Assembly (NCBI GenBank): GCA_965661345.1
Contig: CBFIDK010000004.1
Coordinates: 7,503-71,502, forward strand
Source of the DNA: Flavobacteriales bacterium
Lineage (GTDB): Bacteria > Bacteroidota > Bacteroidia > Flavobacteriales > UBA7312
Reading direction: 5' to 3'
DNA length: 64,000 nucleotides
The notes under the pieces were generated by a model. That model had not been told where the DNA came from. It worked only from the letters and a program-made list of their open reading frames with translations, and did no database searches. Shown piece by piece: positions 1 to 64,000 of the stretch; position 1 is the stretch's first letter, and each line of letters opens with the position of its first letter. The position numbers and the translations under genes are program-made.

Positions 1-2152
1 TAGTTCTAAACACAGATCCTCGCAGGTTTGATTTTTTATCTATGTTGAAAATAATACTGGCTGATGGGTAAAGACCAACAGATATTGTATCCGATTCAGA
101 AATAATTGTATTATCAGATAATACCAGTTCATTATCATAAAGTCGTGAACCGTCTTGATTAACACCAGTATAATATTGCTTATAATTCTCTAATCTAAGT
201 CCAAAAATTCCTTTTAACTGATCGTTAAGATCAACTTCTTCAGAGATATAGGCCGAAAAATTAGATTGAATTCCTTCATATTTATTACTAGCCTGATACT
301 CTCCTCCAATATAAAATCCTGTATTTGTATTAATGTCGTATAAATAATCGCTTAATAACTCATTCGGATTTCCACTATATACATTTGATCCGTAATTGAT
401 AGGATAAACGATATATCTTAAAATGTCATAATTCCTTAGTTTATATGTATATCCTGCACCATATTTGATTTTTGCTTTTCTTCCATAAAGCTCATGCTCT
501 TTGGTGACATCAATACGAGAAGCTAAATTGTATTCATTGAGATTTCTCCACATTCTTGAAGGGTAACCAGCGCCACTTGGAGAAAAATAATACACTGTGT
601 CGTTATCGATGATTTCAACTTCATATGCTGACTCACGTACATCTTTGTCTCTAATTTTAGAATAAGTTGGGGAAATTTTCCATTCTACTTTTGTTTTACC
701 TTCATCTAAATTATGGGTTCCTGATAATAATAAATTACTGATTGAACGTTCGCTAAAATCTAAGTTTTCCTTCTTAACCGTATTGAAATTACTTTCGTAA
801 TTATTTAGAAAAAATAAACCTGCTTTTTTTTCAGCATTTTGTAAATGCAGAACATTAAGTTTATACTTTGCATTATTGATCTTAATTGCACCTCCGGCCA
901 TTGCACTTAATAAGGCGCTACTTTTCCCGACATCTCCTTGTTGTTTTTTTGAAACAAATAAATCATAATCTAAAGGATCTGAAGATTTTTCAAATGAGTT
1001 TTGAATCTGATCTTTGTAAAATGAAAATTTATTTTTGTAGGAAAATGCTCCACTGTAACCAATAGTCTTATCTTGAATAGTAATTTGATTTCCTCCTGAT
1101 AAACTCAAGCTCCCACCATTAAAATTCATTGTAGAATTATTAGTAATACTATTGTAAAGTTTAAAAAACTTATTGTTAGAAAAATAGTCTTTGCCTCTTT
1201 CTGTTGCCATCTGTGGATTGAACAACAGAGTATTTGGCATAGTTTCTGGATTTATTCTCGGATCTTGTACAGTCTGTACATCTAGTATCTTATTGGCAAG
1301 TGGAAAATCTCTATTACCATCATCATGAGCTAAGTAATCTGTTTCTCCACCATAGTAAGTTAAAAAATCACCATTTAAATCTACTTTATTATTATAACTT
1401 ATCGAAGACGAGCCTTTTAAAGTCATAATTTCTGGAAATGATTTAATATTAATATCAATTACACCACCAGTGAAATCTGCAGGTAAATCAGCTGTAAAAG
1501 ACTTAGATACAATAATATTATCCACAATATTAGTAGGAAAAATATCCATTTGTAAAGAGTTTCTGTCTGGATCTAAACCAGGAATATCTAGCCCATTAAA
1601 TGTTGTTTTAGTATATCTGTCACCCAAGCCTCTTACATAAACGTATTTGCCACCTTGTAAAGATACGCCTGGAATACGAACAACAGCTGCCGCGGCATTA
1701 CCGTCTCCCATTTTTTTGAAATTTTGAGAAGATATCCCATCAATAACATTGACCGACTTTTTTTTAATTGTAAGTAATGCTGTTTCAGTATTTTTGATAG
1801 CCTCAGCTGTAATAGTTACCACATCAACAGCAATAGCTGAAGATTTCAAGCGTATTGTACCTAGATTTGTTACTTCGCCAGCCTCTACTTTTACCTCAGA
1901 AATTTGTAATGTTTGATATCCAATAAAAGAAAATGATAAAGTATAAATACCTGGTTCAACTTTTAAATCGAAATTTCCATCAAAATCAGCAGACGCACCA
2001 ATACTAGATCCTACGATTCCTGCATTTGCTGCAAACAATGGCTCTGCATTTTCATCATCAATTATTGTACCTCTTATTATCGTCTCATTTGCTAAAACAA
2101 AGTGATTAATAATTAATAGTAGTAAAATAAAAAAACCTGCCTTACTTTTCAT
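1..2152 (-). CDS. TonB-dependent outer-membrane receptor with N-terminal carboxypeptidase-regulatory-like domain and plug (C-terminal part lies beyond the window edge)
   Basis: Own minus-strand translation from ATG 2152-2150: MKSKAGFFILLLLIINHFVLANETIIRGTIIDDENAEPLFAANAG..., later ...RIPGVSLQGGKYVYVRGLGDRY... (plug-type signature). The frame appears open to position 1, which would explain its absence from the closed-ORF track. Confidence 0.8.
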   Translation of the reverse strand, partial: MKSKAGFFILLLLIINHFVLANETIIRGTIIDDENAEPLFAANAGIVGSSIGASADFDGNFDLKVEPGIYTLSFSFIGYQTLQISEVKVEAGEVTNLGTIRLKSSAIAVDVVTITAEAIKNTETALLTIKKKSVNVIDGISSQNFKKMGDGNAAAAVVRIPGVSLQGGKYVYVRGLGDRYTKTTFNGLDIPGLDPDRNSLQMDIFPTNIVDNIIVSKSFTADLPADFTGGVIDINIKSFPEIMTLKGSSSISYNNKVDLNGDFLTYYGGETDYLAHDDGNRDFPLANKILDVQTVQDPRINPETMPNTLLFNPQMATERGKDYFSNNKFFKLYNSITNNSTMNFNGGSLSLSGGNQITIQDKTIGYSGAFSYKNKFSFYKDQIQNSFEKSSDPLDYDLFVSKKQQGDVGKSSALLSAMAGGAIKINNAKYKLNVLHLQNAEKKAGLFFLNNYESNFNTVKKENLDFSERSISNLLLSGTHNLDEGKTKVEWKISPTYSKIRDKDVRESAYEVEIIDNDTVYYFSPSGAGYPSRMWRNLNEYNLASRIDVTKEHELYGRKAKIKYGAGYTYKLRNYDILRYIVYPINYGSNVYSGNPNELLSDYLYDINTNTGFYIGGEYQASNKYEGIQSNFSAYISEEVDLNDQLKGIFGLRLENYKQYYTGVNQDGSRLYDNELVLSDNTIISESDTISVGLYPSASIIFNIDKKSNLRGSVFRT

Positions 2153-2195
2153 TTTCTTTGCGATATATTTTCAATAATTTTACACAGCATTTCCT

Positions 2196-2227
2196 AAAAA
2201 CTCCACCATATTTTGGTGGAGTTTTTT
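2196..2227 (-). terminator. Rho-independent terminator between the lipoprotein gene and the TonB-dependent receptor gene
   Basis: CTCCACCA-TATT-TTGGTGGAG stem-loop flanked by an A-run and a T-run. Confidence 0.6.
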
Positions 2228-2244
2228 AGGGAATTTATTAGTTT

Positions 2245-3456
2245 TTAGTTTTCACTAAAATAACATGTCCATGAAACAAATTTCGATTCATCAGCACCTA
2301 CAGTTGGTGTTGTAACATCTGTAGCATTGAAATTTGCATTGCTGCCAGTTTGATCATCACAAATTTCTGACACCATGTTTTTACAAGAGTCAGCTAAGTG
2401 AGACGTGTTAAATTGTAAATTTGAGAATGTTAAAGCAGAAGCTCCATTTGTATTTGTTGACCCATCAATCTCAAAGTCAGATTCGCAAGAAAAGTTATAG
2501 AAATATAAGTTTGTAAGGTTTCCTGTTGCTTCTTTTCTAAAGTCAGCATATTCGCCACCTCCTGGGTAAAACCCTTTTAAAGTGCCATTTGACATTGTAA
2601 ACTGCCCTACCATAGAACCTTCTGGGCCATCAATTTCTAAAGCATGATCAGACTCAGCATCAGCTATTCCCATAAAGTTACTAATTGTTCCAGAGTATGA
2701 TTGATCAATATCAAAGGCGTCGTCACCTTGTGCCCACACTAAAGCGTGATTGATATTAACGGAGCCTCCGAAGCACTCTATTCCATCATCAACATTCCCA
2801 ATGACCTCTACGTATTCAACTGTTGTTCCAGAGCCTACTCCACCAAGTGTAAGACCATTAATTTCATTATCGTCTCCGAGTAAAGTTCCTCCGTGACGGA
2901 TTTGGATATATCTAATAATTCCTGAATTATCATTATTGTCTGAGCCACCATATAATCCATTTGAATCAGATGCTGGAATGCCTTCAATTTGTTTTTCGGC
3001 AGCATCAGCTGATATTTCTGCATTACCAAGAATAATTACCCCTCCCCAATAGCCTTTGTATGATTCATCAAGGTTTGCAAAACCAGGATAATTTGAGTGA
3101 GTATTAGTAATTTGATCAGCTGTTGTTGTAAAAATAATTGGCTCAGAAGCAGTGCCTTCAGCCATCAGTTTACCCCCTCTCGCAATGATTAAAGCGCAAG
3201 CGTTAGCCTCTTGTCCTGGGTAGGCTTTAACAACCGTACCAGCTTCTATTGTTAAAGTTACACCTGAAGGAACAACAACACGCCCTGAAAGTTCGTATAC
3301 ATTATCTTTTGTCCAGGTTACATTTTCTGAGATAACACCTGAATATTCAGTTGTTATATTGGGTGTTGGAATAGGAGCGGGTTCACTATCACCACCACAA
3401 GATATAATAGCGAAAGATGTAATTATTAATGTTAGTTTTAAAATTGATTTTTTCAT
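2245..3456 (-). CDS. Secreted lipoprotein of unknown function (repetitive G/D/N-rich, possibly beta-helix-like)
   Basis: 403-aa ORF. Lipoprotein signal MKKSILKLTLIITSFAIISCGG. Lies directly upstream of the TonB-dependent receptor gene on the same strand. Confidence 0.7.
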   Translation of the reverse strand: MKKSILKLTLIITSFAIISCGGDSEPAPIPTPNITTEYSGVISENVTWTKDNVYELSGRVVVPSGVTLTIEAGTVVKAYPGQEANACALIIARGGKLMAEGTASEPIIFTTTADQITNTHSNYPGFANLDESYKGYWGGVIILGNAEISADAAEKQIEGIPASDSNGLYGGSDNNDNSGIIRYIQIRHGGTLLGDDNEINGLTLGGVGSGTTVEYVEVIGNVDDGIECFGGSVNINHALVWAQGDDAFDIDQSYSGTISNFMGIADAESDHALEIDGPEGSMVGQFTMSNGTLKGFYPGGGEYADFRKEATGNLTNLYFYNFSCESDFEIDGSTNTNGASALTFSNLQFNTSHLADSCKNMVSEICDDQTGSNANFNATDVTTPTVGADESKFVSWTCYFSEN

Positions 3457-3553
3457 TTTTAATTAGTTTTAAATTTGTTTCTGCAAACAAACAGACTAAC
3501 TGTATACTTTAAGTGATGTAATAATTATCAAAAAAGAAATTTTTACTGCAAAA

Positions 3554-3574
3554 ATTGTAAAGTAATTGTAAAGT
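3554..3574. promoter_or_regulatory. Tandem direct repeat ATTGTAAAGT-A-ATTGTAAAGT, candidate OmpR/PhoB-type response-regulator box
   Basis: Two identical 10-mers with 11-bp periodicity, upstream of the lipoprotein gene. A related TGTAAAGTA occurs at 4322-4330 upstream of the regulator gene. Confidence 0.35.
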
Positions 3575-3585
3575 CATTAATGAAT

Positions 3586-4251
3586 TCAAGGTAATATCTT
3601 GTAGCCTACTCCTTTTACAGTAATTATTGAATTTGGTCCTAAAGCCTCTCTAATACTTCTTATGTGAACATCAATAGTTCTACTACCCACAAATACTTTT
3701 AGCCCCCAAACATTGGAATATATTTCATCCCTTGTGAATACCTTTCCTGGCCTTGAAGAAAGTAAACAAAAGATCTTGAATTGTTTTTTTGGCAATAAAA
3801 TATCCTTATTCATGTATTTTATTGTATGTGATGGAAAGTCTATAATAAAGTCATTTACTTTCTTAAAGCCCTTAAAGTCATTACTTGAGAATTTTATTTT
3901 CAACAATCCATTTATTTTGTTAATCAAAAGTTTAGGATTTATTGGTTTTGTAATAAAATCATTACATCCTGCCTTATATGCAGCTATTTTAGTATAGTTT
4001 TCATTTCTTGCGGATAAAATTACAATAATGATGTTGTTATTTCCTGAATCCCTGACTTCTTGACAAACTTCAATACCATCTATCTCAGGCATCATTATGT
4101 CCAAAATTGCAATATCTGGATTTTCTGATTTTATTTTATTTAAAGCATCAATTCCGTCACCAGACTTTATAACAGTGAAATTAGCTTGTCTAAGGTTGTA
4201 TGACAAAAACTCTAGCGTATCATGTTCGTCATCAACAATTAAAATTTTCAT
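3586..4251 (-). CDS. OmpR/PhoB-family response regulator (receiver + winged-helix domain); no sensor kinase adjacent
   Basis: 221 aa. MKILIVDDEHD...DIAILDIMMPEIDG receiver motifs. C-terminal ...FTRDEIYSNVWG...TIDVHIRSIREAL...VKGVGYKI winged helix. Confidence 0.9.
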   Translation of the reverse strand: MKILIVDDEHDTLEFLSYNLRQANFTVIKSGDGIDALNKIKSENPDIAILDIMMPEIDGIEVCQEVRDSGNNNIIIVILSARNENYTKIAAYKAGCNDFITKPINPKLLINKINGLLKIKFSSNDFKGFKKVNDFIIDFPSHTIKYMNKDILLPKKQFKIFCLLSSRPGKVFTRDEIYSNVWGLKVFVGSRTIDVHIRSIREALGPNSIITVKGVGYKILP

Positions 4252-4338
4252 TTTTTATTTCAAAAGTATACCTCAAAAACATTAGCTTAATTAAACTACA
4301 GTTAAATGTTTTTTAAAAAAATGTAAAGTAAAAAATAT

Positions 4339-4414
4339 AAAAAAGCGGAAAACAATCTCAAATTGAGATGGATTCCGCTTTGGTGGACCTAAGTGTCCTT
4401 ATTTCGAACTTTTT
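4339..4414 (-). repeat. tRNA-Val terminator/att-like repeat, copy R1 (outermost)
   Basis: AAAAAGCGGAAAACAATCTCAAATTGAGATGGATTCCGCTTTGGTGGACCTAAGTGTCCTTATTTCGAAC. This copy has no recombinase-3' relic on its left side. Confidence 0.85.
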
Positions 4415-4636
4415 CACATAACTTTAATTCTTAACAATTTCTTAAATCATGAGCTTGAAATTAACGAAAACCTAATGAATGCATAGCTTTAACCTTTGGT
4501 TAACTCAATATGTGCGCTTTATAGTTGCTCTACTATATTTTAAATAGTTTTATTCTATATTAGCTTTGTATATCTTGCTGAAATTATATCCCTTGTTGCT
4601 AAACATACTTTAATCTATTTTTTACGTTTTTTAATT

Positions 4637-4864
4637 ATGAAGAAAAAAGGCAGGCCATCAAGAAAAAAAAAGAAATTAAAAAATGGATACTATATGTCAA
4701 TTTGTAATTCTATTTCATCAAAACCTGTAAGAATAATGAGAGATACCTTTGAAGAAATGAAATTAGTTGAGGAAAAATTTAGAAATCGTGATTTTAAGTA
4801 TCTTGGTCAGGTCAGAGATAATAAATGGCTAGATGGAGAAAACAAAGGCAAGACAACTAATTGA
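4637..4864 (+). CDS. Hypothetical small basic protein
   Basis: 75-aa ORF only; lysine-rich N-terminus; no recognisable motif. Confidence 0.3.
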   Translation: MKKKGRPSRKKKKLKNGYYMSICNSISSKPVRIMRDTFEEMKLVEEKFRNRDFKYLGQVRDNKWLDGENKGKTTN

Positions 4865-4980
4865 TATTACCATTAAATAATAAATAATTAATTTTTTTGA
4901 ACAAAACCACTCAATTAAGTAGTTTTTTAAATCCTTGATTTATTTTCATATTTAACTGTTTGTAATAAATTTAGTTATAT

Positions 4981-5514
4981 TTGATAATCTTAAAAAAAAT
5001 TCAAAACATTCCATCATTAGATAAGTTGACTACTGCGCTATCTGAGGCAGATAAGGCTAGCTATTGTGATATATTACGTGCAATTAATTTTAGCCCTAAA
5101 GAACTTTCAAAATATTCTTCATGGTCTGAGGATTATTATACAAGAAACTGTATTCTAAATTGCGATAAGTTTGAATTAATACTCATATGCTGGTGTAGGA
5201 GCCATAAAACACCTATTCACGATCATGGAGGTGAAGAATGTTGGGTTAAGGTAATTAGCGGTCAGCTTGAAGAAGTCATTTATGGAAAGAATGAAAATGA
5301 CGAATTAACTGTTTTAAGAACATTAGTCTCAAAAAAAAATCAAGTTACTTATATGAAAGATTTTATGGGGTTTCATAGTTTAGAAAACACTTCAGATAAA
5401 AGATGTATGACGCTTCATTTGTATGCAAAACCCATTAGAAAATGCAATGTTTTTGATGAAGATTCAAAAACTTTCATAAATAAAGAAATGGTTTATCATA
5501 CAATACCAAATTAA
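4981..5514 (+). CDS. Cysteine dioxygenase type I-like cupin
   Basis: 177 aa. TPIHDHGGEECWVKVISGQLEEVIYG resembles the eukaryotic CDO core (IHDH...C.LK.L.G.L.E). Non-ATG (TTG) start in the track. Confidence 0.75.
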   Translation: MIILKKIQNIPSLDKLTTALSEADKASYCDILRAINFSPKELSKYSSWSEDYYTRNCILNCDKFELILICWCRSHKTPIHDHGGEECWVKVISGQLEEVIYGKNENDELTVLRTLVSKKNQVTYMKDFMGFHSLENTSDKRCMTLHLYAKPIRKCNVFDEDSKTFINKEMVYHTIPN

Positions 5515-5524
5515 AAATTAAACT

Positions 5525-6922
5525 ATGACTACAATAAAAAACGATTTAAAATTATTCAATCAGCTTGCAGAAGTTTTAATTAGCGAAGAAAGTCAAAACC
5601 CTGTTGCTGAAAGAATAGAAGTAAATCAATTATATGATACTCTGGATTTATCTTTAGGCGAAAATGGTATTATTGATGAAAATTTAAAATCGTTGTTAAG
5701 AGATGTTTTAATAGCAACCCCAAAAACAGCAACAAGTTTATTTTTTAATCAACTTTTTGGAGGCAGGCAACCCAAAGCAATATTGGGTGATTTATTGGCT
5801 GTATTACTAAATAATAGTATGTACACCTACAAAGTAGCAGGTCCTCAGGTGGGTATAGAGCAAGAAATTATTAGAAAATCTTGCCAATTAGTTGGTTATG
5901 GTCCAAATAGTAATGGAACATTTCCAACAGGAGGGTCTATGAGCAATTACATGGCTTTAATTTTAGGGCGAGATGTAAAAGACCCTAAATGTCGTTTTGA
6001 TGGAATGACAAAACCCTTAATTATTTATACTTCTATTGAATCACATTATTCGAACGCTAAAAATGTAAGTTTCGCAGGTATTGGTAGAAATAATATTCGA
6101 TATATAGAAGTTGATAGCGAGGGCAAAATGATAGTTGAAAAGTTAGAAGAACAAATTAAAGAAGATATTAAAAATGGCTGCATTCCAACCTATGTAAATG
6201 CAACAGCAGGCACTACAGTTTTAGGAGCTTTTGATCCACTTGACAAAATTGCAGATATTACTGAAAAATACAATATTTGGTTACATGTAGATGGGGCATA
6301 TTGTGGTAGCGTGATGTTTAGCAAAAAATATAAACACCTTCTGAAAGGAGTAGAAAGATCTGATTCATTTAGTTACAATGCCCATAAAATGCTGGGAACT
6401 CCCTTAACTTGTTCTATTCTTTTAGTAAATGATAAAAAACATTTACACAATTCCTTTAGTAATGATGCCAGTTATTTGTACCAAACAGATGGCGATGATT
6501 TTAATTTGGGTAAAACCTCCTTTCAATGTGGAAGAAGAAATGACGCTTTAAAGTTCTGGACACTTTGGAAATCTGTGGGAATTAATGGATTAGAAAAAAT
6601 TATAAATCAACAATTCGAATTGGCTAAATTTGCCATTGATTACATTAAGAATAATCCTAATTATACCTTATATAGTTTTGATGACTCTATTTCTGTTTGC
6701 TTTAATTATAAAGACGTTGACCCTGTAAAATTATGTGCTGCTTTATATGAAAATCAAGAAACTGTTGTTGGTTTTGGTTCCTTTCAGGAAGATACCTTCG
6801 TAAGGTTTGTAACCATTAATGCAAATAACAGTAAAAATAACATCTTGAATTTTTTCAAAATTCTAGAAGATTTTGTTGCCAAAACACCTCAATTAAGAGT
6901 CACATCAGTATTAAATGTATAA
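5525..6922 (+). CDS. PLP-dependent group II decarboxylase, cysteine-sulfinate/glutamate decarboxylase-like
   Basis: 465 aa. SFSYNAHKMLGTPLTCSILLV matches the PLP-lysine region of GAD/CSAD enzymes (N.HKM.G.PL.CS.LL). Confidence 0.85.
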   Translation: MTTIKNDLKLFNQLAEVLISEESQNPVAERIEVNQLYDTLDLSLGENGIIDENLKSLLRDVLIATPKTATSLFFNQLFGGRQPKAILGDLLAVLLNNSMYTYKVAGPQVGIEQEIIRKSCQLVGYGPNSNGTFPTGGSMSNYMALILGRDVKDPKCRFDGMTKPLIIYTSIESHYSNAKNVSFAGIGRNNIRYIEVDSEGKMIVEKLEEQIKEDIKNGCIPTYVNATAGTTVLGAFDPLDKIADITEKYNIWLHVDGAYCGSVMFSKKYKHLLKGVERSDSFSYNAHKMLGTPLTCSILLVNDKKHLHNSFSNDASYLYQTDGDDFNLGKTSFQCGRRNDALKFWTLWKSVGINGLEKIINQQFELAKFAIDYIKNNPNYTLYSFDDSISVCFNYKDVDPVKLCAALYENQETVVGFGSFQEDTFVRFVTINANNSKNNILNFFKILEDFVAKTPQLRVTSVLNV

Positions 6923-6953
6923 GCTGTTTACATAAATATAATTTTAAGTTATA

Positions 6954-8486
6954 GTGATAGATCAAAATTTAGTAATCAAATTAGCTGTGCTAGCTGTTTA
7001 TGTTGGAATTCTTTTTCTTATTGGGCTTTTAGCTTCTAGCAAAATAAAAGGGATGAGTGATTACTATGTTGGCGGCAAAAAAATGGGGTTTTGGGCGGTT
7101 GCTTTTTCTGCAAGAGCCACAGGTGAATCTGGTTGGTTATTGATTGGACTAACAGGAATGGGAGCTATTGCGGGTTATTCTGCTTATTGGGTTGTTATAG
7201 GAGAATTGTTAGGTGTTTTTATTTCTTGGCAATTTATGGCAAAACTTTTCAAAAAAAGATCAGATGCTTTTGGCGCAATTACAATTCCAGATTACTTACA
7301 ATCTCATTTTAAAACATCGACTCATACGTTGAGAATAATAGCTTCTTTTATGCTGGTTGTTTTTATAGTTATTTATGTAGCTTCTCAGATAGATGTTACG
7401 GGTGTAGCCTTCGAATCTATGCTTGGAATAAATTACAAATTAGGTGCTTTGATTGGGTTTTTCATTGTGCTTGCATATATCTTCCTTGGTGGATTTGTAG
7501 CTGCGGTTTGGTCTGATTTTTTTCAGGGATTGCTAATGTTCTTTGGTTTAGTTTTATTACCTATTGTTGTTTGGTTTTCTATGGATCATGGCGCCGGAAT
7601 TAGTGCTGAACTTAACGCTATAGATCCTACGCTGACCAATATTATGGGTAGAAGTTCTGATGGTTGGATGAACCTTTTTACTATTCTTGGATTTTCAATG
7701 ATAGGTCTTGGTTTTTTGGGATCACCTCAAGTATATGTAAGATTTATGTCGATTAAAGACAAAAAAGAAATTGACAAAGGAAAATGGATTGCCTGTATAT
7801 TTACCTTGTTAACAGATGCTGCCGCAGTAACTATTGGAATTTTAGCACGTATCTATTTTACTTCAGAGGGACAAGATCCTGAAGTTGTTTTAGGAAATAA
7901 TGGAGAAGGTGTTTTAGGTATGATTACAGAATCGTTTTTGCCAACAATTTTGGCTGCCATTTTTGTGGCTATTGTTTTATCTGCAATTATGTCTACGATA
8001 GATTCTTTATTAATATTGGCCTCAAGTGCCATTACTCGAGATTTTTATCAGAAAATATTTAGACCCGATATCAAAAATGAAAATCTCACGAAATTTTCTA
8101 GGAGATCTACTGTAATTATAGCATTTTCAGCTTTAATTATTGCATTAATTATGAACTATGTTTCTCCGGATCGACAAATATTCTGGGTGATTATATTTGG
8201 TTGGTCTGGAATTGCAGCCACATTTTGTCCGGTAATTATACTAACTCTTTTCTGGAAAGGTTATTCTGAAAAAGGAGCTATTGCTTCTATGGCTTCTGGA
8301 TTTATAGCGGTTATGTTATTCAATTTTATTTTTAAAGAAATGGAAACTATAGGGGCGTATTTTGTCGCTTTAGATGTATTATTCCCAGCATTCTTAGTGT
8401 CTATTATTGTTGGTTTTGTTGTTTCTAAATTATACCCTCCAAGCAAAGAAGCTCAAAATATGATTGAAAGAATTGACAATGGGTAA
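6954..8486 (+). CDS. Sodium:solute symporter (SSF family, PutP/PanF-like)
   Basis: 510-aa polytopic membrane protein with typical SSF N-terminus and multiple TM segments. Confidence 0.85.
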   Translation: MIDQNLVIKLAVLAVYVGILFLIGLLASSKIKGMSDYYVGGKKMGFWAVAFSARATGESGWLLIGLTGMGAIAGYSAYWVVIGELLGVFISWQFMAKLFKKRSDAFGAITIPDYLQSHFKTSTHTLRIIASFMLVVFIVIYVASQIDVTGVAFESMLGINYKLGALIGFFIVLAYIFLGGFVAAVWSDFFQGLLMFFGLVLLPIVVWFSMDHGAGISAELNAIDPTLTNIMGRSSDGWMNLFTILGFSMIGLGFLGSPQVYVRFMSIKDKKEIDKGKWIACIFTLLTDAAAVTIGILARIYFTSEGQDPEVVLGNNGEGVLGMITESFLPTILAAIFVAIVLSAIMSTIDSLLILASSAITRDFYQKIFRPDIKNENLTKFSRRSTVIIAFSALIIALIMNYVSPDRQIFWVIIFGWSGIAATFCPVIILTLFWKGYSEKGAIASMASGFIAVMLFNFIFKEMETIGAYFVALDVLFPAFLVSIIVGFVVSKLYPPSKEAQNMIERIDNG

Positions 8487-8520
8487 ATATTCATTGTTTA
8501 GTTTGCATTTTTTTAATTTA

Positions 8521-8607
8521 TCTTGAGAATAAAAAAGCGGAACACTGTCTCAAAATGAGATGGATTACGCTTTGGTGGACCTAAGCGTCCTTATTTCGAA
8601 CTTTTTT
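8521..8607 (-). repeat. tRNA-Val terminator/att-like repeat, copy R2
   Basis: TCTTGAGAATAAAAAAGCGGAACACTGTCTCAAAATGAGATGGATTACGCTTTGGTGGACCTAAGCGTCCTTATTTCGAAC. Confidence 0.85.
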
Positions 8608-8986
8608 ATTTAGCTTTTATAAACCCTATGATTGAAATTATATAGACAATAATGTCCGGAATTACCATTCCAAAACTAAAATTCATTAATGGCTCATTAG
8701 AAAATACAGTGAAAAACATTAACATTAAAATTGATGTGCCAATAATGTAAGACAGTAATATTTTTTTTGCTGTTTCTAAAGAAGAATTTCTACATAAAAT
8801 ACATATTAAACCGATTATTAAAATAGCAGGAAATAATCCATAGTGCATTATTTCAACCATTCTAATTGCTTCCTGAGCTTGAGTGTTAAGCATAGTTGGA
8901 GCCATTTTTGTAATTGTGAATGCCATAACAAGTGACATTATGATATTAAACCCTCCAACAATTGATAAAGTAATTTTTGTTTTCAT
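8606..8986 (-). CDS. Small integral membrane protein (about 4 TM), unknown function
   Basis: 126-aa hydrophobic ORF. Its stop codon abuts repeat R2. Confidence 0.55.
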   Translation of the reverse strand: MKTKITLSIVGGFNIIMSLVMAFTITKMAPTMLNTQAQEAIRMVEIMHYGLFPAILIIGLICILCRNSSLETAKKILLSYIIGTSILMLMFFTVFSNEPLMNFSFGMVIPDIIVYIISIIGFIKAK

Positions 8987-9030
8987 AAATTTTTTATTTT
9001 TAACAATAATACAAAAATCTACTCAATTTA

Positions 9031-9079
9031 GTGGGGATCTTTTTTGTGGACCTAAGTGTCCTTTTTTCGAACTTTTTTT
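9031..9079 (-). repeat. Degenerate copy R2' of the att-like repeat (stub half retained, terminator half largely lost)
   Basis: GTGGGGATCTTTTTTGTGGACCTAAGTGTCCTTTTTTCGAAC, compared with ...GATGGATTCCGCTTTGGTGGACCTAAGTGTCCTTATTTCGAAC. Confidence 0.6.
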
Positions 9080-9177
9080 GAAAATCTGCTATATATATTA
9101 GCTATTCAGTGATTTATTTATGTTGGTTAAAGATGATATTTGAAATTTTGCATAAAAATAATTTTAATTAAAAAACT

Positions 9178-10062
9178 ATGTTAGGAAAACAAATATCGGA
9201 TATGATGATCAAGCCAGGAAAAGCCCCTGTTTTTGAAACGCCAGACAAATATAATTTAGATTATGAAAATGTAACGTTTAAAACAAAAGATAACGTCATA
9301 TTATCTGGATGGTTAATAAAAGGTAGAAATGAAAAACTTATCATTCAATCTCATTTTGGTGTTCAGTGTTCAAGATGTGGTTTTACAATTGAGGGAAAAG
9401 GATTAATGGAGCGTATGCTTTGGTCAAAAGACATACATTTTTTAAATCAAGCAAGCTATTTAGCAGAAGCAGGTTATTCTGTCTTAATGTATGACTTAAG
9501 AAATCATGGTCAAAGTCAAGAGGGAACTAATAAATGGATTACTTGGGGATTAGATGAAAGATTGGATGTATTAGCTGCAATAGATTTTATTTCTAATCAT
9601 AAAGAATATAAGAATACAAAAATAGGCCTACTAAGCATTTGTATGGGAGCTGCTTCTTCTACTTTTGCATTTGGAATGGAAAAAGAAATGAAAAATTTCA
9701 AGAACTTAAAATCAATGATTGCAGTTCAACCATTAACCTATGATTATTTTTTAGAGAACTTAGGGCTTCCAAAATTTATTTTAAATTCCGGAAGTAAATA
9801 CAGTAAAAATAATAGAAATACTGATTTAACTGGAGATTCTTTTCTTCCATACGTTAAAGACATATCAATCCCAACAATGATTATTCAAAATCAAAATGAT
9901 CCAATGACTGATATGGATATGGTGCATTCTATTTTTGAAGATTTAATAAACGATAAAGAACTTATATTACTTGATTTAGAAAAGAAAAGAGGCGCAGCAT
10001 ACGACTGGATTGGAAAAAATCCTGAAAAAATTGTAAGTTGGTTTAATAAATTTTGTGTTTAG
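9178..10062 (+). CDS. Alpha/beta-fold hydrolase
   Basis: 294 aa; nucleophile-elbow-like LSICMGAAS context; overall hydrolase-like layout. Confidence 0.75.
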   Translation: MLGKQISDMMIKPGKAPVFETPDKYNLDYENVTFKTKDNVILSGWLIKGRNEKLIIQSHFGVQCSRCGFTIEGKGLMERMLWSKDIHFLNQASYLAEAGYSVLMYDLRNHGQSQEGTNKWITWGLDERLDVLAAIDFISNHKEYKNTKIGLLSICMGAASSTFAFGMEKEMKNFKNLKSMIAVQPLTYDYFLENLGLPKFILNSGSKYSKNNRNTDLTGDSFLPYVKDISIPTMIIQNQNDPMTDMDMVHSIFEDLINDKELILLDLEKKRGAAYDWIGKNPEKIVSWFNKFCV

Positions 10063-10064
10063 AT

Positions 10065-10565
10065 ATGGCTTTTTTAACATCAAAATGGATAATTTTTTTA
10101 GTTGTTACTTTACTATTTATTCTGTCATTTACTTTAAAAAAAACAGTTAAAAGTGAAATTTATATTAAGGCTAATAAGCATACAGTATGGAATGTTATAA
10201 CTAATACAAATGATTATGAAAAATGGAATAGTGTATTAACGTTAGTTGATGGTAATATAGGTGAAAGACAAAAAGTAAAATATAACTTTACACAAGAAGA
10301 AGGTAAACAATACGATGTTTCCGTCGTTGTTAAAAAAATCTATCAAGATAGTATCTTAAATCAATGGGGTGGAGCTAAAGGAATAATAACCTATGATCAT
10401 TTTTATTTACTTTCAGAAAAAAACAAACAAACAAAACTGATTATAAAAGAAGATTATAGTGGATTAATGGTCTTATTTTGGAGTCCAAACAAGGTTCAAA
10501 AAGCATATGACAGGTTGATTTTAGACATTAAAAAACAGTCTGAACACTTAGAAAATAATAAATGA
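10065..10565 (+). CDS. SRPBCC (polyketide cyclase/START-like) domain protein with N-terminal TM anchor
   Basis: The track ORF starts at 10053. MAFLTSKWIIFLVV... at 10065 is the more plausible start. SRPBCC-like I.A....VW.V..........W. Confidence 0.65.
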   Translation: MAFLTSKWIIFLVVTLLFILSFTLKKTVKSEIYIKANKHTVWNVITNTNDYEKWNSVLTLVDGNIGERQKVKYNFTQEEGKQYDVSVVVKKIYQDSILNQWGGAKGIITYDHFYLLSEKNKQTKLIIKEDYSGLMVLFWSPNKVQKAYDRLILDIKKQSEHLENNK

Positions 10566-11470
10566 AAAAAATTATAAGATTAAAATCAATAAGTGAGGTT
10601 CACAAGTTCTATAATTTACCTAAACCCAAACATCCGCTTGTTTCTATAATATATTTTGATGAAGGAGTTTTAAATGCTGAGTATGGCGAATATACTTATG
10701 TGTTTGACTTTTTTCAGATTAGTTTAAAAGAAGGGGTTAAAGGAAAATTTGTATACGGAAGAAATACTTATGATTTTGAAGAAGGTACTATGGCTTTTCT
10801 TAAACCTAATCAGTCAATAAAAATTGAAAAAAATAATCTTGTTACAAATAGTGGTGGTTGGATGCTATTGATTCATCCAGATTTATTACTTAAATCAGAG
10901 CTTAGTGATAAGATGAAAAACTATACTTTTTTTTCTTACGATGTTAATGAAGCACTTCATGTTTCTGATGAAGAGAAAATCATTATTAATGAGTTAGTAA
11001 AAAAAATTGAAAGAGAATATTGTCAAAATATAGACAGGCATAGTCAAACATTGATATTGTCCAATATTGAATTATTGTTAAATTATTGTTCTCGTTTTTA
11101 TGATCGTCAGTTTTATACACGCACTAATGTGAATAATAACAAGGTAATTGATTTTGAAAATTTTATACAACAGTATTTTAATAAAGGTCAACAACTTAAA
11201 TTGGGCTTACCTTCCGTTTCAGATTGCGGTATAGCATTAAATATGTCTGCTGGTTATTTGAGTGACTTGTTGAAAAAAGAAACAGGTATTAGCGCTCAAG
11301 AACACATTCATAATTATATTGTTTATAAAGCAAAATACTTGCTTTTAAACTCAAATGATTCTGTAAGTGAAATTGCCTTTCAATTGGGATATAATTACCC
11401 TCAACATTTTAGCAAGCTGTTCAAATCAAAAACAGGTTTAACACCTGTAAATTTTAGAAAATTAAATTAA
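10562..11470 (+). CDS. AraC-family transcriptional regulator
   Basis: 302 aa. C-terminal double HTH: ...GYLSDLLKKETGISAQEHIHNYIVYKAKYLL...SVSEIAFQLGYNYPQHFSKLFKSKTGLTPVNFR. Confidence 0.85.
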   Translation: MKKIIRLKSISEVHKFYNLPKPKHPLVSIIYFDEGVLNAEYGEYTYVFDFFQISLKEGVKGKFVYGRNTYDFEEGTMAFLKPNQSIKIEKNNLVTNSGGWMLLIHPDLLLKSELSDKMKNYTFFSYDVNEALHVSDEEKIIINELVKKIEREYCQNIDRHSQTLILSNIELLLNYCSRFYDRQFYTRTNVNNNKVIDFENFIQQYFNKGQQLKLGLPSVSDCGIALNMSAGYLSDLLKKETGISAQEHIHNYIVYKAKYLLLNSNDSVSEIAFQLGYNYPQHFSKLFKSKTGLTPVNFRKLN

Positions 11471-11474
11471 ACTC

Positions 11475-12587
11475 ATGAAAGTTTTTGGTGTTTTTATTGG
11501 AATTTCTCTATTAATAGTAACATCCTTTGTTGTAATTTTTATTAATACTTATCCATCGTTAGGAGGAAAAAATTCTCGTGCCGATATAAAACGATTCAGT
11601 AATTCAGAAAATTTCTACAATGGTGTTTTTAATAATTTATCTGTGACAAACATGAATATGAGTTTAAGGGACATGATGTCTTTAGGGTTTAAATTTTTAT
11701 TTGATAAGAATAACCGGTTTCCCAAAAAAGAGCCTCCAATAAACTCAATTGATTCTTTTAAAATTAATAATATAAAAGATGATTTTGCAATGATTTGGTT
11801 TGGACATTCTACTTTCTATGTTAAATTAGAAGGTTATCATATTTTACTAGACCCAATGTTTAGTGAAGTTCCAGCACCACTTCCTTTTTTAGGAAATAAA
11901 AGGTTTCAATCTAAATTACCTCTTAATATTGATGATTTACCAGAAATAGATTTCGTTTTTATTTCACACGATCATTATGATCATTTAGATTATAAATCAA
12001 TTCTAAAACTATCGAAAAAAGTTAAACAGTTTTATGTTCCATTAGGTGTGAGTAATCATCTTGTAGAATGGGGTGTTGATATTGATAGAATTATAGAATT
12101 CGATTGGTGGGATTCAAAAGAATTAAACAACCTAAATATTATATTCACTCCTGCTCGACACTACTCTGGAAGAAATATTAATAATCGTTTTTCTAGTTTA
12201 TGGGGCTCGTGGGTAATAAATGGTTTGAATACTAAGTTGTTTTTTAGTGGTGATAGTGGATACGATAGTCATTTTAAAACTATTGGAGATAAATATGGCC
12301 CGTTTGATTATGCGTTAATGGAGTGCGGGCAATACAATAAATTATGGTGTAATATTCATATGATGCCCGAAGAAACTGCTCAAGCTAGCATTGACATTCA
12401 AGCTAAAACAACTTTACCCATACATTGGGGTTCTTTTGCTCTTGCTTTTCATGAATGGAACGAGCCTGTTGAACGATTTACAAAGAAAGCTGATGAGCTA
12501 AATTTAAGTTTTATGGTTCCCAAAGTTGGTGAGATAATTTATAAGAATAATAAATATGAACCAAAAAAATGGTGGATCAATGAATAA
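11475..12587 (+). CDS. MBL-fold metallo-hydrolase with N-terminal TM/signal anchor
   Basis: 370 aa. FISHDHYDHLD (HxHxDH motif). Confidence 0.85.
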   Translation: MKVFGVFIGISLLIVTSFVVIFINTYPSLGGKNSRADIKRFSNSENFYNGVFNNLSVTNMNMSLRDMMSLGFKFLFDKNNRFPKKEPPINSIDSFKINNIKDDFAMIWFGHSTFYVKLEGYHILLDPMFSEVPAPLPFLGNKRFQSKLPLNIDDLPEIDFVFISHDHYDHLDYKSILKLSKKVKQFYVPLGVSNHLVEWGVDIDRIIEFDWWDSKELNNLNIIFTPARHYSGRNINNRFSSLWGSWVINGLNTKLFFSGDSGYDSHFKTIGDKYGPFDYALMECGQYNKLWCNIHMMPEETAQASIDIQAKTTLPIHWGSFALAFHEWNEPVERFTKKADELNLSFMVPKVGEIIYKNNKYEPKKWWINE

Positions 12588-12620
12588 ACACTAGATGATT
12601 TAACATAATTATTGACATAA

Positions 12621-12739
12621 CCATTTGTTATTTAATCTCAATAAAAGAATTATAAGACATTGTGAGAAAAAAAGCGGAAAACTATCTCAGAATGAGATGG
12701 ATTCCGCTTTGGTGGACCTAAGCGTCTTTATTTCGAACT
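12621..12739 (-). repeat. tRNA-Val terminator/att-like repeat, copy R3, including a ~45-nt relic of the recombinase 3' end
   Basis: CCATTTGTTATTTAATCTCAATAAAAGAATTATAAGACATTGTGAGAA aligns without gaps to 20402-20449 (end of the recombinase ORF). It is followed by AAAAAGCGGAAAACTATCTCAGAATGAGATGGATTCCGCTTTGGTGGACCTAAGCGTCTTTATTTCGAAC. Confidence 0.85.
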
Positions 12740-12747
12740 TCTATTAT

Positions 12748-12776
12748 AAAGCCCCAAGCATTTAGCTTGGGGCTTT
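12748..12776. terminator. Bidirectional-looking rho-independent terminator
   Basis: AAAGCCCCAAGC-ATTT-AGCTTGGGGCTTT perfect hairpin. Confidence 0.6.
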
Positions 12777-12800
12777 TAAATTTAAAATATTTCGATTCTT

Positions 12801-13115
12801 TTATTGAAGCACCATTTTACTGTTGACATTTCCTTTGTCTGAACTTATCTCTAAAAAGTAAACACCTTTAGGTTTATCAGTCATTTTTAACTCGTAGCTG
12901 TATGATCCGTTAAAGTCAAACAATTCTTCATTAAAAATCTCCTCTCCTATGACATTGACTACTTTAATAATTATAGATTGTATTTCTTTTGAACTGAATG
13001 ATATGTTAAAAATATCTCTTGTTGGATTAGGATAAATGTTTAAATCAGAAACAATATCAGATTCTAATCTTGCTCCACCTAGAGTGTATTCAACTGACGA
13101 TGAGAAGATAGCCAC
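12801..13115 (-). pseudogene. Relic consisting only of a T9SS type-A C-terminal sorting domain (N-terminal passenger missing)
   Basis: ...LNIYPNPTRDIFNISF...KGVYFLEISSDKGNVNSKMVLQ* is a Por secretion tail. The 104-aa ORF has no signal peptide or passenger domain. Confidence 0.55.
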
Positions 13116-13185
13116 ACTAATATTAGTTATTCTTTATTTGATATTAAAAACTAAGCCATTAAACTTAGTTAAGAATGATTATAAA

Positions 13186-13434
13186 ATGGAAAATGAAATA
13201 AAATTATACATTGATCAAAACCTACCTAATGTTACCATTGTCAAATTATTAGATGTATTTAACATATCCAATGCTGAGTTATACAAAGCTATGAGGAATG
13301 AGAAGCCAGGCCATTATATCCGAACTAAACGTTTGGAAAAACTTAAAGAGGCTAAGTTAAACTCTAAATCTATTGAAGAGGCTAGTTCTTTAACAGGTTT
13401 CTCAATTAGTTATTTAAAGAAAATTTACACTTGA
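13186..13434 (+). CDS. Small stand-alone AraC-type HTH protein
   Basis: Internal Met of track ORF 13036-13434: MENEIKLYIDQNL...ISNAELYKAMRNEKPGHYIRTKRLEKLKEA...IEEASSLTGFSISYLKKIY. Confidence 0.45.
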   Translation: MENEIKLYIDQNLPNVTIVKLLDVFNISNAELYKAMRNEKPGHYIRTKRLEKLKEAKLNSKSIEEASSLTGFSISYLKKIYT

Positions 13435-13662
13435 TGAAAATCATGAAACATCAAATGTAGATATCGGAAATCATTGTTCAGACCCTTATGACTTTGATTT
13501 TAAAGGAACCTGTTAGAAACACATTCTTGACTACTCGATTTTTAATATTTCAAGATTAAATAAGGACAAGAAGTTCGATTTATTTAATCAAGGTCGACTA
13601 ACTTTTTACATTTTACTTGCTGTTATTAAAATAAACTGTAATTTTGCAAGTGATTACTCACT

Positions 13663-14187
13663 ATGACTGAAAAACAAGAAAAGATCATTGAAGCGGCTCT
13701 GGAATTATTTTCAAAGAATGGTTTTCATGCTACCTCAACCAGCAAAGTAGCAAAGCATGCCGGGGTGTCTGAAGGACTTATCTTTCGTCATTTTGAGAAT
13801 AAAAACGGCTTATTAACTGCCATTGCTAAAATGGCAGAAGAAAAAATGGGTGGTGTTTTTTATAGTGTCATCACAGAAAGTGACCCTAAAAAACAAATCC
13901 GCCTCTTCCTTGAAATGCCTTTCGAAATTAAAGAGGAAGATAAAGAGTTTTGGAGACTTCAGTTTAAATTAAAGTGGGAGCTAAACACCCATAGTAAAGA
14001 TAAAATGAAGCCTATTACAGATGCGCTGACTATTGCACTCCAAAAGCTGGGGTACAAATCGCCAGAGATGGAGGCTCACTTCCTTTTGTTTTTTGTGGAA
14101 GGAATCTCTACCTCTATATTAAGAAAAAGCATGCGTCTTGATCAAAAGGAAGTTATATCCTTCCTTATTAATAAATATGACTTGTAA
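13663..14187 (+). CDS. TetR/AcrR-family transcriptional regulator
   Basis: 174 aa. IIEAALELFSKNGFHATSTSKVAKHAGVSEGLIFRHFENK HTH. Confidence 0.9.
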   Translation: MTEKQEKIIEAALELFSKNGFHATSTSKVAKHAGVSEGLIFRHFENKNGLLTAIAKMAEEKMGGVFYSVITESDPKKQIRLFLEMPFEIKEEDKEFWRLQFKLKWELNTHSKDKMKPITDALTIALQKLGYKSPEMEAHFLLFFVEGISTSILRKSMRLDQKEVISFLINKYDL

Positions 14188-14234
14188 AAAATTTAAACTT
14201 AAAGTAAGTAAGTAATCACTAATAAAAGCAAAAA

Positions 14235-14735
14235 ATGGAACTATTAAAACTCGCAATCGACTGGGCAAAAACAGAAATCTTTTCATCAACTTTCTTTGTT
14301 GTTTTTGGCATCCTCTTTTTATTGGCAAGCCTAGGGTTTTGGCAATTTGGTAAAACTGATTTAGCAAAAGCCTATATAATACCAAGCTTAGTAGCTGCTG
14401 TTTTGCTATTAATCATAGGAAGCGGATTAATTTATAGCAACCTATCCAGAGTAAATAGCTTTCCAAACGATTATAGACAGGATGCTGTGAGCTTTGTAGA
14501 ATCAGAAATTGACCGCACTGAAAAGACTTTAAAAGGTTATAAAAATGTATTTGTTATCATCCCGTTAATCATCGCTATCTGTGCCTTGTTAATGATCTTT
14601 TTCGACTCAGCAGTTTGGAGAGCAAGCTTGATAACAACCATTGCGATGATGTCTGTCATTTTATTGATAGACGGCAATGCCGGGTCTAGGATTGAGGCCT
14701 ACCATAAGCAGTTATTATTAATTAAGGAAAAATAA
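14235..14735 (+). CDS. Membrane protein (4 TM), unknown function
   Basis: 166-aa hydrophobic ORF between the TetR and SDR genes. Confidence 0.65.
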   Translation: MELLKLAIDWAKTEIFSSTFFVVFGILFLLASLGFWQFGKTDLAKAYIIPSLVAAVLLLIIGSGLIYSNLSRVNSFPNDYRQDAVSFVESEIDRTEKTLKGYKNVFVIIPLIIAICALLMIFFDSAVWRASLITTIAMMSVILLIDGNAGSRIEAYHKQLLLIKEK

Positions 14736-14741
14736 AGCAAA

Positions 14742-15578
14742 ATGAAAAAAGTAGTTTTAATAACAGGCGCTTCTACCGGAATGGGAAAAGATGCTGCCTT
14801 ACACTTAATTAAAGAAGGGTACATTGTGTATGGCGCTGCGCGTAGACTATCTCATATGGATGACATAGTAGCGAGAGGCGGACACGCTATACAGCTGGAC
14901 ATCCTTGATGAAGCGGCTATCGATGAAGCTGTTCATCGAATTATGGACGAGCAAGGAAGAATTGACATACTGATCAACAATGCGGGCTATGCTGTTTGGG
15001 GAGCCGTTGAAACTGTTTCTATGAAGGATGCTAGGAGACAGTTTGATGTGAACATCTTTGGGCTGGCAAGCCTCACCAAAAAGATCATTCCCATAATGCG
15101 CGCTCAGCAAAGTGGTAAAATCATCAATTTATCCTCTATGGGAGGTCGCATATACTCTCCATTTGGCGCTTGGTATCACGCAACCAAACATGCCTTAGAG
15201 GGCTGGTCAGATTGTTTGCGTATAGAGCTCAAAGAGTTCGGCATCAATGTCATCTTAATAGAGCCAGGAGCAATAAACACTGAGTTTGGAGATGTTATGA
15301 TGAGTGATATGCTTGAAAGAGCCAAAGGAAGTCCTTATGAACAAAAAGTTAGCGCTATGCACAAAGCGTCCTTAGAAGTGTATGAAAAGGGAACTGGATC
15401 GCCTCCATCGGTTATAACAGACCTTATTATTAAGGCTATTAACAGTGCCAAACCAAAAACACGCTATGTAGGTGGCAAGTATGCCAAACCAATGCTATTC
15501 ATTAGAAAATGGTTTGGAGAAAGAGCTTTTGAAATGGCTGTAATGAGCCAAATAAACGCCATAATCAAAAAGAAGTAA
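14742..15578 (+). CDS. Short-chain dehydrogenase/reductase
   Basis: 278 aa. TGASTGMGK cofactor motif, NNAG, catalytic YHATKHALEG (YxxxK). Confidence 0.9.
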   Translation: MKKVVLITGASTGMGKDAALHLIKEGYIVYGAARRLSHMDDIVARGGHAIQLDILDEAAIDEAVHRIMDEQGRIDILINNAGYAVWGAVETVSMKDARRQFDVNIFGLASLTKKIIPIMRAQQSGKIINLSSMGGRIYSPFGAWYHATKHALEGWSDCLRIELKEFGINVILIEPGAINTEFGDVMMSDMLERAKGSPYEQKVSAMHKASLEVYEKGTGSPPSVITDLIIKAINSAKPKTRYVGGKYAKPMLFIRKWFGERAFEMAVMSQINAIIKKK

Positions 15579-15579
15579 A

Positions 15580-16242
15580 ATGAAAGTTATCATTACAGGA
15601 GCCACTGGGATGGTAGGTAAAAGCGTATTGCTGGAATGTTTAGATCACAAAAAGGTTGAAAAAATTCTAGTTGTTAACCGGAAACCTTTAAAAATGAAAC
15701 ACCCAAAAGTAGTAGAGTTAGTTGTTTATGATTTTAATAATATAACTCAGTATCAAGACAGCTTAAGGGATTATGACGCTTGTTTCTTTTGTATGGGTAT
15801 ATCATCAATTGGATTAAACGAATCTACCTATACGGGTGTTACCTATGGTATTACAAAGGCTTTTGCAGACACCCTATTTAAGCTAAATAAAAAAATGGTG
15901 TTCAATTATGTTTCAGGTACTAATACGGACAGTAGTGAGAAAGGCAACAGTATGTGGGCAAGAGTGAAGGGGAAAACAGAAAATTACATTCTTAATAAGG
16001 GCTTTAAGGATGCTTACATGTTTCGCCCTGGCGCCATTGTTCCTGAAAAAGGAATCAAATCCAATACCGTTTGGTACAATGTTTTGTATGTGTTGGCAAG
16101 GCCTTTTTTTCCACTAATGAAAAAAAATAAAAACATTACCACTACTTCCAAGCTTGGGGTAGCCATGATCAATACGGTCTTAAAACCCACTGATCTTAAG
16201 CACTTAGAAAATGTGGATATCAATAGATATGCTGTATTATAA
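15580..16242 (+). CDS. NAD(P)H-binding (atypical SDR/NmrA-like) oxidoreductase
   Basis: 220 aa. MKVIITGATGMVGKSVL Rossmann motif. Confidence 0.8.
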   Translation: MKVIITGATGMVGKSVLLECLDHKKVEKILVVNRKPLKMKHPKVVELVVYDFNNITQYQDSLRDYDACFFCMGISSIGLNESTYTGVTYGITKAFADTLFKLNKKMVFNYVSGTNTDSSEKGNSMWARVKGKTENYILNKGFKDAYMFRPGAIVPEKGIKSNTVWYNVLYVLARPFFPLMKKNKNITTTSKLGVAMINTVLKPTDLKHLENVDINRYAVL

Positions 16243-16674
16243 ATGAATCAAAAAAAAATGATTGGAACAATTGCATGGAGCGTAGTTGGCTTAGCCATTG
16301 TTGGGAGTTGTCTTTTCTTAGGCTTTAGTCCAGAATTTGGCGGTAAACATTCGAAAGAGGATCTTAAGCGGTATGAGCGCTCTGGGAATATTAAAGATGG
16401 TGTGTTTCAGAATAAGACTACCACTAAAATGGACATGAGTATGAAAGACATGGCCTCTATTATGAAAGAGTTTCTTTCGAAAAAAGGAGAGAAAACTCCC
16501 GATCGTGAACCTCCATTTAAAAAAGTTGACTCAACCTTATTAGCTGATTCTTATGACGACTTTTCTTTTGTCTGTTTTGGACATTCTACCTTTTTTCTTA
16601 AAATGGGGCAAAAGAAAATACTTTTAGACCCTATGTTTAGCAATGTTCCTGCTCCACTTTTTTCCAAGAATTAG
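16243..16674 (+). pseudogene. 3'-truncated paralog of the MBL-fold hydrolase gene at 11475-12587
   Basis: 143 aa, colinear with the N-terminus of the 370-aa protein (FGHSTFFLKMGQKKILLDPMFSNVPAPL vs FGHSTFYVKLEGYHILLDPMFSEVPAPL). It stops before the HxHxDH motif. Confidence 0.7.
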
Positions 16675-16732
16675 CGGTTAGTTTTACTTTATTTATTTCA
16701 AATTATTTGTTTCAAATATAAAAAAGATAATA

Positions 16733-16790
16733 AACTATTACGTCACTAAGTTTATTGGTAGTGATAAGAAAGAGCGGGGTGTTATTCTAT
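16733..16790. repeat. Hairpin repeat family 2, copy A
   Basis: AACTATTACGTCACTAAGTTTATTGGTAGTGATAAGAAAGAGCGGGGTGTTATTCTAT. Related copies at 46303-46365, 47610-47660 and 46787-46840. Confidence 0.75.
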
Positions 16791-16977
16791 AAACTAGATT
16801 TTCACAAAATCATTATAAATAATATTCGCTATTAACCGAACATCTTATTATAAGATTTTGATTTTTTTAAGCAGATAACTTAAATAAAATTTATCTAACT
16901 ATATAAGCCGGGTCTCTCATAAAACTATACTAAAAAACTCTTCTAAGTTAATTTTTTGTTGTTAAAGAACCTCAAAT

Positions 16978-17056
16978 CTTTGTGAGAATAAAAAAAGCGG
17001 AACACTGTCTCAAAATGAGATGGATTCCGCTTTGGTGGTCAATAAGTTTTTTCGAA
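16978..17056 (-). repeat. tRNA-Val terminator/att-like repeat, copy R4 (left boundary of the intact element)
   Basis: 16978-17038 is identical to 20440-20500 (61 bp). It is followed by the stub TCAATAAGTTTTTTCGAA, which resembles the tRNA-Val T-arm/acceptor. Confidence 0.9.
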
Positions 17057-17533
17057 TTAACTTTTGATAACTCTACCTCCAAATAGGATCGCGCCTAACA
17101 ATGCTAATAATATCCCCGTAGATTGTTTGTCATTTTTCGACTTGTCGATCTTAGGCTTATATTTTAGTAACTCTTGATTTAGTGAATGATTCTCAACCAT
17201 CTTTTCTTTTAATCTATATCGATATTCATCTCTTTCATCAACTGCCTTATCAGCTCGCTTCATCTCTAAACCAACTCTGTAGTCTGCTGATTCTCTATCT
17301 TTTAATAATCTAATGTTCTTTTTTTTGAGCGAGTCATTTTCCTCTTTAAGTTTCAATTCATTTTTACTAGGCTCATTTTCTTTGCCATATTTATGCTTGT
17401 AAGTGTCTATAATGCTCAATATAAATTCCGAAAGTGTGATGTCGTGAGACTGTGCTATTTTCACTAGCTCGGCTTTTTGTAAGGCACTTACCTTAGTGCT
17501 TAAAGTGATATTTCTGTGTTGATTATTTCTCAT
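17057..17533 (-). CDS. Ribbon-helix-helix (CopG/MobC-like) protein with coiled coil and C-terminal TM anchor
   Basis: 158 aa. ITLSTKVSALQKAELVKIAQSHDITLSEFILSIID is RHH-like. K/E-rich coiled coil. C-terminal GILLALLGAILFGG. Confidence 0.6.
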   Translation of the reverse strand: MRNNQHRNITLSTKVSALQKAELVKIAQSHDITLSEFILSIIDTYKHKYGKENEPSKNELKLKEENDSLKKKNIRLLKDRESADYRVGLEMKRADKAVDERDEYRYRLKEKMVENHSLNQELLKYKPKIDKSKNDKQSTGILLALLGAILFGGRVIKS

Positions 17534-17562
17534 ATAATTTAATTTATGCCTTGTTTACCTTG

Positions 17563-17599
17563 GTATACTTAGGTAGACTTCAAGTATACTTAGGTAGAC
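17563..17599. promoter_or_regulatory. Two 16-bp direct repeats GTATACTTAGGTAGAC with 21-bp periodicity
   Basis: 17563-17578 and 17584-17599 are identical. They lie in the divergent intergenic region of element E4. Confidence 0.45.
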
Positions 17600-17718
17600 C
17601 GACTTGTCTTTATTTTTAGCAAGCTCATTTTTATGCTCTTTTTATATAAAATCAAGCTTGTTTATATAGTGTTATATAAAATTTCAACACTAATATTACT
17701 ACAAAATTACTAAAACAT

Positions 17719-17730
17719 TGTAATATTACA
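17719..17730. promoter_or_regulatory. Perfect 12-bp palindrome TGTAATATTACA just upstream of a TACTTTTG -7 box and the 17754 start
   Basis: Read directly from the sequence. Position is operator-like. Confidence 0.4.
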
Positions 17731-26166: not shown

Positions 26167-27393
26167 TTAAACAAGTTGGTTAAGTGCAATTTCAAAAGAT
26201 GTTTTGGAAATATTTTTTCTTGTTGGGTTTATCTTATGAGATTTTTTTAGTGCGTTCATTATAGTTTTTGAAGTGTCTTCAAAAATAGCAGTATCGGTCA
26301 TTTCGATATCGGCATTCATCAAATAGGCAAAAACTCTTGCCATCCCGCAATTTGCAATAAAATCTGGTATAACACTAAGGCGTTCATCAGTAAATTCACT
26401 AATGTCTCCAAAAAAGATTTCCTTATCAGCGAAAGGTACATTAGCACCACATGATATGACCTCTAGTCCTCCGTTAATCATTCTCTCTATGTGGTTTTGA
26501 GTAACTAGCCTCGAAGCGGCAGCGGGCACAAATATTTCGGCACCTATGTTCCAAATTTTCGAATTGACTTCATCGAAGGATAGCATTTTGTCTGAAGATA
26601 ATTTATTACCATTTTTATTTAGGAATAGTTGTCGAATTTCCTCGAAAGAAAAGCCTTCCTCATTAATTAATCCGCCTTCTTGGTCAATAATTCCAACTAC
26701 CTTTCCGCCAGATTGTGCTTGATAGAAAGCGGCAGCTGAACCAACATTTCCCCAGCCTTGAATTATTATTCTTTTATCTTTTACACTTTCATTGTGAAGT
26801 TTGTAAAAATGCTCAATAGCCTCAGAAACTCCATATCCAGTAATCATATCAGCTACTGTATATTTTTTGTCAACATTTGGCGTCAGTGATTCATCTTCAA
26901 TAGCTAACAAAACGCCTCTTTGAAGTTGAGAAATAATTTTATTTTTTTCTTCGGGACTTGGATTAAAATGGCCATTAAAAACACCCTCTTGCGGGTGTTC
27001 AACTCCTAGTTCTTTTGTAATAGGAATGACTTCATGAATTTCATCGACGTTTAAATCGCCACCAGTTCCATAATAATTTTTAAGAAGGGGACTAATCGCC
27101 GCATACCAACGTTTTAAAACGCCTTCTTTTCTAGGGTCTTTGGGGTCAAAATTTATACCAGATTTAGCGCCGCCTATGGATGGGCCAGCTACAGTAAATT
27201 TCACCTCCATGGTTTTTGCTAACGATACAACTTCATGCTTGTTCAGGCCTATTCTCATTCGAGTGCCACCACCTGCTGCGCCACCTCTTAATGAATTAAT
27301 AACTACCCATCCTTGAGCTTCTGTTTGGCTATCGCTCCATTCAAATACAATTTCAGGCTTTTTGTTTTCGTATTGGTTTAATAAATTTTTCAT
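26167..27393 (-). CDS. Glu/Leu/Phe/Val-family amino-acid dehydrogenase
   Basis: 408 aa. GGAAGGGTRMR and GWGNVGSAAA motifs. Confidence 0.85.
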   Translation of the reverse strand: MKNLLNQYENKKPEIVFEWSDSQTEAQGWVVINSLRGGAAGGGTRMRIGLNKHEVVSLAKTMEVKFTVAGPSIGGAKSGINFDPKDPRKEGVLKRWYAAISPLLKNYYGTGGDLNVDEIHEVIPITKELGVEHPQEGVFNGHFNPSPEEKNKIISQLQRGVLLAIEDESLTPNVDKKYTVADMITGYGVSEAIEHFYKLHNESVKDKRIIIQGWGNVGSAAAFYQAQSGGKVVGIIDQEGGLINEEGFSFEEIRQLFLNKNGNKLSSDKMLSFDEVNSKIWNIGAEIFVPAAASRLVTQNHIERMINGGLEVISCGANVPFADKEIFFGDISEFTDERLSVIPDFIANCGMARVFAYLMNADIEMTDTAIFEDTSKTIMNALKKSHKINPTRKNISKTSFEIALNQLV

Positions 27394-27424
27394 CGAAAGT
27401 AAATTTCAGCAAAAGTAATTATTA

Positions 27425-27631
27425 TTAGCTAAAATATTTACCAGTAGTTGAATTCCTTTTTGCACCTGTAACAGACGCTATACAATTGATTTCATTTCGC
27501 CTATTCAACACGCCCAAAAGACCAAAAATCATAGCTTCTTTATACTCAATGAGATTTTTATCGCCCAACACAAAATTTGATTTTGAATGTGATTGTATTC
27601 TATCCATCAAAAAGAAGTTGTAGACTCCTCT
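27425..27631 (-). pseudogene. Orphan 3' fragment of anmK (duplicate of 30658-30863)
   Basis: MMDRIQSHSKSNFVLGDKNLIEYKEAMIFGLLGVLNRRNEINCIASVTGAKR... is near-identical to the AnmK C-terminus. Nucleotide identity is high across ~190 bp. Confidence 0.85.
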
Positions 27632-27713
27632 CTGAATAGCCTCAATACAAATAGTTTGGCTTAGTCGTACTTTCTAAACATAAAATAATGTCTTTGACAC
27701 CCTCGCACTGTTT

Positions 27714-27863
27714 TTATTTCTTTGTTTTCTTTTTGAAGAAAAAGGGTACAAAAAACACGGATAAAGCTCCCATTAAGCCAGCAATAATGCTGTCAGTAAT
27801 AAAATATAAAACAATTGCAAGCGGAATGTAAAACAATATACTTTCTAAAAAATGTTTATTCAT
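27714..27863 (-). CDS. Possible 49-aa membrane peptide
   Basis: Own translation: MNKHFLESILFYIPLAIVLYFITDSIIAGLMGALSVFFVPFFFKKKTKK*. Below the track length cutoff. Confidence 0.35.
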   Translation of the reverse strand: MNKHFLESILFYIPLAIVLYFITDSIIAGLMGALSVFFVPFFFKKKTKK

Positions 27864-28128
27864 AACTAAGTATGGATTAATCTAATGTATCTGAACCAAA
27901 ATTTCATAAAAAAAAATTTGATTTAATTTATTGCATCTGCTTTGTAAGTATCAAAATGCAAGTTATTTAAAAACTCCATTGTGGATAAATTATAATGATT
28001 AAATAAAACAGTATCTAATTTAACAGTTATGTTTTGAGCATAAAGAGAAGATATAAAAAGGCTAGAAATAATTGTAAGTGTTTTTATCAATTTAAGATTA
28101 GAGCTAAAGTTAATAAAAATAATCTTCT

Positions 28129-28593
28129 TTACTGAATTTTAATTTTATCAATTGTACTTAGAGATTTTACAAATTCTAACTGTTGAGTTAATTGCATAGC
28201 ATCTATTTTGAAAATACTGTCTATTTCTAAGTTTTTGTTTAATAAAATAACTCCAGAATTTTTTATTCCTAGCTCATAATATTCTTCTTTATAATCAAAG
28301 ACAAGAGTGTTTTCTAGTACATTTTTTTTGATTTCTGTAAGATCAATTAATGTGCCTAAAGCATTAACTACAATAAGTGTACTGTCGAATTTATGCTGTG
28401 TGACAGTATTTGCTAAACCGCTATTACAGGGAGGACAACCTTTTTCGGTTAAAACAATAATGGAGTGATAAGTCTTTCCCAGTTGATGACCTTCTAAATA
28501 CTCATGAAATTTATTTTTCTGTTTACAAGACAAAAAAACACTAATCAATAGTATAAATGTCAAAATGGGTTTTAAGTGGGTCGTAGTTTTCAT
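28129..28593 (-). CDS. Thioredoxin-fold lipoprotein with CPPC motif
   Basis: 154 aa. Lipobox LISVFLSC. VLTEKGCPPCNSG redox-type motif. Confidence 0.6.
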   Translation of the reverse strand: MKTTTHLKPILTFILLISVFLSCKQKNKFHEYLEGHQLGKTYHSIIVLTEKGCPPCNSGLANTVTQHKFDSTLIVVNALGTLIDLTEIKKNVLENTLVFDYKEEYYELGIKNSGVILLNKNLEIDSIFKIDAMQLTQQLEFVKSLSTIDKIKIQ

Positions 28594-29728
28594 TGTAATA
28601 TTTGTTTTTTCTAGTATACCAGCCTTTAGTTGTAAGAAAAGAGAAAAATAATCTTATTTCAGGGTTTTCAACGATGATTTCATCTAGAAATATAAAATCC
28701 TTATCGTAAATCAACATAGACCAATTACGTTTATACCAAGAGTCTTCACTTGGACCATTGTAAGGGTGGTATGCCGAAATGTAATATCTTTGATGAATCT
28801 CATCATAAAATAAATTAGATAAATAGTTAGCATTAATAGTGCTCCAAGCGCCAAATTTTGGCATGGTATTTTCATAGTCTTCTTTGAACTCATAGAACTT
28901 TAACGATTGATCAACCTTATTTTTATAGTCCAAGTAAATGGTCTTATGATGTTCTCCATTTAAATCGTAAACAAACAAACAATCTATTCCAAATGATATT
29001 ATATGAATCAAATCATTATAAAAACTGTAATCCGGGATATCAGCTGCCATATGATTTTTAGGAACAAATCGAAAAAAAGAATCTACTAAAAAACTCAAAT
29101 CAGGTGACTCGCTAAAAATATTTTTTACTTCAATTAAATAAGGAGTCTCTCTTTTTATGTTGTATGCCTTGATTAAATAGTCTAAGAATGGTTTTGCGGT
29201 ATCAACTGGCAAATCAAATCCTCTGTAAAGGTATAATGTTTTGTTAAACAGAAAATCATTACCCCCAGAAGTTGAAATTAAAGTTGCTGGAAAAAGCGTA
29301 TCAGATAAAAATGAGTTAAGATTCACTTGTTTAATGCATTTTCCACTGTCATTGATGGCGAAAACTATACCTGTACGATAACTTAGTGCCAGAATGGTGT
29401 CTAAAGACCAAATGCTAATATCTTCTATCCGATGTCCTTGTGTTGCTTTTTTGTAGTCAATGGTTTTATGTAGCTTACCATCCAATGTGAAAAAACTGAC
29501 TTTCCTTTCTGTGCTACCATTACTTAAATAGATGTATTCAACCTCAGTTTTTGAATCTACAAAGTATCCTGAATGCTTAGAGCTGACTGCAAAATCTGTT
29601 TCAAAGACTTGTTCGCCTGTTTTTATAAGTTGTAGACCTTTCTTTTTTTTGCACCCTAAACCAATTGTCATCAAAATTAAAGCAGCGGATAATATTATCC
29701 GCTGCTTTAATAGATTTGTTATTCTCAT
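28541..29728 (-). CDS. Lipoprotein, possibly beta-propeller-like (family not assignable by eye)
   Basis: 395 aa. Lipobox LMTIGLGC. Aromatic-rich repetitive beta-type sequence. Confidence 0.55.
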   Translation of the reverse strand: MRITNLLKQRIILSAALILMTIGLGCKKKKGLQLIKTGEQVFETDFAVSSKHSGYFVDSKTEVEYIYLSNGSTERKVSFFTLDGKLHKTIDYKKATQGHRIEDISIWSLDTILALSYRTGIVFAINDSGKCIKQVNLNSFLSDTLFPATLISTSGGNDFLFNKTLYLYRGFDLPVDTAKPFLDYLIKAYNIKRETPYLIEVKNIFSESPDLSFLVDSFFRFVPKNHMAADIPDYSFYNDLIHIISFGIDCLFVYDLNGEHHKTIYLDYKNKVDQSLKFYEFKEDYENTMPKFGAWSTINANYLSNLFYDEIHQRYYISAYHPYNGPSEDSWYKRNWSMLIYDKDFIFLDEIIVENPEIRLFFSFLTTKGWYTRKNKYYNENYDPLKTHFDIYTID

Positions 29729-30201
29729 CTTACAAATTTGAGTTGATATGCCATTTTCTCGCCGTTCGATCTGTCTTCAAATAATAAGAATTTTAAATTA
29801 TCCTTTTGATTTTCTCGAGCAGTTACGGACATTCTACCGCTTTTTACGCCATTCACATAGTAGGGGTTAATATAACGGATCAGCACATCGAAATTGGCAT
29901 TAAATTTTTGGGCAATTACATCAGAATCGCCTTTACCTATTTCGGAGAAAAGATCTATGAATACATTGTAGTCGGGAGTTATGATAACATCATCATCTGA
30001 CCATAAACAAGTATTTCCAGGTGAGCTACAATTTGTTTCATCCCCGTCTAAGTGTAAATGATAATTCCCAGCGATAGCTGACCTTTGAACAACCGAATGA
30101 CTATCATCATTATTAATGTATTCATCTGTTGTTTTTGAACAAGATACAATTAGGGCACTTCCTACTAAAAGAAACACACCTATTTTAAAAAAGTTTTTCA
30201 T
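29725..30201 (-). CDS. Lipoprotein of unknown function
   Basis: 158 aa. Lipobox GSALIVSC. Confidence 0.55.
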   Translation of the reverse strand: MKNFFKIGVFLLVGSALIVSCSKTTDEYINNDDSHSVVQRSAIAGNYHLHLDGDETNCSSPGNTCLWSDDDVIITPDYNVFIDLFSEIGKGDSDVIAQKFNANFDVLIRYINPYYVNGVKSGRMSVTARENQKDNLKFLLFEDRSNGEKMAYQLKFVR

Positions 30202-30398
30202 TTTAATTTGGGTTTAAGTTAATGTTTCCCCTTAATAGAAAGGGGTTTTGATTGGGTAGTTAGGTGCTACCACACATGACTTTTAGCTTTTTCAGTCTTT
30301 GGTTAAAAGATCATAATGCAAGTTAGTATTTTATATGAATTAATTTCTAGGCAAATATGCCTGCGCAATTATTTGGTGCTATTTGCATTTTTGATTTC

Positions 30399-30650
30399 AT
30401 GAAAAGCTTATCATTCCCAAACGAAAAGAAATACCTAAACCATTTGGGTGCAAAACTTCGTGAAATTCGTCTTTCTAAGTCTTTTACTCAAGCTCAGTTG
30501 GCTATTGATGCCAATATGGAAGTGTCACAAATAAGTCGCATAGAACGTGGAGTTCTAAACACTTCTGTATTAACCTTACTGAAAATTGCTGTTGTTTTGG
30601 ACGTAGAGATTTCGGATTTTTTGCCCAATTATTTTTCAGAAGATAATTAG
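30399..30650 (+). CDS. XRE-family HTH transcriptional regulator
   Basis: LGAKLREIRLSKSFTQAQLAIDANMEVSQISRIERGVLNTSVLTLLKIAVVL. The track ORF starts at 30357; the internal Met at 30399 is more plausible. Confidence 0.75.
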   Translation: MKSLSFPNEKKYLNHLGAKLREIRLSKSFTQAQLAIDANMEVSQISRIERGVLNTSVLTLLKIAVVLDVEISDFLPNYFSEDN

Positions 30651-30657
30651 CTATTTT

Positions 30658-31698
30658 TTAAGCATAGTTTTTTCCTGCTATCGAATCTCTTTTTGCACCT
30701 GTAACAGACGCTAAACAATTGATTTCATTTCGCCTATTTAACACGCCCAAAAGACCAAAAATCATAGCTTCTTTATACTCAATGAGATTTTTATCGCCCA
30801 ACACAAAATTTGATTTTGAATGTGATTGCATTCTATCCATCAAAAAGGAGTTGTAGGCTCCTCCGCCAGTGACTAAACATCCCCCTTTCGTAATGCATTG
30901 GCTAATCTGAATAGCGGCATGCTCAACTAGTGTAGATAGTTTATTTTTTACAGTTTCTTCATGCTTTTCAATTACTGCAATGAAGTTTTCTTCAAGCCAT
31001 TCTTTGCCAAGCGATTTTGGTGGAGTTTGGTGGTAGTAGTCTAAGTTGTTCAATTCATTTAAAAGACGAGTGTTAATCGTGCCACTTTTAGCGATGTCGC
31101 CGTTTTTATCAAACTGGTATCCTAATTTTTTAGAATAGTAATTCAAAGCAATATTGACGGGGCAAATGTCAAAGGCTTTTCGAACGCCATTTTCGGAATA
31201 TGAAAAGTTACTAAATCCGCCCAAGTTGAGGCAGTAATCGTATTCGTTGAAAAGAATATCATCTCCGACTGGAACAAGTGGAGCGCCTTGCCCGCCAAGT
31301 TCAACGTCCAGACTTCTAAAATCACTCACCACAGGAATTTTTAATGATTTATGAATTATTGCGCCATTGCCTATTTGATGCGTAATGCCTTTTTCAGGCT
31401 GGTGAAGTATCGTATGCCCATGAGAACATATCAAATCTACCTCAAGTTTATGTGTGCTGATGAAATGTTCAATCAAATTGGATAAAAACCCAGCGTACTT
31501 TACATCAATGTTGTCGATGTAGTCTTTATTTTTTAAATGTAAGTTGCCCAATTCTTTAAGCCACTCATCGTCATAAGAATACGTATGGCAAGGGCCTAAA
31601 TTATATTGCCATTTTCCATTATGGGTAAAAGTGATGTAAGCTAAGTCAACCCCATCTAATGAAGTGCCCGACATTAATCCTATTACTCTGTATTTCAT
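30658..31698 (-). CDS. anmK: Anhydro-N-acetylmuramic acid kinase
   Basis: MKYRVIGLMSGTSLDGVDLAY... start at 31698 (the track ORF is extended to 31782). ...LGGQGAPLVP... motif. Confidence 0.85.
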   Translation of the reverse strand: MKYRVIGLMSGTSLDGVDLAYITFTHNGKWQYNLGPCHTYSYDDEWLKELGNLHLKNKDYIDNIDVKYAGFLSNLIEHFISTHKLEVDLICSHGHTILHQPEKGITHQIGNGAIIHKSLKIPVVSDFRSLDVELGGQGAPLVPVGDDILFNEYDYCLNLGGFSNFSYSENGVRKAFDICPVNIALNYYSKKLGYQFDKNGDIAKSGTINTRLLNELNNLDYYHQTPPKSLGKEWLEENFIAVIEKHEETVKNKLSTLVEHAAIQISQCITKGGCLVTGGGAYNSFLMDRMQSHSKSNFVLGDKNLIEYKEAMIFGLLGVLNRRNEINCLASVTGAKRDSIAGKNYA

Positions 31699-31753
31699 TT
31701 TAGTTAAAAAGACTATTTTTGAAGTCAAATTTAAACTAACTAACTCACATACT

Positions 31754-32893
31754 ATGAATTTTTCACTTACTGAAGAACACAAAATGATTCGTGATGCAGC
31801 AAGGGACTTTGCGCAAACAGAGCTTTTACCTGGAGTAATTGATAGAGATGAACATCAGACTTTTCCTAAAGAACAGATACAAAAACTAGGAGAATTGGGG
31901 TTCATGGGAATGATGGTCGACCCCAAATATGGTGGAGGTGGAATGGATACCGTGTCTTACGTATTAGCAATGGAAGAACTTTCAAAGGTTGATGCTTCTG
32001 CTTCTGTGGTGGTTTCGGTTAACAATTCATTAGTGTGTTGGGGTTTAGAGAAATATGGTTCAGAAGAGCAAAAGCAAAAATACCTAGTGCCTTTAGCTAA
32101 AGGAGAAATTATTGGTGCTTTTTGTTTGTCAGAGCCTGAAGCAGGTAGCGATGCTACATCCCAAAAAACTACTGCTGTTGATATGGGTGACCATTACCTG
32201 TTGAACGGTACAAAAAACTGGATTACAAATGGAAATACAGCTTCAGTATATTTAGTTATTGCACAGACAGATCCCGAAAAAGGCCACAGAGGAATCAATG
32301 CTCTGATTGTAGAAAAAGGTATGCCTGGTTTTGAAGTTGGGTTAAAAGAAAATAAACTAGGAATAAGAGGGTCAGATACTCATTCATTGCTATTTACTGA
32401 CGTTAAAGTTCCAAAAGAAAATAGGATAGGAGAAGACGGGTTTGGCTTTAAATTCGCTATGTCTACTCTTTCAGGCGGACGTATAGGTATTGCCTCTCAA
32501 GCTTTAGGTATTGCATCAGGTGCTTATGAGTTATCTTTAGAATATTCTAAGCAACGAAAAGCATTTGGAAAGGCAATTCATGAACACCAAGCGGTAGCGT
32601 TTAAATTAGCGGATATGGCTACAGAAATTGAAGCCGCTCGATTACTTTGTTTAAAATCTGCTTGGCTAAAAGATAACGGCATGAATTTTGATAAAGAAAG
32701 TGCTATGGCAAAGGTGTTTGCCTCAGAGGTGGCAATGAAAACAACCACTGAAGCTGTTCAAATTCATGGTGGCTATGGCTTCGTAAAAGAATACCATGTG
32801 GAAAGATTAATGAGGGATGCAAAAATCACTCAAATTTATGAAGGAACTTCAGAAATTCAACGGGTCGTTATTTCGAGGTCAATTCTTAAATAA
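31754..32893 (+). CDS. Acyl-CoA dehydrogenase (short/medium-chain type)
   Basis: MNFSLTEEHKMIRDAARDFA... start at 31754. ...CLSEPEAGSDA..., ...IYEGTSEIQR... motifs. Confidence 0.9.
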   Translation: MNFSLTEEHKMIRDAARDFAQTELLPGVIDRDEHQTFPKEQIQKLGELGFMGMMVDPKYGGGGMDTVSYVLAMEELSKVDASASVVVSVNNSLVCWGLEKYGSEEQKQKYLVPLAKGEIIGAFCLSEPEAGSDATSQKTTAVDMGDHYLLNGTKNWITNGNTASVYLVIAQTDPEKGHRGINALIVEKGMPGFEVGLKENKLGIRGSDTHSLLFTDVKVPKENRIGEDGFGFKFAMSTLSGGRIGIASQALGIASGAYELSLEYSKQRKAFGKAIHEHQAVAFKLADMATEIEAARLLCLKSAWLKDNGMNFDKESAMAKVFASEVAMKTTTEAVQIHGGYGFVKEYHVERLMRDAKITQIYEGTSEIQRVVISRSILK

Positions 32894-32931
32894 ATGAATT
32901 GTTATATATTTAGAAAAAATTAAGTTTCATT

Positions 32932-35439
32932 ATGAAGAAAATTATTGTAATCGTATTATGCTTTATTGGACATATTAGCTACGGTCAGTCAGTAGAGCAA
33001 ATGCAAAAATACATGAAGTTTGCACCATCTAATATGAGCGCTTCAGACATAAACCCTTCTGATATTCCTAGTGAAGATGTATTGAGGCAAATGGGCTTGA
33101 GTGAAAGCGAAATCTCTGAAGCTATGGATTACAAATTACAAAGGGGTAAATACAATCCTAACTTTATTGATTCTTCATCTGCTGAAATTAGTCAAATTCA
33201 ATCTCGAAATTTTAATGAGTCATTAATCGACACCTTATTTTCGTTCAATGATTCCATTCAATATCCAGCAGCAAAAATATATGGTCAGAATTTCTTTAGA
33301 AATAACAGTATAAACTTTTTTACTAGGTCTTATGATAATCAAGCGCCAAAAAATTATCTACTTGCTGAAGGGGATGAGCTAACAATTTCTATCTGGGGTA
33401 TTTCTGAACACAGCGAAGTAGTCGTGGTTAATGATAAAGGCTATATCTCTACCAAACATGCCGGTCGAATATATGTAGCATCTAAAACCCTTGAGTCTGT
33501 CAAATCGCTTGTAAAAGACAGGATGAGTTCATTTTTCGATTTAAGGAAATCTCAGTTTGATTTAACGTTGAATTACTCTAGAGTTATAAGTGTAAATATT
33601 GTTGGAGAAGTCTTTAATCCAGGTTCGTATTCTATTCCTGCATTAAATACCGCATTCAATGCTTTAATTGCTGCTGGTGGTCCAAACCAAATTGGTTCGG
33701 TTAGAAATATTTACCTCATTAGAGATGGCGAAACAGTTGATTCATTAGACGTATATAAATTTTTGTTCGATGCCGATAAATCTCAAGATCTATTTATGCA
33801 GAACAACGATTACCTATATGTGCCTTCAGCTGAAAATGTAGTTGAGTTGAAAGGTGAGGTAAATAAACCCTATTCTTATGAGGTTAAGCAAGGCGATAAA
33901 TTAATTGACCTTATCAAATATGCAGGTGGTTTTACCAAGTTGGCTTACAAGAACGGTATTGCAGTAAGTAGAATTGACGGGAATTCAATTAAGACCATTA
34001 CTGTTGATGAAGTCGGGTCTAAGAATTTATCATTAAAAAATGGCGATGAAATTATGGTCAATAGTATTCAAGGAATACCATCAGATTTAGTATACATTCA
34101 TACGTCGACTGGTGTTAGTGGTGAATACCAATTGTCTAGTGGTGAAAGAGTCTACGATATGTTACTGAAATCTAACTCTTTGTCAGAAGATTTGTTTTTA
34201 GAGTCGGCATATTTAGTAAGAACATCAGCCGACGATTATTCTAAGGAATATTTAATACTCGACATTGCATCAATAGTCGATAATCCCAATTCAGCATCCA
34301 ATATTTTGATTGAAGAATACGATGAGATTTTCTTTCTTTCTAAAAGAGATTATATGGATGAATTTGAGGTTTCAATTACAGGAGGTGTAAGAATACCAAA
34401 CACCTTCTCTTTTGGCGAGGGGTTAAATTTGTCAGACCTGATTATTATGTCTGGGGGTTTAGTGCAAGAGTCGGCAGGGGCTAAAATTGATATATCAAGA
34501 ATAGCGGATTATGATGCTGAAACTAATATTTTGAAAGCTAAAAGAACGGTTGTTCGTTCTTTTAAAATATCTGATAATGGTGAATTAGATGATGAAGCCG
34601 CTAATTTTATGCTTGAACCCTATGATCAGGTAGCTGTGAGAATTAACCCTGATTATGAAGAAGTAAGAACCGTTGTTATTACGGGTGAAGTTGAGTATCC
34701 TGGAGTTTACTCTTTAAAATCAAAAGATGAAACAATTGTTGATTTAATTTTAAGAGCTGGAGGAATCAAAAGTACAGGCGATGATAATGCAATCAACATG
34801 TATAGAATGATGGAGATTGAGGAGAAGCCTAATGATGAAATAGACTTTTATAATGACGATGAAGAAATTGTAAATGGTTTCTTTTCGGATGGAGAGTTTG
34901 TTCAGATTATTCCCTTTAATGAAGAAAAGTCAGCGCCAGTTAACAATATTGAAAAAACATACATAAAAAAATATATGCCTGTTCATTTAAATCTTGATAA
35001 GGCATTAAAGTATAGAAAATCAAGATATAATATTGTTTTGCACGATTTAGATAGTATTAATATTCCACAAACTCAGGATTTAGTTGCAATTACTGGCGCA
35101 CTTTCAAATTTTGAAGAAACATCCATTTCCGTTCCGTTTATGGAAAGAAGAGCTAACTATTACATTAATAATTTTGCTGGAGGCTTTTCGAAACATAATG
35201 TAAAATCTAATACATTGGTTATTTCTCCATCTGGATCTGTATCTAAAGCTAAAGATTTCGGCTTGTTTATTCTATACCCAAGAGTTGAAAAAGGTTCAAC
35301 CATTAAAGTTACTGAAGATGTTAAGATTAAAAGGCAAAAACCCGAACCAGTTGATTGGACACGAATTTTAGAAGGTACAATCACCAAGATATCTGCTATA
35401 ACCTCTTTGTATATTCTTTATTTATCTAGACAACAATAA
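32932..35439 (+). CDS. Polysaccharide export protein (Wza-like with multiple SLBB-type repeats)
   Basis: 835 aa. Signal peptide. Repeated ...GEV..PG.Y... modules. Confidence 0.75.
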   Translation: MKKIIVIVLCFIGHISYGQSVEQMQKYMKFAPSNMSASDINPSDIPSEDVLRQMGLSESEISEAMDYKLQRGKYNPNFIDSSSAEISQIQSRNFNESLIDTLFSFNDSIQYPAAKIYGQNFFRNNSINFFTRSYDNQAPKNYLLAEGDELTISIWGISEHSEVVVVNDKGYISTKHAGRIYVASKTLESVKSLVKDRMSSFFDLRKSQFDLTLNYSRVISVNIVGEVFNPGSYSIPALNTAFNALIAAGGPNQIGSVRNIYLIRDGETVDSLDVYKFLFDADKSQDLFMQNNDYLYVPSAENVVELKGEVNKPYSYEVKQGDKLIDLIKYAGGFTKLAYKNGIAVSRIDGNSIKTITVDEVGSKNLSLKNGDEIMVNSIQGIPSDLVYIHTSTGVSGEYQLSSGERVYDMLLKSNSLSEDLFLESAYLVRTSADDYSKEYLILDIASIVDNPNSASNILIEEYDEIFFLSKRDYMDEFEVSITGGVRIPNTFSFGEGLNLSDLIIMSGGLVQESAGAKIDISRIADYDAETNILKAKRTVVRSFKISDNGELDDEAANFMLEPYDQVAVRINPDYEEVRTVVITGEVEYPGVYSLKSKDETIVDLILRAGGIKSTGDDNAINMYRMMEIEEKPNDEIDFYNDDEEIVNGFFSDGEFVQIIPFNEEKSAPVNNIEKTYIKKYMPVHLNLDKALKYRKSRYNIVLHDLDSINIPQTQDLVAITGALSNFEETSISVPFMERRANYYINNFAGGFSKHNVKSNTLVISPSGSVSKAKDFGLFILYPRVEKGSTIKVTEDVKIKRQKPEPVDWTRILEGTITKISAITSLYILYLSRQQ

Positions 35440-35443
35440 ATTA

Positions 35444-36487
35444 ATGGAAGAAAATATTGACGAAATTCGATTAAAAGATGTGATTCTTAAGATGGTTTAT
35501 TTTAAGAATTTATTAAAGAGCAAATTTATTTTCATCATTGGCTTTACATTTCTCTTTGGTTTTCTAGGAGTAATTTACTCAATCCTTAAAACCCAGTCAT
35601 ATACCGCAGAATTAACCTTTGTAGTGGATGAAAGTCAAGAGTCATCATCAAGTTTAGGTGCTGTCTCAGGAATAGCGAGTCAGTTTGGGTTAAATCTAGG
35701 TGGTTCTTCTAATGGTACGTTTAGTCAGGCTAATATTCAAGAATTGTTAATCTCTAAAAGAGTAGTGCATCAAGCAATTCTACAAAATGGAACTATCAAC
35801 GACAAAGACGATTTACTTATCAATCATTTTCTGGATATCAATGATTACAGGCTGTCATGGCAAGACGAAATGGAAGACTTTAGTTTCCCGCCAAAAATTT
35901 CAGACTTTACGTTCCAGCATGATAGTATAATTAATATTGTTTATACTGATTTGGTAAACAATAGCATTTCCACAATTCTTGAAGATGAGAGTAATATTTT
36001 TAAAATCAGTTGCACTTCATCCGACGAGAAATTTGCCAAGTTATTAACTGAGTCTTTAGCACAAAAGCTCGAAGAGTATTATACCAAATTTCAAACCGCT
36101 AAATCAGAAAGTACTTTATCACTGTTGTCGTTTAGAGCAGATTCAGTATTAAACGAGCTAAAAACTGCAGAGTATAGATACGCTTCACATAAAGATTCTA
36201 ATTTTGGTGTGCAACGTGCAAAGGGTTTGCTAGATGAAATAAGGCTTAAACGTGATGTTCAGATTTTGAACATTATGTATGGAGAGATTGTAAAAAATTT
36301 AGAACTTTCTAAGTTTACATTGATAAATAATAAACCACTTCTAAATATTATAGATACGCCAAGATTACCGCTTATTGGAAATAAAATTTCTACAGTAAAA
36401 GCGTTTATTCTTTTTTCTATTTTAGGTGTATTTATTGTATGTTTTTTCTTGATTTTCAGACAAGTAATAACAGATGAACTAAAGTAA
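35444..36487 (+). CDS. Chain-length-determinant (Wzz-like) membrane protein
   Basis: 347 aa. TM near both termini with a coiled central region. Directly follows the export gene. Confidence 0.6.
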   Translation: MEENIDEIRLKDVILKMVYFKNLLKSKFIFIIGFTFLFGFLGVIYSILKTQSYTAELTFVVDESQESSSSLGAVSGIASQFGLNLGGSSNGTFSQANIQELLISKRVVHQAILQNGTINDKDDLLINHFLDINDYRLSWQDEMEDFSFPPKISDFTFQHDSIINIVYTDLVNNSISTILEDESNIFKISCTSSDEKFAKLLTESLAQKLEEYYTKFQTAKSESTLSLLSFRADSVLNELKTAEYRYASHKDSNFGVQRAKGLLDEIRLKRDVQILNIMYGEIVKNLELSKFTLINNKPLLNIIDTPRLPLIGNKISTVKAFILFSILGVFIVCFFLIFRQVITDELK

Positions 36488-37729
36488 ATCTTTGAGTTCC
36501 TCTAATTTTATTCCCCTTGACCCTTTTAGTAAAATAAAATAGTCCTTGAAGGATTTTTCTTTAATCCACTTTTGAGCTTCATAAACATCTGTAAAATGAG
36601 GGAATGAGTGAGAACATTTTCCGAATTCTGTTCCAATAAGTATAGCCTCTGATTGCGTTTCACTCAACTCATCAATAATTTTTTGATGCTCATGTATCGA
36701 AACCTCACCAAGTTCAAGCATATCGCCTAAAATAAAGAGTTTTTTAGCACTTTTTATAGAGTAGAAAGATTCGATTGCCTTGATCATACTTGTGGGGTTG
36801 GCATTATAATAGTCGATGATTAATGAATTGCCTTTAATTGTACTTTCAAGCTGTGAACGATTGTTTTGTGGGGTATAGTTTTCGATTGCAGATTTTATAT
36901 CTTCAAAAGAAACATCAAAATACAGACCTATGGAAATTGCCGCTTGTATATTTGTGCAATTATAGCTACCTATTAATTTTGAGGTTATAATTATATCAAA
37001 GCATTTTACAGATGCAAATGGACTGCCATCGTTATGTTCATCCGTCAAATATTCAACTTTATTAATAGTAGTTGAGATACTCTGAAGCAGCTTATCTTCT
37101 TTATTTATAAATAGTGTTCCTGAGTGTTTTTTTATGTAGTCATACAGTTCTTTCTTTGTTTTGGTAACACCTTCAACGCTTCCAAAACCTTCAAGATGTG
37201 CCTTTCCTATATTGGTAATAATACCGTAGTTAACATCAGCGATTTCTGAAAGCAGTTTTATTTCGTTTTGATGATTTGCACCCATTTCAACGATCAAAAA
37301 TTCTGTCTTTAAATCGGCACTCAGTACTGTTAATGGTACTCCTATATGGTTGTTTAGGTTTCCTTGTGTACACACTACATCGTATTTTTGCGCTAGCACT
37401 GCATTTATGAGTTCCTTTGTAGTGGTTTTTCCATTTGTTCCTGTTATTCCTAAAACAGGACAGTTTAAATGGCTACGGTGAAAGCTTGCTAACTGGTGAA
37501 GGCAATGTAATACGTTTTCAACAAGAATATAGTCAGAGTTAATAGCATATTGTTCTTCGTCTATCACCGCTAACTTTGCGCCTTTAGAAATAGCGTCTTT
37601 GGCAAATTCATTACCATTAAAATTAGCACCTTTTAATGCGAAAAAAATAGAATCAGCAGATATATTTCTAGTATCAGTTGATATTCCTGAAGAGTTTAAA
37701 AATAGCTGATGAAGTTTATTTAATTCCAT
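36479..37729 (-). CDS. murF: UDP-N-acetylmuramoyl-tripeptide--D-alanyl-D-alanine ligase
   Basis: GITGTNGKTTTKEL P-loop. MELNKLHQLF start at 37729 (the track TTG start at 37747 lies inside a terminator hairpin). Confidence 0.85.
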   Translation of the reverse strand: MELNKLHQLFLNSSGISTDTRNISADSIFFALKGANFNGNEFAKDAISKGAKLAVIDEEQYAINSDYILVENVLHCLHQLASFHRSHLNCPVLGITGTNGKTTTKELINAVLAQKYDVVCTQGNLNNHIGVPLTVLSADLKTEFLIVEMGANHQNEIKLLSEIADVNYGIITNIGKAHLEGFGSVEGVTKTKKELYDYIKKHSGTLFINKEDKLLQSISTTINKVEYLTDEHNDGSPFASVKCFDIIITSKLIGSYNCTNIQAAISIGLYFDVSFEDIKSAIENYTPQNNRSQLESTIKGNSLIIDYYNANPTSMIKAIESFYSIKSAKKLFILGDMLELGEVSIHEHQKIIDELSETQSEAILIGTEFGKCSHSFPHFTDVYEAQKWIKEKSFKDYFILLKGSRGIKLEELKDLL

Positions 37730-37734
37730 TTCAT

Positions 37735-37768
37735 AAAAAAACCCCAATAAAAAATTGGGGTTTAATTG
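37735..37768 (-). terminator. Rho-independent terminator after gldJ
   Basis: Minus strand: ACCCCAAT-TTTT-ATTGGGGT followed by TTTTTTT. Confidence 0.6.
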
Positions 37769-37780
37769 ATTTAAAAAATA

Positions 37781-39355
37781 TTATTGTCTGTCGTAATAAC
37801 CGTTAGCTTTGTTCCAGTCTACGGGTCTACGTTGGTTTTCTTTTAGATTACTTGTAGGTGGGCCTAATCTATCCATAGCACATCTGAACCCAATGTAATT
37901 GGTGGATTGCTTTTGATCTAAAAATCTTCTAGTACCAGGAATCATCCAGTATGCTCTGTCCTTAAATGAACCTCCCTTATAAACTCTAGTTTGGTCAGAT
38001 ATTAGAGACGTTTGGTTGAGTTCGTAAACTTGATTAGTTGTGTTGTCTTCAGAGTCTTCTAACCAATCTTGTGCAGGAGAATTAACTTTAGAATCATAGT
38101 CACCATCTAAATAGTTGATGTTGTCTGATTTACTATAGTTTCTTCTATTGATATTTTCCTCAACAGTCTCTGCTCTTTTAATAATATTACCAAGACTATC
38201 TTTTTCAACGATGAATCGGTCTTCGTCTCTTTCCCATGTTTCAAAGACATTACCTCTGAATGGATTCATATCAGTAGTATTAGGATCTACTAATGGACGG
38301 TAGATGTCCATAACCCATTCTGATACGTTTCCAGCCATATTATATAGACCGTATTCGTTTGGCCAATAGCTTATTACAGGAGCAGTTTTATCTGCGTTGT
38401 CGTTAAGTTTTCCTGCAGTACCCATGTTATCACCACGTCCTCTTTTGAAGTTAGCAACAATTTCACCTTTGTTTCTTTTCGATGGGTTTCTTACGCCATC
38501 ACCATTCCAAGGATAGATTTTTCTTTCTCCAACATTTTCTTTTTCAGTGTTTCCGACTAAAGCTAGAGCTGCAAATTCCCACTCAGCTTCTGTTGGTAGT
38601 CTAAAGCTTGGCAATAAGACACCGTCAGTTTCTTGTACTCCTCTAACTGCATTTTTATCTCTACCAGCCTTTTTGTCATAGGCGTGAATACCAAGTTTTA
38701 AGTTAGGCAATTGTCTTCTAATTCGTCCTTCATACTGCCCCATCTTGTATGCGTCAGTATTGAATACGTTTTCATCTACTTGTTCCGGATCTTCCCATAG
38801 GTAACCGTTATCGATAAGAATTCTTTCGTTTACTCTGTCAGTTCTCCAAGCACAATAGTCCATAGCTTGTTCCCAATTTACACCAACCACAGGATAGTCG
38901 TTGAATGCAGGGTGTCTTAAATAGCTACGAACGTATGGTTCGTTATAAGATAGTTTATCTCTCCATACATTAGTATCAGGCAATGCTTTCCAGTATACCT
39001 CAGGATAAGAACCATTATCATAATTTGAACCGTAAACTCTTTCAATCCAGAACAAATATTCTAAATAGTCAATATTTCTTACCTCAGTTTCATCCATGTA
39101 AAATGAAGAAACAGTAACTGTTTTAGGGACATTGTTCCAATCGTATTGAACATCTTGTTCAACGCGACCCATTGTGAAAGATCCACCTTCAACAAATACC
39201 ATTCCAGAAGGAGTAATTTGCTCTGTGTAATTAGATGATACTTCAAATCCACCATGTTTTGGATCATTATAATTCCATCCAGTTGTTTTCGACTTTTCTT
39301 TGCTGCATCCGAAAAAGACTGCCAGAGAAAGAATAAGTAATAATTGATTTTTCAT
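37781..39355 (-). CDS. gldJ: Gliding-motility lipoprotein GldJ (SUMF1/FGE-fold)
   Basis: 524 aa. Lipobox LAVFFGCS then ...TTGWNYNDPKHGGFEV... Synteny with murF, as I recall for Flavobacterium. Confidence 0.8.
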   Translation of the reverse strand: MKNQLLLILSLAVFFGCSKEKSKTTGWNYNDPKHGGFEVSSNYTEQITPSGMVFVEGGSFTMGRVEQDVQYDWNNVPKTVTVSSFYMDETEVRNIDYLEYLFWIERVYGSNYDNGSYPEVYWKALPDTNVWRDKLSYNEPYVRSYLRHPAFNDYPVVGVNWEQAMDYCAWRTDRVNERILIDNGYLWEDPEQVDENVFNTDAYKMGQYEGRIRRQLPNLKLGIHAYDKKAGRDKNAVRGVQETDGVLLPSFRLPTEAEWEFAALALVGNTEKENVGERKIYPWNGDGVRNPSKRNKGEIVANFKRGRGDNMGTAGKLNDNADKTAPVISYWPNEYGLYNMAGNVSEWVMDIYRPLVDPNTTDMNPFRGNVFETWERDEDRFIVEKDSLGNIIKRAETVEENINRRNYSKSDNINYLDGDYDSKVNSPAQDWLEDSEDNTTNQVYELNQTSLISDQTRVYKGGSFKDRAYWMIPGTRRFLDQKQSTNYIGFRCAMDRLGPPTSNLKENQRRPVDWNKANGYYDRQ

Positions 39356-39385
39356 AATTTAAATGGTTTTCTGAATCTTTAATAA

Positions 39386-40408
39386 CTAGAAATTAGGGCA
39401 ATTTATTGTTTCAAACGCTTTGCCTTTAAATCGACAAGGCAGTTTGTAAGCAATTGATATTTCGTGCGCTCCTTGAGTATTACTGTTGTTAAGGTCTGAA
39501 ATTGTAACGTCATAGCTGTATCCAAATTTCCAAGAGCTTTGTTCTATTCCTAGTAGTATGATGAATGCATCAAAATTTTCAGCACTTTGTCTCAACCAAA
39601 GTCCTCCAACTATAGGACCTTTGATAACGTACATACCATAGTTTAACTGCATAAAGTCTTGTTGTTTCTGGAATAATATGTTTGGAGATAGAAGAGCAGC
39701 ATTTTTTGGTCTTGTACCAGAGTTAGTTCTATAAGTTCCAAATCTATTGAGTGGAAACGTTGCTCCTATATTACCAGTTATTTTCATAGGTAAACGGCTT
39801 TCACCAATAAACCCTTGATCTGGACGTGTGATGTGATGGGCAGCAAATCCAAAATAATAGTCGAACTGATTGTTGGCATTACCAAAACCCATGAATCCAG
39901 CGGCAAAATCTGTAAAGCCGTTGTTGTCAGCATAATTAACGATGTCCTCGTTGGTAGGATAGATGAAACCTTGAACTGGGTCAATCATATCGCCAAATGT
40001 TAAGCTACCCCAGTCAATTCCTAATTGTCTGTAGGCCGCTTCAAAACCAGCGTTAATATTTAATTTTTTATTTACCTGAAGTCTGTAAGCGTAACTCGCA
40101 CTGATGTGTGTAGTATTAAGGTTGCCTGCACCTGCGTAATCTTTAGCTACTGCGAATCCTAAACCACCTCCTAGCTTATCTATATATTGGTCATATGAAG
40201 CACTGTAAGTAACATATGTTTTTCCAATACCTGGCCACTGATTTCTATGGTTAAAAATTACTCTTGGACAAATATTAGTTCCTGCCATTGCAGGATTAAG
40301 GTATAGTGGGTTTGCAAAGAATTGACTAAAAGCAGGGTCTTGCGCTTTTGCATCGTTGTAGATACCTGCTAAAAGAGAGAAGCTCAACAAAAATATTATT
40401 TTCTTCAT
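39386..40408 (-). CDS. Type IX secretion system membrane protein, PorP/SprF family
   Basis: MKKIIFLLSFSLLAG...AQDPAFSQFFANPLYLNPAMAG family signature. Start moved to 40408. Confidence 0.8.
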   Translation of the reverse strand: MKKIIFLLSFSLLAGIYNDAKAQDPAFSQFFANPLYLNPAMAGTNICPRVIFNHRNQWPGIGKTYVTYSASYDQYIDKLGGGLGFAVAKDYAGAGNLNTTHISASYAYRLQVNKKLNINAGFEAAYRQLGIDWGSLTFGDMIDPVQGFIYPTNEDIVNYADNNGFTDFAAGFMGFGNANNQFDYYFGFAAHHITRPDQGFIGESRLPMKITGNIGATFPLNRFGTYRTNSGTRPKNAALLSPNILFQKQQDFMQLNYGMYVIKGPIVGGLWLRQSAENFDAFIILLGIEQSSWKFGYSYDVTISDLNNSNTQGAHEISIAYKLPCRFKGKAFETINCPNF

Positions 40409-40575
40409 TCGACTATATAAATAGTTACTAGCTAACAAAAATATAAAAATATTCTTATGAACTTTCATCCAACAGAATATTAAATAATAATATTTAACAA
40501 AATTACGTTTTAATGCATATCAAGTCGTGAGTGACATAATAAATTTAGTAGTAAATTTGAACTTCAATAGGCAGT

Positions 40576-43500
40576 ATGAGACCACTATATTTTTTCGTTT
40601 TATTTTTTAGTTCAATTTCTCTTTTTAGTCAGGATTCAAAATACTTTTTTCTAGATTGGAGCTATGCGGATAGTGTGCCTGTTGTAAACAATTCTAGCTC
40701 TTATTTTTTAGACTTTGACCAAACCTTTGATGACCATTCAAAGCACTTTATTTTAGAGGTAAAAGAGCCATTATTTGTTGACTGCAATGAGTTGGAAACA
40801 AATTTTTTAAAAAATCTCGATGTAACTTCTACTGTTAAATTAACTCACAATTTTGGCATTGAACGGAAAAAATTAAGAATTAAAGGTTCGATTTTCCCTT
40901 TTATTTTGGAGGACGGAACGTATAAGAAAATGGTTTTTTGTGAGCTTTCTACAACCTTTGACAACAGTACTCCACAAGCTAGAAGTTCACTAGCATCTGC
41001 TGAAAATTCGGTTTTATCCTCTGGAAATTGGTATAAAATATCAGTTGCTGAGAGTGGAATATACAGATTGAGTTATCAAAACCTTGTCGATTTAGGCATA
41101 AATGTTGCGGGAATCAACCCAGCCGATATTAGATTATATGGAAGGCCAGGAGGTATGCTGCCTACATCTAACTCCGAGCCACGAATAGATGACTTAGAGG
41201 AATTGTCTATTCAAGTATTTGGTCAAACTGATGGTTCATTTGATGAAAATGATTTCATCATATTTTATGGCCAATCTCCTCACAAATGGCAAGAAAGTTC
41301 TGGAAAATTTAGTCGTCAAATGCACTTGTTTGAAGAAGAAACGTATTATTTTCTCACAACTGACTTTGGTATCGGAAAACGTATAGCACCACAAAACTCT
41401 GAATCAACTTCAGATGTTACGATTATTTCATTTAACGATTATAAAATCCACGAAAATGATGAAGTAAACTTTGTGAAATCTGGTAAAAACTGGTATGGCG
41501 ATGTATTTGATATTGTAAATTCTAGAACCTATAATTTCAATTTCCCTAATAGAATAGGAACTTCAAATCTAAAATTAGTATTAGCAGCCCGAGCCAAGTC
41601 GCCGTATAGTTCAACGTTTACGGTTAATTCTTCAGGAATGAATGAAGAAATATCCTCTGTTTCAGGAGTTTATGGGAGCTATAATTATGCTAACACTAAA
41701 ACGATAGAAAAAGAACTTAATCCAAATACTGATAATATTCAAGTTCAGCTAGACTTTTCATCTACCTCAAGTACTGGTAAAGGATGGATTGATTATATAG
41801 AAGTTAATGCCGAAAGAGAGTTAAAAATGAACGGAAATCAAATGCTTTTCCGATCATTGTCTTCTGTTCATCCGGAATATATTAGCCAATTTGAAATAAG
41901 CAATGCTAATTCAGATTTAGTGGTTTGGGACGTTACGTATCCTTTAAATCCAAAAAGCCAAAACCGTAATATTCAAGGAACGAAAGCAACCTTTTCATTG
42001 AAAACGGACACCCTAAAAGAATTTATAGCATTCAACGGAGGGTACAAAAATGTTAAGCTAATAGGGGAGGTCGCCAATCAAAATTTACATGCTTTACAAG
42101 ATATAGATTACCTAATTGTTAGCCACCCAATTTTTTTATCGGAAGCTAATCGATTAGCTAACTTTCATAAATCTAAAGGGTTGGCAGTAGAAGTCGTTAC
42201 TCCTCAACAAATTTACAATGAATTTTCTGCAGGAAGTCAAGATGTATCTGCAATAAGAGATTTTGCAAAAATGCTTTACAACAATGAAAACCCTCTCAAG
42301 TATATGCTGCTATTTGGAGATGCTTCATTTGATCCTAAAAATAGAGAAATTCAAAATACCAATTTTATAGTATCGTATCAATCTTCTAACTCTACCAATT
42401 CTCTATATTCTTATGTGAGCGATGACTTTTTTGCAATTTTAGATGAGGGAGAGAGTATAGATGACGATAACCCTCAACTACCTTTTCTAGATATCGGTGT
42501 TGGAAGATTTCCTGTTCAGACCATAGAACAAGCCCAAAATTCTGTAAACAAAGTAATCAATTACAATACCGAACAATCTTTTGGAGACTGGCGATTGAGG
42601 TTGTGTTTTGTTGGCGATGATAACGATGAAATTGAGACAGTACACACTGGACAAGCCGAACAATTAGCAGATTACATCGCGCTCGAGCATCCAAATATGA
42701 ATGTCGATAAAATTTACTTAGACGCTTACGAGCAAGAAACTTCAACTGGAGGGCAAAGGTGTCCGACTGCTAACACAGCCATTTCAAATGCAGTAAATCA
42801 GGGTATGTTTTTGATAAATTATACTGGACACGGCGGAGAATTAGGTTGGGCGCATGAGCGAATATTAGGTATTGAAGATATATATTCTTGGAATAATGAA
42901 AATAACCTACCATTGTTCATGACGGCCACTTGTGAGTTTGGTAGATACGATGATCCCGAACGCATTTCTGCTGCTGAGCATGCTTTCTTAAAAGAGAAAG
43001 GTGGTGCTATTGCTTTGTTAACGACCTCAAGAGTAGTGTTCACTAACTATAACTTAGACCTCAATGAATCATTTCTTGAGAGTTTATTTCCTCAAAATGG
43101 TGAAGATATGCCTAGGCTAGGCGACGTTTTGATGAGAACAAAAAACAATGTCAATGATATCGAAGATTCAAACCATAGAAATTTCACTCTATTAGGAGAC
43201 CCTGCCTTAACGCTTGCCTATCCAGTTTATGACGTGGTATTGACGGAAGTTTTAGATAGTGCAAAAGCATTAGGCCAAGTAACGGTGTCTGGAGAAGTGC
43301 AGCGAAATGGTGAAAAGGTGGAAGAATTTGAAGGTTTTGTTTTTCCAACAGTTTTTGATAAACGAACAGATTTTCAAACCCTTGGTCAGGACGAATCTCC
43401 GGTGCTAGTTTTTGACCTACAAAAAAATAAATTGTTTAATGGTAAATCTACCGTTGCAAATGGAGAGTTCTCTTTTACATTCATTGTTCCTAAGGACATA

Positions 43501-44289
43501 AATTACGACTTTGGTAAGGGTAAAATTAGTTTGTACGCCAAAGGAGTTGTAAATGGAGAGAAAATTGACGCTTCTGGATTTAGTAATGAAATAATAATTG
43601 GGGGAACTGCTGATGATTATTCAGTTGATAATTTAGGGCCTGAAATACAGTTATTCATTAACGATACAAATTTTGTGAGAGGCGGAATAACCAATAATAA
43701 CCCAAATTTATTCGCCTTACTTTATGATGAAAACGGCATTAATACAGTTGGAAACGGAATAGGACACGATATGACTGCCGTATTAAACCAAGAATCTTCT
43801 AATCCAATAGTACTTAACGATTTTTACGAATACGATATTGATAGTTATCAAAGTGGAGTTATAGAATATCCTTTTTCAAATTTAGAAGAAGGAACACACA
43901 CACTGACGGTTAAAGTTTGGGATGTCTTCAATAATTCATCCGAAAGTACAACAGAATTTAAAGTGATATCGGCCCAGAATTTGACCATTCAAAACTTAAT
44001 TAATTATCCAAACCCAGTAGTTGATTTTACATCCTTTTATTTTGAACACAATCAGTCTGATTTAGACATGAAAGTCAATTTGGTAATAATGGATCTAACT
44101 GGTAAGGTTGTGAAAGTTATCGAAGATAATTTGAAGCCAGTAGGGTTTAGATACGGACCACTTGAATGGGATGGAAAATCAACAGAAGGTAATAAGTTAG
44201 ATAGTGGAATATATATTTATAATATTGTCGCAAAGGCTAGTGATGGCGAAGTTTCAACAAAGTCAGGACGACTAATACTAATAGACTAA
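40576..44289 (+). CDS. porU: Type IX secretion system C-terminal signal peptidase/sortase PorU (C25 peptidase-like)
   Basis: 1237 aa. Size, position upstream of porV, and its own C-terminal tail (LINYPNPVVDFTSFYF...). Confidence 0.8.
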   Translation: MRPLYFFVLFFSSISLFSQDSKYFFLDWSYADSVPVVNNSSSYFLDFDQTFDDHSKHFILEVKEPLFVDCNELETNFLKNLDVTSTVKLTHNFGIERKKLRIKGSIFPFILEDGTYKKMVFCELSTTFDNSTPQARSSLASAENSVLSSGNWYKISVAESGIYRLSYQNLVDLGINVAGINPADIRLYGRPGGMLPTSNSEPRIDDLEELSIQVFGQTDGSFDENDFIIFYGQSPHKWQESSGKFSRQMHLFEEETYYFLTTDFGIGKRIAPQNSESTSDVTIISFNDYKIHENDEVNFVKSGKNWYGDVFDIVNSRTYNFNFPNRIGTSNLKLVLAARAKSPYSSTFTVNSSGMNEEISSVSGVYGSYNYANTKTIEKELNPNTDNIQVQLDFSSTSSTGKGWIDYIEVNAERELKMNGNQMLFRSLSSVHPEYISQFEISNANSDLVVWDVTYPLNPKSQNRNIQGTKATFSLKTDTLKEFIAFNGGYKNVKLIGEVANQNLHALQDIDYLIVSHPIFLSEANRLANFHKSKGLAVEVVTPQQIYNEFSAGSQDVSAIRDFAKMLYNNENPLKYMLLFGDASFDPKNREIQNTNFIVSYQSSNSTNSLYSYVSDDFFAILDEGESIDDDNPQLPFLDIGVGRFPVQTIEQAQNSVNKVINYNTEQSFGDWRLRLCFVGDDNDEIETVHTGQAEQLADYIALEHPNMNVDKIYLDAYEQETSTGGQRCPTANTAISNAVNQGMFLINYTGHGGELGWAHERILGIEDIYSWNNENNLPLFMTATCEFGRYDDPERISAAEHAFLKEKGGAIALLTTSRVVFTNYNLDLNESFLESLFPQNGEDMPRLGDVLMRTKNNVNDIEDSNHRNFTLLGDPALTLAYPVYDVVLTEVLDSAKALGQVTVSGEVQRNGEKVEEFEGFVFPTVFDKRTDFQTLGQDESPVLVFDLQKNKLFNGKSTVANGEFSFTFIVPKDINYDFGKGKISLYAKGVVNGEKIDASGFSNEIIIGGTADDYSVDNLGPEIQLFINDTNFVRGGITNNNPNLFALLYDENGINTVGNGIGHDMTAVLNQESSNPIVLNDFYEYDIDSYQSGVIEYPFSNLEEGTHTLTVKVWDVFNNSSESTTEFKVISAQNLTIQNLINYPNPVVDFTSFYFEHNQSDLDMKVNLVIMDLTGKVVKVIEDNLKPVGFRYGPLEWDGKSTEGNKLDSGIYIYNIVAKASDGEVSTKSGRLILID

Positions 44290-44346
44290 TATCTCCGTTA
44301 TTAAAGTTTATATTTTATATTTGTAACCAACTTTTTTTCATATTCA

Positions 44347-45540
44347 ATGAAACAACTTAAAATTATTTTAGCCATACTTCCTTTTGTGTTATGCAGCAAG
44401 TATTCTCTAGCTCAGCAGAATATTAATATTGATAATAAGTTCAGACTTAACACTATAACCACTGCAGTACCTTTCTTAATAATAAGTCCAGACGCCAAAG
44501 CTGGAGGAATGGGAGATGTTGGTGTAGCATCAGCTCCAGACGCAATGTCAATGCACTGGAATCCAGCAAAATATGCCTTTGTAAAAGACGATATTGGTTT
44601 TTCAGTATGCTATACCCCTTGGTTAAAAGCTTTGGTACCAGATATCAATTTATCTTATTTGACGGCCTACAAAAGATTGAACGAAAACGAGGTGCTTGGC
44701 TTTTCAATGAGGTATTTTAGCTTAGGAGAGATAAACTTTACAGATAATAACAATAATCCATTAGGATCCTTTAATCCAAATGAGTTTTCATTAGACGGTG
44801 CTTACGCCTTAAAATTATCACCAAATTTTTCAACCGGTGTAGCACTTCGATATGTTTACTCAAACCTAACAGGTGGTCAGCAAGTAGGAACTTTAGCTAC
44901 TAAAGCAGCGCACACTGTTGCCGGAGACTTTTCAAGTTTTTATACCAAAGAAATTCGTTTAGCTAGTCAAGATATGATATGGTCAACGGGGATTAACATC
45001 TCAAATATTGGGGGCAAAGTTTCATATACTGAAACAATCGATAAAGATTTTATCCCAGCGAACTTAAGAATAGGTTCTTCTTTAAGCACTTCAATTGATG
45101 AATACAATGAAATTTCATTTGAATTTGATATAAATAAGTTACTAGTGCCAACACCGCCCATTTACAATGACGATAGCGAAATCATTAGTGGTTTAGACTC
45201 TGATGTATCAGTTATAAGTGGTATTATTCAATCTTTTTATGATGCTCCAGCTGGAGACCGTGAAGTTAGAGAACTTATCTACTCAATGGGAGCAGAATAT
45301 TGGTATGACAAGCAATTTGCTATACGTTCTGGTTTCTTTTACGAACATCCTTCAAAAGGAGATCGTCAATTTTTTACTCTAGGTGCAGGAGTTCGATATA
45401 ATGTGTTTGGACTAGATTTCTCATATTTAATACCTTTACAAAGTCGTGATGAGGTAAATGCGGTTAACCCATTATCTAATACATTACGATTTGCCTTAAC
45501 ATTTGATTTCAGTGCGCTTGATACTGAAGTAGACAACTAG
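44347..45540 (+). CDS. porV: Type IX secretion system outer-membrane shuttle protein PorV
   Basis: 397 aa. ...ITTAVPFLIISPDAKAGGMGDVGVASAPDA... signature. Confidence 0.85.
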   Translation: MKQLKIILAILPFVLCSKYSLAQQNINIDNKFRLNTITTAVPFLIISPDAKAGGMGDVGVASAPDAMSMHWNPAKYAFVKDDIGFSVCYTPWLKALVPDINLSYLTAYKRLNENEVLGFSMRYFSLGEINFTDNNNNPLGSFNPNEFSLDGAYALKLSPNFSTGVALRYVYSNLTGGQQVGTLATKAAHTVAGDFSSFYTKEIRLASQDMIWSTGINISNIGGKVSYTETIDKDFIPANLRIGSSLSTSIDEYNEISFEFDINKLLVPTPPIYNDDSEIISGLDSDVSVISGIIQSFYDAPAGDREVRELIYSMGAEYWYDKQFAIRSGFFYEHPSKGDRQFFTLGAGVRYNVFGLDFSYLIPLQSRDEVNAVNPLSNTLRFALTFDFSALDTEVDN

Positions 45541-45545
45541 AAGAT

Positions 45546-46025
45546 TTGAATATACGCATAGGATATGGATATGATGTTCACCAGTTAAGAGACGGTGAAG
45601 AATTTGTGCTAGGAGGAGTTACAGTACCACATTCAAAAGGAGCTGTAGGCCATTCGGATGCAGACGTTTTAATTCATACTTTTTGTGATGCTATTTTGGG
45701 CGCAGCCAATATGCGAGATATAGGCTTTCACTTTCCAGACACCTCTGAAGACTACAAAGGCATTGATAGTAAGATATTACTATCAGAGGTGATGAAGTTA
45801 GTAAGGGGAAAAGGGTTTGAACTTATAAATATTGATTCGACTGTTTGCCTTGAAAAACCAAAGGTTAACCCCCATATTCCAAAGATGCAAGAAGTCCTTG
45901 CCAATTGCATGTCAGTTGAGCCTAATCAAATCTCCATAAAAGCTACAACGTCAGAAAAGATGGGTTTTGTTGGAACAGAAAAGGGCATAGCAGCACATGC
46001 CGTAGCCTTATTAAAGATTGTTTAG
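45546..46025 (+). CDS. ispF: 2-C-methyl-D-erythritol 2,4-cyclodiphosphate synthase
   Basis: 159 aa. IRIGYGYDVH...GHSDADVLIH motifs. Confidence 0.9.
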   Translation: MNIRIGYGYDVHQLRDGEEFVLGGVTVPHSKGAVGHSDADVLIHTFCDAILGAANMRDIGFHFPDTSEDYKGIDSKILLSEVMKLVRGKGFELINIDSTVCLEKPKVNPHIPKMQEVLANCMSVEPNQISIKATTSEKMGFVGTEKGIAAHAVALLKIV

Positions 46026-46259
46026 GTAGATTTTCATTCCTTTCTTTAGTACATTTTTACCAAAGTTATCAAGAGTAATTTCGATGGTTTTATTAGTTAT
46101 TGATACTTCAATCACTGATGCATAGAAAAAGTGGTTATTATTTTCTGCCACACGAACATTGGTTCCGATGTCACTGATGCCATTGTTTTTTCCAATTACC
46201 TTAATAGCGCCACCACATACGGTGTAAAGACTTGATATTGTGCAGATTTCATTTTCCAT
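46011..46259 (-). CDS. Hypothetical protein
   Basis: 82-aa ORF only. Confidence 0.35.
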   Translation of the reverse strand: MENEICTISSLYTVCGGAIKVIGKNNGISDIGTNVRVAENNNHFFYASVIEVSITNKTIEITLDNFGKNVLKKGMKIYLNNL

Positions 46260-46265
46260 TGGTAT

Positions 46266-46300
46266 AAAAAAAGGCTCATTAATATATTCAATAGCCTTTT
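46266..46300. terminator. Bidirectional-looking terminator hairpin
   Basis: AAAGGCT...AGCCTTT stem flanked by an A-run and a T-run. Confidence 0.5.
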
Positions 46301-46302
46301 CG

Positions 46303-46365
46303 GAGCTAACTATTACGTCACCAAGTTTATTGGAAATGATAATATAAAGCGGAGTATTATTCTAT
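46303..46365. repeat. Hairpin repeat family 2, copy B (stem degraded)
   Basis: GAGCTAACTATTACGTCACCAAGTTTATTGGAAATGATAATATAAAGCGGAGTATTATTCTAT. Confidence 0.7.
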
Positions 46366-46386
46366 GGTATCTTGCATACCCGAGAA

Positions 46387-46518
46387 TTATTTAATTTCTT
46401 TATCATTAGCTTCGGCTTCCTCTTGTGATTTATGGCCCCAATTAATCATATAAAACAGACCAATTAAATAAATTGAGAAAATTATAAAGCCGACGATGAA
46501 CATTGATTTTGACAACAT
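46387..46518 (-). CDS. Possible 43-aa membrane peptide
   Basis: Own translation: MLSKSMFIVGFIIFSIYLIGLFYMINWGHKSQEEAEANDKEIK*. Directly downstream of the 65-aa membrane ORF. Confidence 0.35.
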   Translation of the reverse strand: MLSKSMFIVGFIIFSIYLIGLFYMINWGHKSQEEAEANDKEIK

Positions 46519-46520
46519 AA

Positions 46521-46718
46521 CTATTCTTTATTGTTAAAAAAATCATTTCTTCTTTGTCTCAAAGCAACAGCAAATAATAAAATAGTTGCTGGCCAATGGG
46601 CTGAATACTGTGCAGACTCTAAATCCCCACTTAGACCTAGAAAAATTGAATATAACATGGCGAAAAATGCTAAGATAATAGGATAATAAACTTTTATAAA
46701 ATCTGATAATTTATTCAC
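46521..46718 (-). CDS. Small membrane protein
   Basis: 65 aa, two hydrophobic segments. Confidence 0.45.
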   Translation of the reverse strand: MNKLSDFIKVYYPIILAFFAMLYSIFLGLSGDLESAQYSAHWPATILLFAVALRQRRNDFFNNKE

Positions 46719-46786
46719 TTTAGTTATTGTTAGAGATTAGAGTGTACAATATACTGCTTTTTAAACAATGATATAACCTTTTGTGA

Positions 46787-46895
46787 CTAACAAATACCTC
46801 CCTAAGTTTATTGTGAGGGATAAAATAGTTTGGGATGTGATAAAAAAACCCCCACTAAAAAGTGAGGGTTTAGAATTTATTGAAGTATCAGTTTA
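46787..46895. repeat. Left copy of a ~108-bp direct repeat (family-2 hairpin variant + terminator + T9SS-tail stop remnant)
   Basis: CTAACAAATACCTCCCTAAGTTTATTGTGAGGGATAAAATAG...AAAAACCCCCACTAAAAAGTGAGGGTTTAGAATTTATTGAAGTATCAGTTTA. Confidence 0.75.
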
Positions 46896-46898
46896 CTA

Positions 46899-47549
46899 TT
46901 AATTTATTTCTCGTTTAATACTGCAACCTTTAGCATTTGTTTCTTTTAGCTTAATATCTACTCCTTCAACCATCTGTTCAATGGCATCTAATAAATATGT
47001 TTCTTTTACCTGTGAAATATCTCGGAAATTATCATCTATAGCGCCTTTATAAACTAGCGTTTTATTTTTATCGAACAAATAGATATGTGGAGTAGTTTTA
47101 GCTCCAAAAGCATTAGCTACTGCACTATTTTGATCAATTAAGTAAGGGAAAGTATAACCCATGCTTTTTGCATGATTTTTCATTGCTTCTGCTGAATCGT
47201 CGCCATCGCGTTTAGCTTCATTGGAATTAATGTATACCATTCCAACATTATTAATTTGACACATTTTTTCTAGTTGTCTATAGCGATCTTCCCACATTAC
47301 AACAAAAGGGCAGGTGTTACAGCTAAAAACAACTAATAATCCGTTTTCATTAAAATTGCTATTTAATGACATTTTTTCATCAGTCACGTTAATCATTAAT
47401 TCTTCAGACATAGGAATAATTGCACCCAATTCCAGTGAACTATTTTTTTGTGCAATAGAGCTATTACAAATTAAGGTAAAAACAACTAATAAAAAAGTTG
47501 TTTGTATTGTATATGGTGTTTTCATAATTGAATAGTTAAGTTGCTTCAA
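46899..47549 (-). CDS. Secreted thioredoxin-fold (redoxin/TlpA-like) protein
   Basis: 216 aa. Signal peptide. VVFSCNTCPFV CxxC motif. Confidence 0.8.
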   Translation of the reverse strand: MKQLNYSIMKTPYTIQTTFLLVVFTLICNSSIAQKNSSLELGAIIPMSEELMINVTDEKMSLNSNFNENGLLVVFSCNTCPFVVMWEDRYRQLEKMCQINNVGMVYINSNEAKRDGDDSAEAMKNHAKSMGYTFPYLIDQNSAVANAFGAKTTPHIYLFDKNKTLVYKGAIDDNFRDISQVKETYLLDAIEQMVEGVDIKLKETNAKGCSIKREIN

Positions 47550-47609
47550 ATCTAATAATTAAAATTGAATGGGGAAGTACAATAAATTACTTACAAAAGA
47601 CCTTAGGAG

Positions 47610-47716
47610 CTAACTATTACGTCACTAAGTTTATTGGTAGTGATAAGATAGAGTGGGGCGTAATAAAAACCCCCACTTAAAAGTGAGGGTTTGGAATTTA
47701 TTGAAGTATCAGTTTA
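47610..47716. repeat. Right copy of the ~108-bp direct repeat
   Basis: CTAACTATTACGTCACTAAGTTTATTGGTAGTGATAAGATAG...AAAAACCCCCACTTAAAAGTGAGGGTTTGGAATTTATTGAAGTATCAGTTTA. Confidence 0.75.
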
Positions 47717-47835
47717 TGATTACTAATTCCACCAGAGGTTTTAATTGTTAGGTTATAAATACCTCTAGAACAGTTTGATAAATCTATTTGAGTATTATAC
47801 TCTACAATAGATTGATTTGATTCAAAATAAACCCC
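47698..47835 (-). pseudogene. Relic of a T9SS C-terminal sorting tail
   Basis: Own translation: GVYFESNQSIVEYNTQIDLSNCSRGIYNLTIKTSGGISNHKLILQ*. No start codon; upstream in-frame stop at 47836-47838. Confidence 0.45.
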
Positions 47836-47986
47836 TCAATCTACTAGAGATAAGGGGTTTGTTTTTAGTAGATAAATCTATCGAAATATCGAACATCCGT
47901 TTTACTCGAACAGATTTTTTAATCACATTAAAAGTGATTAATCTTATTTTGGAAGATGATTGTTGATCATGATTTAAACTTTTTTA

Positions 47987-49012
47987 TTAATCAACCTTGT
48001 TAAGATAGGATTCAATTGATTTTGCAGTATCCAAAACAGTCTTTTTAAAGGGTATGGGATTCCAATCAAATGTTTTCATTGTTAAGGATACATCACCATT
48101 ATATGTTTTGCCAATAAAAGATCTCATACTTTTTGCTTCTCTATCAAAATTACCAATAAAATTTAGTAAAAAGTTTGGAGCCAACCTTGTACTTACGTTA
48201 TCATAACCATTGGATTTAAGTATTTTGGCTAATTCCTGAAAAGCGAAAGGTTCTTCAGTTGTAACAATAAATCTTTTTCCGGCTGCTTTTTCATTTTCAA
48301 GCGCTAGCACATGTATTTTAGCAATATCTCTTACGTCGGACATATTAATTGCAGCTTGAGGAACCATTGGCATTTTTCCTGACATCATTTGCTTAAACAT
48401 ACCCATTGAAGCTCCTGATAAATCACCCGAAAGCGTTGGGCCAAAAACAGGACCTGGATTCACAACAGTAAGTTCCATTGGTGTTGCATCGGTTTGAGCA
48501 TTAATAAAGTCCCAAGCAGCCCGCTCTGCCAAGGTTTTGCTTTTTGCATACGTAGAAACATTTTTTGCTTTTACGTTTGTCCATGATTTCGAATCGACTT
48601 TGATAGATTTATCAGCATTTTCTAACATAGAAACCATTGATGAAGTTAAAACAACCCTTTTAATGCCGGCCTTTTTAGCAGCATTTAGTGCTCTCATTGT
48701 GCCGTCGACTGCAGGTCTTATATATTCATTTTCATCTTTCGGCTCGATATTGATAAATGGAGAGGCTACGTGCATTACAAACTCACATCCCTTCATTGCA
48801 TCATCCCAACCATCATCATTTAGCAAGTCCAGCTCACAAAATTCTAAATTATCTTTTGGATCAACTTCTTTTTTAATTGCGTCAATAACCTTTTCAGATT
48901 TTGATAAACTTCTAACGGATCCACGGACTGAATATCCATTTTTCAATAATTCGACGGCACAATGATTTCCTATGTAGCCTGAAATTCCTGTTAATAAAAC
49001 TTTTTTATTCAT
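47987..49012 (-). CDS. NAD-dependent epimerase/dehydratase-family reductase (extended SDR)
   Basis: 341 aa. LLTGISGYIGNH Rossmann motif, YAKSK catalytic motif. Confidence 0.85.
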   Translation of the reverse strand: MNKKVLLTGISGYIGNHCAVELLKNGYSVRGSVRSLSKSEKVIDAIKKEVDPKDNLEFCELDLLNDDGWDDAMKGCEFVMHVASPFINIEPKDENEYIRPAVDGTMRALNAAKKAGIKRVVLTSSMVSMLENADKSIKVDSKSWTNVKAKNVSTYAKSKTLAERAAWDFINAQTDATPMELTVVNPGPVFGPTLSGDLSGASMGMFKQMMSGKMPMVPQAAINMSDVRDIAKIHVLALENEKAAGKRFIVTTEEPFAFQELAKILKSNGYDNVSTRLAPNFLLNFIGNFDREAKSMRSFIGKTYNGDVSLTMKTFDWNPIPFKKTVLDTAKSIESYLNKVD

Positions 49013-49102
49013 TGGATAGTTTATTTATTATTACTTTAGATTTGGAAGTAAAAATAATAAAATTACTATTGTTTTGATAGTAATAATTATATTTTTATAA
49101 TT

Positions 49103-49525
49103 ATGTCATTTATAGATAAGTTTTTTAGGTGTGATTGTCCTGTTACTTCAGCAATAGATATTGTTGGAGACAAATGGACGCTTGTTGTTTTAAAATTGAT
49201 GCTATTAGAACATAAAAAAACGTTTAAAGAGTTTTCTGAAAGCGATGAATCAATTGCACCAAGTATTTTGTCTAATAGGCTAAAATCACTCGAGAAGATG
49301 GAGTTTATTGTCAAGCAAAAATTACCTGACAATCATAAAACAAATCACTATTTTCTGACCGAAAAAGGACTTTCGTTAACTCCTGTTATAATTGAGTTAG
49401 CCTTGTGGAGCCATCACAATATTAAACCTGTCGATAATCAAGACTTAGCAAATTTTAAGGATAAAAACGAATTACGCCTTGCAATCATTGAAAGATATAA
49501 ATCAAAAACGGTTACACTATTATAG
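49103..49525 (+). CDS. HxlR-family transcriptional regulator
   Basis: 140 aa. CPVTSAIDIVGDKWTLVVLKLML...KTFKEF signature. Divergent from the reductase gene. Confidence 0.85.
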   Translation: MSFIDKFFRCDCPVTSAIDIVGDKWTLVVLKLMLLEHKKTFKEFSESDESIAPSILSNRLKSLEKMEFIVKQKLPDNHKTNHYFLTEKGLSLTPVIIELALWSHHNIKPVDNQDLANFKDKNELRLAIIERYKSKTVTLL

Positions 49526-49547
49526 TATAACCGTTCTATTGTTTTAG

Positions 49548-49620
<73 letters not shown>

Positions 49621-49628
49621 ATGTGCGG

Positions 49629-49636
49629 CAAATATA
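49629..49636 (-). promoter_or_regulatory. -7 promoter box TATATTTG for tRNA-Met
   Basis: TAnnTTTG match 9 nt upstream of the tRNA 5' end. Confidence 0.45.
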
Positions 49637-49713
49637 CACTAAAATTATTTTATTGATTCATTTTCACTTCCTCTTTTTAAGAGCCTATTAAAATAATGTA
49701 CTTTTGCACGCTT

Positions 49714-51669
49714 ATGATTTCAGCAAGCAACATATCGGTTTATTTCGGTGGACAAGAACTATTCGACGATGTCTCATTTATGGTCAACAAAGGAGACCGT
49801 ATTGGATTGGTTGGAAAGAACGGCGCTGGAAAATCAACTTTATTAAGAATTTTATCAGGTGAACAAAAACCAAATGAAGGCTCAATTTCTACGCCTAACG
49901 ACTCTACCATAGGTTATTTAAGACAGGATTTGGAATTTGAAGAAGGCAGAACAGTACAAGAGGAAGCCGAACAAGCCTTTCAGGAAATAAAAAAACTGGA
50001 GCAGGCCATCAATGCCATTAACCTTGAAATGAGTGAACGAACCGATTACGAGAGTGACGGATATATGCAGCTTATAACCGATTTGAACGATTTAAATGAA
50101 CGCTTCGGAATGTTAGGAGGGTACACCATTCAGTCTGAAATGAGTCAAGTTTTAATAGGTTTGGGTTTTCAGCTAGATGATTTTGAAAGGCAAACCAATG
50201 AGTTTAGTGGAGGCTGGAGAATGCGACTTGAGTTAGCCAAAATACTATTAAGTAAGCCAGACGTTTTGTTGCTTGATGAGCCAACAAACCACTTAGATAT
50301 TGAATCCATAATGTGGCTCGAAGGATGGTTAAAGAATTATTCAGGTGCAGTTATTTTAGTCTCACACGACAGAGCATTTTTAGATGCAGTAACCAATAGA
50401 ACCATTGACTTAATTTTAGGAAAAGCTAACGATTACAAGGCCAGTTATTCCAAGTACGTAGAACTCAGAAAAGACAGACAAGAAAAACAAATCCAGTCTA
50501 AGAAGAATCAAGACAAAGAGATAAAGCAAACCAAAATGCTTATCGAAAAGTTTAGAGCAAAGAAGAGCAAAGCCTCTTTTGCGCAGAGTTTGATAAAAAA
50601 ACTCGATAAAATGGACCTCATAGAAGTAGAGCAAGACGATACTGCTTCAATGTATTTTAAGTTTCCGCCAGCTCCACATTCTGGAAAAGTAACTTTAAAG
50701 GTCTCCAAGGCATCTAAAAATTACGATGATTTACAGGTGCTGAAAGACGTTTCTTTAATGCTTGAGCGAGGTGATAAAATTGCTTTTGTTGGGAAAAATG
50801 GAGAAGGGAAAACCACCCTGTCAAAAATGATTGTGAATGTTATCGATTATGACGGTGAAATAGAATATGGTTATCAAGTCAAAGTGGGGTATTATGCTCA
50901 AAATCAATCAGAATTACTAGACGAAAATAAAAGCATTTTTGAAGTAGTTGAAGATGCTGCCGACGAACACAGTCGACCTAGAGTTAGAGATATGCTAGGC
51001 TCATTTTTATTTAGTGGCGATACTGTCCAGAAAAAAGTGAAAGTCCTTTCAGGAGGAGAAAGAGCAAGAGTAGCCTTGTGTAAGTTATTGTTAGAACCGG
51101 TCAACTTACTTATTATGGATGAGCCCACTAACCACTTGGATATGGTCTCAAAAGATATTCTGAAAAGAGCTTTGAAAAACTATGACGGGACATTAATTAT
51201 TGTATCTCACGACAGAGATTTCTTAGAAGATTTAACGGAAAAAGTATACGAATTCAAGGACAAAAACATTAAAGAATACATAGGTGACATTAATAACTTT
51301 TTAGGAGAGAAGAAAGTTCAAGATTTTACCCAATTTGAATTAGAAAATAAACAAAAGAGTAAAGTCAAGAAGTCTGATGATTCAGACAGTAAGCAAACCT
51401 TTAACGAGCATAAACAGCTTGATAAAGATATTCGAAAAGTAACTAATAAAGTCGGGCAACTTGAAAAAGCCGTAGAGCGTCTAGAAAAAGAGTTGAAAGA
51501 ATTAGATCAAGAATTAGCAAAGCCCGAACGCTACAAAGAGTTATCTTCGCGAAAAGGTTTTTTTGAATCCTATCAAGACAAGCAAAACGAACTAAGTCAA
51601 AAAATGATGACTTGGGAAGAGTCAACAGAACTTTTAGAAGAGCTAAAACAAAAACGTTCAGTACTATAA
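49714..51669 (+). CDS. ABC-F family ATPase (two ABC domains, C-terminal coiled coil)
   Basis: Two Walker A sites (GKNGAGKST, GKNGEGKTT) and two LSGG signatures. Start set at MISASNISVYFGG because a TACTTTTG -7 box lies at 49699-49706. Confidence 0.9.
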   Translation: MISASNISVYFGGQELFDDVSFMVNKGDRIGLVGKNGAGKSTLLRILSGEQKPNEGSISTPNDSTIGYLRQDLEFEEGRTVQEEAEQAFQEIKKLEQAINAINLEMSERTDYESDGYMQLITDLNDLNERFGMLGGYTIQSEMSQVLIGLGFQLDDFERQTNEFSGGWRMRLELAKILLSKPDVLLLDEPTNHLDIESIMWLEGWLKNYSGAVILVSHDRAFLDAVTNRTIDLILGKANDYKASYSKYVELRKDRQEKQIQSKKNQDKEIKQTKMLIEKFRAKKSKASFAQSLIKKLDKMDLIEVEQDDTASMYFKFPPAPHSGKVTLKVSKASKNYDDLQVLKDVSLMLERGDKIAFVGKNGEGKTTLSKMIVNVIDYDGEIEYGYQVKVGYYAQNQSELLDENKSIFEVVEDAADEHSRPRVRDMLGSFLFSGDTVQKKVKVLSGGERARVALCKLLLEPVNLLIMDEPTNHLDMVSKDILKRALKNYDGTLIIVSHDRDFLEDLTEKVYEFKDKNIKEYIGDINNFLGEKKVQDFTQFELENKQKSKVKKSDDSDSKQTFNEHKQLDKDIRKVTNKVGQLEKAVERLEKELKELDQELAKPERYKELSSRKGFFESYQDKQNELSQKMMTWEESTELLEELKQKRSVL

Positions 51670-52550
51670 TGGAACATAAAGCAGGTTATGTAAATATCAT
51701 CGGCAATCCAAATGTTGGAAAGTCAACCTTGATGAATGCGCTTGTAGGCGAACGCTTGTCAATAATTACCTCAAAAGCTCAAACTACTCGTCACAGAATT
51801 TTAGGAATTGTCAACGATGAAGAACATCAAATAATTTTTTCAGATACGCCAGGTGTGATTGATCCAGCTTATAAGTTGCAAGAAAACATGATGGATTTTG
51901 TTCACGGTGCTTTTCAAGATGCTGACATCTTAATATACATGGTGGAAATTGGAGAAAGAGAGCTCAAAAGTGAAACGCTATTTGAACGACTTAAAAACAC
52001 AGAAATTCCATTACTTCTTTTGCTCAATAAGATTGATAAAGTAGAGCAAGAATATGTAAAAGAACAAATTAACCTTTGGAAAGAACGCTTGCCAAAGGCT
52101 GAAATTCATCCTATTTCGGCATTAAATAAATTTAATATTGATTTAGTGATGGAAAGAATCAAGAAATCACTTCCTGTTTCACCTCCCTATTTTGACAAGG
52201 ATACTTTGACCGATAAGTCTGAACGCTTTTTTGTTGGTGAAACCATCAGAGAGAAAATTTTAAAGTATTACAAAAAGGAAATACCCTATTCGGTTGAAAT
52301 TGAAGTCGAAGAGTTTTTTGATGAGAAAGAAATAATAAAAATACGCGCCATAATTTTTGTAGCTAGAGAGTCTCAAAAGGGCATAATCATTGGGCACAAA
52401 GGAATAGCTTTGAAAAAAGTGGGTACTTTAGCCCGAAGAGATATGGAATCGTTTTTCCAGAAAAAGATATTTTTAGATTTGTATGTCAAAGTCAATAAAG
52501 ACTGGCGTAACGATGATAAACAACTTAAACGTTTCGGTTATAACAACTAA
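51669..52550 (+). CDS. era: GTPase Era
   Basis: MEHKAGYVNIIGNPNVGKSTLMN start overlapping the upstream stop (TAATG). C-terminal KH domain. Confidence 0.9.
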   Translation: MEHKAGYVNIIGNPNVGKSTLMNALVGERLSIITSKAQTTRHRILGIVNDEEHQIIFSDTPGVIDPAYKLQENMMDFVHGAFQDADILIYMVEIGERELKSETLFERLKNTEIPLLLLLNKIDKVEQEYVKEQINLWKERLPKAEIHPISALNKFNIDLVMERIKKSLPVSPPYFDKDTLTDKSERFFVGETIREKILKYYKKEIPYSVEIEVEEFFDEKEIIKIRAIIFVARESQKGIIIGHKGIALKKVGTLARRDMESFFQKKIFLDLYVKVNKDWRNDDKQLKRFGYNN

Positions 52551-52557
52551 TCAATAG

Positions 52558-53862
52558 ATGGGAAATATAGTAGCAATAGTAGGTCGGCCAAACGTTGGTA
52601 AATCAACGTTTTTCAATAGACTAATTCAGAAGCGACAAGCTATTGTTGACTCTGTTAGTGGTGTAACTAGAGACAGGCATTACGGCATAACGGATTGGAA
52701 TGGAAAAGACTTTTCCGTTATTGATACGGGAGGATATATTGTAGGGTCTGATGATATATTTGAAGAAGAGATTCGCAAGCAAGTCGATTTAGCCATTGAC
52801 GAAGCAAACGCCATTTTATTTTTAGTAGATGCTCAGGAGGGTGTAACCGAAATGGATCTGACCGTTGCCAAGCATTTAAGGAAGTCCGATAAGCCTGTGT
52901 TTCTCGTTGCCAATAAAGTGGATAATGGAAAAATTTTGCAAGAGGCGGTAGAATTATATTCTCTTGGAATGGGAGATTACTTCTGTATTTCTTCCATAAA
53001 TGGTAGCGGAACAGGAGAATTGTTGGATGAATTGGTAAGTAAATTGCCAGACACTGAAAAAGTAGAAGAAAGTGATTTACCTCGTTTTGCTATAGTAGGC
53101 CGACCAAATGTTGGCAAATCGTCTTTTGTAAACGCATTAGTAGGAGAGGAAAGAAACATAGTTACCGACATTGCAGGAACTACTCGAGATTCATTGGATA
53201 CGCACTATACAAAATTTGGTCACGATTTTGTGTTGGTGGATACGGCAGGAGTTAGAAAAAAGAAGAATGTCAGTGAAGATTTGGAGTTTTACTCCGTAAT
53301 GCGTTCGATTCGTTCTATTGAATATTCAGATGTATGCTTGTTGATTATAGATGCTACTTTAGGCTTTGAATCTCAAGATCAAAATATTTTTCACTTAGCG
53401 GATAAAAACAACAAAGGCATTGTCATATTGGTAAACAAATGGGATTTGGTTGAAAAAGATACCCATACCACCAAAGAATATGAAGCAGCTATTCGACAGA
53501 AAATAGCGCCTTTTACGGATGTGCCTATTCTCTTTATTTCTGCATTGACAAAACAGCGTTTATTGAAAGCATTGGAAATTGCTATAAAAGTATCTCAAGA
53601 CAGAAAAGTTAGAATTAGCACCTCTAAACTGAATGACGTTATGTTGCCATTTATAGAGCAAAATCCGCCGCCAGCAACAAAAGGAAAATACATACGAATA
53701 AAGTTTTGTACTCAGTTGCCTACAAAAACACCAACCTTTGCCTTTTTTGCCAATCTACCTCAATACATTAAAGACCCTTACAAAAGGTACATAGAGAACA
53801 AACTTAGAGAGAGTTTCGATTTTACGGGTGTTCCTATTCAAATATTCTTTAGAAAGAAGTAG
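52558..53862 (+). CDS. der: Ribosome-biogenesis GTPase Der (EngA), tandem GTPase domains
   Basis: GRPNVGKST occurs twice. 434 aa. Confidence 0.9.
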
Positions 53863-53863
53863 T

Positions 53864-55153
53864 CTAAAGATTAAACGCTTCTTTAACTTTATCTAAATAG
53901 TCTAATTTTTCCCAAGTAAAGGTTTCAAGGGTCATTTCTTGATGTTGTCCATTAACATTGAATACGAATGTTTTGGTTTCGGGTGTTCTTCCCATGTGTC
54001 CATAGGCAGCCGTCTCTTGATAAATAGGTGTCTTTAGTTTTAGACGCTCAATAATAGCTGCAGGTCGCATATCAAAAATAGTAGATACTTTTTCGGCGAT
54101 TTCGCCATCGGACAAGCTGGTTTTATTGGTTCCATAGGTATCTACAAAAATTCCCATTGGCTTGGCTACTCCAATAGCGTAAGACACTTGTACCAACACT
54201 TGTTTGCACAATCCTGCTGCTACTAAGTTTTTTGCAATATGCCTGGTGGCGTAAGCTGCAGAACGGTCTACTTTTGAAGGGTCTTTTCCAGAAAAAGCGC
54301 CTCCGCCGTGGGCACCTTTACCACCATAAGTATCCACAATAATTTTTCGACCCGTTAAACCCGTATCGCCATGGGGTCCACCAATTACGAATTTACCAGT
54401 AGGATTTACGTGGTATTTCTCCGTTCCGAAAAGCACTTGTTGTCTTTTTTCTAATTGGGCTAACACTCTAGGGATAAGAATGGTTTTCACATCATTTTCT
54501 ATCTGTGTTTGCATGGATTTTTCAGCAGCGGCTTTAGAAGCAGCTGTGTCGTCTTGAGGCAATATAAACTCATCATGTTGGGTTGAAACAACAATTGCTT
54601 CAATGCGTTGAGGAATATTGTCGTCGCTGTATTCAATAGTAACTTGAGATTTTGAGTCTGGGCGCAAATAGGTCATTTCCTTCCTCTCCCTTCTAATATT
54701 TGCCAATTCAATAAGAATACGATGAGATAAGTCCAAAGCCAAGGGCATGTAGTTATCCGTTTCGTCTGTAGCATAGCCAAACATCATGCCTTGGTCACCA
54801 GCGCCTTGTTCGGCATGTAACCCTTTGTTTTCTTCAACGCCTTGATTTATATCTGCTGACTGCTCATGTATGGCTGAAATAACGCCGCAACTATCAGCAT
54901 CAAATTGATATTCGGACTTGTTGTAACCTATCTTTCGAATGACGTCTCTAGCAATGTTTTGCACATCAACATATGCTTTCGTTTTTACTTCTCCACTCAG
55001 TACAGTAAGTCCTGTTGTTACCAATGTTTCACACGCTACTTTTGCTTCTTTGTCTTGCGCAAGAAAGTTATCTAATAGTGCATCAGAAATTTGGTCAGCT
55101 ACTTTATCTGGATGTCCTTCTGAAACTGATTCTGAGGTGAAAAAATATGCCAT
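53864..55153 (-). CDS. metK: S-adenosylmethionine synthetase
   Basis: [24 protein letters not shown]..., [21 protein letters not shown] motifs. Confidence 0.95.
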
Positions 55154-55195
55154 CTTTAGTGTTTTTGTAGTAGAAAAGACAGCTGCTGCGGGTAT

Positions 55196-55245
55196 CCTTT
55201 TTTAGCATTTTTGGAGTGGTCGCAATCAGCCAAATTTATCCACTT
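55196..55245 (-). promoter_or_regulatory. Candidate SAM-II-like pseudoknot riboswitch in the metK leader
   Basis: RNA AAGUGGAUAAAUUUGGCUGAUUGCGACCACUCCAAAAAUGCUAAAAAAGG. AGUGG/CCACU stem; loop UUUGGC is complementary (one G-U) to the 3' GCUAAA; A-rich tail. Starts a few nt after a -7 box. Not verified with a covariance model. Confidence 0.4.
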
Positions 55246-55258
55246 GTTAAATAGGGTG

Positions 55259-55266
55259 CAAAATTA
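55259..55266 (-). promoter_or_regulatory. -7 promoter box TAATTTTG for metK
   Basis: TAnnTTTG match upstream of the leader structure. Confidence 0.4.
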
Positions 55267-55365
55267 AAATAAAAATTCATTTATAAGAATCATTAAAGAT
55301 AATTTCTAAAGATTATGAAAACGGGAGAGAGGTAAGAAGAAAACAGTTTCTAAATTACCCAATCG

Positions 55366-56067
55366 CTATTTTAAATTCGTCAGTTTTTGAAAATAAGACT
55401 CTAAGTCGACTTTCTTTTTCTTGAGATTGGACAATAGTTCGTTAGCTACTATTTCACCTTTGTTAATAATGATTACTCTATCGCACATTTTTTCAACTTC
55501 CTGCATGATATGAGTTGAAAGCATAACGGTTTTGTCCTTACCGCTTTCTCGTATTAGATTACGAATTTCTACCATTTGGTTAGGGTCCAAACCCGTTGTT
55601 GGCTCATCTAAAATTAACACTTCTGGCTCGTGAATAAGTGCAGCGGCTAGTCCTACCCTTTGCCTGTATCCTTTTGAAAGCTGACTTATTTTTTTGTGAT
55701 TTTCTGCTGTCAATCCAGTTAATTCAATCACTTCGTGTACTCGATTTTTGGAGCAACCGTAAATATCTGCTATAAACGTTAAGTATTCCTTGATGAACAT
55801 TTCATCATAAAGTGGATTATGTTCAGGCAGATAGCCGATTTTTTTTCGAAGTTCAATATTATCTTGTTCGACTTTTTGCTCACAAACAAAAACGCTGCCT
55901 TTATCAGCACCGATAAAGGAAGTGATGATTTTCATTAGGGTAGATTTACCAGCGCCATTAGGGCCTAAAAAACCTAATATTTCTCCTTTGTTTACTTCAA
56001 ATGAAATACCATTTAAGGCCAGTTGCTCGCCATACAGTTTGCTAACGTTTTCTACTTTAATTGACAT
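55366..56067 (-). CDS. ABC transporter ATP-binding protein
   Basis: 233 aa. GPNGAGKST Walker A, LSKGYRQRV signature, LILDEP Walker B. Confidence 0.85.
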   Translation of the reverse strand: MSIKVENVSKLYGEQLALNGISFEVNKGEILGFLGPNGAGKSTLMKIITSFIGADKGSVFVCEQKVEQDNIELRKKIGYLPEHNPLYDEMFIKEYLTFIADIYGCSKNRVHEVIELTGLTAENHKKISQLSKGYRQRVGLAAALIHEPEVLILDEPTTGLDPNQMVEIRNLIRESGKDKTVMLSTHIMQEVEKMCDRVIIINKGEIVANELLSNLKKKKVDLESYFQKLTNLK

Positions 56068-56119
56068 GACGCGAAGATAATAAAGAAATAGGGATTCTAC
56101 TTACTCTTTCAAATCATCG

Positions 56120-56127
56120 TATATTTG
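56120..56127 (+). promoter_or_regulatory. -7 promoter box TATATTTG for rsgA
   Basis: TAnnTTTG match 6 nt before ATG 56133, implying a very short leader. Confidence 0.4.
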
Positions 56128-56132
56128 TGCTA

Positions 56133-57062
56133 ATGCAAGGTATTGTCATAAAATCTACAGGTAGTTGGTACATAGTAAAGACGGATGACGGCAAAATTTT
56201 AGATTGTAGAATTCGAGGTAAGTTTCGTATTCAAGATATAAAAAGTACAAATCCGATAGTTGTTGGGGACAGAGTCAATCTTACTCAAGAAGAAGATTCT
56301 TTTGTGATAGACGAATTGTTTGATAGAAAAAATTTCATTGTTAGGAAATCGGTTAACCTCTCTAAACAAACCCACATTTTAGCGTCTAATATTGACCAAG
56401 CCATTTTAATGGTTACCATTAAAAGTCCAGTTACCACTACAGGTTTTATTGATAGATTTTTAATTTCTGCTAAAGCCTATGGGATAAATGTGGTAATTCT
56501 TTTCAATAAGATAGATTTATTGGATGATGAGAGTAAAAACAAACACAATAGTATTTATGCCTTATACGAAAGCATTGGCTATCAATGCTTGTCCATGAGT
56601 GTTCAGACTGACGATTTATCTGCGGTAAAGGATATGATGAAAAATAAGGTAAATGTCATTTGTGGGCATTCAGGCGTGGGAAAATCAACCCTTTTAAATG
56701 TTTTGCAACCAGAGCTTGACATCAATACACAAGAAGTTTCTGAGCAACACCAACAGGGACAACACACCACCACCTTTTCAGAAATGCACGACCTAAATTT
56801 TGGGGCTTCTGTTATTGATACTCCTGGAGTACGCGGCTTTGGTTTAGTGGAGATGGACAAATACGAATTAGGCGATTATTTCCCAGAATTCTTCCAGTTG
56901 AAACCGAATTGTAAATTCAATAATTGCATACATGTTAACGAGCCAAAATGTGCTGTAAAAGATGCTTTGGAGAAAGGAGAAATATCTTCTTCTAGGTATA
57001 AAAATTACCTTAGCATGTTAGATCAAGATGATGAAAATTTTAGAGTCAACAAATACGAATGA
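56133..57062 (+). CDS. rsgA: Ribosome small-subunit-dependent GTPase A
   Basis: GHSGVGKSTLLN, DTPG, and C-terminal zinc knuckle C.F..C.H..EP.C. Start moved from GTG 56127 to ATG 56133. Confidence 0.85.
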   Translation: MQGIVIKSTGSWYIVKTDDGKILDCRIRGKFRIQDIKSTNPIVVGDRVNLTQEEDSFVIDELFDRKNFIVRKSVNLSKQTHILASNIDQAILMVTIKSPVTTTGFIDRFLISAKAYGINVVILFNKIDLLDDESKNKHNSIYALYESIGYQCLSMSVQTDDLSAVKDMMKNKVNVICGHSGVGKSTLLNVLQPELDINTQEVSEQHQQGQHTTTFSEMHDLNFGASVIDTPGVRGFGLVEMDKYELGDYFPEFFQLKPNCKFNNCIHVNEPKCAVKDALEKGEISSSRYKNYLSMLDQDDENFRVNKYE

Positions 57063-57511
57063 GAGCAGTTATTCAACGTGTATCTTCAGCCAGTGTAAGC
57101 ATTAGCGGTAATCGCTGTGGAGAAATTGGAAATGGGCTTGTGCTATTCCTCGGAATAGAATCTGAAGATTCACATGAAGATGTAAAGTGGCTGAGCAAAA
57201 AGATTAGTCAATTGCGAATCTTTTCGGATGAAAATGGACTAATGAACAAGTCTATCACGCAAGTTGGAGGCAAGGTATTGCTGATTAGTCAATTTACGCT
57301 GTTCGCCAAAACTCAAAAAGGAAATAGACCTTCATTTATTAAAGCCGCTAAGCCAGAAGTGGCCATACCCTTGTATCAAGATTTTATCCGTCAAATTGCG
57401 TATGATACAAATACTAAAATTCAAACAGGCGAATTCGGTGCCGACATGCAAATACAGTTGTGTAATGATGGCCCAGTAACAATACTAATTGACACAAAAA
57501 ATAAAGAATAA
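57059..57511 (+). CDS. dtd: D-aminoacyl-tRNA deacylase
   Basis: 150 aa. MRAVIQRV...SQFTLFA...NDGPVT signature. Confidence 0.9.
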   Translation: MRAVIQRVSSASVSISGNRCGEIGNGLVLFLGIESEDSHEDVKWLSKKISQLRIFSDENGLMNKSITQVGGKVLLISQFTLFAKTQKGNRPSFIKAAKPEVAIPLYQDFIRQIAYDTNTKIQTGEFGADMQIQLCNDGPVTILIDTKNKE

Positions 57512-57834
57512 TGCCGATTACAGAATTACAAAAAACAGTTGACAATTGGATTAAGCAATACGGAGTACGCTATTTTAACGAATTAACCAACATGGCTATT
57601 CTAAGTGAGGAAGTGGGAGAGGTTGCCAGAATTATTGCTCGACAATATGGAGAGCAATCCTCAAAGCCATCTGATAACGGTAAGTTAGGTGAAGAGCTTG
57701 CGGATGTTCTTTTTGTGATACTTTGTTTAGCCAACCAAACCGATACAGATTTACAAAAAGAATTTGAAAAAAAGCTGGAAGTAAAATCAAAACGAGATTA
57801 CGATAGACACGCTCAAAACAGTAAACTAAAATAA
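57511..57834 (+). CDS. MazG-like nucleotide pyrophosphohydrolase
   Basis: 107 aa. ...LSEEVGEVARII...LGEELADVLFVILCLAN... EExxE/D motifs. Confidence 0.8.
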   Translation: MPITELQKTVDNWIKQYGVRYFNELTNMAILSEEVGEVARIIARQYGEQSSKPSDNGKLGEELADVLFVILCLANQTDTDLQKEFEKKLEVKSKRDYDRHAQNSKLK

Positions 57835-57977
57835 ATTCGTTATATTTGGAATGTAATACTTGAAGAAAAGCATAGAAACTTATAAATTCTAACGGTTTTT
57901 ATCATAGCCTTTTATCTAGTTTCAGTGCTTTCTTATTTTTTGCAATATGTGAAGTTTAACTGTACAAACCTTAATCT

Positions 57978-58349
57978 ATGAAAAACGCTATCTCATTTAA
58001 TTATTCTCTTCGTTTTCGGACTCTTTTTCTCTTAATTACATTGATTTTTTTAGTATTGTTTCTTTTATCAGTAGAATGCTTAATTTTTCTGTTGATATTT
58101 TTGAATATGTTATACATCTATGTAATGTATATACATCCCCCAGCTATATCCATTAGTGATGGTCAAATACATCAACATTCATTTAACTCTACTTCTATGT
58201 TCATTAATAAACTTGAAGAAGTTTCTGTTGATGAAAAAACAATTACTTTCAAAACCTTTGAGAAAAAAATGGTTGTATATAATTTCTTATTCGAAAAAAA
58301 GGCTAGACAAAACTTAGTGAAATTCTTCCGCTTAAAAAAATTGAAATAA
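57978..58349 (+). CDS. Hypothetical membrane protein (2 TM + small soluble domain)
   Basis: 123-aa ORF. Architecture repeated in the next gene. Confidence 0.45.
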   Translation: MKNAISFNYSLRFRTLFLLITLIFLVLFLLSVECLIFLLIFLNMLYIYVMYIHPPAISISDGQIHQHSFNSTSMFINKLEEVSVDEKTITFKTFEKKMVVYNFLFEKKARQNLVKFFRLKKLK

Positions 58350-58350
58350 A

Positions 58351-58759
58351 ATGAATGAAATCGTAATTTATTATTCAAAAGTGTACCGTTTTTGGTGGTC
58401 AATTATTTTGACTTCAATGGCATTGAGTTATATTCTATTTTTCTTTTTTGTTGATATTGAAGTGTATTTTTTTATTTCATATTATTTCAGGCATATACTT
58501 TAGTCTTATAGTATGGTCAACCTACAGGCCATATCTGAAGATTAGAGATGGCAAGATATGGACAACACGCTATCTATTCATTTCACTGAATGAAAAGGAC
58601 TTGAAAGAAGTTATCTTAAACGATGAAAACTATGTTTTCAAATTAAAATCTCACCGTTTTTTTGTGGGAATTAATTTTATAGAAAAATCAGACAACGAAA
58701 AATTGAAAAAGTTTTTAAGAGATAGAAGTATTTTGGTCGAGCCAGAAACTTTATTTTAA
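58351..58759 (+). pseudogene. Paralog of the preceding gene, apparently split by a frameshift at a T7 run (58467-58473)
   Basis: ATG 58351 gives MNEIVIYYSKVYRFWWSIILTSMALSYILFFFFVDIEVYFF..., stopping at 58500. The +1 frame continues ...LFHIISGIYFSLIVWSTYRPYLKIRDGKIW... to 58759. Confidence 0.35.
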
Positions 58760-58764
58760 ATCAA

Positions 58765-59850
58765 CTAATTTTTTAGAGCCTTAGCTTTTTCTTTAGCTTT
58801 CTCGTTTCGTTCTATGGTATGTGTTGGTCTGCTCCATTTTACATTTCCTTTTGTAGAAAGGCACTTTTTGTAGTTGTCATTACTTACTGGCTGATCGCCA
58901 TCAACAAATGGTGCTTTTGGAGTAATTCCTAGAATATCAAACAGTTTCATGTCTTGATTAATATCTGGGTTAGGAGTAGTCAGTAATTTGTCTCCAGCAA
59001 AAATAGAAGAAGCTCCTGACAAGAAACAGAGCGCTTGTCCTTCATCTGACATTTCAGTTCTTCCTGCTGATAACCGCACCACAGATTCAGGCATTACAAT
59101 TCGTGTAGTTGCTACCATGCGTACCATTTCCCAAATCGAAACGGTTTCCTGATCTTCTAATGGTGTGCCTTCAACAGCAACTAAGGCATTAATTGGTACC
59201 GATTTAGGTTGAGGGTTCATATTTGCAAGGGTTACGAGCATTCCGCATCTATCCGCTGCTGATTCACCCATTCCGATTATACCGCCAGAACAAACGCTAA
59301 TACCAGCTTTGGAAGCGTTTTCTATGGTTTTTATTCTATCGTCATACTCTCTTGTAGAAATAATTTCTTTATAATGTTCTGCAGAGGTGTCAAGGTTATG
59401 GTTATAGGCATACAACCCGGCATCGGCTAGTCGATTGGCTTGTTCTTCCGTCATCATTCCTAAGGTACAACACACTTCCATATCAAGCCCATTGACTGTT
59501 TTCACCATTTCGAGAACTTGGTCGAACTCTTCGTTATTTTGAATATTTCGCCATGCTGCACCCATGCATAAACGCGATGAGCCATTGGCTTTGGCACGTA
59601 GTGCTTGTGCTTTGACTTGTGAAACACTCATTAAGTCGTTAGTTTCTATATCTGTATGGTACCTAGCCGCTTGCGGGCAATAGCCGCAATCTTCTGAGCA
59701 TCCACCAGTTTTTATGGACAAAAGAGTACTAATTTGTACCTCTAGTGGGTTGTGGTGTTTTCGGTGAGTTTGAGCCGCTTCAAAAATTAATTCCATTAGC
59801 GGTTTATTATAGATGTCTAAAATTTTATCGATTGTCCAGCTATTATTCAT
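58765..59850 (-). CDS. bioB: Biotin synthase (radical SAM)
   Basis: 361 aa. GGCSEDCGYCPQ CxxxCxxC motif. Confidence 0.9.
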   Translation of the reverse strand: MNNSWTIDKILDIYNKPLMELIFEAAQTHRKHHNPLEVQISTLLSIKTGGCSEDCGYCPQAARYHTDIETNDLMSVSQVKAQALRAKANGSSRLCMGAAWRNIQNNEEFDQVLEMVKTVNGLDMEVCCTLGMMTEEQANRLADAGLYAYNHNLDTSAEHYKEIISTREYDDRIKTIENASKAGISVCSGGIIGMGESAADRCGMLVTLANMNPQPKSVPINALVAVEGTPLEDQETVSIWEMVRMVATTRIVMPESVVRLSAGRTEMSDEGQALCFLSGASSIFAGDKLLTTPNPDINQDMKLFDILGITPKAPFVDGDQPVSNDNYKKCLSTKGNVKWSRPTHTIERNEKAKEKAKALKN

Positions 59851-59879
59851 AATCTTAATTTATGTAACAAATATAGTTT

Positions 59880-61046
59880 TTAATCTGTTTTTTGAACTAT
59901 GATACTTACTGCATTTCCACCAAATCCGACAGCATTAATTAGTATGCTTTTAGGAGCACTTTGTTTTTGAGTAATTTCGGTGTCGTATGGAAACTGTATC
60001 AAATGTTTTCTGTTAAGCATTTCAACAGCTAAGTCTAAACTTATACCTCCAGATGCGCCAAAAGTATGACCGCTTTGGTGTTTTGTGCTTATTAAATGGG
60101 GTGTCTGTTCGCCAAAAACAGAAGTAATAGCCGTATGTTCGGATTGATCACCTAAGATAGTCCCTGGTGCGTGCATTACTATTGCATCCACGGTTTTTAG
60201 CTTACTGTCATCAAGTGCCATTTGCATACTCTTTTTTAAACAACTGGCATCTGCGGACAATGAGGCGGGGTGTTCAATTTTTTCGGTGGCGTATCCTAAT
60301 CCAATTATCTTGGCTAAGTGTTCTTGTCCTTGGTCGGATTCTAGGCAAAAAACGGCAGCACCTTCTCCAAGAACCATATTATTTTTTGTATTCCCTTTTT
60401 TCATAGGACTGCAATACCAGCCTGATGTGTTTTTACTGTACACCCCTAATGATCGCATTTGGGAAATGGTAAAGTCAGTGAGTGGTGCTTCTGTACCTCC
60501 GGCAATAAATTTATCGGTCATGCCACTTTTTATCCAAACGCAAGCGTTCAAAATTGAATGAAGGGCTGTGCTGCACGTTATAGAGTGGGTAAGCGTTGCG
60601 CCTTCTGTTCCAAAATCGAAAGCCATCCAAGAGGCAATGTTTCCTAGGGTTGTAGTTGGCGAGGTTAAGGGTGAAATTCTCTGATTAGGGGAGTTAATAA
60701 AATGGGCGTGGTATTTTTCGAAAAGTTGTGTAGCTCCTCTTGAAGATCCCATATTTATTCCAACCGTTGAAAGGTTTGTCCAATTAGCCTTAGATAAAGT
60801 GTTTCTTCCGGCAATAATACCCATCAGTACACTTTTATCTAACCGTCTATACAGTGGGTTTTCTTTTCTCAAATCATCAATGAGTGCTAGAGTTTCCGCT
60901 TGCAGCCTGCCAGTTGGGGTATCCATATCGTTGAAGCAACAAATGGACAAATTCGTTTTTTGACTAAGGTAGTTTGCCCATATTTCATCGCTATTATGCC
61001 CAAGTGCGGATAAGCTAGATTTTGATGTAATGAGTATTGATTGCAT
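59880..61046 (-). CDS. Beta-ketoacyl synthase, KAS I/II-like (Cys-His-His), embedded in the biotin operon
   Basis: 388 aa. HSITCSTALHS (active-site Cys), VMHAPGT (His), SGHTFGASG (His). Confidence 0.8.
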   Translation of the reverse strand: MQSILITSKSSLSALGHNSDEIWANYLSQKTNLSICCFNDMDTPTGRLQAETLALIDDLRKENPLYRRLDKSVLMGIIAGRNTLSKANWTNLSTVGINMGSSRGATQLFEKYHAHFINSPNQRISPLTSPTTTLGNIASWMAFDFGTEGATLTHSITCSTALHSILNACVWIKSGMTDKFIAGGTEAPLTDFTISQMRSLGVYSKNTSGWYCSPMKKGNTKNNMVLGEGAAVFCLESDQGQEHLAKIIGLGYATEKIEHPASLSADASCLKKSMQMALDDSKLKTVDAIVMHAPGTILGDQSEHTAITSVFGEQTPHLISTKHQSGHTFGASGGISLDLAVEMLNRKHLIQFPYDTEITQKQSAPKSILINAVGFGGNAVSIIVQKTD

Positions 61047-61061
61047 GGGGCAAAGATACGA

Positions 61062-62327
61062 CTATTCAATTTTTTCTAGAGCTGAAAGTATGCTTTTATA
61101 TACCGTTTTTAGTTCACTTTCTTTTATGCAATAGGGTGGTATAATATATATCACATTTCCCAATGGTCGAAGTATGACTCCTTGCTCAATAAAATGGGTA
61201 TAAAGCATGTCTTTTATTTGACTCGAATAACCAGTTTCGGACGTCTGAATATCCATTGCTAAGATGGTGCCTTCTTGTCTGACGTTTTTAAGTTTAGGAT
61301 GATTTTGTATACTTGAAGCAAAGTCTCTGTGTTGCTCAGCGATTTGCTTAATATTCTGTTGACACTCTTCTTTTTCGAGCAGTTCTAGGCTGGCAATAGC
61401 GGCGGTACAGCCAATTGGATTTGCCGTAAAAGAATGGCCGTGTAAAAACGCTTGACTAAGCGTATTGCCTAAAAATGAGTCGTAAATTTCGTTTGAGCAT
61501 GTCGTAATGGATAATGGCAATGTGCCTCCCGTTAAACTTTTGGATAAACACATAAAATCGACTTGCTCTGTCAATTGGTTACAGGCGAAAAATGTACCAG
61601 TTCTTCCGAAACCAGTCATGACTTCATCGGCAATACAAAGGACATCGTTTTCTTTGCAAAGCCTAATCATTTTATCTAGCGTTGAGGCAGAATACATTCT
61701 CATTCCAGAAGCGCCCTGAACAATGGGTTCAAAAATAAAACAAGCTATTTCTCCCTTTTCCAATTCGTTTTTTAAAGCCGATATGGCTTCTTTTTCATTT
61801 CCAGGAAAGGGCAAGTGGTTTACCGAAAATAAATACTCTTCAAATGGTTCAGAGAATATACTTTTTGCTCCTGCTGACATTGCGCCAAAGGTTTCGCCGT
61901 GGTAACCGCCTTCAAGAGCGAGAATACGGTGCTTTTTTTGGCCTTTATTTCTCCAATATTGAATACTCATTTTTAGCGCTATCTCAACGGCTGATGAGCC
62001 GTCCCCTGAAAAGAAAAATTTATGTTGATTTTTAGGCAAATGAGCGCTTAATTTTTCACACAGTTCAGTGGCGGGCTTGTGTGTAAAGCCAGCGAATAAA
62101 ACGTGCTCGAGTTCTAAAAGCTGTTGGCTAATTTTTTGGGCTATATAGGGGTGAGCATGGCCATGAATATTTACCCACCACGATGAAATAGCGTCAATAT
62201 ATTCTTTTCCGCTTTCATCGACTAACAAAGTGCCTTTTCCCTTAACAATTGGAATGGGTGTTGGAGCAGTCTTCATTTGAGTAAATGGATGCCAAATGTA
62301 TTTTTTATCGCTTTTGGATATTGTCAT
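61062..62327 (-). CDS. bioA: Adenosylmethionine-8-amino-7-oxononanoate aminotransferase
   Basis: 421 aa. Class-III aminotransferase; ...ADEVMTGFGRTG..., ...LSKSLTGG... (PLP lysine). Confidence 0.9.
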   Translation of the reverse strand: MTISKSDKKYIWHPFTQMKTAPTPIPIVKGKGTLLVDESGKEYIDAISSWWVNIHGHAHPYIAQKISQQLLELEHVLFAGFTHKPATELCEKLSAHLPKNQHKFFFSGDGSSAVEIALKMSIQYWRNKGQKKHRILALEGGYHGETFGAMSAGAKSIFSEPFEEYLFSVNHLPFPGNEKEAISALKNELEKGEIACFIFEPIVQGASGMRMYSASTLDKMIRLCKENDVLCIADEVMTGFGRTGTFFACNQLTEQVDFMCLSKSLTGGTLPLSITTCSNEIYDSFLGNTLSQAFLHGHSFTANPIGCTAAIASLELLEKEECQQNIKQIAEQHRDFASSIQNHPKLKNVRQEGTILAMDIQTSETGYSSQIKDMLYTHFIEQGVILRPLGNVIYIIPPYCIKESELKTVYKSILSALEKIE

Positions 62328-62938
62328 TAGAATGCCCCTTTTAATTGTTCAGCAACTTCTTTTATTGCGGCTTTGTTCACCGTTTTCATCTGTGGAATTC
62401 TGCCTAAACTGACTAAACCACTTTTTGATAGTATGATGTGTTCAGTATCTTTATTTTCTTCTCCATTAAACAAAATTCCTTTAATGGGAATCTTTCTATT
62501 TTTTAGTGCTTCTATACTCAACAAGGTATGGTTAATACTTCCCAGATAATGTTGGCTTATCAAAATGACTTTGATATTTAATTCTTTTATTAGGTCTATG
62601 ATGCAATCTTTATCGTTTAGAGGTACGAGAAGACCGCCAGCGCCTTCCACGACCAATGCATTTTTTGTTTTTGGAAGTTGGCACTTAGATAGCTCAATGG
62701 TTATGCTTTCCTTTTGGGCTGCTGCGTGAGGAGACATGGGCAATTTTAAACGGTAACTCTCTGGATGAAATTGGCTTTTTGTATTAGAAATTAAGTCCTT
62801 AACTTTTTGGCTGTCCGAATACTCCAATTCACCTGCTTGAATGGGTTTCCAATAATCTGCTTCAAGTGCTTCAACTACAATTGCAGAACTTACAGTCTTG
62901 CCAATTTCTGTTCCTATTCCTGTGATAAAGTACGTCAT
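62327..62938 (-). CDS. bioD: Dethiobiotin synthetase
   Basis: 203 aa. FITGIGTEIGKT P-loop, VEGAGG motif. Confidence 0.9.
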   Translation of the reverse strand: MTYFITGIGTEIGKTVSSAIVVEALEADYWKPIQAGELEYSDSQKVKDLISNTKSQFHPESYRLKLPMSPHAAAQKESITIELSKCQLPKTKNALVVEGAGGLLVPLNDKDCIIDLIKELNIKVILISQHYLGSINHTLLSIEALKNRKIPIKGILFNGEENKDTEHIILSKSGLVSLGRIPQMKTVNKAAIKEVAEQLKGAF

Positions 62939-64000
62939 ATTGTCAAATTGATAAGGTCACAAAGGGATGATATTTCATCTTTAGTATTAAAAGAATGTAG
63001 ACAAATTCGTATTCTTTCTGAGCCTTCCGCAACGGTAGGGTGAAGGATTGGCCTCACGTCAAAATCATTAGCTTGTAAATGATGTGCAAATTGTTTCGTT
63101 TGTACATTTCCACCTATCACGATACATTGTATTGCCGAATCGCTTGGAAGTAAATGTGGGTGTTTGCACAGTTGTTTAAACAGAGATATATTGTCAAGCA
63201 ATTTCGCTCTTTCCTCAGTTATTTTCACTTCATCATAGGCCCAAATTATCCGTTCTACAGAATGGGCTGAAAGAGCAGTAGTATAAATAAATGGCCTCGA
63301 AAAATTTATCAAGTAATCGATTAAAGTTTTGCTTCCTACAATGGCTGCCCCATGGCTTCCCATGGCCTTTCCGTATGTATATATTTTGGCAAAGCAAGTA
63401 ATATAATGCGCGAGTCCTTGTCCATAATTGCCAAATACACCCACCGCATGGGCTTCATCAATAATAAGTTTTGCATTATAGTTTTGGCACACGTTCATGA
63501 TTTCCTCAAGAGGTGCAAAGTCTCCGTCCATGGAATAAACGCTTTCTACAACGACATAGGTGGTGCCGCTTGCACGTTTTAGCTTTTCTTCGAGCTGTGA
63601 GGTGTCATTATGCTTAAAGGAAAAATTTCGAGCAACGCCTAATTTGATGCCATCTCGAATTGAAGCGTGGCATAACTGATCGTAAATTACGGTATCGTCT
63701 TTTTGAGGGACTGCTGAAAGTAAACCTAAGTTTGCCGAATATCCTGAATTAAACAATAGTGCTGATTCCGTTTGGTGGAAGTTGGCTATTTTCTTTTCGG
63801 CGCTTTCGTGAATGGGGCTGTTGCCACTAATTAAACGGCTTCCTGTTGAGCCAACAGATGCTGAACTGCTCCATTTTTTTGAGGAAAAACCCAAGTAATC
63901 ATTGGAACAGAAATCTATGGTAGATGAAGAAATGCTTAATTCTCGTAAGGCGTTTTTATTCTGTCTATCTGCTAAATTTTCGTGTAGCTTATCTTCTAGC
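62935..64000 (-). CDS. bioF: 8-amino-7-oxononanoate synthase (N-terminus beyond the window edge)
   Basis: The track ORF starts at an internal TTG (63894). Own translation shows the frame stays open upstream: LEDKLHENLADRQNKNALRELSISSSTIDFCSNDYLGFSS... PLP-lysine region TYGKAMGSHG. Confidence 0.9.
   Translation of the reverse strand, partial: LEDKLHENLADRQNKNALRELSISSSTIDFCSNDYLGFSSKKWSSSASVGSTGSRLISGNSPIHESAEKKIANFHQTESALLFNSGYSANLGLLSAVPQKDDTVIYDQLCHASIRDGIKLGVARNFSFKHNDTSQLEEKLKRASGTTYVVVESVYSMDGDFAPLEEIMNVCQNYNAKLIIDEAHAVGVFGNYGQGLAHYITCFAKIYTYGKAMGSHGAAIVGSKTLIDYLINFSRPFIYTTALSAHSVERIIWAYDEVKITEERAKLLDNISLFKQLCKHPHLLPSDSAIQCIVIGGNVQTKQFAHHLQANDFDVRPILHPTVAEGSERIRICLHSFNTKDEISSLCDLINLTI

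Follow-up and report, generated by a model that had tools for sequence, protein, structure and literature searches.

The anmK and gdh genes of a marine flavobacterium enclose a locus-bound, strain-variable genomic islet that is bracketed by two copies of the anmK 3' end. Both the duplication and the islet are real, but the islet is an ordinary variable genomic islet. A recombination origin of the arrangement is more likely than a self-integrating element, and we consider it about an even bet that one single event created it, in which an empty and an occupied allele recombined, anchored by homology but resolved illegitimately, as in C-terminal displacement. Throughout, the window denotes the whole 64-kb stretch of DNA that was analysed.

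Structure of the locus

A repeat search reported copies A and B (Table 1) as one direct-repeat pair, with a length of 209 nt, 90% identity and a distance of 3233 nt. Alignments and blastn resolved the exact ends, which the original prediction had left to be defined, into a 181-nt core (27450-27630 and 30683-30863; 96% identity, 7 mismatches), followed at the anmK 3' end by about 25-31 nt that are strongly diverged. Length and identity are far above chance expectation for 64 kb, and all remaining repeat families in the 10-kb region comprise at most 33 nt. Thus the originally predicted duplication holds, its coordinates agreeing within 3 nt with the computed ends. The predicted open reading frames (ORFs) and quoted translations are correct as well, and the insert indeed contains three lipoprotein ORFs, two small ORFs and an XRE regulator, while no recombinase match was found in it. 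The current order is anmK body, islet-linked foreign tail, islet, species-own last 62 anmK codons, native gdh promoter and gdh. The G+C content of the insert is 0.22-0.34 vs. 0.35-0.40 in the flanks.

Table 1. Coordinates of the anmK-gdh locus and its islet in the window.
Feature	Position	Strand	Basis or remark
gdh, Glu/Leu/Phe/Val dehydrogenase family, 408 aa, right flank	26167..27393	-	PF00208, PF02812
Native anmK-gdh spacer, 31 nt, gdh promoter region	27394..27424	-	conserved in all empty-site lineages
Repeat copy B, orphan: last 62 anmK codons, species-type tail ...NSTTGKYFS-stop	27422..27630	-	repeat search, profile match, alignments
Islet right end, 83 nt	27631..27713	-	homology to relatives' islets stops at p49 stop
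49-aa hydrophobic peptide gene, conserved islet right-end gene	27714..27863	-	nucleotide and amino acid identity to relatives
55-aa ORF	27923..28090	-	window 27944-28153 97% identical to L069 10588-10797
154-aa lipoprotein with CPPC motif	28129..28593	-	sequence
395-aa lipoprotein, predicted six-bladed beta-propeller, DUF4221 type	28541..29728	-	AlphaFold model and PDB match
158-aa lipoprotein, first cargo gene	29725..30201	-	lipobox ...LIVSC
XRE-family HTH regulator	30357..30650	+	PF01381 HTH_3, E=2.7e-10
Repeat copy A, 3' end of intact anmK	30655..30863	-	repeat search, alignments
Foreign tail AGATTCGATAGCAGGAAAAAACTATGCTTAA, encodes ...DSIAGKNYA-stop	30658..30688	-	14/31 nt differ from empty-site tail
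25-nt segment TAGCGTCTGTTACAGGTGCAAAAAG, encodes ..ASVTGAK	30689..30713	-	last stretch common to copy A and empty-site alleles before tails diverge
anmK, anhydro-N-acetylmuramic acid kinase, 346 aa	30658..31698	-	Pfam PF03702 203 bits; NCBIfam NF007144 453 bits (cutoff 436)

The intact anmK ends in AKRDSIAGKNYA followed by the stop and has the same length as its counterpart predicted on the empty-site contigs L048 and L049. Copy A is identical to the empty-site allele from 30689 to 30863 (0 differences in the comparison with L048 across the 165+23 nt that precede the tail) and then switches sharply from species type to foreign, directly after GCAAAAAG and before AG. The first 13 nt of the foreign tail are identical to the anmK tail of the related lineage L064, with about 73% identity over the whole tail, and on following the sequence into the XRE 3' end about 74-80% identity to the L064 anmK tail and XRE end is found. 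By sequence comparison, the last 10 codons and the stop of the intact gene are islet-derived, and the original claim that the terminal codons next to the insert are foreign is thereby borne out. A second copy of the 25-nt segment that precedes the switch lies at 27456-27480. In copy B of the window lineage its first base differs (ATAGCG vs. TTAGCG), and no copy deviates in the other 23-24 nt. The exchange on the anmK side may have fallen in this segment.

The orphan ORF (27425-27610, 61 aa) ends in AKRNSTTGKYFS and a stop and matches only the last 60 positions of AnmK model NF007144. That it might be part of a larger gene, a possibility raised with the original prediction, was ruled out. The tail of copy B and the 31-nt spacer are identical to the empty-site alleles (the spacer to L048/L049, while it is near-identical in L001 and L002). 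Copy B differs from the empty allele at one position in the commoner occupied haplotype (L069/L071/L072/L074) and at 4 further positions in the window lineage. Since only one SNP separates it from the species allele in the commoner haplotype, copy B is species-own DNA and no element-borne surrogate. The orphan had been predicted to be the original gene end. It does equal the empty-site allele, but that it is the original end of this very chromosome is one of two equivalent readings: it could as well have come from an empty-site strain and entered a chromosome that was occupied already.

On the gdh side, a novel joint at 27630/27631 sets the islet right end against anmK codon ~285. The 83-nt right end aligns locally and colinearly with the L064 gdh-upstream spacer up to ATTGA/AATGA (score 28, null mean 18.9, p~0.012, with mononucleotide shuffles as null and L064 as the one lineage compared), which is no more than suggestive of a decayed donor-type gdh upstream region with its start codon. 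The 30 nt upstream of gdh group by islet presence and not by the flanking-protein tree (four proteins, with a poorly supported placement of L064), a pattern that would result if recombination in the flanks moved the islet along with its junctions.

Gene content of the islet

The islet consists, in this order, of the XRE regulator, a three-gene lipoprotein cassette, whose products of 158, 395 and 154 aa carry lipoprotein signal peptides, and a 49-aa membrane peptide; a small ORF of 55 aa lies in between the latter two. The XRE/HTH_3 gene is convergent with anmK, with 7 nt separating the stops, and is the left-end gene in every lineage with a gene called there. It is 65% identical to the XRE of L062, and its orthologues in L062, L063, and L064 abut or overlap the anmK stop. 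The 158-aa lipoprotein had no family match in profile searches; it is 46-53% identical to its L062/L060 orthologues and has a homologue in the L065 cassette. For the 395-aa lipoprotein, the AlphaFold model (pLDDT 77.8, pTM 0.77) gave as best PDB match 3s9j (BVU_1028, DUF4221 family; E=1.7e-18, TM 0.68/0.73), so it is predicted to be a DUF4221-like beta-propeller; only 10 homologues were found among 5.8 billion proteins. The 154-aa CxxC lipoprotein is 65% identical to its L060/L062 orthologues. We infer that its fold is probably thioredoxin-like; the analogous CxxC protein of an alternative cargo (L069 p181) has a sub-threshold Thioredoxin_2 match (24 bits vs. a cutoff of 27).

The 55-aa ORF is no gene itself but what is left of the 5' part of a 390-aa gene in the alternative cargo, since the matching stretch of L069 covers the start of that gene. 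The 49-aa gene is 91% identical at the nucleotide level to L063 and 83-84% to L062/L060, compared to 67-74% for the rest of the islet, and its product matches the C-terminus of L062 p111 with 73% amino acid identity.

Occurrence in strains and related lineages

Metagenome contigs of the same species contain an uninterrupted junction of anmK, 31 nt and gdh, with a 100% identical gdh protein and flanks of 99.7-99.9% identity; the exact gdh protein is found on empty and occupied contigs alike. Such empty-site alleles, whose search the original prediction had proposed, occur in the species (L048, L049, L051), in a ~98% strain (L066, L068) and in two related species (L001, L002), so the duplication is not carried by all relatives. 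Both window copies align to one and the same stretch of 181 nt in the empty allele. Homologous islets occupy the same locus in four related lineages (L060/L061/L062, L063, L064), where neither orphan, nor duplication, nor recombinase was found. Between lineages, amino acid identity is 65% for XRE, 46-72% for p395, p158, and p154 and 58-79% for the flanks (AnmK, PolyExp, GDH).

Within the species, the occupied alleles comprise two cargo variants. The boundary of copy B is identical in all seven contigs that reach it, including both cargo types and the junction contig L057, and this one shared boundary points to a single origin in the species. The k=31 unitigs contain mosaic B variants and a hybrid tail in which the species tail comes after AG, and the mosaic copies demonstrate that the two repeats do recombine. 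Every contig of the species reaching the right end has the orphan. Since no clean occupied allele was found among them, one parental allele is hypothetical.

No recombinase was detected in the islet on at least 12 occupied contigs from five lineages, and no tyrosine integrase among the ~30 scanned of 56 window ORFs of at least 120 aa. A second anmK 3' end was present at 0/47 other Bacteroidota anmK loci, and neither the window, nor these 47 loci, nor the contigs of the species contained an integrase-bearing element using the anmK site. The tRNA-Val locus of the window holds tandem islets bounded by 83-nt repeats, one with and one without a large serine recombinase. The original prediction had drawn a parallel to these islets, which is not supported: their repeat and the serine-recombinase att region share no 9-mers above chance with the anmK repeat. 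It had also suggested to seek the segment elsewhere, above all beside a recombinase. In L065 a distant (44%) homologue of the cassette adjoins a tyrosine integrase. Collections of plasmids, phages and IMG/VR sequences contain no islet DNA.

The contig L057 (3124 nt; sample ERZ23491248) shows the order islet, B head, A tail, XRE, islet and thus a circle- or tandem-type junction. The switch falls inside an 89-nt perfect repeat, away from the putative core. However, L057 does not close on itself and is a short-read scaffold; since the two repeat copies in this sample are identical over about 146 nt (L050), a mis-join suffices to explain it.

Discussion

From these observations we infer both the mechanism and the assignment of donor and recipient. 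Occupied and empty versions of the locus would have undergone general recombination once in the species. One end would have been resolved by homologous exchange in one flanking gene, while the other was joined illegitimately, the first gdh codons at the islet right end to anmK codon ~285. Such a process would be homology-facilitated illegitimate recombination, with the geometry of C-terminal displacement in rhs/type VI secretion (T6SS) effector loci, and would need no islet-encoded or dedicated site-specific recombinase. Afterwards, short gene-conversion tracts would have passed between the two 181-nt copies, and the cargo would have been swapped between its two variants. In principle, the repeats could also loop the islet out in a RecA-dependent manner. 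Several points count against recombination: one of the parental alleles is hypothetical, the likeness of the 83-nt end to a gdh upstream region is weak, a duplicated gene 3' end with a surrogate tail supplied by the insert is exactly what an integrase would leave too, and the integrase next to the L065 cassette and the L057 junction have to be accounted for. To our knowledge, neither natural transformation nor another DNA-uptake route is known for the organism, which counts against it as well.

The self-integrating element of the original prediction could be of the e14/phage 21-icd type or an integrase-less cis-mobilizable remnant (CIME), with an integrase that was lost or acts in trans from another place, but this reading appears unlikely. 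Here, an attP with a surrogate anmK 3' end would have recombined with the anmK 3' end in or near TAGCGTCTGTTACAGGTGCAAAAAG. The geometry is classic, with foreign terminal codons in the copy next to the insert and conspecific empty sites, the switch in copy A is sharp and lies inside the conserved 25-nt stretch, and an established precedent exists in e14, which sits in icd and has the orphan icdC at its far end (PMC13626634). The tRNA-Val islets, the L065 cassette and the L057 junction fit as well. However, the islet lacks a recombinase in all five lineages and in every strain examined, the scanned window ORFs lack a tyrosine integrase, and the window's serine-recombinase att region shares only chance 9-mers with the anmK repeat. 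Four related lineages hold the islet without att-like duplication, just one insertion event is seen in the species, and none of the 47 other anmK loci is duplicated. Furthermore, ~150 nt of species-own anmK upstream of any crossover are duplicated, while an attP needs none, and this block is 99.5% identical to the host vs. 55% for the tail. The switch in L057 lies where inter-repeat recombination or mis-assembly would place it.

Somewhat more doubtful is a Campbell-type single RecA crossover, through the ~175-nt anmK homology, of a circular DNA into an empty-site chromosome. The circle, made up of the islet, the gdh start and codons 285-346 of anmK including the foreign tail, would have arisen in an occupied strain by illegitimate deletion or looping out; the same repeats would now permit loop-out and tandem amplification. 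This yields exactly the observed structure, L057 fits a 3233-nt circle or tandem unit minus 109 nt, its junction is the expected product of recombination inside the identical 89 nt, and mosaic B copies attest to inter-repeat recombination. Against it, two rare steps are required, the illegitimate circle and then transfer with integration, the one circle-type contig is a scaffold that does not self-close, and the islet is on no plasmid, phage or viral contig. An ancient duplication with presence/absence polymorphism seems improbable. The clade ancestor would have had the islet flanked by A and B, repeated precise A x B recombination would have produced the empty sites of L001, L002, and some strains, L060/L062, L063, and L064 would have lost B, so that the islet became fixed, and recombination with empty-site alleles would have kept B near-identical to the live gene. 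Islet divergence between lineages does resemble flank divergence, occupied lineages do not form a single clade in the flank tree, and the stop-31 nt-ATG spacing is identical in three empty lineages, as A x B recombination would regenerate the same junction. However, four lineages show no trace of B, and the sampled empty alleles all lack the SNP specific to B (G at the fourth marker position) that most A-by-B excisions should have left in them. To keep a pseudogene of 206 nt at 99.5% identity while lineages diverged to genus level would be demanding, and upstream of gdh the occupied lineages have another type of sequence than the one downstream of B.

Known systems resemble the locus in part. 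CIMEs are cis-mobilizable, att-flanked elements without integrase, found for example beside ICESt3 of Streptococcus thermophilus. The anmK islet shares with them the direct repeats from a gene 3' end around a short cargo without recombination genes, and the tRNA-Val locus has a similar accretion-like layout, but an integrase-bearing cognate at the anmK site is lacking in all loci and contigs surveyed. The elements e14 and phage 21 integrate into icd of E. coli and leave the orphan pseudogene icdC (PMC13626634); the insert-borne terminal codons contain substitutions (Hill et al., 1989, as cited in PMC13626634). As in icd, a housekeeping protein gene is interrupted at its 3' end and completed by insert-borne codons, with the orphan end at the far side of the insert, and loss of the insert restores a chimeric but functional gene. 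However, e14 has an integrase gene of its own and is excised upon SOS induction, while no version of the islet has a recombinase. In contrast to e14/icd, relatives carry the islet without duplication, and 175 nt of the duplicated block belong to the species itself, foreign sequence being confined to the last 31 nt.

The orphaned 3' ends of rhs loci and of the T6SS effector-immunity arrays of Vibrio cholerae were proposed to result from homology-facilitated illegitimate recombination, and the arrays were afterwards shuffled by ordinary homologous recombination (PMC5361080). As there, an incoming segment anchored in a conserved gene part brings a new 3' end with downstream cargo, and the old end with its conserved piece is displaced downstream as an orphan without an integrase. 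However, selection driven by conflict diversifies toxin tips there, and a useful immunity gene stays with the displaced unit, whereas AnmK is a peptidoglycan-recycling kinase with an incidental tail, only one displacement is seen, and the orphan has no obvious use except that it carries the native gdh promoter.

The islet also resembles flexible genomic islands in its location at the same locus across relatives, its presence or absence within the species at >99% flank identity, and its alternative cargos with the same ends, lower G+C and surface-exposed or lipoprotein products. Such additive or replacement islands of marine bacteria are exchanged through recombination in conserved flanking genes and normally leave no duplicated gene end. 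Unlike them, the anmK orphan would record an aberrant, one-sided recombination.

Anatomy of the Duplicated anmK 3' End

A repeat search across 24-34 kb of the window returned a single long direct-repeat family, all remaining families being 33 nt or shorter. Its two copies, A and B (see table), extend over 209 nt with 90% identity and lie 3233 nt apart. By alignment and blastn, the repeat resolves into a 181-nt core of 96% identity and a terminal stretch of ~25-31 nt in which identity is about 55%. The original prediction, a duplication of the anmK 3' end around a 3-kb insert with the right copy completing the gene and the left copy left as an orphan, is borne out by repeat search, alignment and blastn, and the matches to NF007144 and PF03702 agree with the roles given to the two copies. 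Its account of the cargo (three lipoprotein genes, two small ORFs, an XRE regulator and no recombinase) likewise agrees with ORFs and domain searches. In gene orientation the islet comprises a convergent XRE/HTH_3 regulator, three lipobox ORFs (158, 395 and 154 aa), a 55-aa ORF, a 49-aa hydrophobic ORF and 83 nt of non-coding sequence, while G+C content drops to 0.22-0.34. A duplicated target-gene 3' end brackets the insert and one copy completes the gene, which is the arrangement expected of an integrative element of the e14/phage 21-icd type.

Coordinates of the features discussed (window positions unless a contig is named)
Feature	Position	Strand	Description
Intact anmK		-	346 aa; right copy forms its end; NF007144 (453 bits), PF03702
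Copy A	30655-30863	-	3' end of intact anmK
Copy B	27422-27630	-	Orphan anmK 3' end
Orphan ORF		-	61 aa, left copy; matches only the last 60 positions of NF007144 (model positions 297-356)
Proposed illegitimate joint	27630/27631		Islet right end to anmK codon ~285
49-aa ORF	27714-27863	-	Right-end gene of the islet
Cargo-swap breakpoint 1	~30196		Start codon of first cargo gene
Cargo-swap breakpoint 2	~28153		8 codons before stop of the gene upstream of the 390-aa gene
CitMHS-family transporter ORF	23759-25045	-	428 aa
Three 83-nt direct repeats	12641-12723, 16964-17046, 20426-20508		66-93% identity; flank two tandem islets
Distal tRNA-Val islet	12724-16963		TetR, SDR and NAD-binding proteins, without recombinase
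Large serine recombinase ORF	18919-20538	+	539 aa, PF00239 + PF07508; tRNA-proximal islet
tRNA-Val	20495-20572	-	
Propeller paralogues, L060	10001-13437		Related occupied lineage
Propeller paralogues, L062	8866-11176		Related occupied lineage
Cassette, L065	2077-4207		Lipoprotein/beta-propeller/CxxC
Tyrosine integrase, L065	5708-6979		423 aa, 1.5 kb from the cassette
Circle- or tandem-type junction, L057	2330-2520		Copy B head to copy A tail
Hybrid tail, L050 and L054	1-40 in each		gdh side

Empty Alleles and the Foreign anmK Tail

Empty-site alleles are present within the species itself. The exact gdh protein of the window is also encoded on two metagenome contigs, L048 (15.6 kb) and L049 (11 kb), in which anmK (346 aa) is followed by 31 nt and then gdh, with the neighbors on either side as in the window. 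L048 matches the window flanks at 99.94% identity on one side and 99.85% on the other, and a lone 181-nt stretch of it aligns with both window copies by blastn. Further empty sites were found in L051 and, within a strain of ~98% identity, in L066 and L068. The closest species representatives, L001 (AnmK 73%) and L002 (61%), are empty as well and keep the layout of stop, 31 nt and ATG.

When aligned in gene orientation, copy A equals the empty allele down to ...GGTGCAAAAAG and then continues into a 31-nt foreign tail (DSIAGKNYA*), while copy B carries the species-type tail (NSTTGKYFS*) and a 31-nt spacer identical to the empty allele. The 31-nt foreign tail, together with what comes after it, has its homolog in the anmK tail and XRE 3' end of L064, a related occupied lineage: the two agree in all of the first 13 nt, in about 73% of the tail and in about 74% of 811 nt. 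The insert-adjacent tail thus belongs to the insert and the orphan carries the species' own end, which is the polarity originally proposed, with terminal codons next to the insert derived from the element and the orphan as the original gene end. Of this comparison, only the continuation of the tail homology into the XRE end can be regarded as solid. The idea that the tail type (RDS vs. NS) tracks islet presence was weakened, the tails being short; the L064 tail is about equally close to that of its empty neighbor L002 (67%) and to the foreign tail of the window (73%).

Variation of the Islet Within the Species

Occupied alleles of the species carry two types of cargo between common islet ends. 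The window type (genes of 158, 395 and 154 aa) was found in the window, L055 and L056/L070, the commoner type (150, 390 and 181 aa, the last with a CxxC motif) on at least 10 contigs, among them L069, L071, L072 and L074; three of these, from independent assemblies, reach from anmK to gdh. Comparison of window positions 27923-28153 with L069 (10588-10797 and 9066-11225) shows the same ends around a different three-gene cargo, with two breakpoints. In the window, the 390-aa gene of the other cargo survives only as its truncated 5' end, the 55-aa ORF, which shows that cargo was exchanged inside the islet.

On all contigs extending to the right end of the islet, the orphan is present with an identical left boundary, pointing to a single origin of the duplication. 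A clean occupied allele, with islet and without orphan, was sought among the conspecific contigs; all of those bearing the 49-aa gene carry the orphan. Copy B of the commoner cargo type differs from the empty allele by one base, and in the window lineage by four more, three of them clustered within 29 nt. In one sample the gdh side (L050 and L054) shows a hybrid tail, ...GCAAAAAG AG ATTC AACTACTGG... (RDSTTGKYFS*), in which the first two variable bases are of the foreign and the rest of the species type. Since it is present in k=31 unitigs, the hybrid is real, and it could be a short gene-conversion tract or the scar of recombination between the copies. Such mosaics of copy B indicate gene conversion between the copies, and SNPs are consequently unusable for mapping the original crossover. 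An attempt to map it from the five SNPs separating copies B and A was rejected for the further reason that just one of them recurs in the other occupied haplotype, leaving four as lineage-specific changes in a pseudogene; moreover, with five SNPs, the chance of none in core plus tail is about 0.2.

The Islet in Relatives and Elsewhere

Only 10 homologs of the 395-aa protein were found among 5.8 billion proteins. Whether the islet occurs elsewhere, and next to a recombinase, has a divided answer: two short contigs not counted, all homologs but one lie at the anmK-gdh locus of related Flavobacteriales without a recombinase, and the exception, a 44%-identical cassette, lies beside a tyrosine integrase on an unrelated 7-kb metagenome contig (L065). 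The cassette may thus ride true integrative elements elsewhere. No match to the islet was found among plasmid, phage or IMG/VR sequences.

At the anmK-gdh locus of the related lineages L060/L061 and L062, the 395-aa homolog occurs in two or three paralogs together with a 248-aa gene, while L063 and L064 also carry a homolog. In L062, L063 and L064, the XRE gene directly adjoins the anmK stop or runs over it. A repeat search, tblastn and sensitive blastn detected no second anmK 3' end at the L060/L062, L063 and L064 loci; a decayed orphan, sought by the latter two methods, was not found either. Between lineages, the islet proteins have diverged about as much as the flanks. A neighbor-joining tree of four flanking proteins does not unite the occupied lineages in a single clade, although L064 is placed in it largely by one protein. 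Over the 30 nt before gdh, the lineages sort according to whether they carry the islet (L064 with L062/L063; L002 with the window species and L001) and not according to the flanking-protein tree, which is what flank recombination would produce.

Several observations concern the content of these islets. The 49-aa peptide gene forms the conserved right end, with 83-91% nucleotide identity vs. 67-74% for the remaining islet. The window ORF is 91% identical to L063 at the DNA level, a degree of conservation that no other part of the islet approaches, and in L062 it corresponds to the C-terminus of a 111-aa ORF; its conservation suggests either selection on a small membrane protein or recent exchange of the segment. 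In L060 and L062 the beta-propeller gene is amplified to two or three tandem paralogs with a 1123-nt period, 54-72% amino acid identity to the window protein and an overlap of ~50 nt with the next, and the additional 248-aa gene, without known family, stands before gdh.

Recombinases and the tRNA-Val Islets

Gene tables of the occupied contigs L055, L056, L060-L064, L069 and L071-L080 contain no recombinase, nor did Pfam and NCBIfam searches detect a recombinase domain in the islet ORFs of the window. Among the window ORFs scanned, the only recombinase is a large serine recombinase beside tRNA-Val. Its action in trans on anmK was considered and dismissed, as the repeats of the two loci share only 9-mers, which is chance level.

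The tRNA-Val region has features of its own. Its two tandem islets sit at the tRNA 3' end, and every 83-nt repeat around them spans the final ~14 nt of the tRNA together with a terminator-like hairpin. Besides the recombinase, a MerR-like protein is encoded in the tRNA-proximal islet. Synteny with L049, L067 and L069 breaks at position 20475, where those strains hold other content.

Origin of the Displaced Gene End

The organism is known solely from metagenomes, and its islet adds an example to a known kind of feature, the flexible genomic islet, here with a gene end displaced. A new 3' end (copy A) and cargo stand upstream of the old end (copy B, species-own codons ~285-346), no recombinase is present, relatives hold clean islets at the same locus, and two cargos share common ends. 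One-sided homologous recombination would yield exactly this structure, and we favor an origin of this kind, homologous on one side and illegitimate on the other, with about an even chance of being right. One flank would have been joined by homologous exchange and the other end by an illegitimate joint at the islet right end. Either an islet-bearing fragment, anchored in anmK, would have entered an empty chromosome, or, as the mirror image, an empty-allele fragment from anmK codon 285 to gdh, anchored in gdh, would have entered an occupied one; the two versions cannot be told apart. Alignments of the sampled alleles reveal no extended homology at the joint. A local alignment with shuffle control matches the 83-nt right end to the gdh-upstream spacer of L064, colinear down to the start codon (p~0.012, a weak signal), and suggests that this islet segment formerly continued into gdh, an arrangement seen in the relatives; a MAFFT alignment with gdh-upstream regions was uninformative. 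Orphaned 3' ends of the same geometry are described for rhs and Vibrio cholerae T6SS arrays, where the mechanism proposed is likewise C-terminal displacement by homology-facilitated illegitimate recombination (PMC5361080).

The mechanism of the original prediction, an element integrating into the 3' end of a gene while carrying a surrogate, was not supported by the comparison. An integrase acting in trans or since lost fits the geometry, and the conspecific empty sites could serve as attB; the orphan icdC left by e14 in icd (PMC13626634), the textbook integrase case, is alike in geometry. However, no islet version carries a recombinase, the site is not used recurrently (one shared boundary in the species; among the 47 Bacteroidota anmK loci retrieved, not one repeats the gene's own 3' end within 10 kb), the related islets L060/L062, L063 and L064 lack the duplication, and ~150 nt of species-own gene body are duplicated, which an attP would not need. 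We therefore consider an integrase unlikely. A literature search for anmK as an island target found nothing relevant. Integration of a circle by RecA, which we rate as quite unlikely, touches on contig L057 (ENA ERZ23491248 scaffold_32102, 3124 nt). Its order (158-aa gene 3' part, 395, 154, 55, 49, B head, A tail, XRE, 158-aa gene 5' part) and its junction are those that a 3233-nt circle or a tandem duplication would produce, with 109 nt missing. However, the contig does not close, the switch from B to A markers lies inside an 89-nt perfect repeat, and mis-assembly is possible, the two copies appearing identical over about 146 nt in that sample; either a genuine product of RecA or a mis-join of short reads would suffice to explain it. 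An ancient duplication, with the empty sites arising by repeated precise loss, seems very unlikely to us. It is just as improbable that the islet is an active satellite without its own recombinase, excising as a 3233-nt circle (L057) and re-integrating in the conserved ASVTGAK-coding segment of anmK via a recombinase encoded elsewhere or on a helper element, carrying a surrogate anmK tail and hopping between genera of marine Flavobacteriales; if true, such hopping would explain the patchy distribution at one locus.

None of these findings alters current concepts. Metagenomes contain the parental empty allele, the product and its later derivatives, and so provide a clean natural example. A duplicated 3' end around an insert, usually taken as proof of an integrase, can probably also come from one-sided recombination, a mostly cautionary point for att-site inference that bears on automated island and att-site callers.

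Cargo Proteins and Flanking Genes

The cassette of XRE regulator, propeller, CxxC lipoprotein and 49-aa membrane peptide is small, rare and strain-variable in an uncultured marine flavobacterium. The 395-aa protein has no match in Pfam or NCBIfam at E<=0.01 and is predicted to form a six-bladed beta-propeller (pLDDT 77.8). The best Foldseek match of the model is the DUF4221 structure 3s9j (E=1.7e-18, TM 0.68/0.73), so the protein would resemble DUF4221-type lipoproteins at the fold level only (16% identity). In both cassettes the third gene encodes a CxxC motif, and its lipoprotein is probably thioredoxin-like, a sub-threshold match of this kind being found for the L069 protein. A known defense system was sought with PADLOC, and only the XRE protein matches, to generic HTH models. 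The cargo can be described no further than as a regulated module of envelope lipoproteins that varies between strains.

Beyond the islet, the CitMHS-family transporter differs in size. Other conspecific contigs encode 423-428 aa, while L001, L002, L060 and L062 encode 463 aa with an extra internal segment of ~35 aa near the N-terminus, and the difference is a lineage-specific indel in this flanking gene.

Follow-up and report, generated by a model that had tools for sequence, protein, structure and literature searches.

Described routes to the pimeloyl thioester

The origin of the pimeloyl group is the variable and incompletely mapped part of the biotin pathway. The solved routes are BioC/BioH, BioI/BioW, BioZ and, since 2025, BioE. 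BioZ is a FabH-like ketoacyl synthase (KAS) of type III with a Cys-His-Asn triad (PMC7645780). It occurs in the alpha-proteobacterial Rhizobiales and uses glutaryl-CoA/ACP as primer, the carboxylate of which is held by two serines, while a lid loop sets the specificity. Its product 3-oxopimeloyl-ACP, which carries a free carboxylate, is processed by the housekeeping FAS II enzymes, and BioZ can stand in for BioC-BioH in E. coli (PMC8024396, PMC12625853).

A KAS of another type is encoded in Desulfovibrio, where the genes DVU2560-DVU2563, coding for FabZ-like and FabG-like proteins, a dedicated ACP and a FabF-like KAS, lie between bioB and bioF/A/D. The FabF-like KAS of this bio cluster was predicted in 2004 (PMC545781). 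In 2023, DVU2563 was found to be needed for biotin synthesis by transposon fitness data in a genome devoid of bioC and bioH, and the authors proposed an elongation without methyl esters by enzymes with less hydrophobic active sites (PMC10102598). Reports of the pathway are limited to a few anaerobic phyla.

In relatives within the Flavobacteriia, a diiron-oxygenase route with BioE was described in 2025 (PMC12704756, PMC12915131). BioE, present in Weeksellaceae and some Flavobacteriaceae, is a ferritin-like enzyme that cleaves long acyl chains oxidatively at C7-C8 and is regulated by BioL, the product of the MocR-type gene bioL. Flavobacteriia are reported to be primary biotin producers in aquatic systems, and ∼69% of the surveyed genomes contain all four late genes (PMC9561691). 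The open-access PMC and bioRxiv literature searched did not state the pimeloyl source of most Flavobacteriia, and no publication on the KAS family described below was found there.

The ketoacyl synthase gene and its operon

The window, the 64-kb stretch of Flavobacteriales DNA that was analyzed, contains a biotin operon of five genes:

62935 to 64000, minus strand: bioF (8-amino-7-oxononanoate synthase), first gene of the operon, best NCBIfam match TIGR00858
62327 to 62938, minus strand: bioD (dethiobiotin synthase), TIGR00347 with 125.3 bits, above the cutoff of 83.3
61062 to 62327, minus strand: bioA (adenosylmethionine-8-amino-7-oxononanoate transaminase), TIGR00508 with 555.2 bits, above the cutoff of 405
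59880 to 61046, minus strand: KAS of 388 amino acids with KAS II fold, Pfam PF00109 and PF02801
58765 to 59850, minus strand: bioB (biotin synthase), last gene of the operon, TIGR00433 with 394.2 bits, above the cutoff of 225

The order bioF-bioD-bioA-KAS-bioB and the tight junctions had been proposed in a sequence-only reading of the window and agreed exactly with the list of open reading frames. The bioF and bioD genes overlap by 4 nt and bioD and bioA by 1 nt. The spacers, both read base by base, are 15 nt between bioA and KAS and 29 nt between the stop codon of KAS and bioB. Only the start of bioF had to be corrected slightly, because its ATG is located at 64000-64002, two bases beyond the edge of the window. 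The full protein of 355 amino acids was read from the identical contig L001; bioF scored 332.5 bits on TIGR00858, under the cutoff of 426.45, and also matched Pfam Aminotran_1_2. Consensus scans for internal promoters and terminators yielded matches at or below the shuffle expectation.

All three motifs of the elongating-KAS catalytic set named in the sequence-only reading were located in the KAS: Cys158 in ITCSTAL (codon 60573-60575), His292 in HAPGT (60171-60173) and His327 in GHTFGASG (60066-60068). Lys322 and a GFGG gate with Phe375 are present as well. The AlphaFold model of the KAS has a pLDDT of 95.9, and the closest solved structure is FabF (TMq 0.92, 21-25% identity). On the fabF model TIGR03150, its best NCBIfam match, the KAS scored 157.6 bits against an equivalog cutoff of 493.75, and on the FabB/KAS I model NF005935 it scored 85 bits against 630. 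The model of AmcF, annotated as “cispentacin biosynthesis acyltransferase subunit,” gave 72 bits against a cutoff of 325. The impression of a protein shorter than and diverged from housekeeping FabF/FabB thus held, with ∼25 residues fewer and a fabF score of a third of the cutoff. Judged by these scores, the KAS is neither a housekeeping FabF nor a FabB. It is not a chance open reading frame, because it has thousands of homologs and invariant catalytic residues.

The sequence-only reading had also stated that no bioC-, bioH-, bioG-, bioW- or bioI-type gene is visible, and this holds for the 64-kb window according to Pfam scans of open reading frames of at least 150 amino acids. Among the 41 such frames in window positions 1 to 55000, several of which had no Pfam match, neither a SAM methyltransferase nor a P450, a FabH-like, a BioW-like or a second KAS protein was detected by Pfam. 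The sole candidate in the window is a generic alpha/beta-hydrolase at 9178 to 10062, about 50 kb away. The acyl-CoA dehydrogenase at 31664 to 32893 was considered as a glutaryl-CoA dehydrogenase and rejected; it stayed under every cutoff, and its best match was an acryloyl-CoA reductase model. In 1.24 Mb of KAS-flanking DNA, no BioC- or BioH-like matches were obtained with provisional E. coli BioC and BioH probe sequences.

The KAS family, its gene neighborhood, and its acyl pocket

The KAS belongs to a discrete family that comprises 368 clusters (50% identity, E values of 1e-30 or below) among 1.84 billion representatives and occurs mainly in Flavobacteriales. The members have 370-440 amino acids, and several deletions make them shorter than FabF; E. 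coli FabF is 20-30% identical to the family. Each of 53 diverse members scored far under the FabF and FabB equivalog cutoffs (best fabF E value 7e-53), and all 53 were weakly similar to AmcF. Genomes carrying the family are often small, and cultured, genetically tractable Flavobacterium species are among the carriers.

A survey of the gene neighborhood, as had been suggested for this subfamily, was performed on 39 non-redundant loci in which the KAS gene was flanked on either side by 3 kb or more of sequence; bio genes were sought within 7 kb. They were found in 36 of the 39, and in 34 of the 39 a bio gene was located on the same strand at a distance of 300 nt or less. In all 69 non-redundant loci with such a gene, the median gap was 76 nt. 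Six gene orders were observed (FDAKB, FDAK, FDAKb, KB, BFDAK, and DAK). The linkage was kept at identities of 57% (L005), 45% (L007) and 36% (L091), and in L091 the bioA and KAS genes overlap. Clustering of the open reading frames in the KAS flanks did not reveal a recurrent ACP, FabG, FabZ, methyltransferase, esterase or ferritin-like neighbor, nor a recurrent unexplained neighbor of the size of BioE, which was judged by size without a BioE query sequence. In the window and in 93 loci, neither an ACP nor a second KAS was found at distances of up to about 10 kb.

Two further sources of pathway genes were considered and rejected. An AMP-ligase next to the KAS in the distant members L009 and L010, a candidate dicarboxylate activator, is a bona fide acetate-CoA ligase with 974-985 bits against a cutoff of 725. 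Gaps of 1.5-3 kb inside some clusters hold membrane glycosyltransferase-like proteins, an ECF sigma factor with its neighbor, and a TraB/GumN-like protein.

For the acyl pocket, 404 family members were aligned to verified E. coli FabF, a mapping that relies on ∼25% identity and a predicted model. In FabF numbering, the residues C163, H303, H340, K335, D311, E314 and F400 are 100% conserved. At and around the back gate, in contrast, residues are exchanged: I108 to R (100%), L111 to T (98%), V134 to S (100%), I138 to T (99%), A160 to S (100%), A162 to T (99%), G198 to T (95%), G201 to Q (99%) and F202 to M (89%). Near the malonyl site, the exchange of T305 to P is invariant in the family. The basic ACP-docking positions are mostly kept. 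We take positions 111, 134, 138, 162 and 198 of FabF to belong to the acyl pocket, which the 134/138 region presumably lines from the partner subunit. In the KAS gene of the window, the corresponding codons are located as follows:

60729 to 60746, minus strand: signature SSRGAT, Ser101-Thr106, where Arg103 (60738-60740) corresponds to FabF Ile108 and Thr106 to Leu111
60648 to 60662, minus strand: Ser129-Thr133, where Ser129 corresponds to FabF Val134 and Thr133 to Ile138
60456 to 60470, minus strand: Thr193-Met197, the second side of the gate, where Thr193 corresponds to FabF Gly198, Gln196 to Gly201 and Met197 to Phe202

In FabF, C7-C8 of the bound chain lies at a back gate formed by I108 and F202; the variant I108F restricts elongation to short chains; FabB has a glycine at position 108 (PMC9006962). 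The family has arginine at this position in 404 of 404 members; therefore, the binding of long chains should be blocked, as it already is in FabF I108F. Based on the alignment, the acyl pocket is short and polar instead of a hydrophobic tunnel and is closed by the invariant arginine. The predicted changes fit a short primer with a carboxylate rather than a long fatty acyl chain.

The family thus shares with FabF and FabB the two-domain thiolase fold, the Cys-His-His triad, the catalytic lysine, the GFGG loop and most of the basic ACP-docking positions. It differs from FabF in the Arg, Met, Thr, Ser and Gln residues that replace the back gate and its neighbors, and from FabB in having arginine instead of glycine at position 108. 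In contrast to both, it is encoded in bio operons, and in 93 loci examined it was never located next to acpP, fab, polyketide or flexirubin-type genes.

Proposed reaction and alternative explanations

The proposal that a KAS I/II-type enzyme is dedicated to the condensation step of pimeloyl synthesis gained support from the low model scores, the discrete family, the linkage to bio genes and the remodeled pocket, which all bear on a function deduced from comparison. We consider it very probable that the KAS is dedicated to pimeloyl synthesis. That it is a FabF-derived condensing enzyme of the biotin pathway that supplies the pimeloyl thioester to BioF is probable, and the use of primers with a free carboxylate seems likely to a similar degree.

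In the proposed mechanism, Cys158 would accept the acyl group, and His292, His327 and Lys322 would decarboxylate malonyl-ACP, with GFGG acting as the gating loop. A short dicarboxylic primer is predicted to pair, through its free omega-carboxylate, with Arg103. The committed step would most likely be the condensation of a glutaryl thioester (C5) with malonyl-ACP to 3-oxopimeloyl-ACP, which the housekeeping enzymes FabG, FabZ and FabI would then reduce to pimeloyl-ACP, as they do downstream of BioZ. An earlier round by the same KAS, the condensation of malonyl with malonyl-ACP, may precede this step; in that case, the route would be self-sufficient and would not involve methyl esters. Given free-carboxylate primers, the use of glutaryl alone is a tentative option, and two rounds of condensation are somewhat doubtful. 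KAS I/II enzymes normally use acyl-ACP primers. Against the glutaryl option counts that no source of glutaryl-ACP is evident.

In its most far-reaching form, the proposal would have a lone arginine-gated KAS replace BioC plus BioH. The KAS would accept malonyl as primer without masking of the carboxylate and use malonyl-ACP for the condensation from C3 to C5 as well as for that from C5 to C7, each round being completed by FabG, FabZ and FabI. Such a one-gene route would require neither methyl esters nor oxygen and would constitute the main start of biotin synthesis in Flavobacteriia. We regard this complete version as rather unlikely. The independence of the KAS from BioC/BioH as such is what we infer from the data.

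Compared with the described systems, the chemistry proposed for the KAS resembles that of BioZ, with a C5 dicarboxylic primer and malonyl-ACP giving 3-oxopimeloyl-ACP for the housekeeping FAS II. Both are ketoacyl synthases from fatty-acid synthesis, encoded in bio clusters at loci or in genomes without bioC and bioH. However, the family consists of KAS I/II enzymes with a Cys-His-His triad, it has an invariant arginine where BioZ employs two serines and a lid loop, and it occurs in Flavobacteriales instead of Rhizobiales. The Desulfovibrio cluster also has a FabF-type KAS among its bio genes, a likeness in enzyme type and gene position. There, the KAS is accompanied by its own ACP, reductase and dehydratases, whereas the Flavobacteriales KAS has no such companions in any locus examined. 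BioE is likewise a single dedicated early-step gene for pimeloyl supply in the same bacterial class, but it is an unrelated oxygenase. The list of routes in the sequence-only reading (BioC/BioH, BioW/BioI, and BioZ) was incomplete and omitted BioE and the Desulfovibrio KAS. Its remark of being aware of no characterized enzyme of this kind stands for this family in open-access PMC and bioRxiv. The concept of a KAS II-type condensation for biotin, in contrast, has a precedent, because the Desulfovibrio enzyme was predicted and later backed by fitness data.

The alternative that survives best places the KAS inside a BioC/BioH-type pathway encoded elsewhere in the genome, where it would be specialized in the elongation of malonyl- and glutaryl-ACP methyl esters and spare FabF/FabB. 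Glutaryl-ACP methyl ester matches a C7 acid in length and reaches the I108-F202 gate (PMC9006962), a pocket lined by Thr, Ser, Gln and Arg could hydrogen-bond the ester carbonyl, and Bacteroides, from the same phylum, relies on BioC plus BioG. However, 79 distinct KAS loci had no recurrent methyltransferase or esterase, whereas bioC and bioG, if present, are usually located in clusters with bio genes, and the window offers no candidate methyltransferase and only the distant hydrolase. The invariant arginine suits a carboxylate more naturally than a methyl ester, and E. coli handles the methyl esters without a special KAS. We consider this explanation distinctly unlikely.

Even less probable is a role in biotin synthesis without chain building, in which the KAS would act as malonyl-ACP decarboxylase, as an acyl-transferase that shuttles pimeloyl to BioF, or as partner of another enzyme, for example BioE. 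The decarboxylase and transacylase half-reactions are intrinsic to KAS enzymes, BioE is present in some Flavobacteriaceae, and both the invariant proline near the malonyl site and the weak resemblance to AmcF that each of the 53 members showed could be read in this sense. The AmcF similarity is generic, though, as its score far below the cutoff indicates. All residues required for condensation (the cysteine, both histidines, the lysine, the equivalents of Asp311 and Glu314, and the GFGG phenylalanine) are fully conserved, and the clustering of the flanks showed neither a neighbor of the size of BioE nor another recurrent partner next to the KAS.

Slightly less probable still is a lipid or fatty-acid enzyme, housekeeping or accessory for branched, hydroxy or pigment chains, that hitch-hikes in the bio operon, perhaps as fatty-acid synthesis needs biotin: the complete catalytic set, the source annotation as 3-oxoacyl-ACP synthase II and a minority of members that are solitary among housekeeping genes and distant from bio genes (L051, L070, L082, L084, L092, and L093) are in its favor, but the scores far under every FabF/FabB cutoff, the arginine that should block long chains and the lack of fatty-acid, polyketide or pigment genes next to the KAS in 93 loci oppose it, and hitch-hiking is unlikely because the bio linkage persists over six architectures, down to 36% identity.

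A dedicated condensing enzyme for pimeloyl synthesis thus remains the preferred reading, and the KAS family is a testable candidate with a structural prediction, the binding of the omega-carboxylate by Arg103 at the position of the FabF back gate. If true, biotin synthesis would have recruited a condensing enzyme of fatty-acid synthesis a second time and independently, here from KAS II instead of KAS III as in BioZ. For biotin or pimelate engineering, the family would then supply a compact one-gene module. The SSRGAT signature would correct “FabF” misannotations and predict biotin prototrophy from metagenomes.

The KAS gene and its surroundings

The ORF table of the window contains five co-directional minus-strand genes, bioF, bioD, bioA, a ketoacyl synthase (KAS) gene and bioB, and the operon order and junctions claimed in the sequence-only reading were borne out. 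The bioF/bioD overlap is 4 nt and the bioD/bioA overlap 1 nt, and the KAS ORF is preceded by a spacer of 15 nt and followed by one of 29 nt.

Genes of the biotin operon, all on the minus strand
62935..>64000: bioF; best NCBIfam model bioF, score 332.5, below the cutoff of 426.45
62327..62938: bioD; NCBIfam equivalog cutoff passed
61062..62327: bioA; NCBIfam equivalog cutoff passed
59880..61046: KAS, 388 aa; both Pfam ketoacyl-synthase domains
58765..59850: bioB; NCBIfam equivalog cutoff passed

Comparison with the identical metagenome contig L001 placed the bioF start codon at 64000-64002; the window therefore lacks the first two bases of bioF. The catalytic motifs named in the earlier reading were confirmed as Cys158 (ITCSTAL), His292 (HAPGT) and His327 (GHTFGASG). 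Its statement that no bioC-, bioH-, bioG-, bioW- or bioI-type gene is visible also holds in the window. Pfam analysis of the 41 ORFs with 150 aa or more outside the operon region revealed no SAM methyltransferase, P450, FabH-like protein, BioW-like protein or second KAS, and the sole candidate was a generic alpha/beta-hydrolase (9178..10062), about 50 kb from the operon. The window BioB has 361 aa, and the match to the bioB model stops at residue 309. The extra tail of about 50 C-terminal residues (58765-58920, minus strand) carries the motif KWSRP(T/G)HTIERN, which is also present in the divergent locus L061 (11218-12309).

Further features were observed elsewhere in the window, which has a GC content of about 33%.

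Other features of the window
4981-8486, plus strand: consecutive genes for cysteine dioxygenase type I, a PLP-dependent decarboxylase and a sodium:solute symporter
18919-20538, plus strand: large serine recombinase (Resolvase and Recombinase domains)
20495-20572, minus strand: tRNA-Val, which the recombinase gene abuts or ends inside
39386-45540: type IX secretion set of PorP/SprF, a 1237-aa C25 peptidase (PorU-like) and PorV
53864-55153, minus strand: metK (S-adenosylmethionine synthetase)
55192-55249, minus strand: SAM-II riboswitch aptamer (Rfam, 55.6 bits versus a gathering score of 44)

The aptamer lies in the 5' leader of metK; the bio operon ends about 3.6 kb upstream of it. The type IX secretion set places the organism in Bacteroidota and, with the GC content, supports an origin of the window in Bacteroidota/Flavobacteriales. 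The first three genes look like a cassette for a hypotaurine/taurine-type cysteine-sulfinate pathway, which as an operon is unusual for a Flavobacteriales genome. Several ORFs without Pfam match lie upstream of the recombinase gene, GC there falls to 0.27-0.29 between 8 and 12 kb, and the region may be a mobile element integrated at the tRNA site.

The KAS family and its linkage to biotin genes

The divergence from housekeeping FabF and FabB that had been claimed for KAS was evident from the curated models. The best of these was fabF (TIGR03150) with 157.6 bits versus a cutoff of 493.75, and the FabB model gave 85 bits versus a cutoff of 630. For 53 relatives spanning the family the result was alike, with a best fabF E-value of 7e-53, far short of the cutoff requirement. 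The closest solved structures by sequence are FabF proteins (116 bits), and a search with the AlphaFold model (pLDDT 95.9) yielded FabF as the closest solved fold, with a TMq of 0.92 at only 21-25% identity. All 53 relatives also match the NCBIfam model AmcF (cispentacin biosynthesis acyltransferase subunit) weakly, with a best E-value of 6.5e-27; the window KAS reaches 72 bits, far under the cutoff of 325. AmcF is a KS-like protein acting on a 2-oxoglutarate-derived starter, and the likeness is probably generic.

Searched exhaustively, a set of 1.84 billion cluster representatives yielded only 368 clusters (50% identity) at E ≤ 1e-30. Identity to the window KAS is 36-55% in the best 150, nearly all of which are 370-440 aa long. 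By sequence comparison the family is discrete and widespread. Named members are nearly all Flavobacteriales (many cultured Flavobacterium species, Gillisia, Sediminicola, Changchengzhania, Lentiprolixibacter and Crocinitomicaceae), apart from one Marinimicrobia MAG, and their NCBI label is merely the generic [quoted passage not shown]

The gene neighbourhood of the family was surveyed, as the sequence-only reading had proposed. With the family alignment, 80 metagenome loci were fetched, together with loci around individual members, and BioF, BioD, BioA and BioB were located by tblastn. Collapsing the KAS sequences at 90% identity left 79 groups, and at 39 loci each flank extended for 3 kb or more. 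Bio genes lay within 7 kb of KAS in 36 of these 39 loci, and a same-strand bio gene within 300 nt in 34. The median gap between KAS and bio gene was 76 nt across all 69 non-redundant loci with a same-strand bio gene. Six architectures (F, D, A and B for the bio genes, K for KAS) were found in the 39 loci: FDAKB (12), FDAK (8), FDAKb (7), KB (6), BFDAK (2) and DAK (1). In the remaining 3, KAS stands alone. Solitary members are surrounded by unrelated housekeeping genes and in no case lie in lipid or polyketide clusters. Linkage is kept in members with 57% identity (L005, a complete 2.1-Mb genome), 45% (L007) and 36% (L091, where bioA and KAS overlap by one base). KAS is strongly linked to the biotin genes, and the linkage has withstood evolutionary divergence.

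When the flanking ORFs were clustered all against all, the recurrent families were those of the four bio genes, an opposite-strand RecX-like protein and one small unknown protein. Other clusters were out-of-frame shadow ORFs inside KAS or bio genes, or ordinary neighbours, and gaps within some bio clusters were due to unrelated insertions. Neither an ACP nor a second KAS was present in the 93 loci checked. Within the Flavobacterium-type branch, 12 loci encode between bioF and bioD an unannotated protein (cluster 17; for example L090, 7414-7815, plus strand) of about 134 aa, in which two CxxC pairs lie close to the C terminus (...MKCPSCGADQ...YKCKKCSFEF); it is absent from the window operon. 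In two loci (L009, 4156-6138; L010, 1505-3442) an AMP-ligase gene directly follows KAS, with bioF or bioA fragments upstream. As a pathway partner it was rejected, being a genuine acetate-CoA ligase (TIGR02188, 974-985 bits). The KAS proteins of these loci, which share 36-38% identity with the window KAS, belong to a small branch that is the most FabF-like of the family, and the synteny is probably coincidental and irrelevant.

Active site and acyl pocket

Family members (404) were aligned with E. coli FabF, the reference sequence being identical to PDB 6okg_A. The full set of residues required for decarboxylative condensation, FabF C163, H303, H340, K335, D311, E314 and F400 (GFGG loop), is conserved in 100% of members. 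Thirteen family-invariant positions differ from FabF, most of them around the acyl-binding region.

FabF residues replaced in the family, with the share of 404 members
I108: Arg, 100%
L111: Thr, 98%
V134: Ser, 100%
I138: Thr, 99%
A160: Ser, 100%
A162: Thr, 99%
L197: Phe, 99%
G198: Thr, 95%
G201: Gln, 99%
F202: Met, 89%
T305: Pro, 100%

Positions 111, 134, 138, 162 and 198 presumably line the acyl pocket in FabF-acyl structures. The basic character of the ACP-docking positions is largely retained (K/R at R68 in 80%, R/K at K128 in 85%). In FabF, I108 and F202 form the back gate of the acyl pocket, at C7-C8 of the bound chain; I108 is typical of FabF, FabB having Gly and the mitochondrial enzyme Met there, and the FabF exchange I108F limits elongation to short chains (PMC9006962). 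An invariant gate Arg together with hydroxyl/amide relining would be expected if the acyl group is short and terminates in a carboxylate, and the long chains that a housekeeping elongating KAS binds do not fit the pocket as predicted. On this evidence KAS is not a housekeeping FabF or FabB: the mechanism is common to both, whereas KAS falls outside FabF/FabB on score, pocket and genomic context.

Proposed function and known pimeloyl routes

The low FabF/FabB scores, the bio linkage and the remodelled pocket support the earlier proposal of a dedicated KAS I/II-type condensation, and KAS very likely serves pimeloyl synthesis specifically. This dedicated condensing enzyme would join a dicarboxylic primer and malonyl-ACP to form the pimeloyl chain; use of free-carboxylate primers is somewhat favoured. 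The preferred reaction would convert a glutaryl thioester and malonyl-ACP into 3-oxopimeloyl-ACP. In glutaryl-Cys158 the carboxylate oxygens would fall approximately at the place of C6 of a fatty acyl chain, in reach of the Arg at the C7-C8 gate, and a C5 primer is favoured because it fits this geometry best. Restriction to glutaryl is a tentative suggestion. Housekeeping FabG, FabZ and FabI would finish 3-oxopimeloyl-ACP, as they do downstream of BioZ, which in E. coli stands in for BioC and BioH (PMC8024396, PMC12625853). KAS probably works like BioZ by analogy; it is not a BioZ member because it has a KAS I/II fold with Cys-His-His, not a KAS III fold with Cys-His-Asn.

Alternatively, malonyl might also be accepted as primer and both rounds performed by KAS, a possibility raised because the polar changes A160S and A162T adjoin the active-site Cys. 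Two rounds from a malonyl primer have been proposed for the methyl-ester-free Desulfovibrio pathway (PMC10102598); for KAS they seem rather unlikely. Methyl-ester intermediates, with BioC and an esterase encoded elsewhere in the genome, are improbable. E. coli BioC and BioH probes, of limited sensitivity, gave no match in 1.24 Mb of KAS-flanking DNA. That KAS is unrelated to biotin is hardly credible.

By description, the nearest conceptual relative is Desulfovibrio DVU2563, a FabF-like KAS in an extended bio cluster, whose role was predicted in 2004 (PMC545781) and which transposon fitness data showed to be needed for biotin synthesis (PMC10102598). DVU2563 is accompanied by a dedicated ACP, a reductase and dehydratases, whereas the Flavobacteriales KAS has none of them beside it; the Desulfovibrio-type pathway was reported from only a few anaerobic phyla (PMC10102598). 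Within the phylum of the window organism, Bacteroides uses BioC and BioG (PMC3494674), and the BioE oxygenase serves Weeksellaceae and some Flavobacteriaceae (PMC12704756, PMC12915131). In open-access PMC and bioRxiv, full-text searching brought up no publication that deals with a FabF-type KAS within bio operons of Flavobacteriia, and the lists of known early-stage pimeloyl routes in two December 2025 BioE papers contain no such enzyme. A ketoacyl synthase dedicated to pimelate synthesis is already an established idea; the KAS family itself, its occurrence as a stand-alone gene and the arginine gate of its pocket seem not to have been characterised so far.
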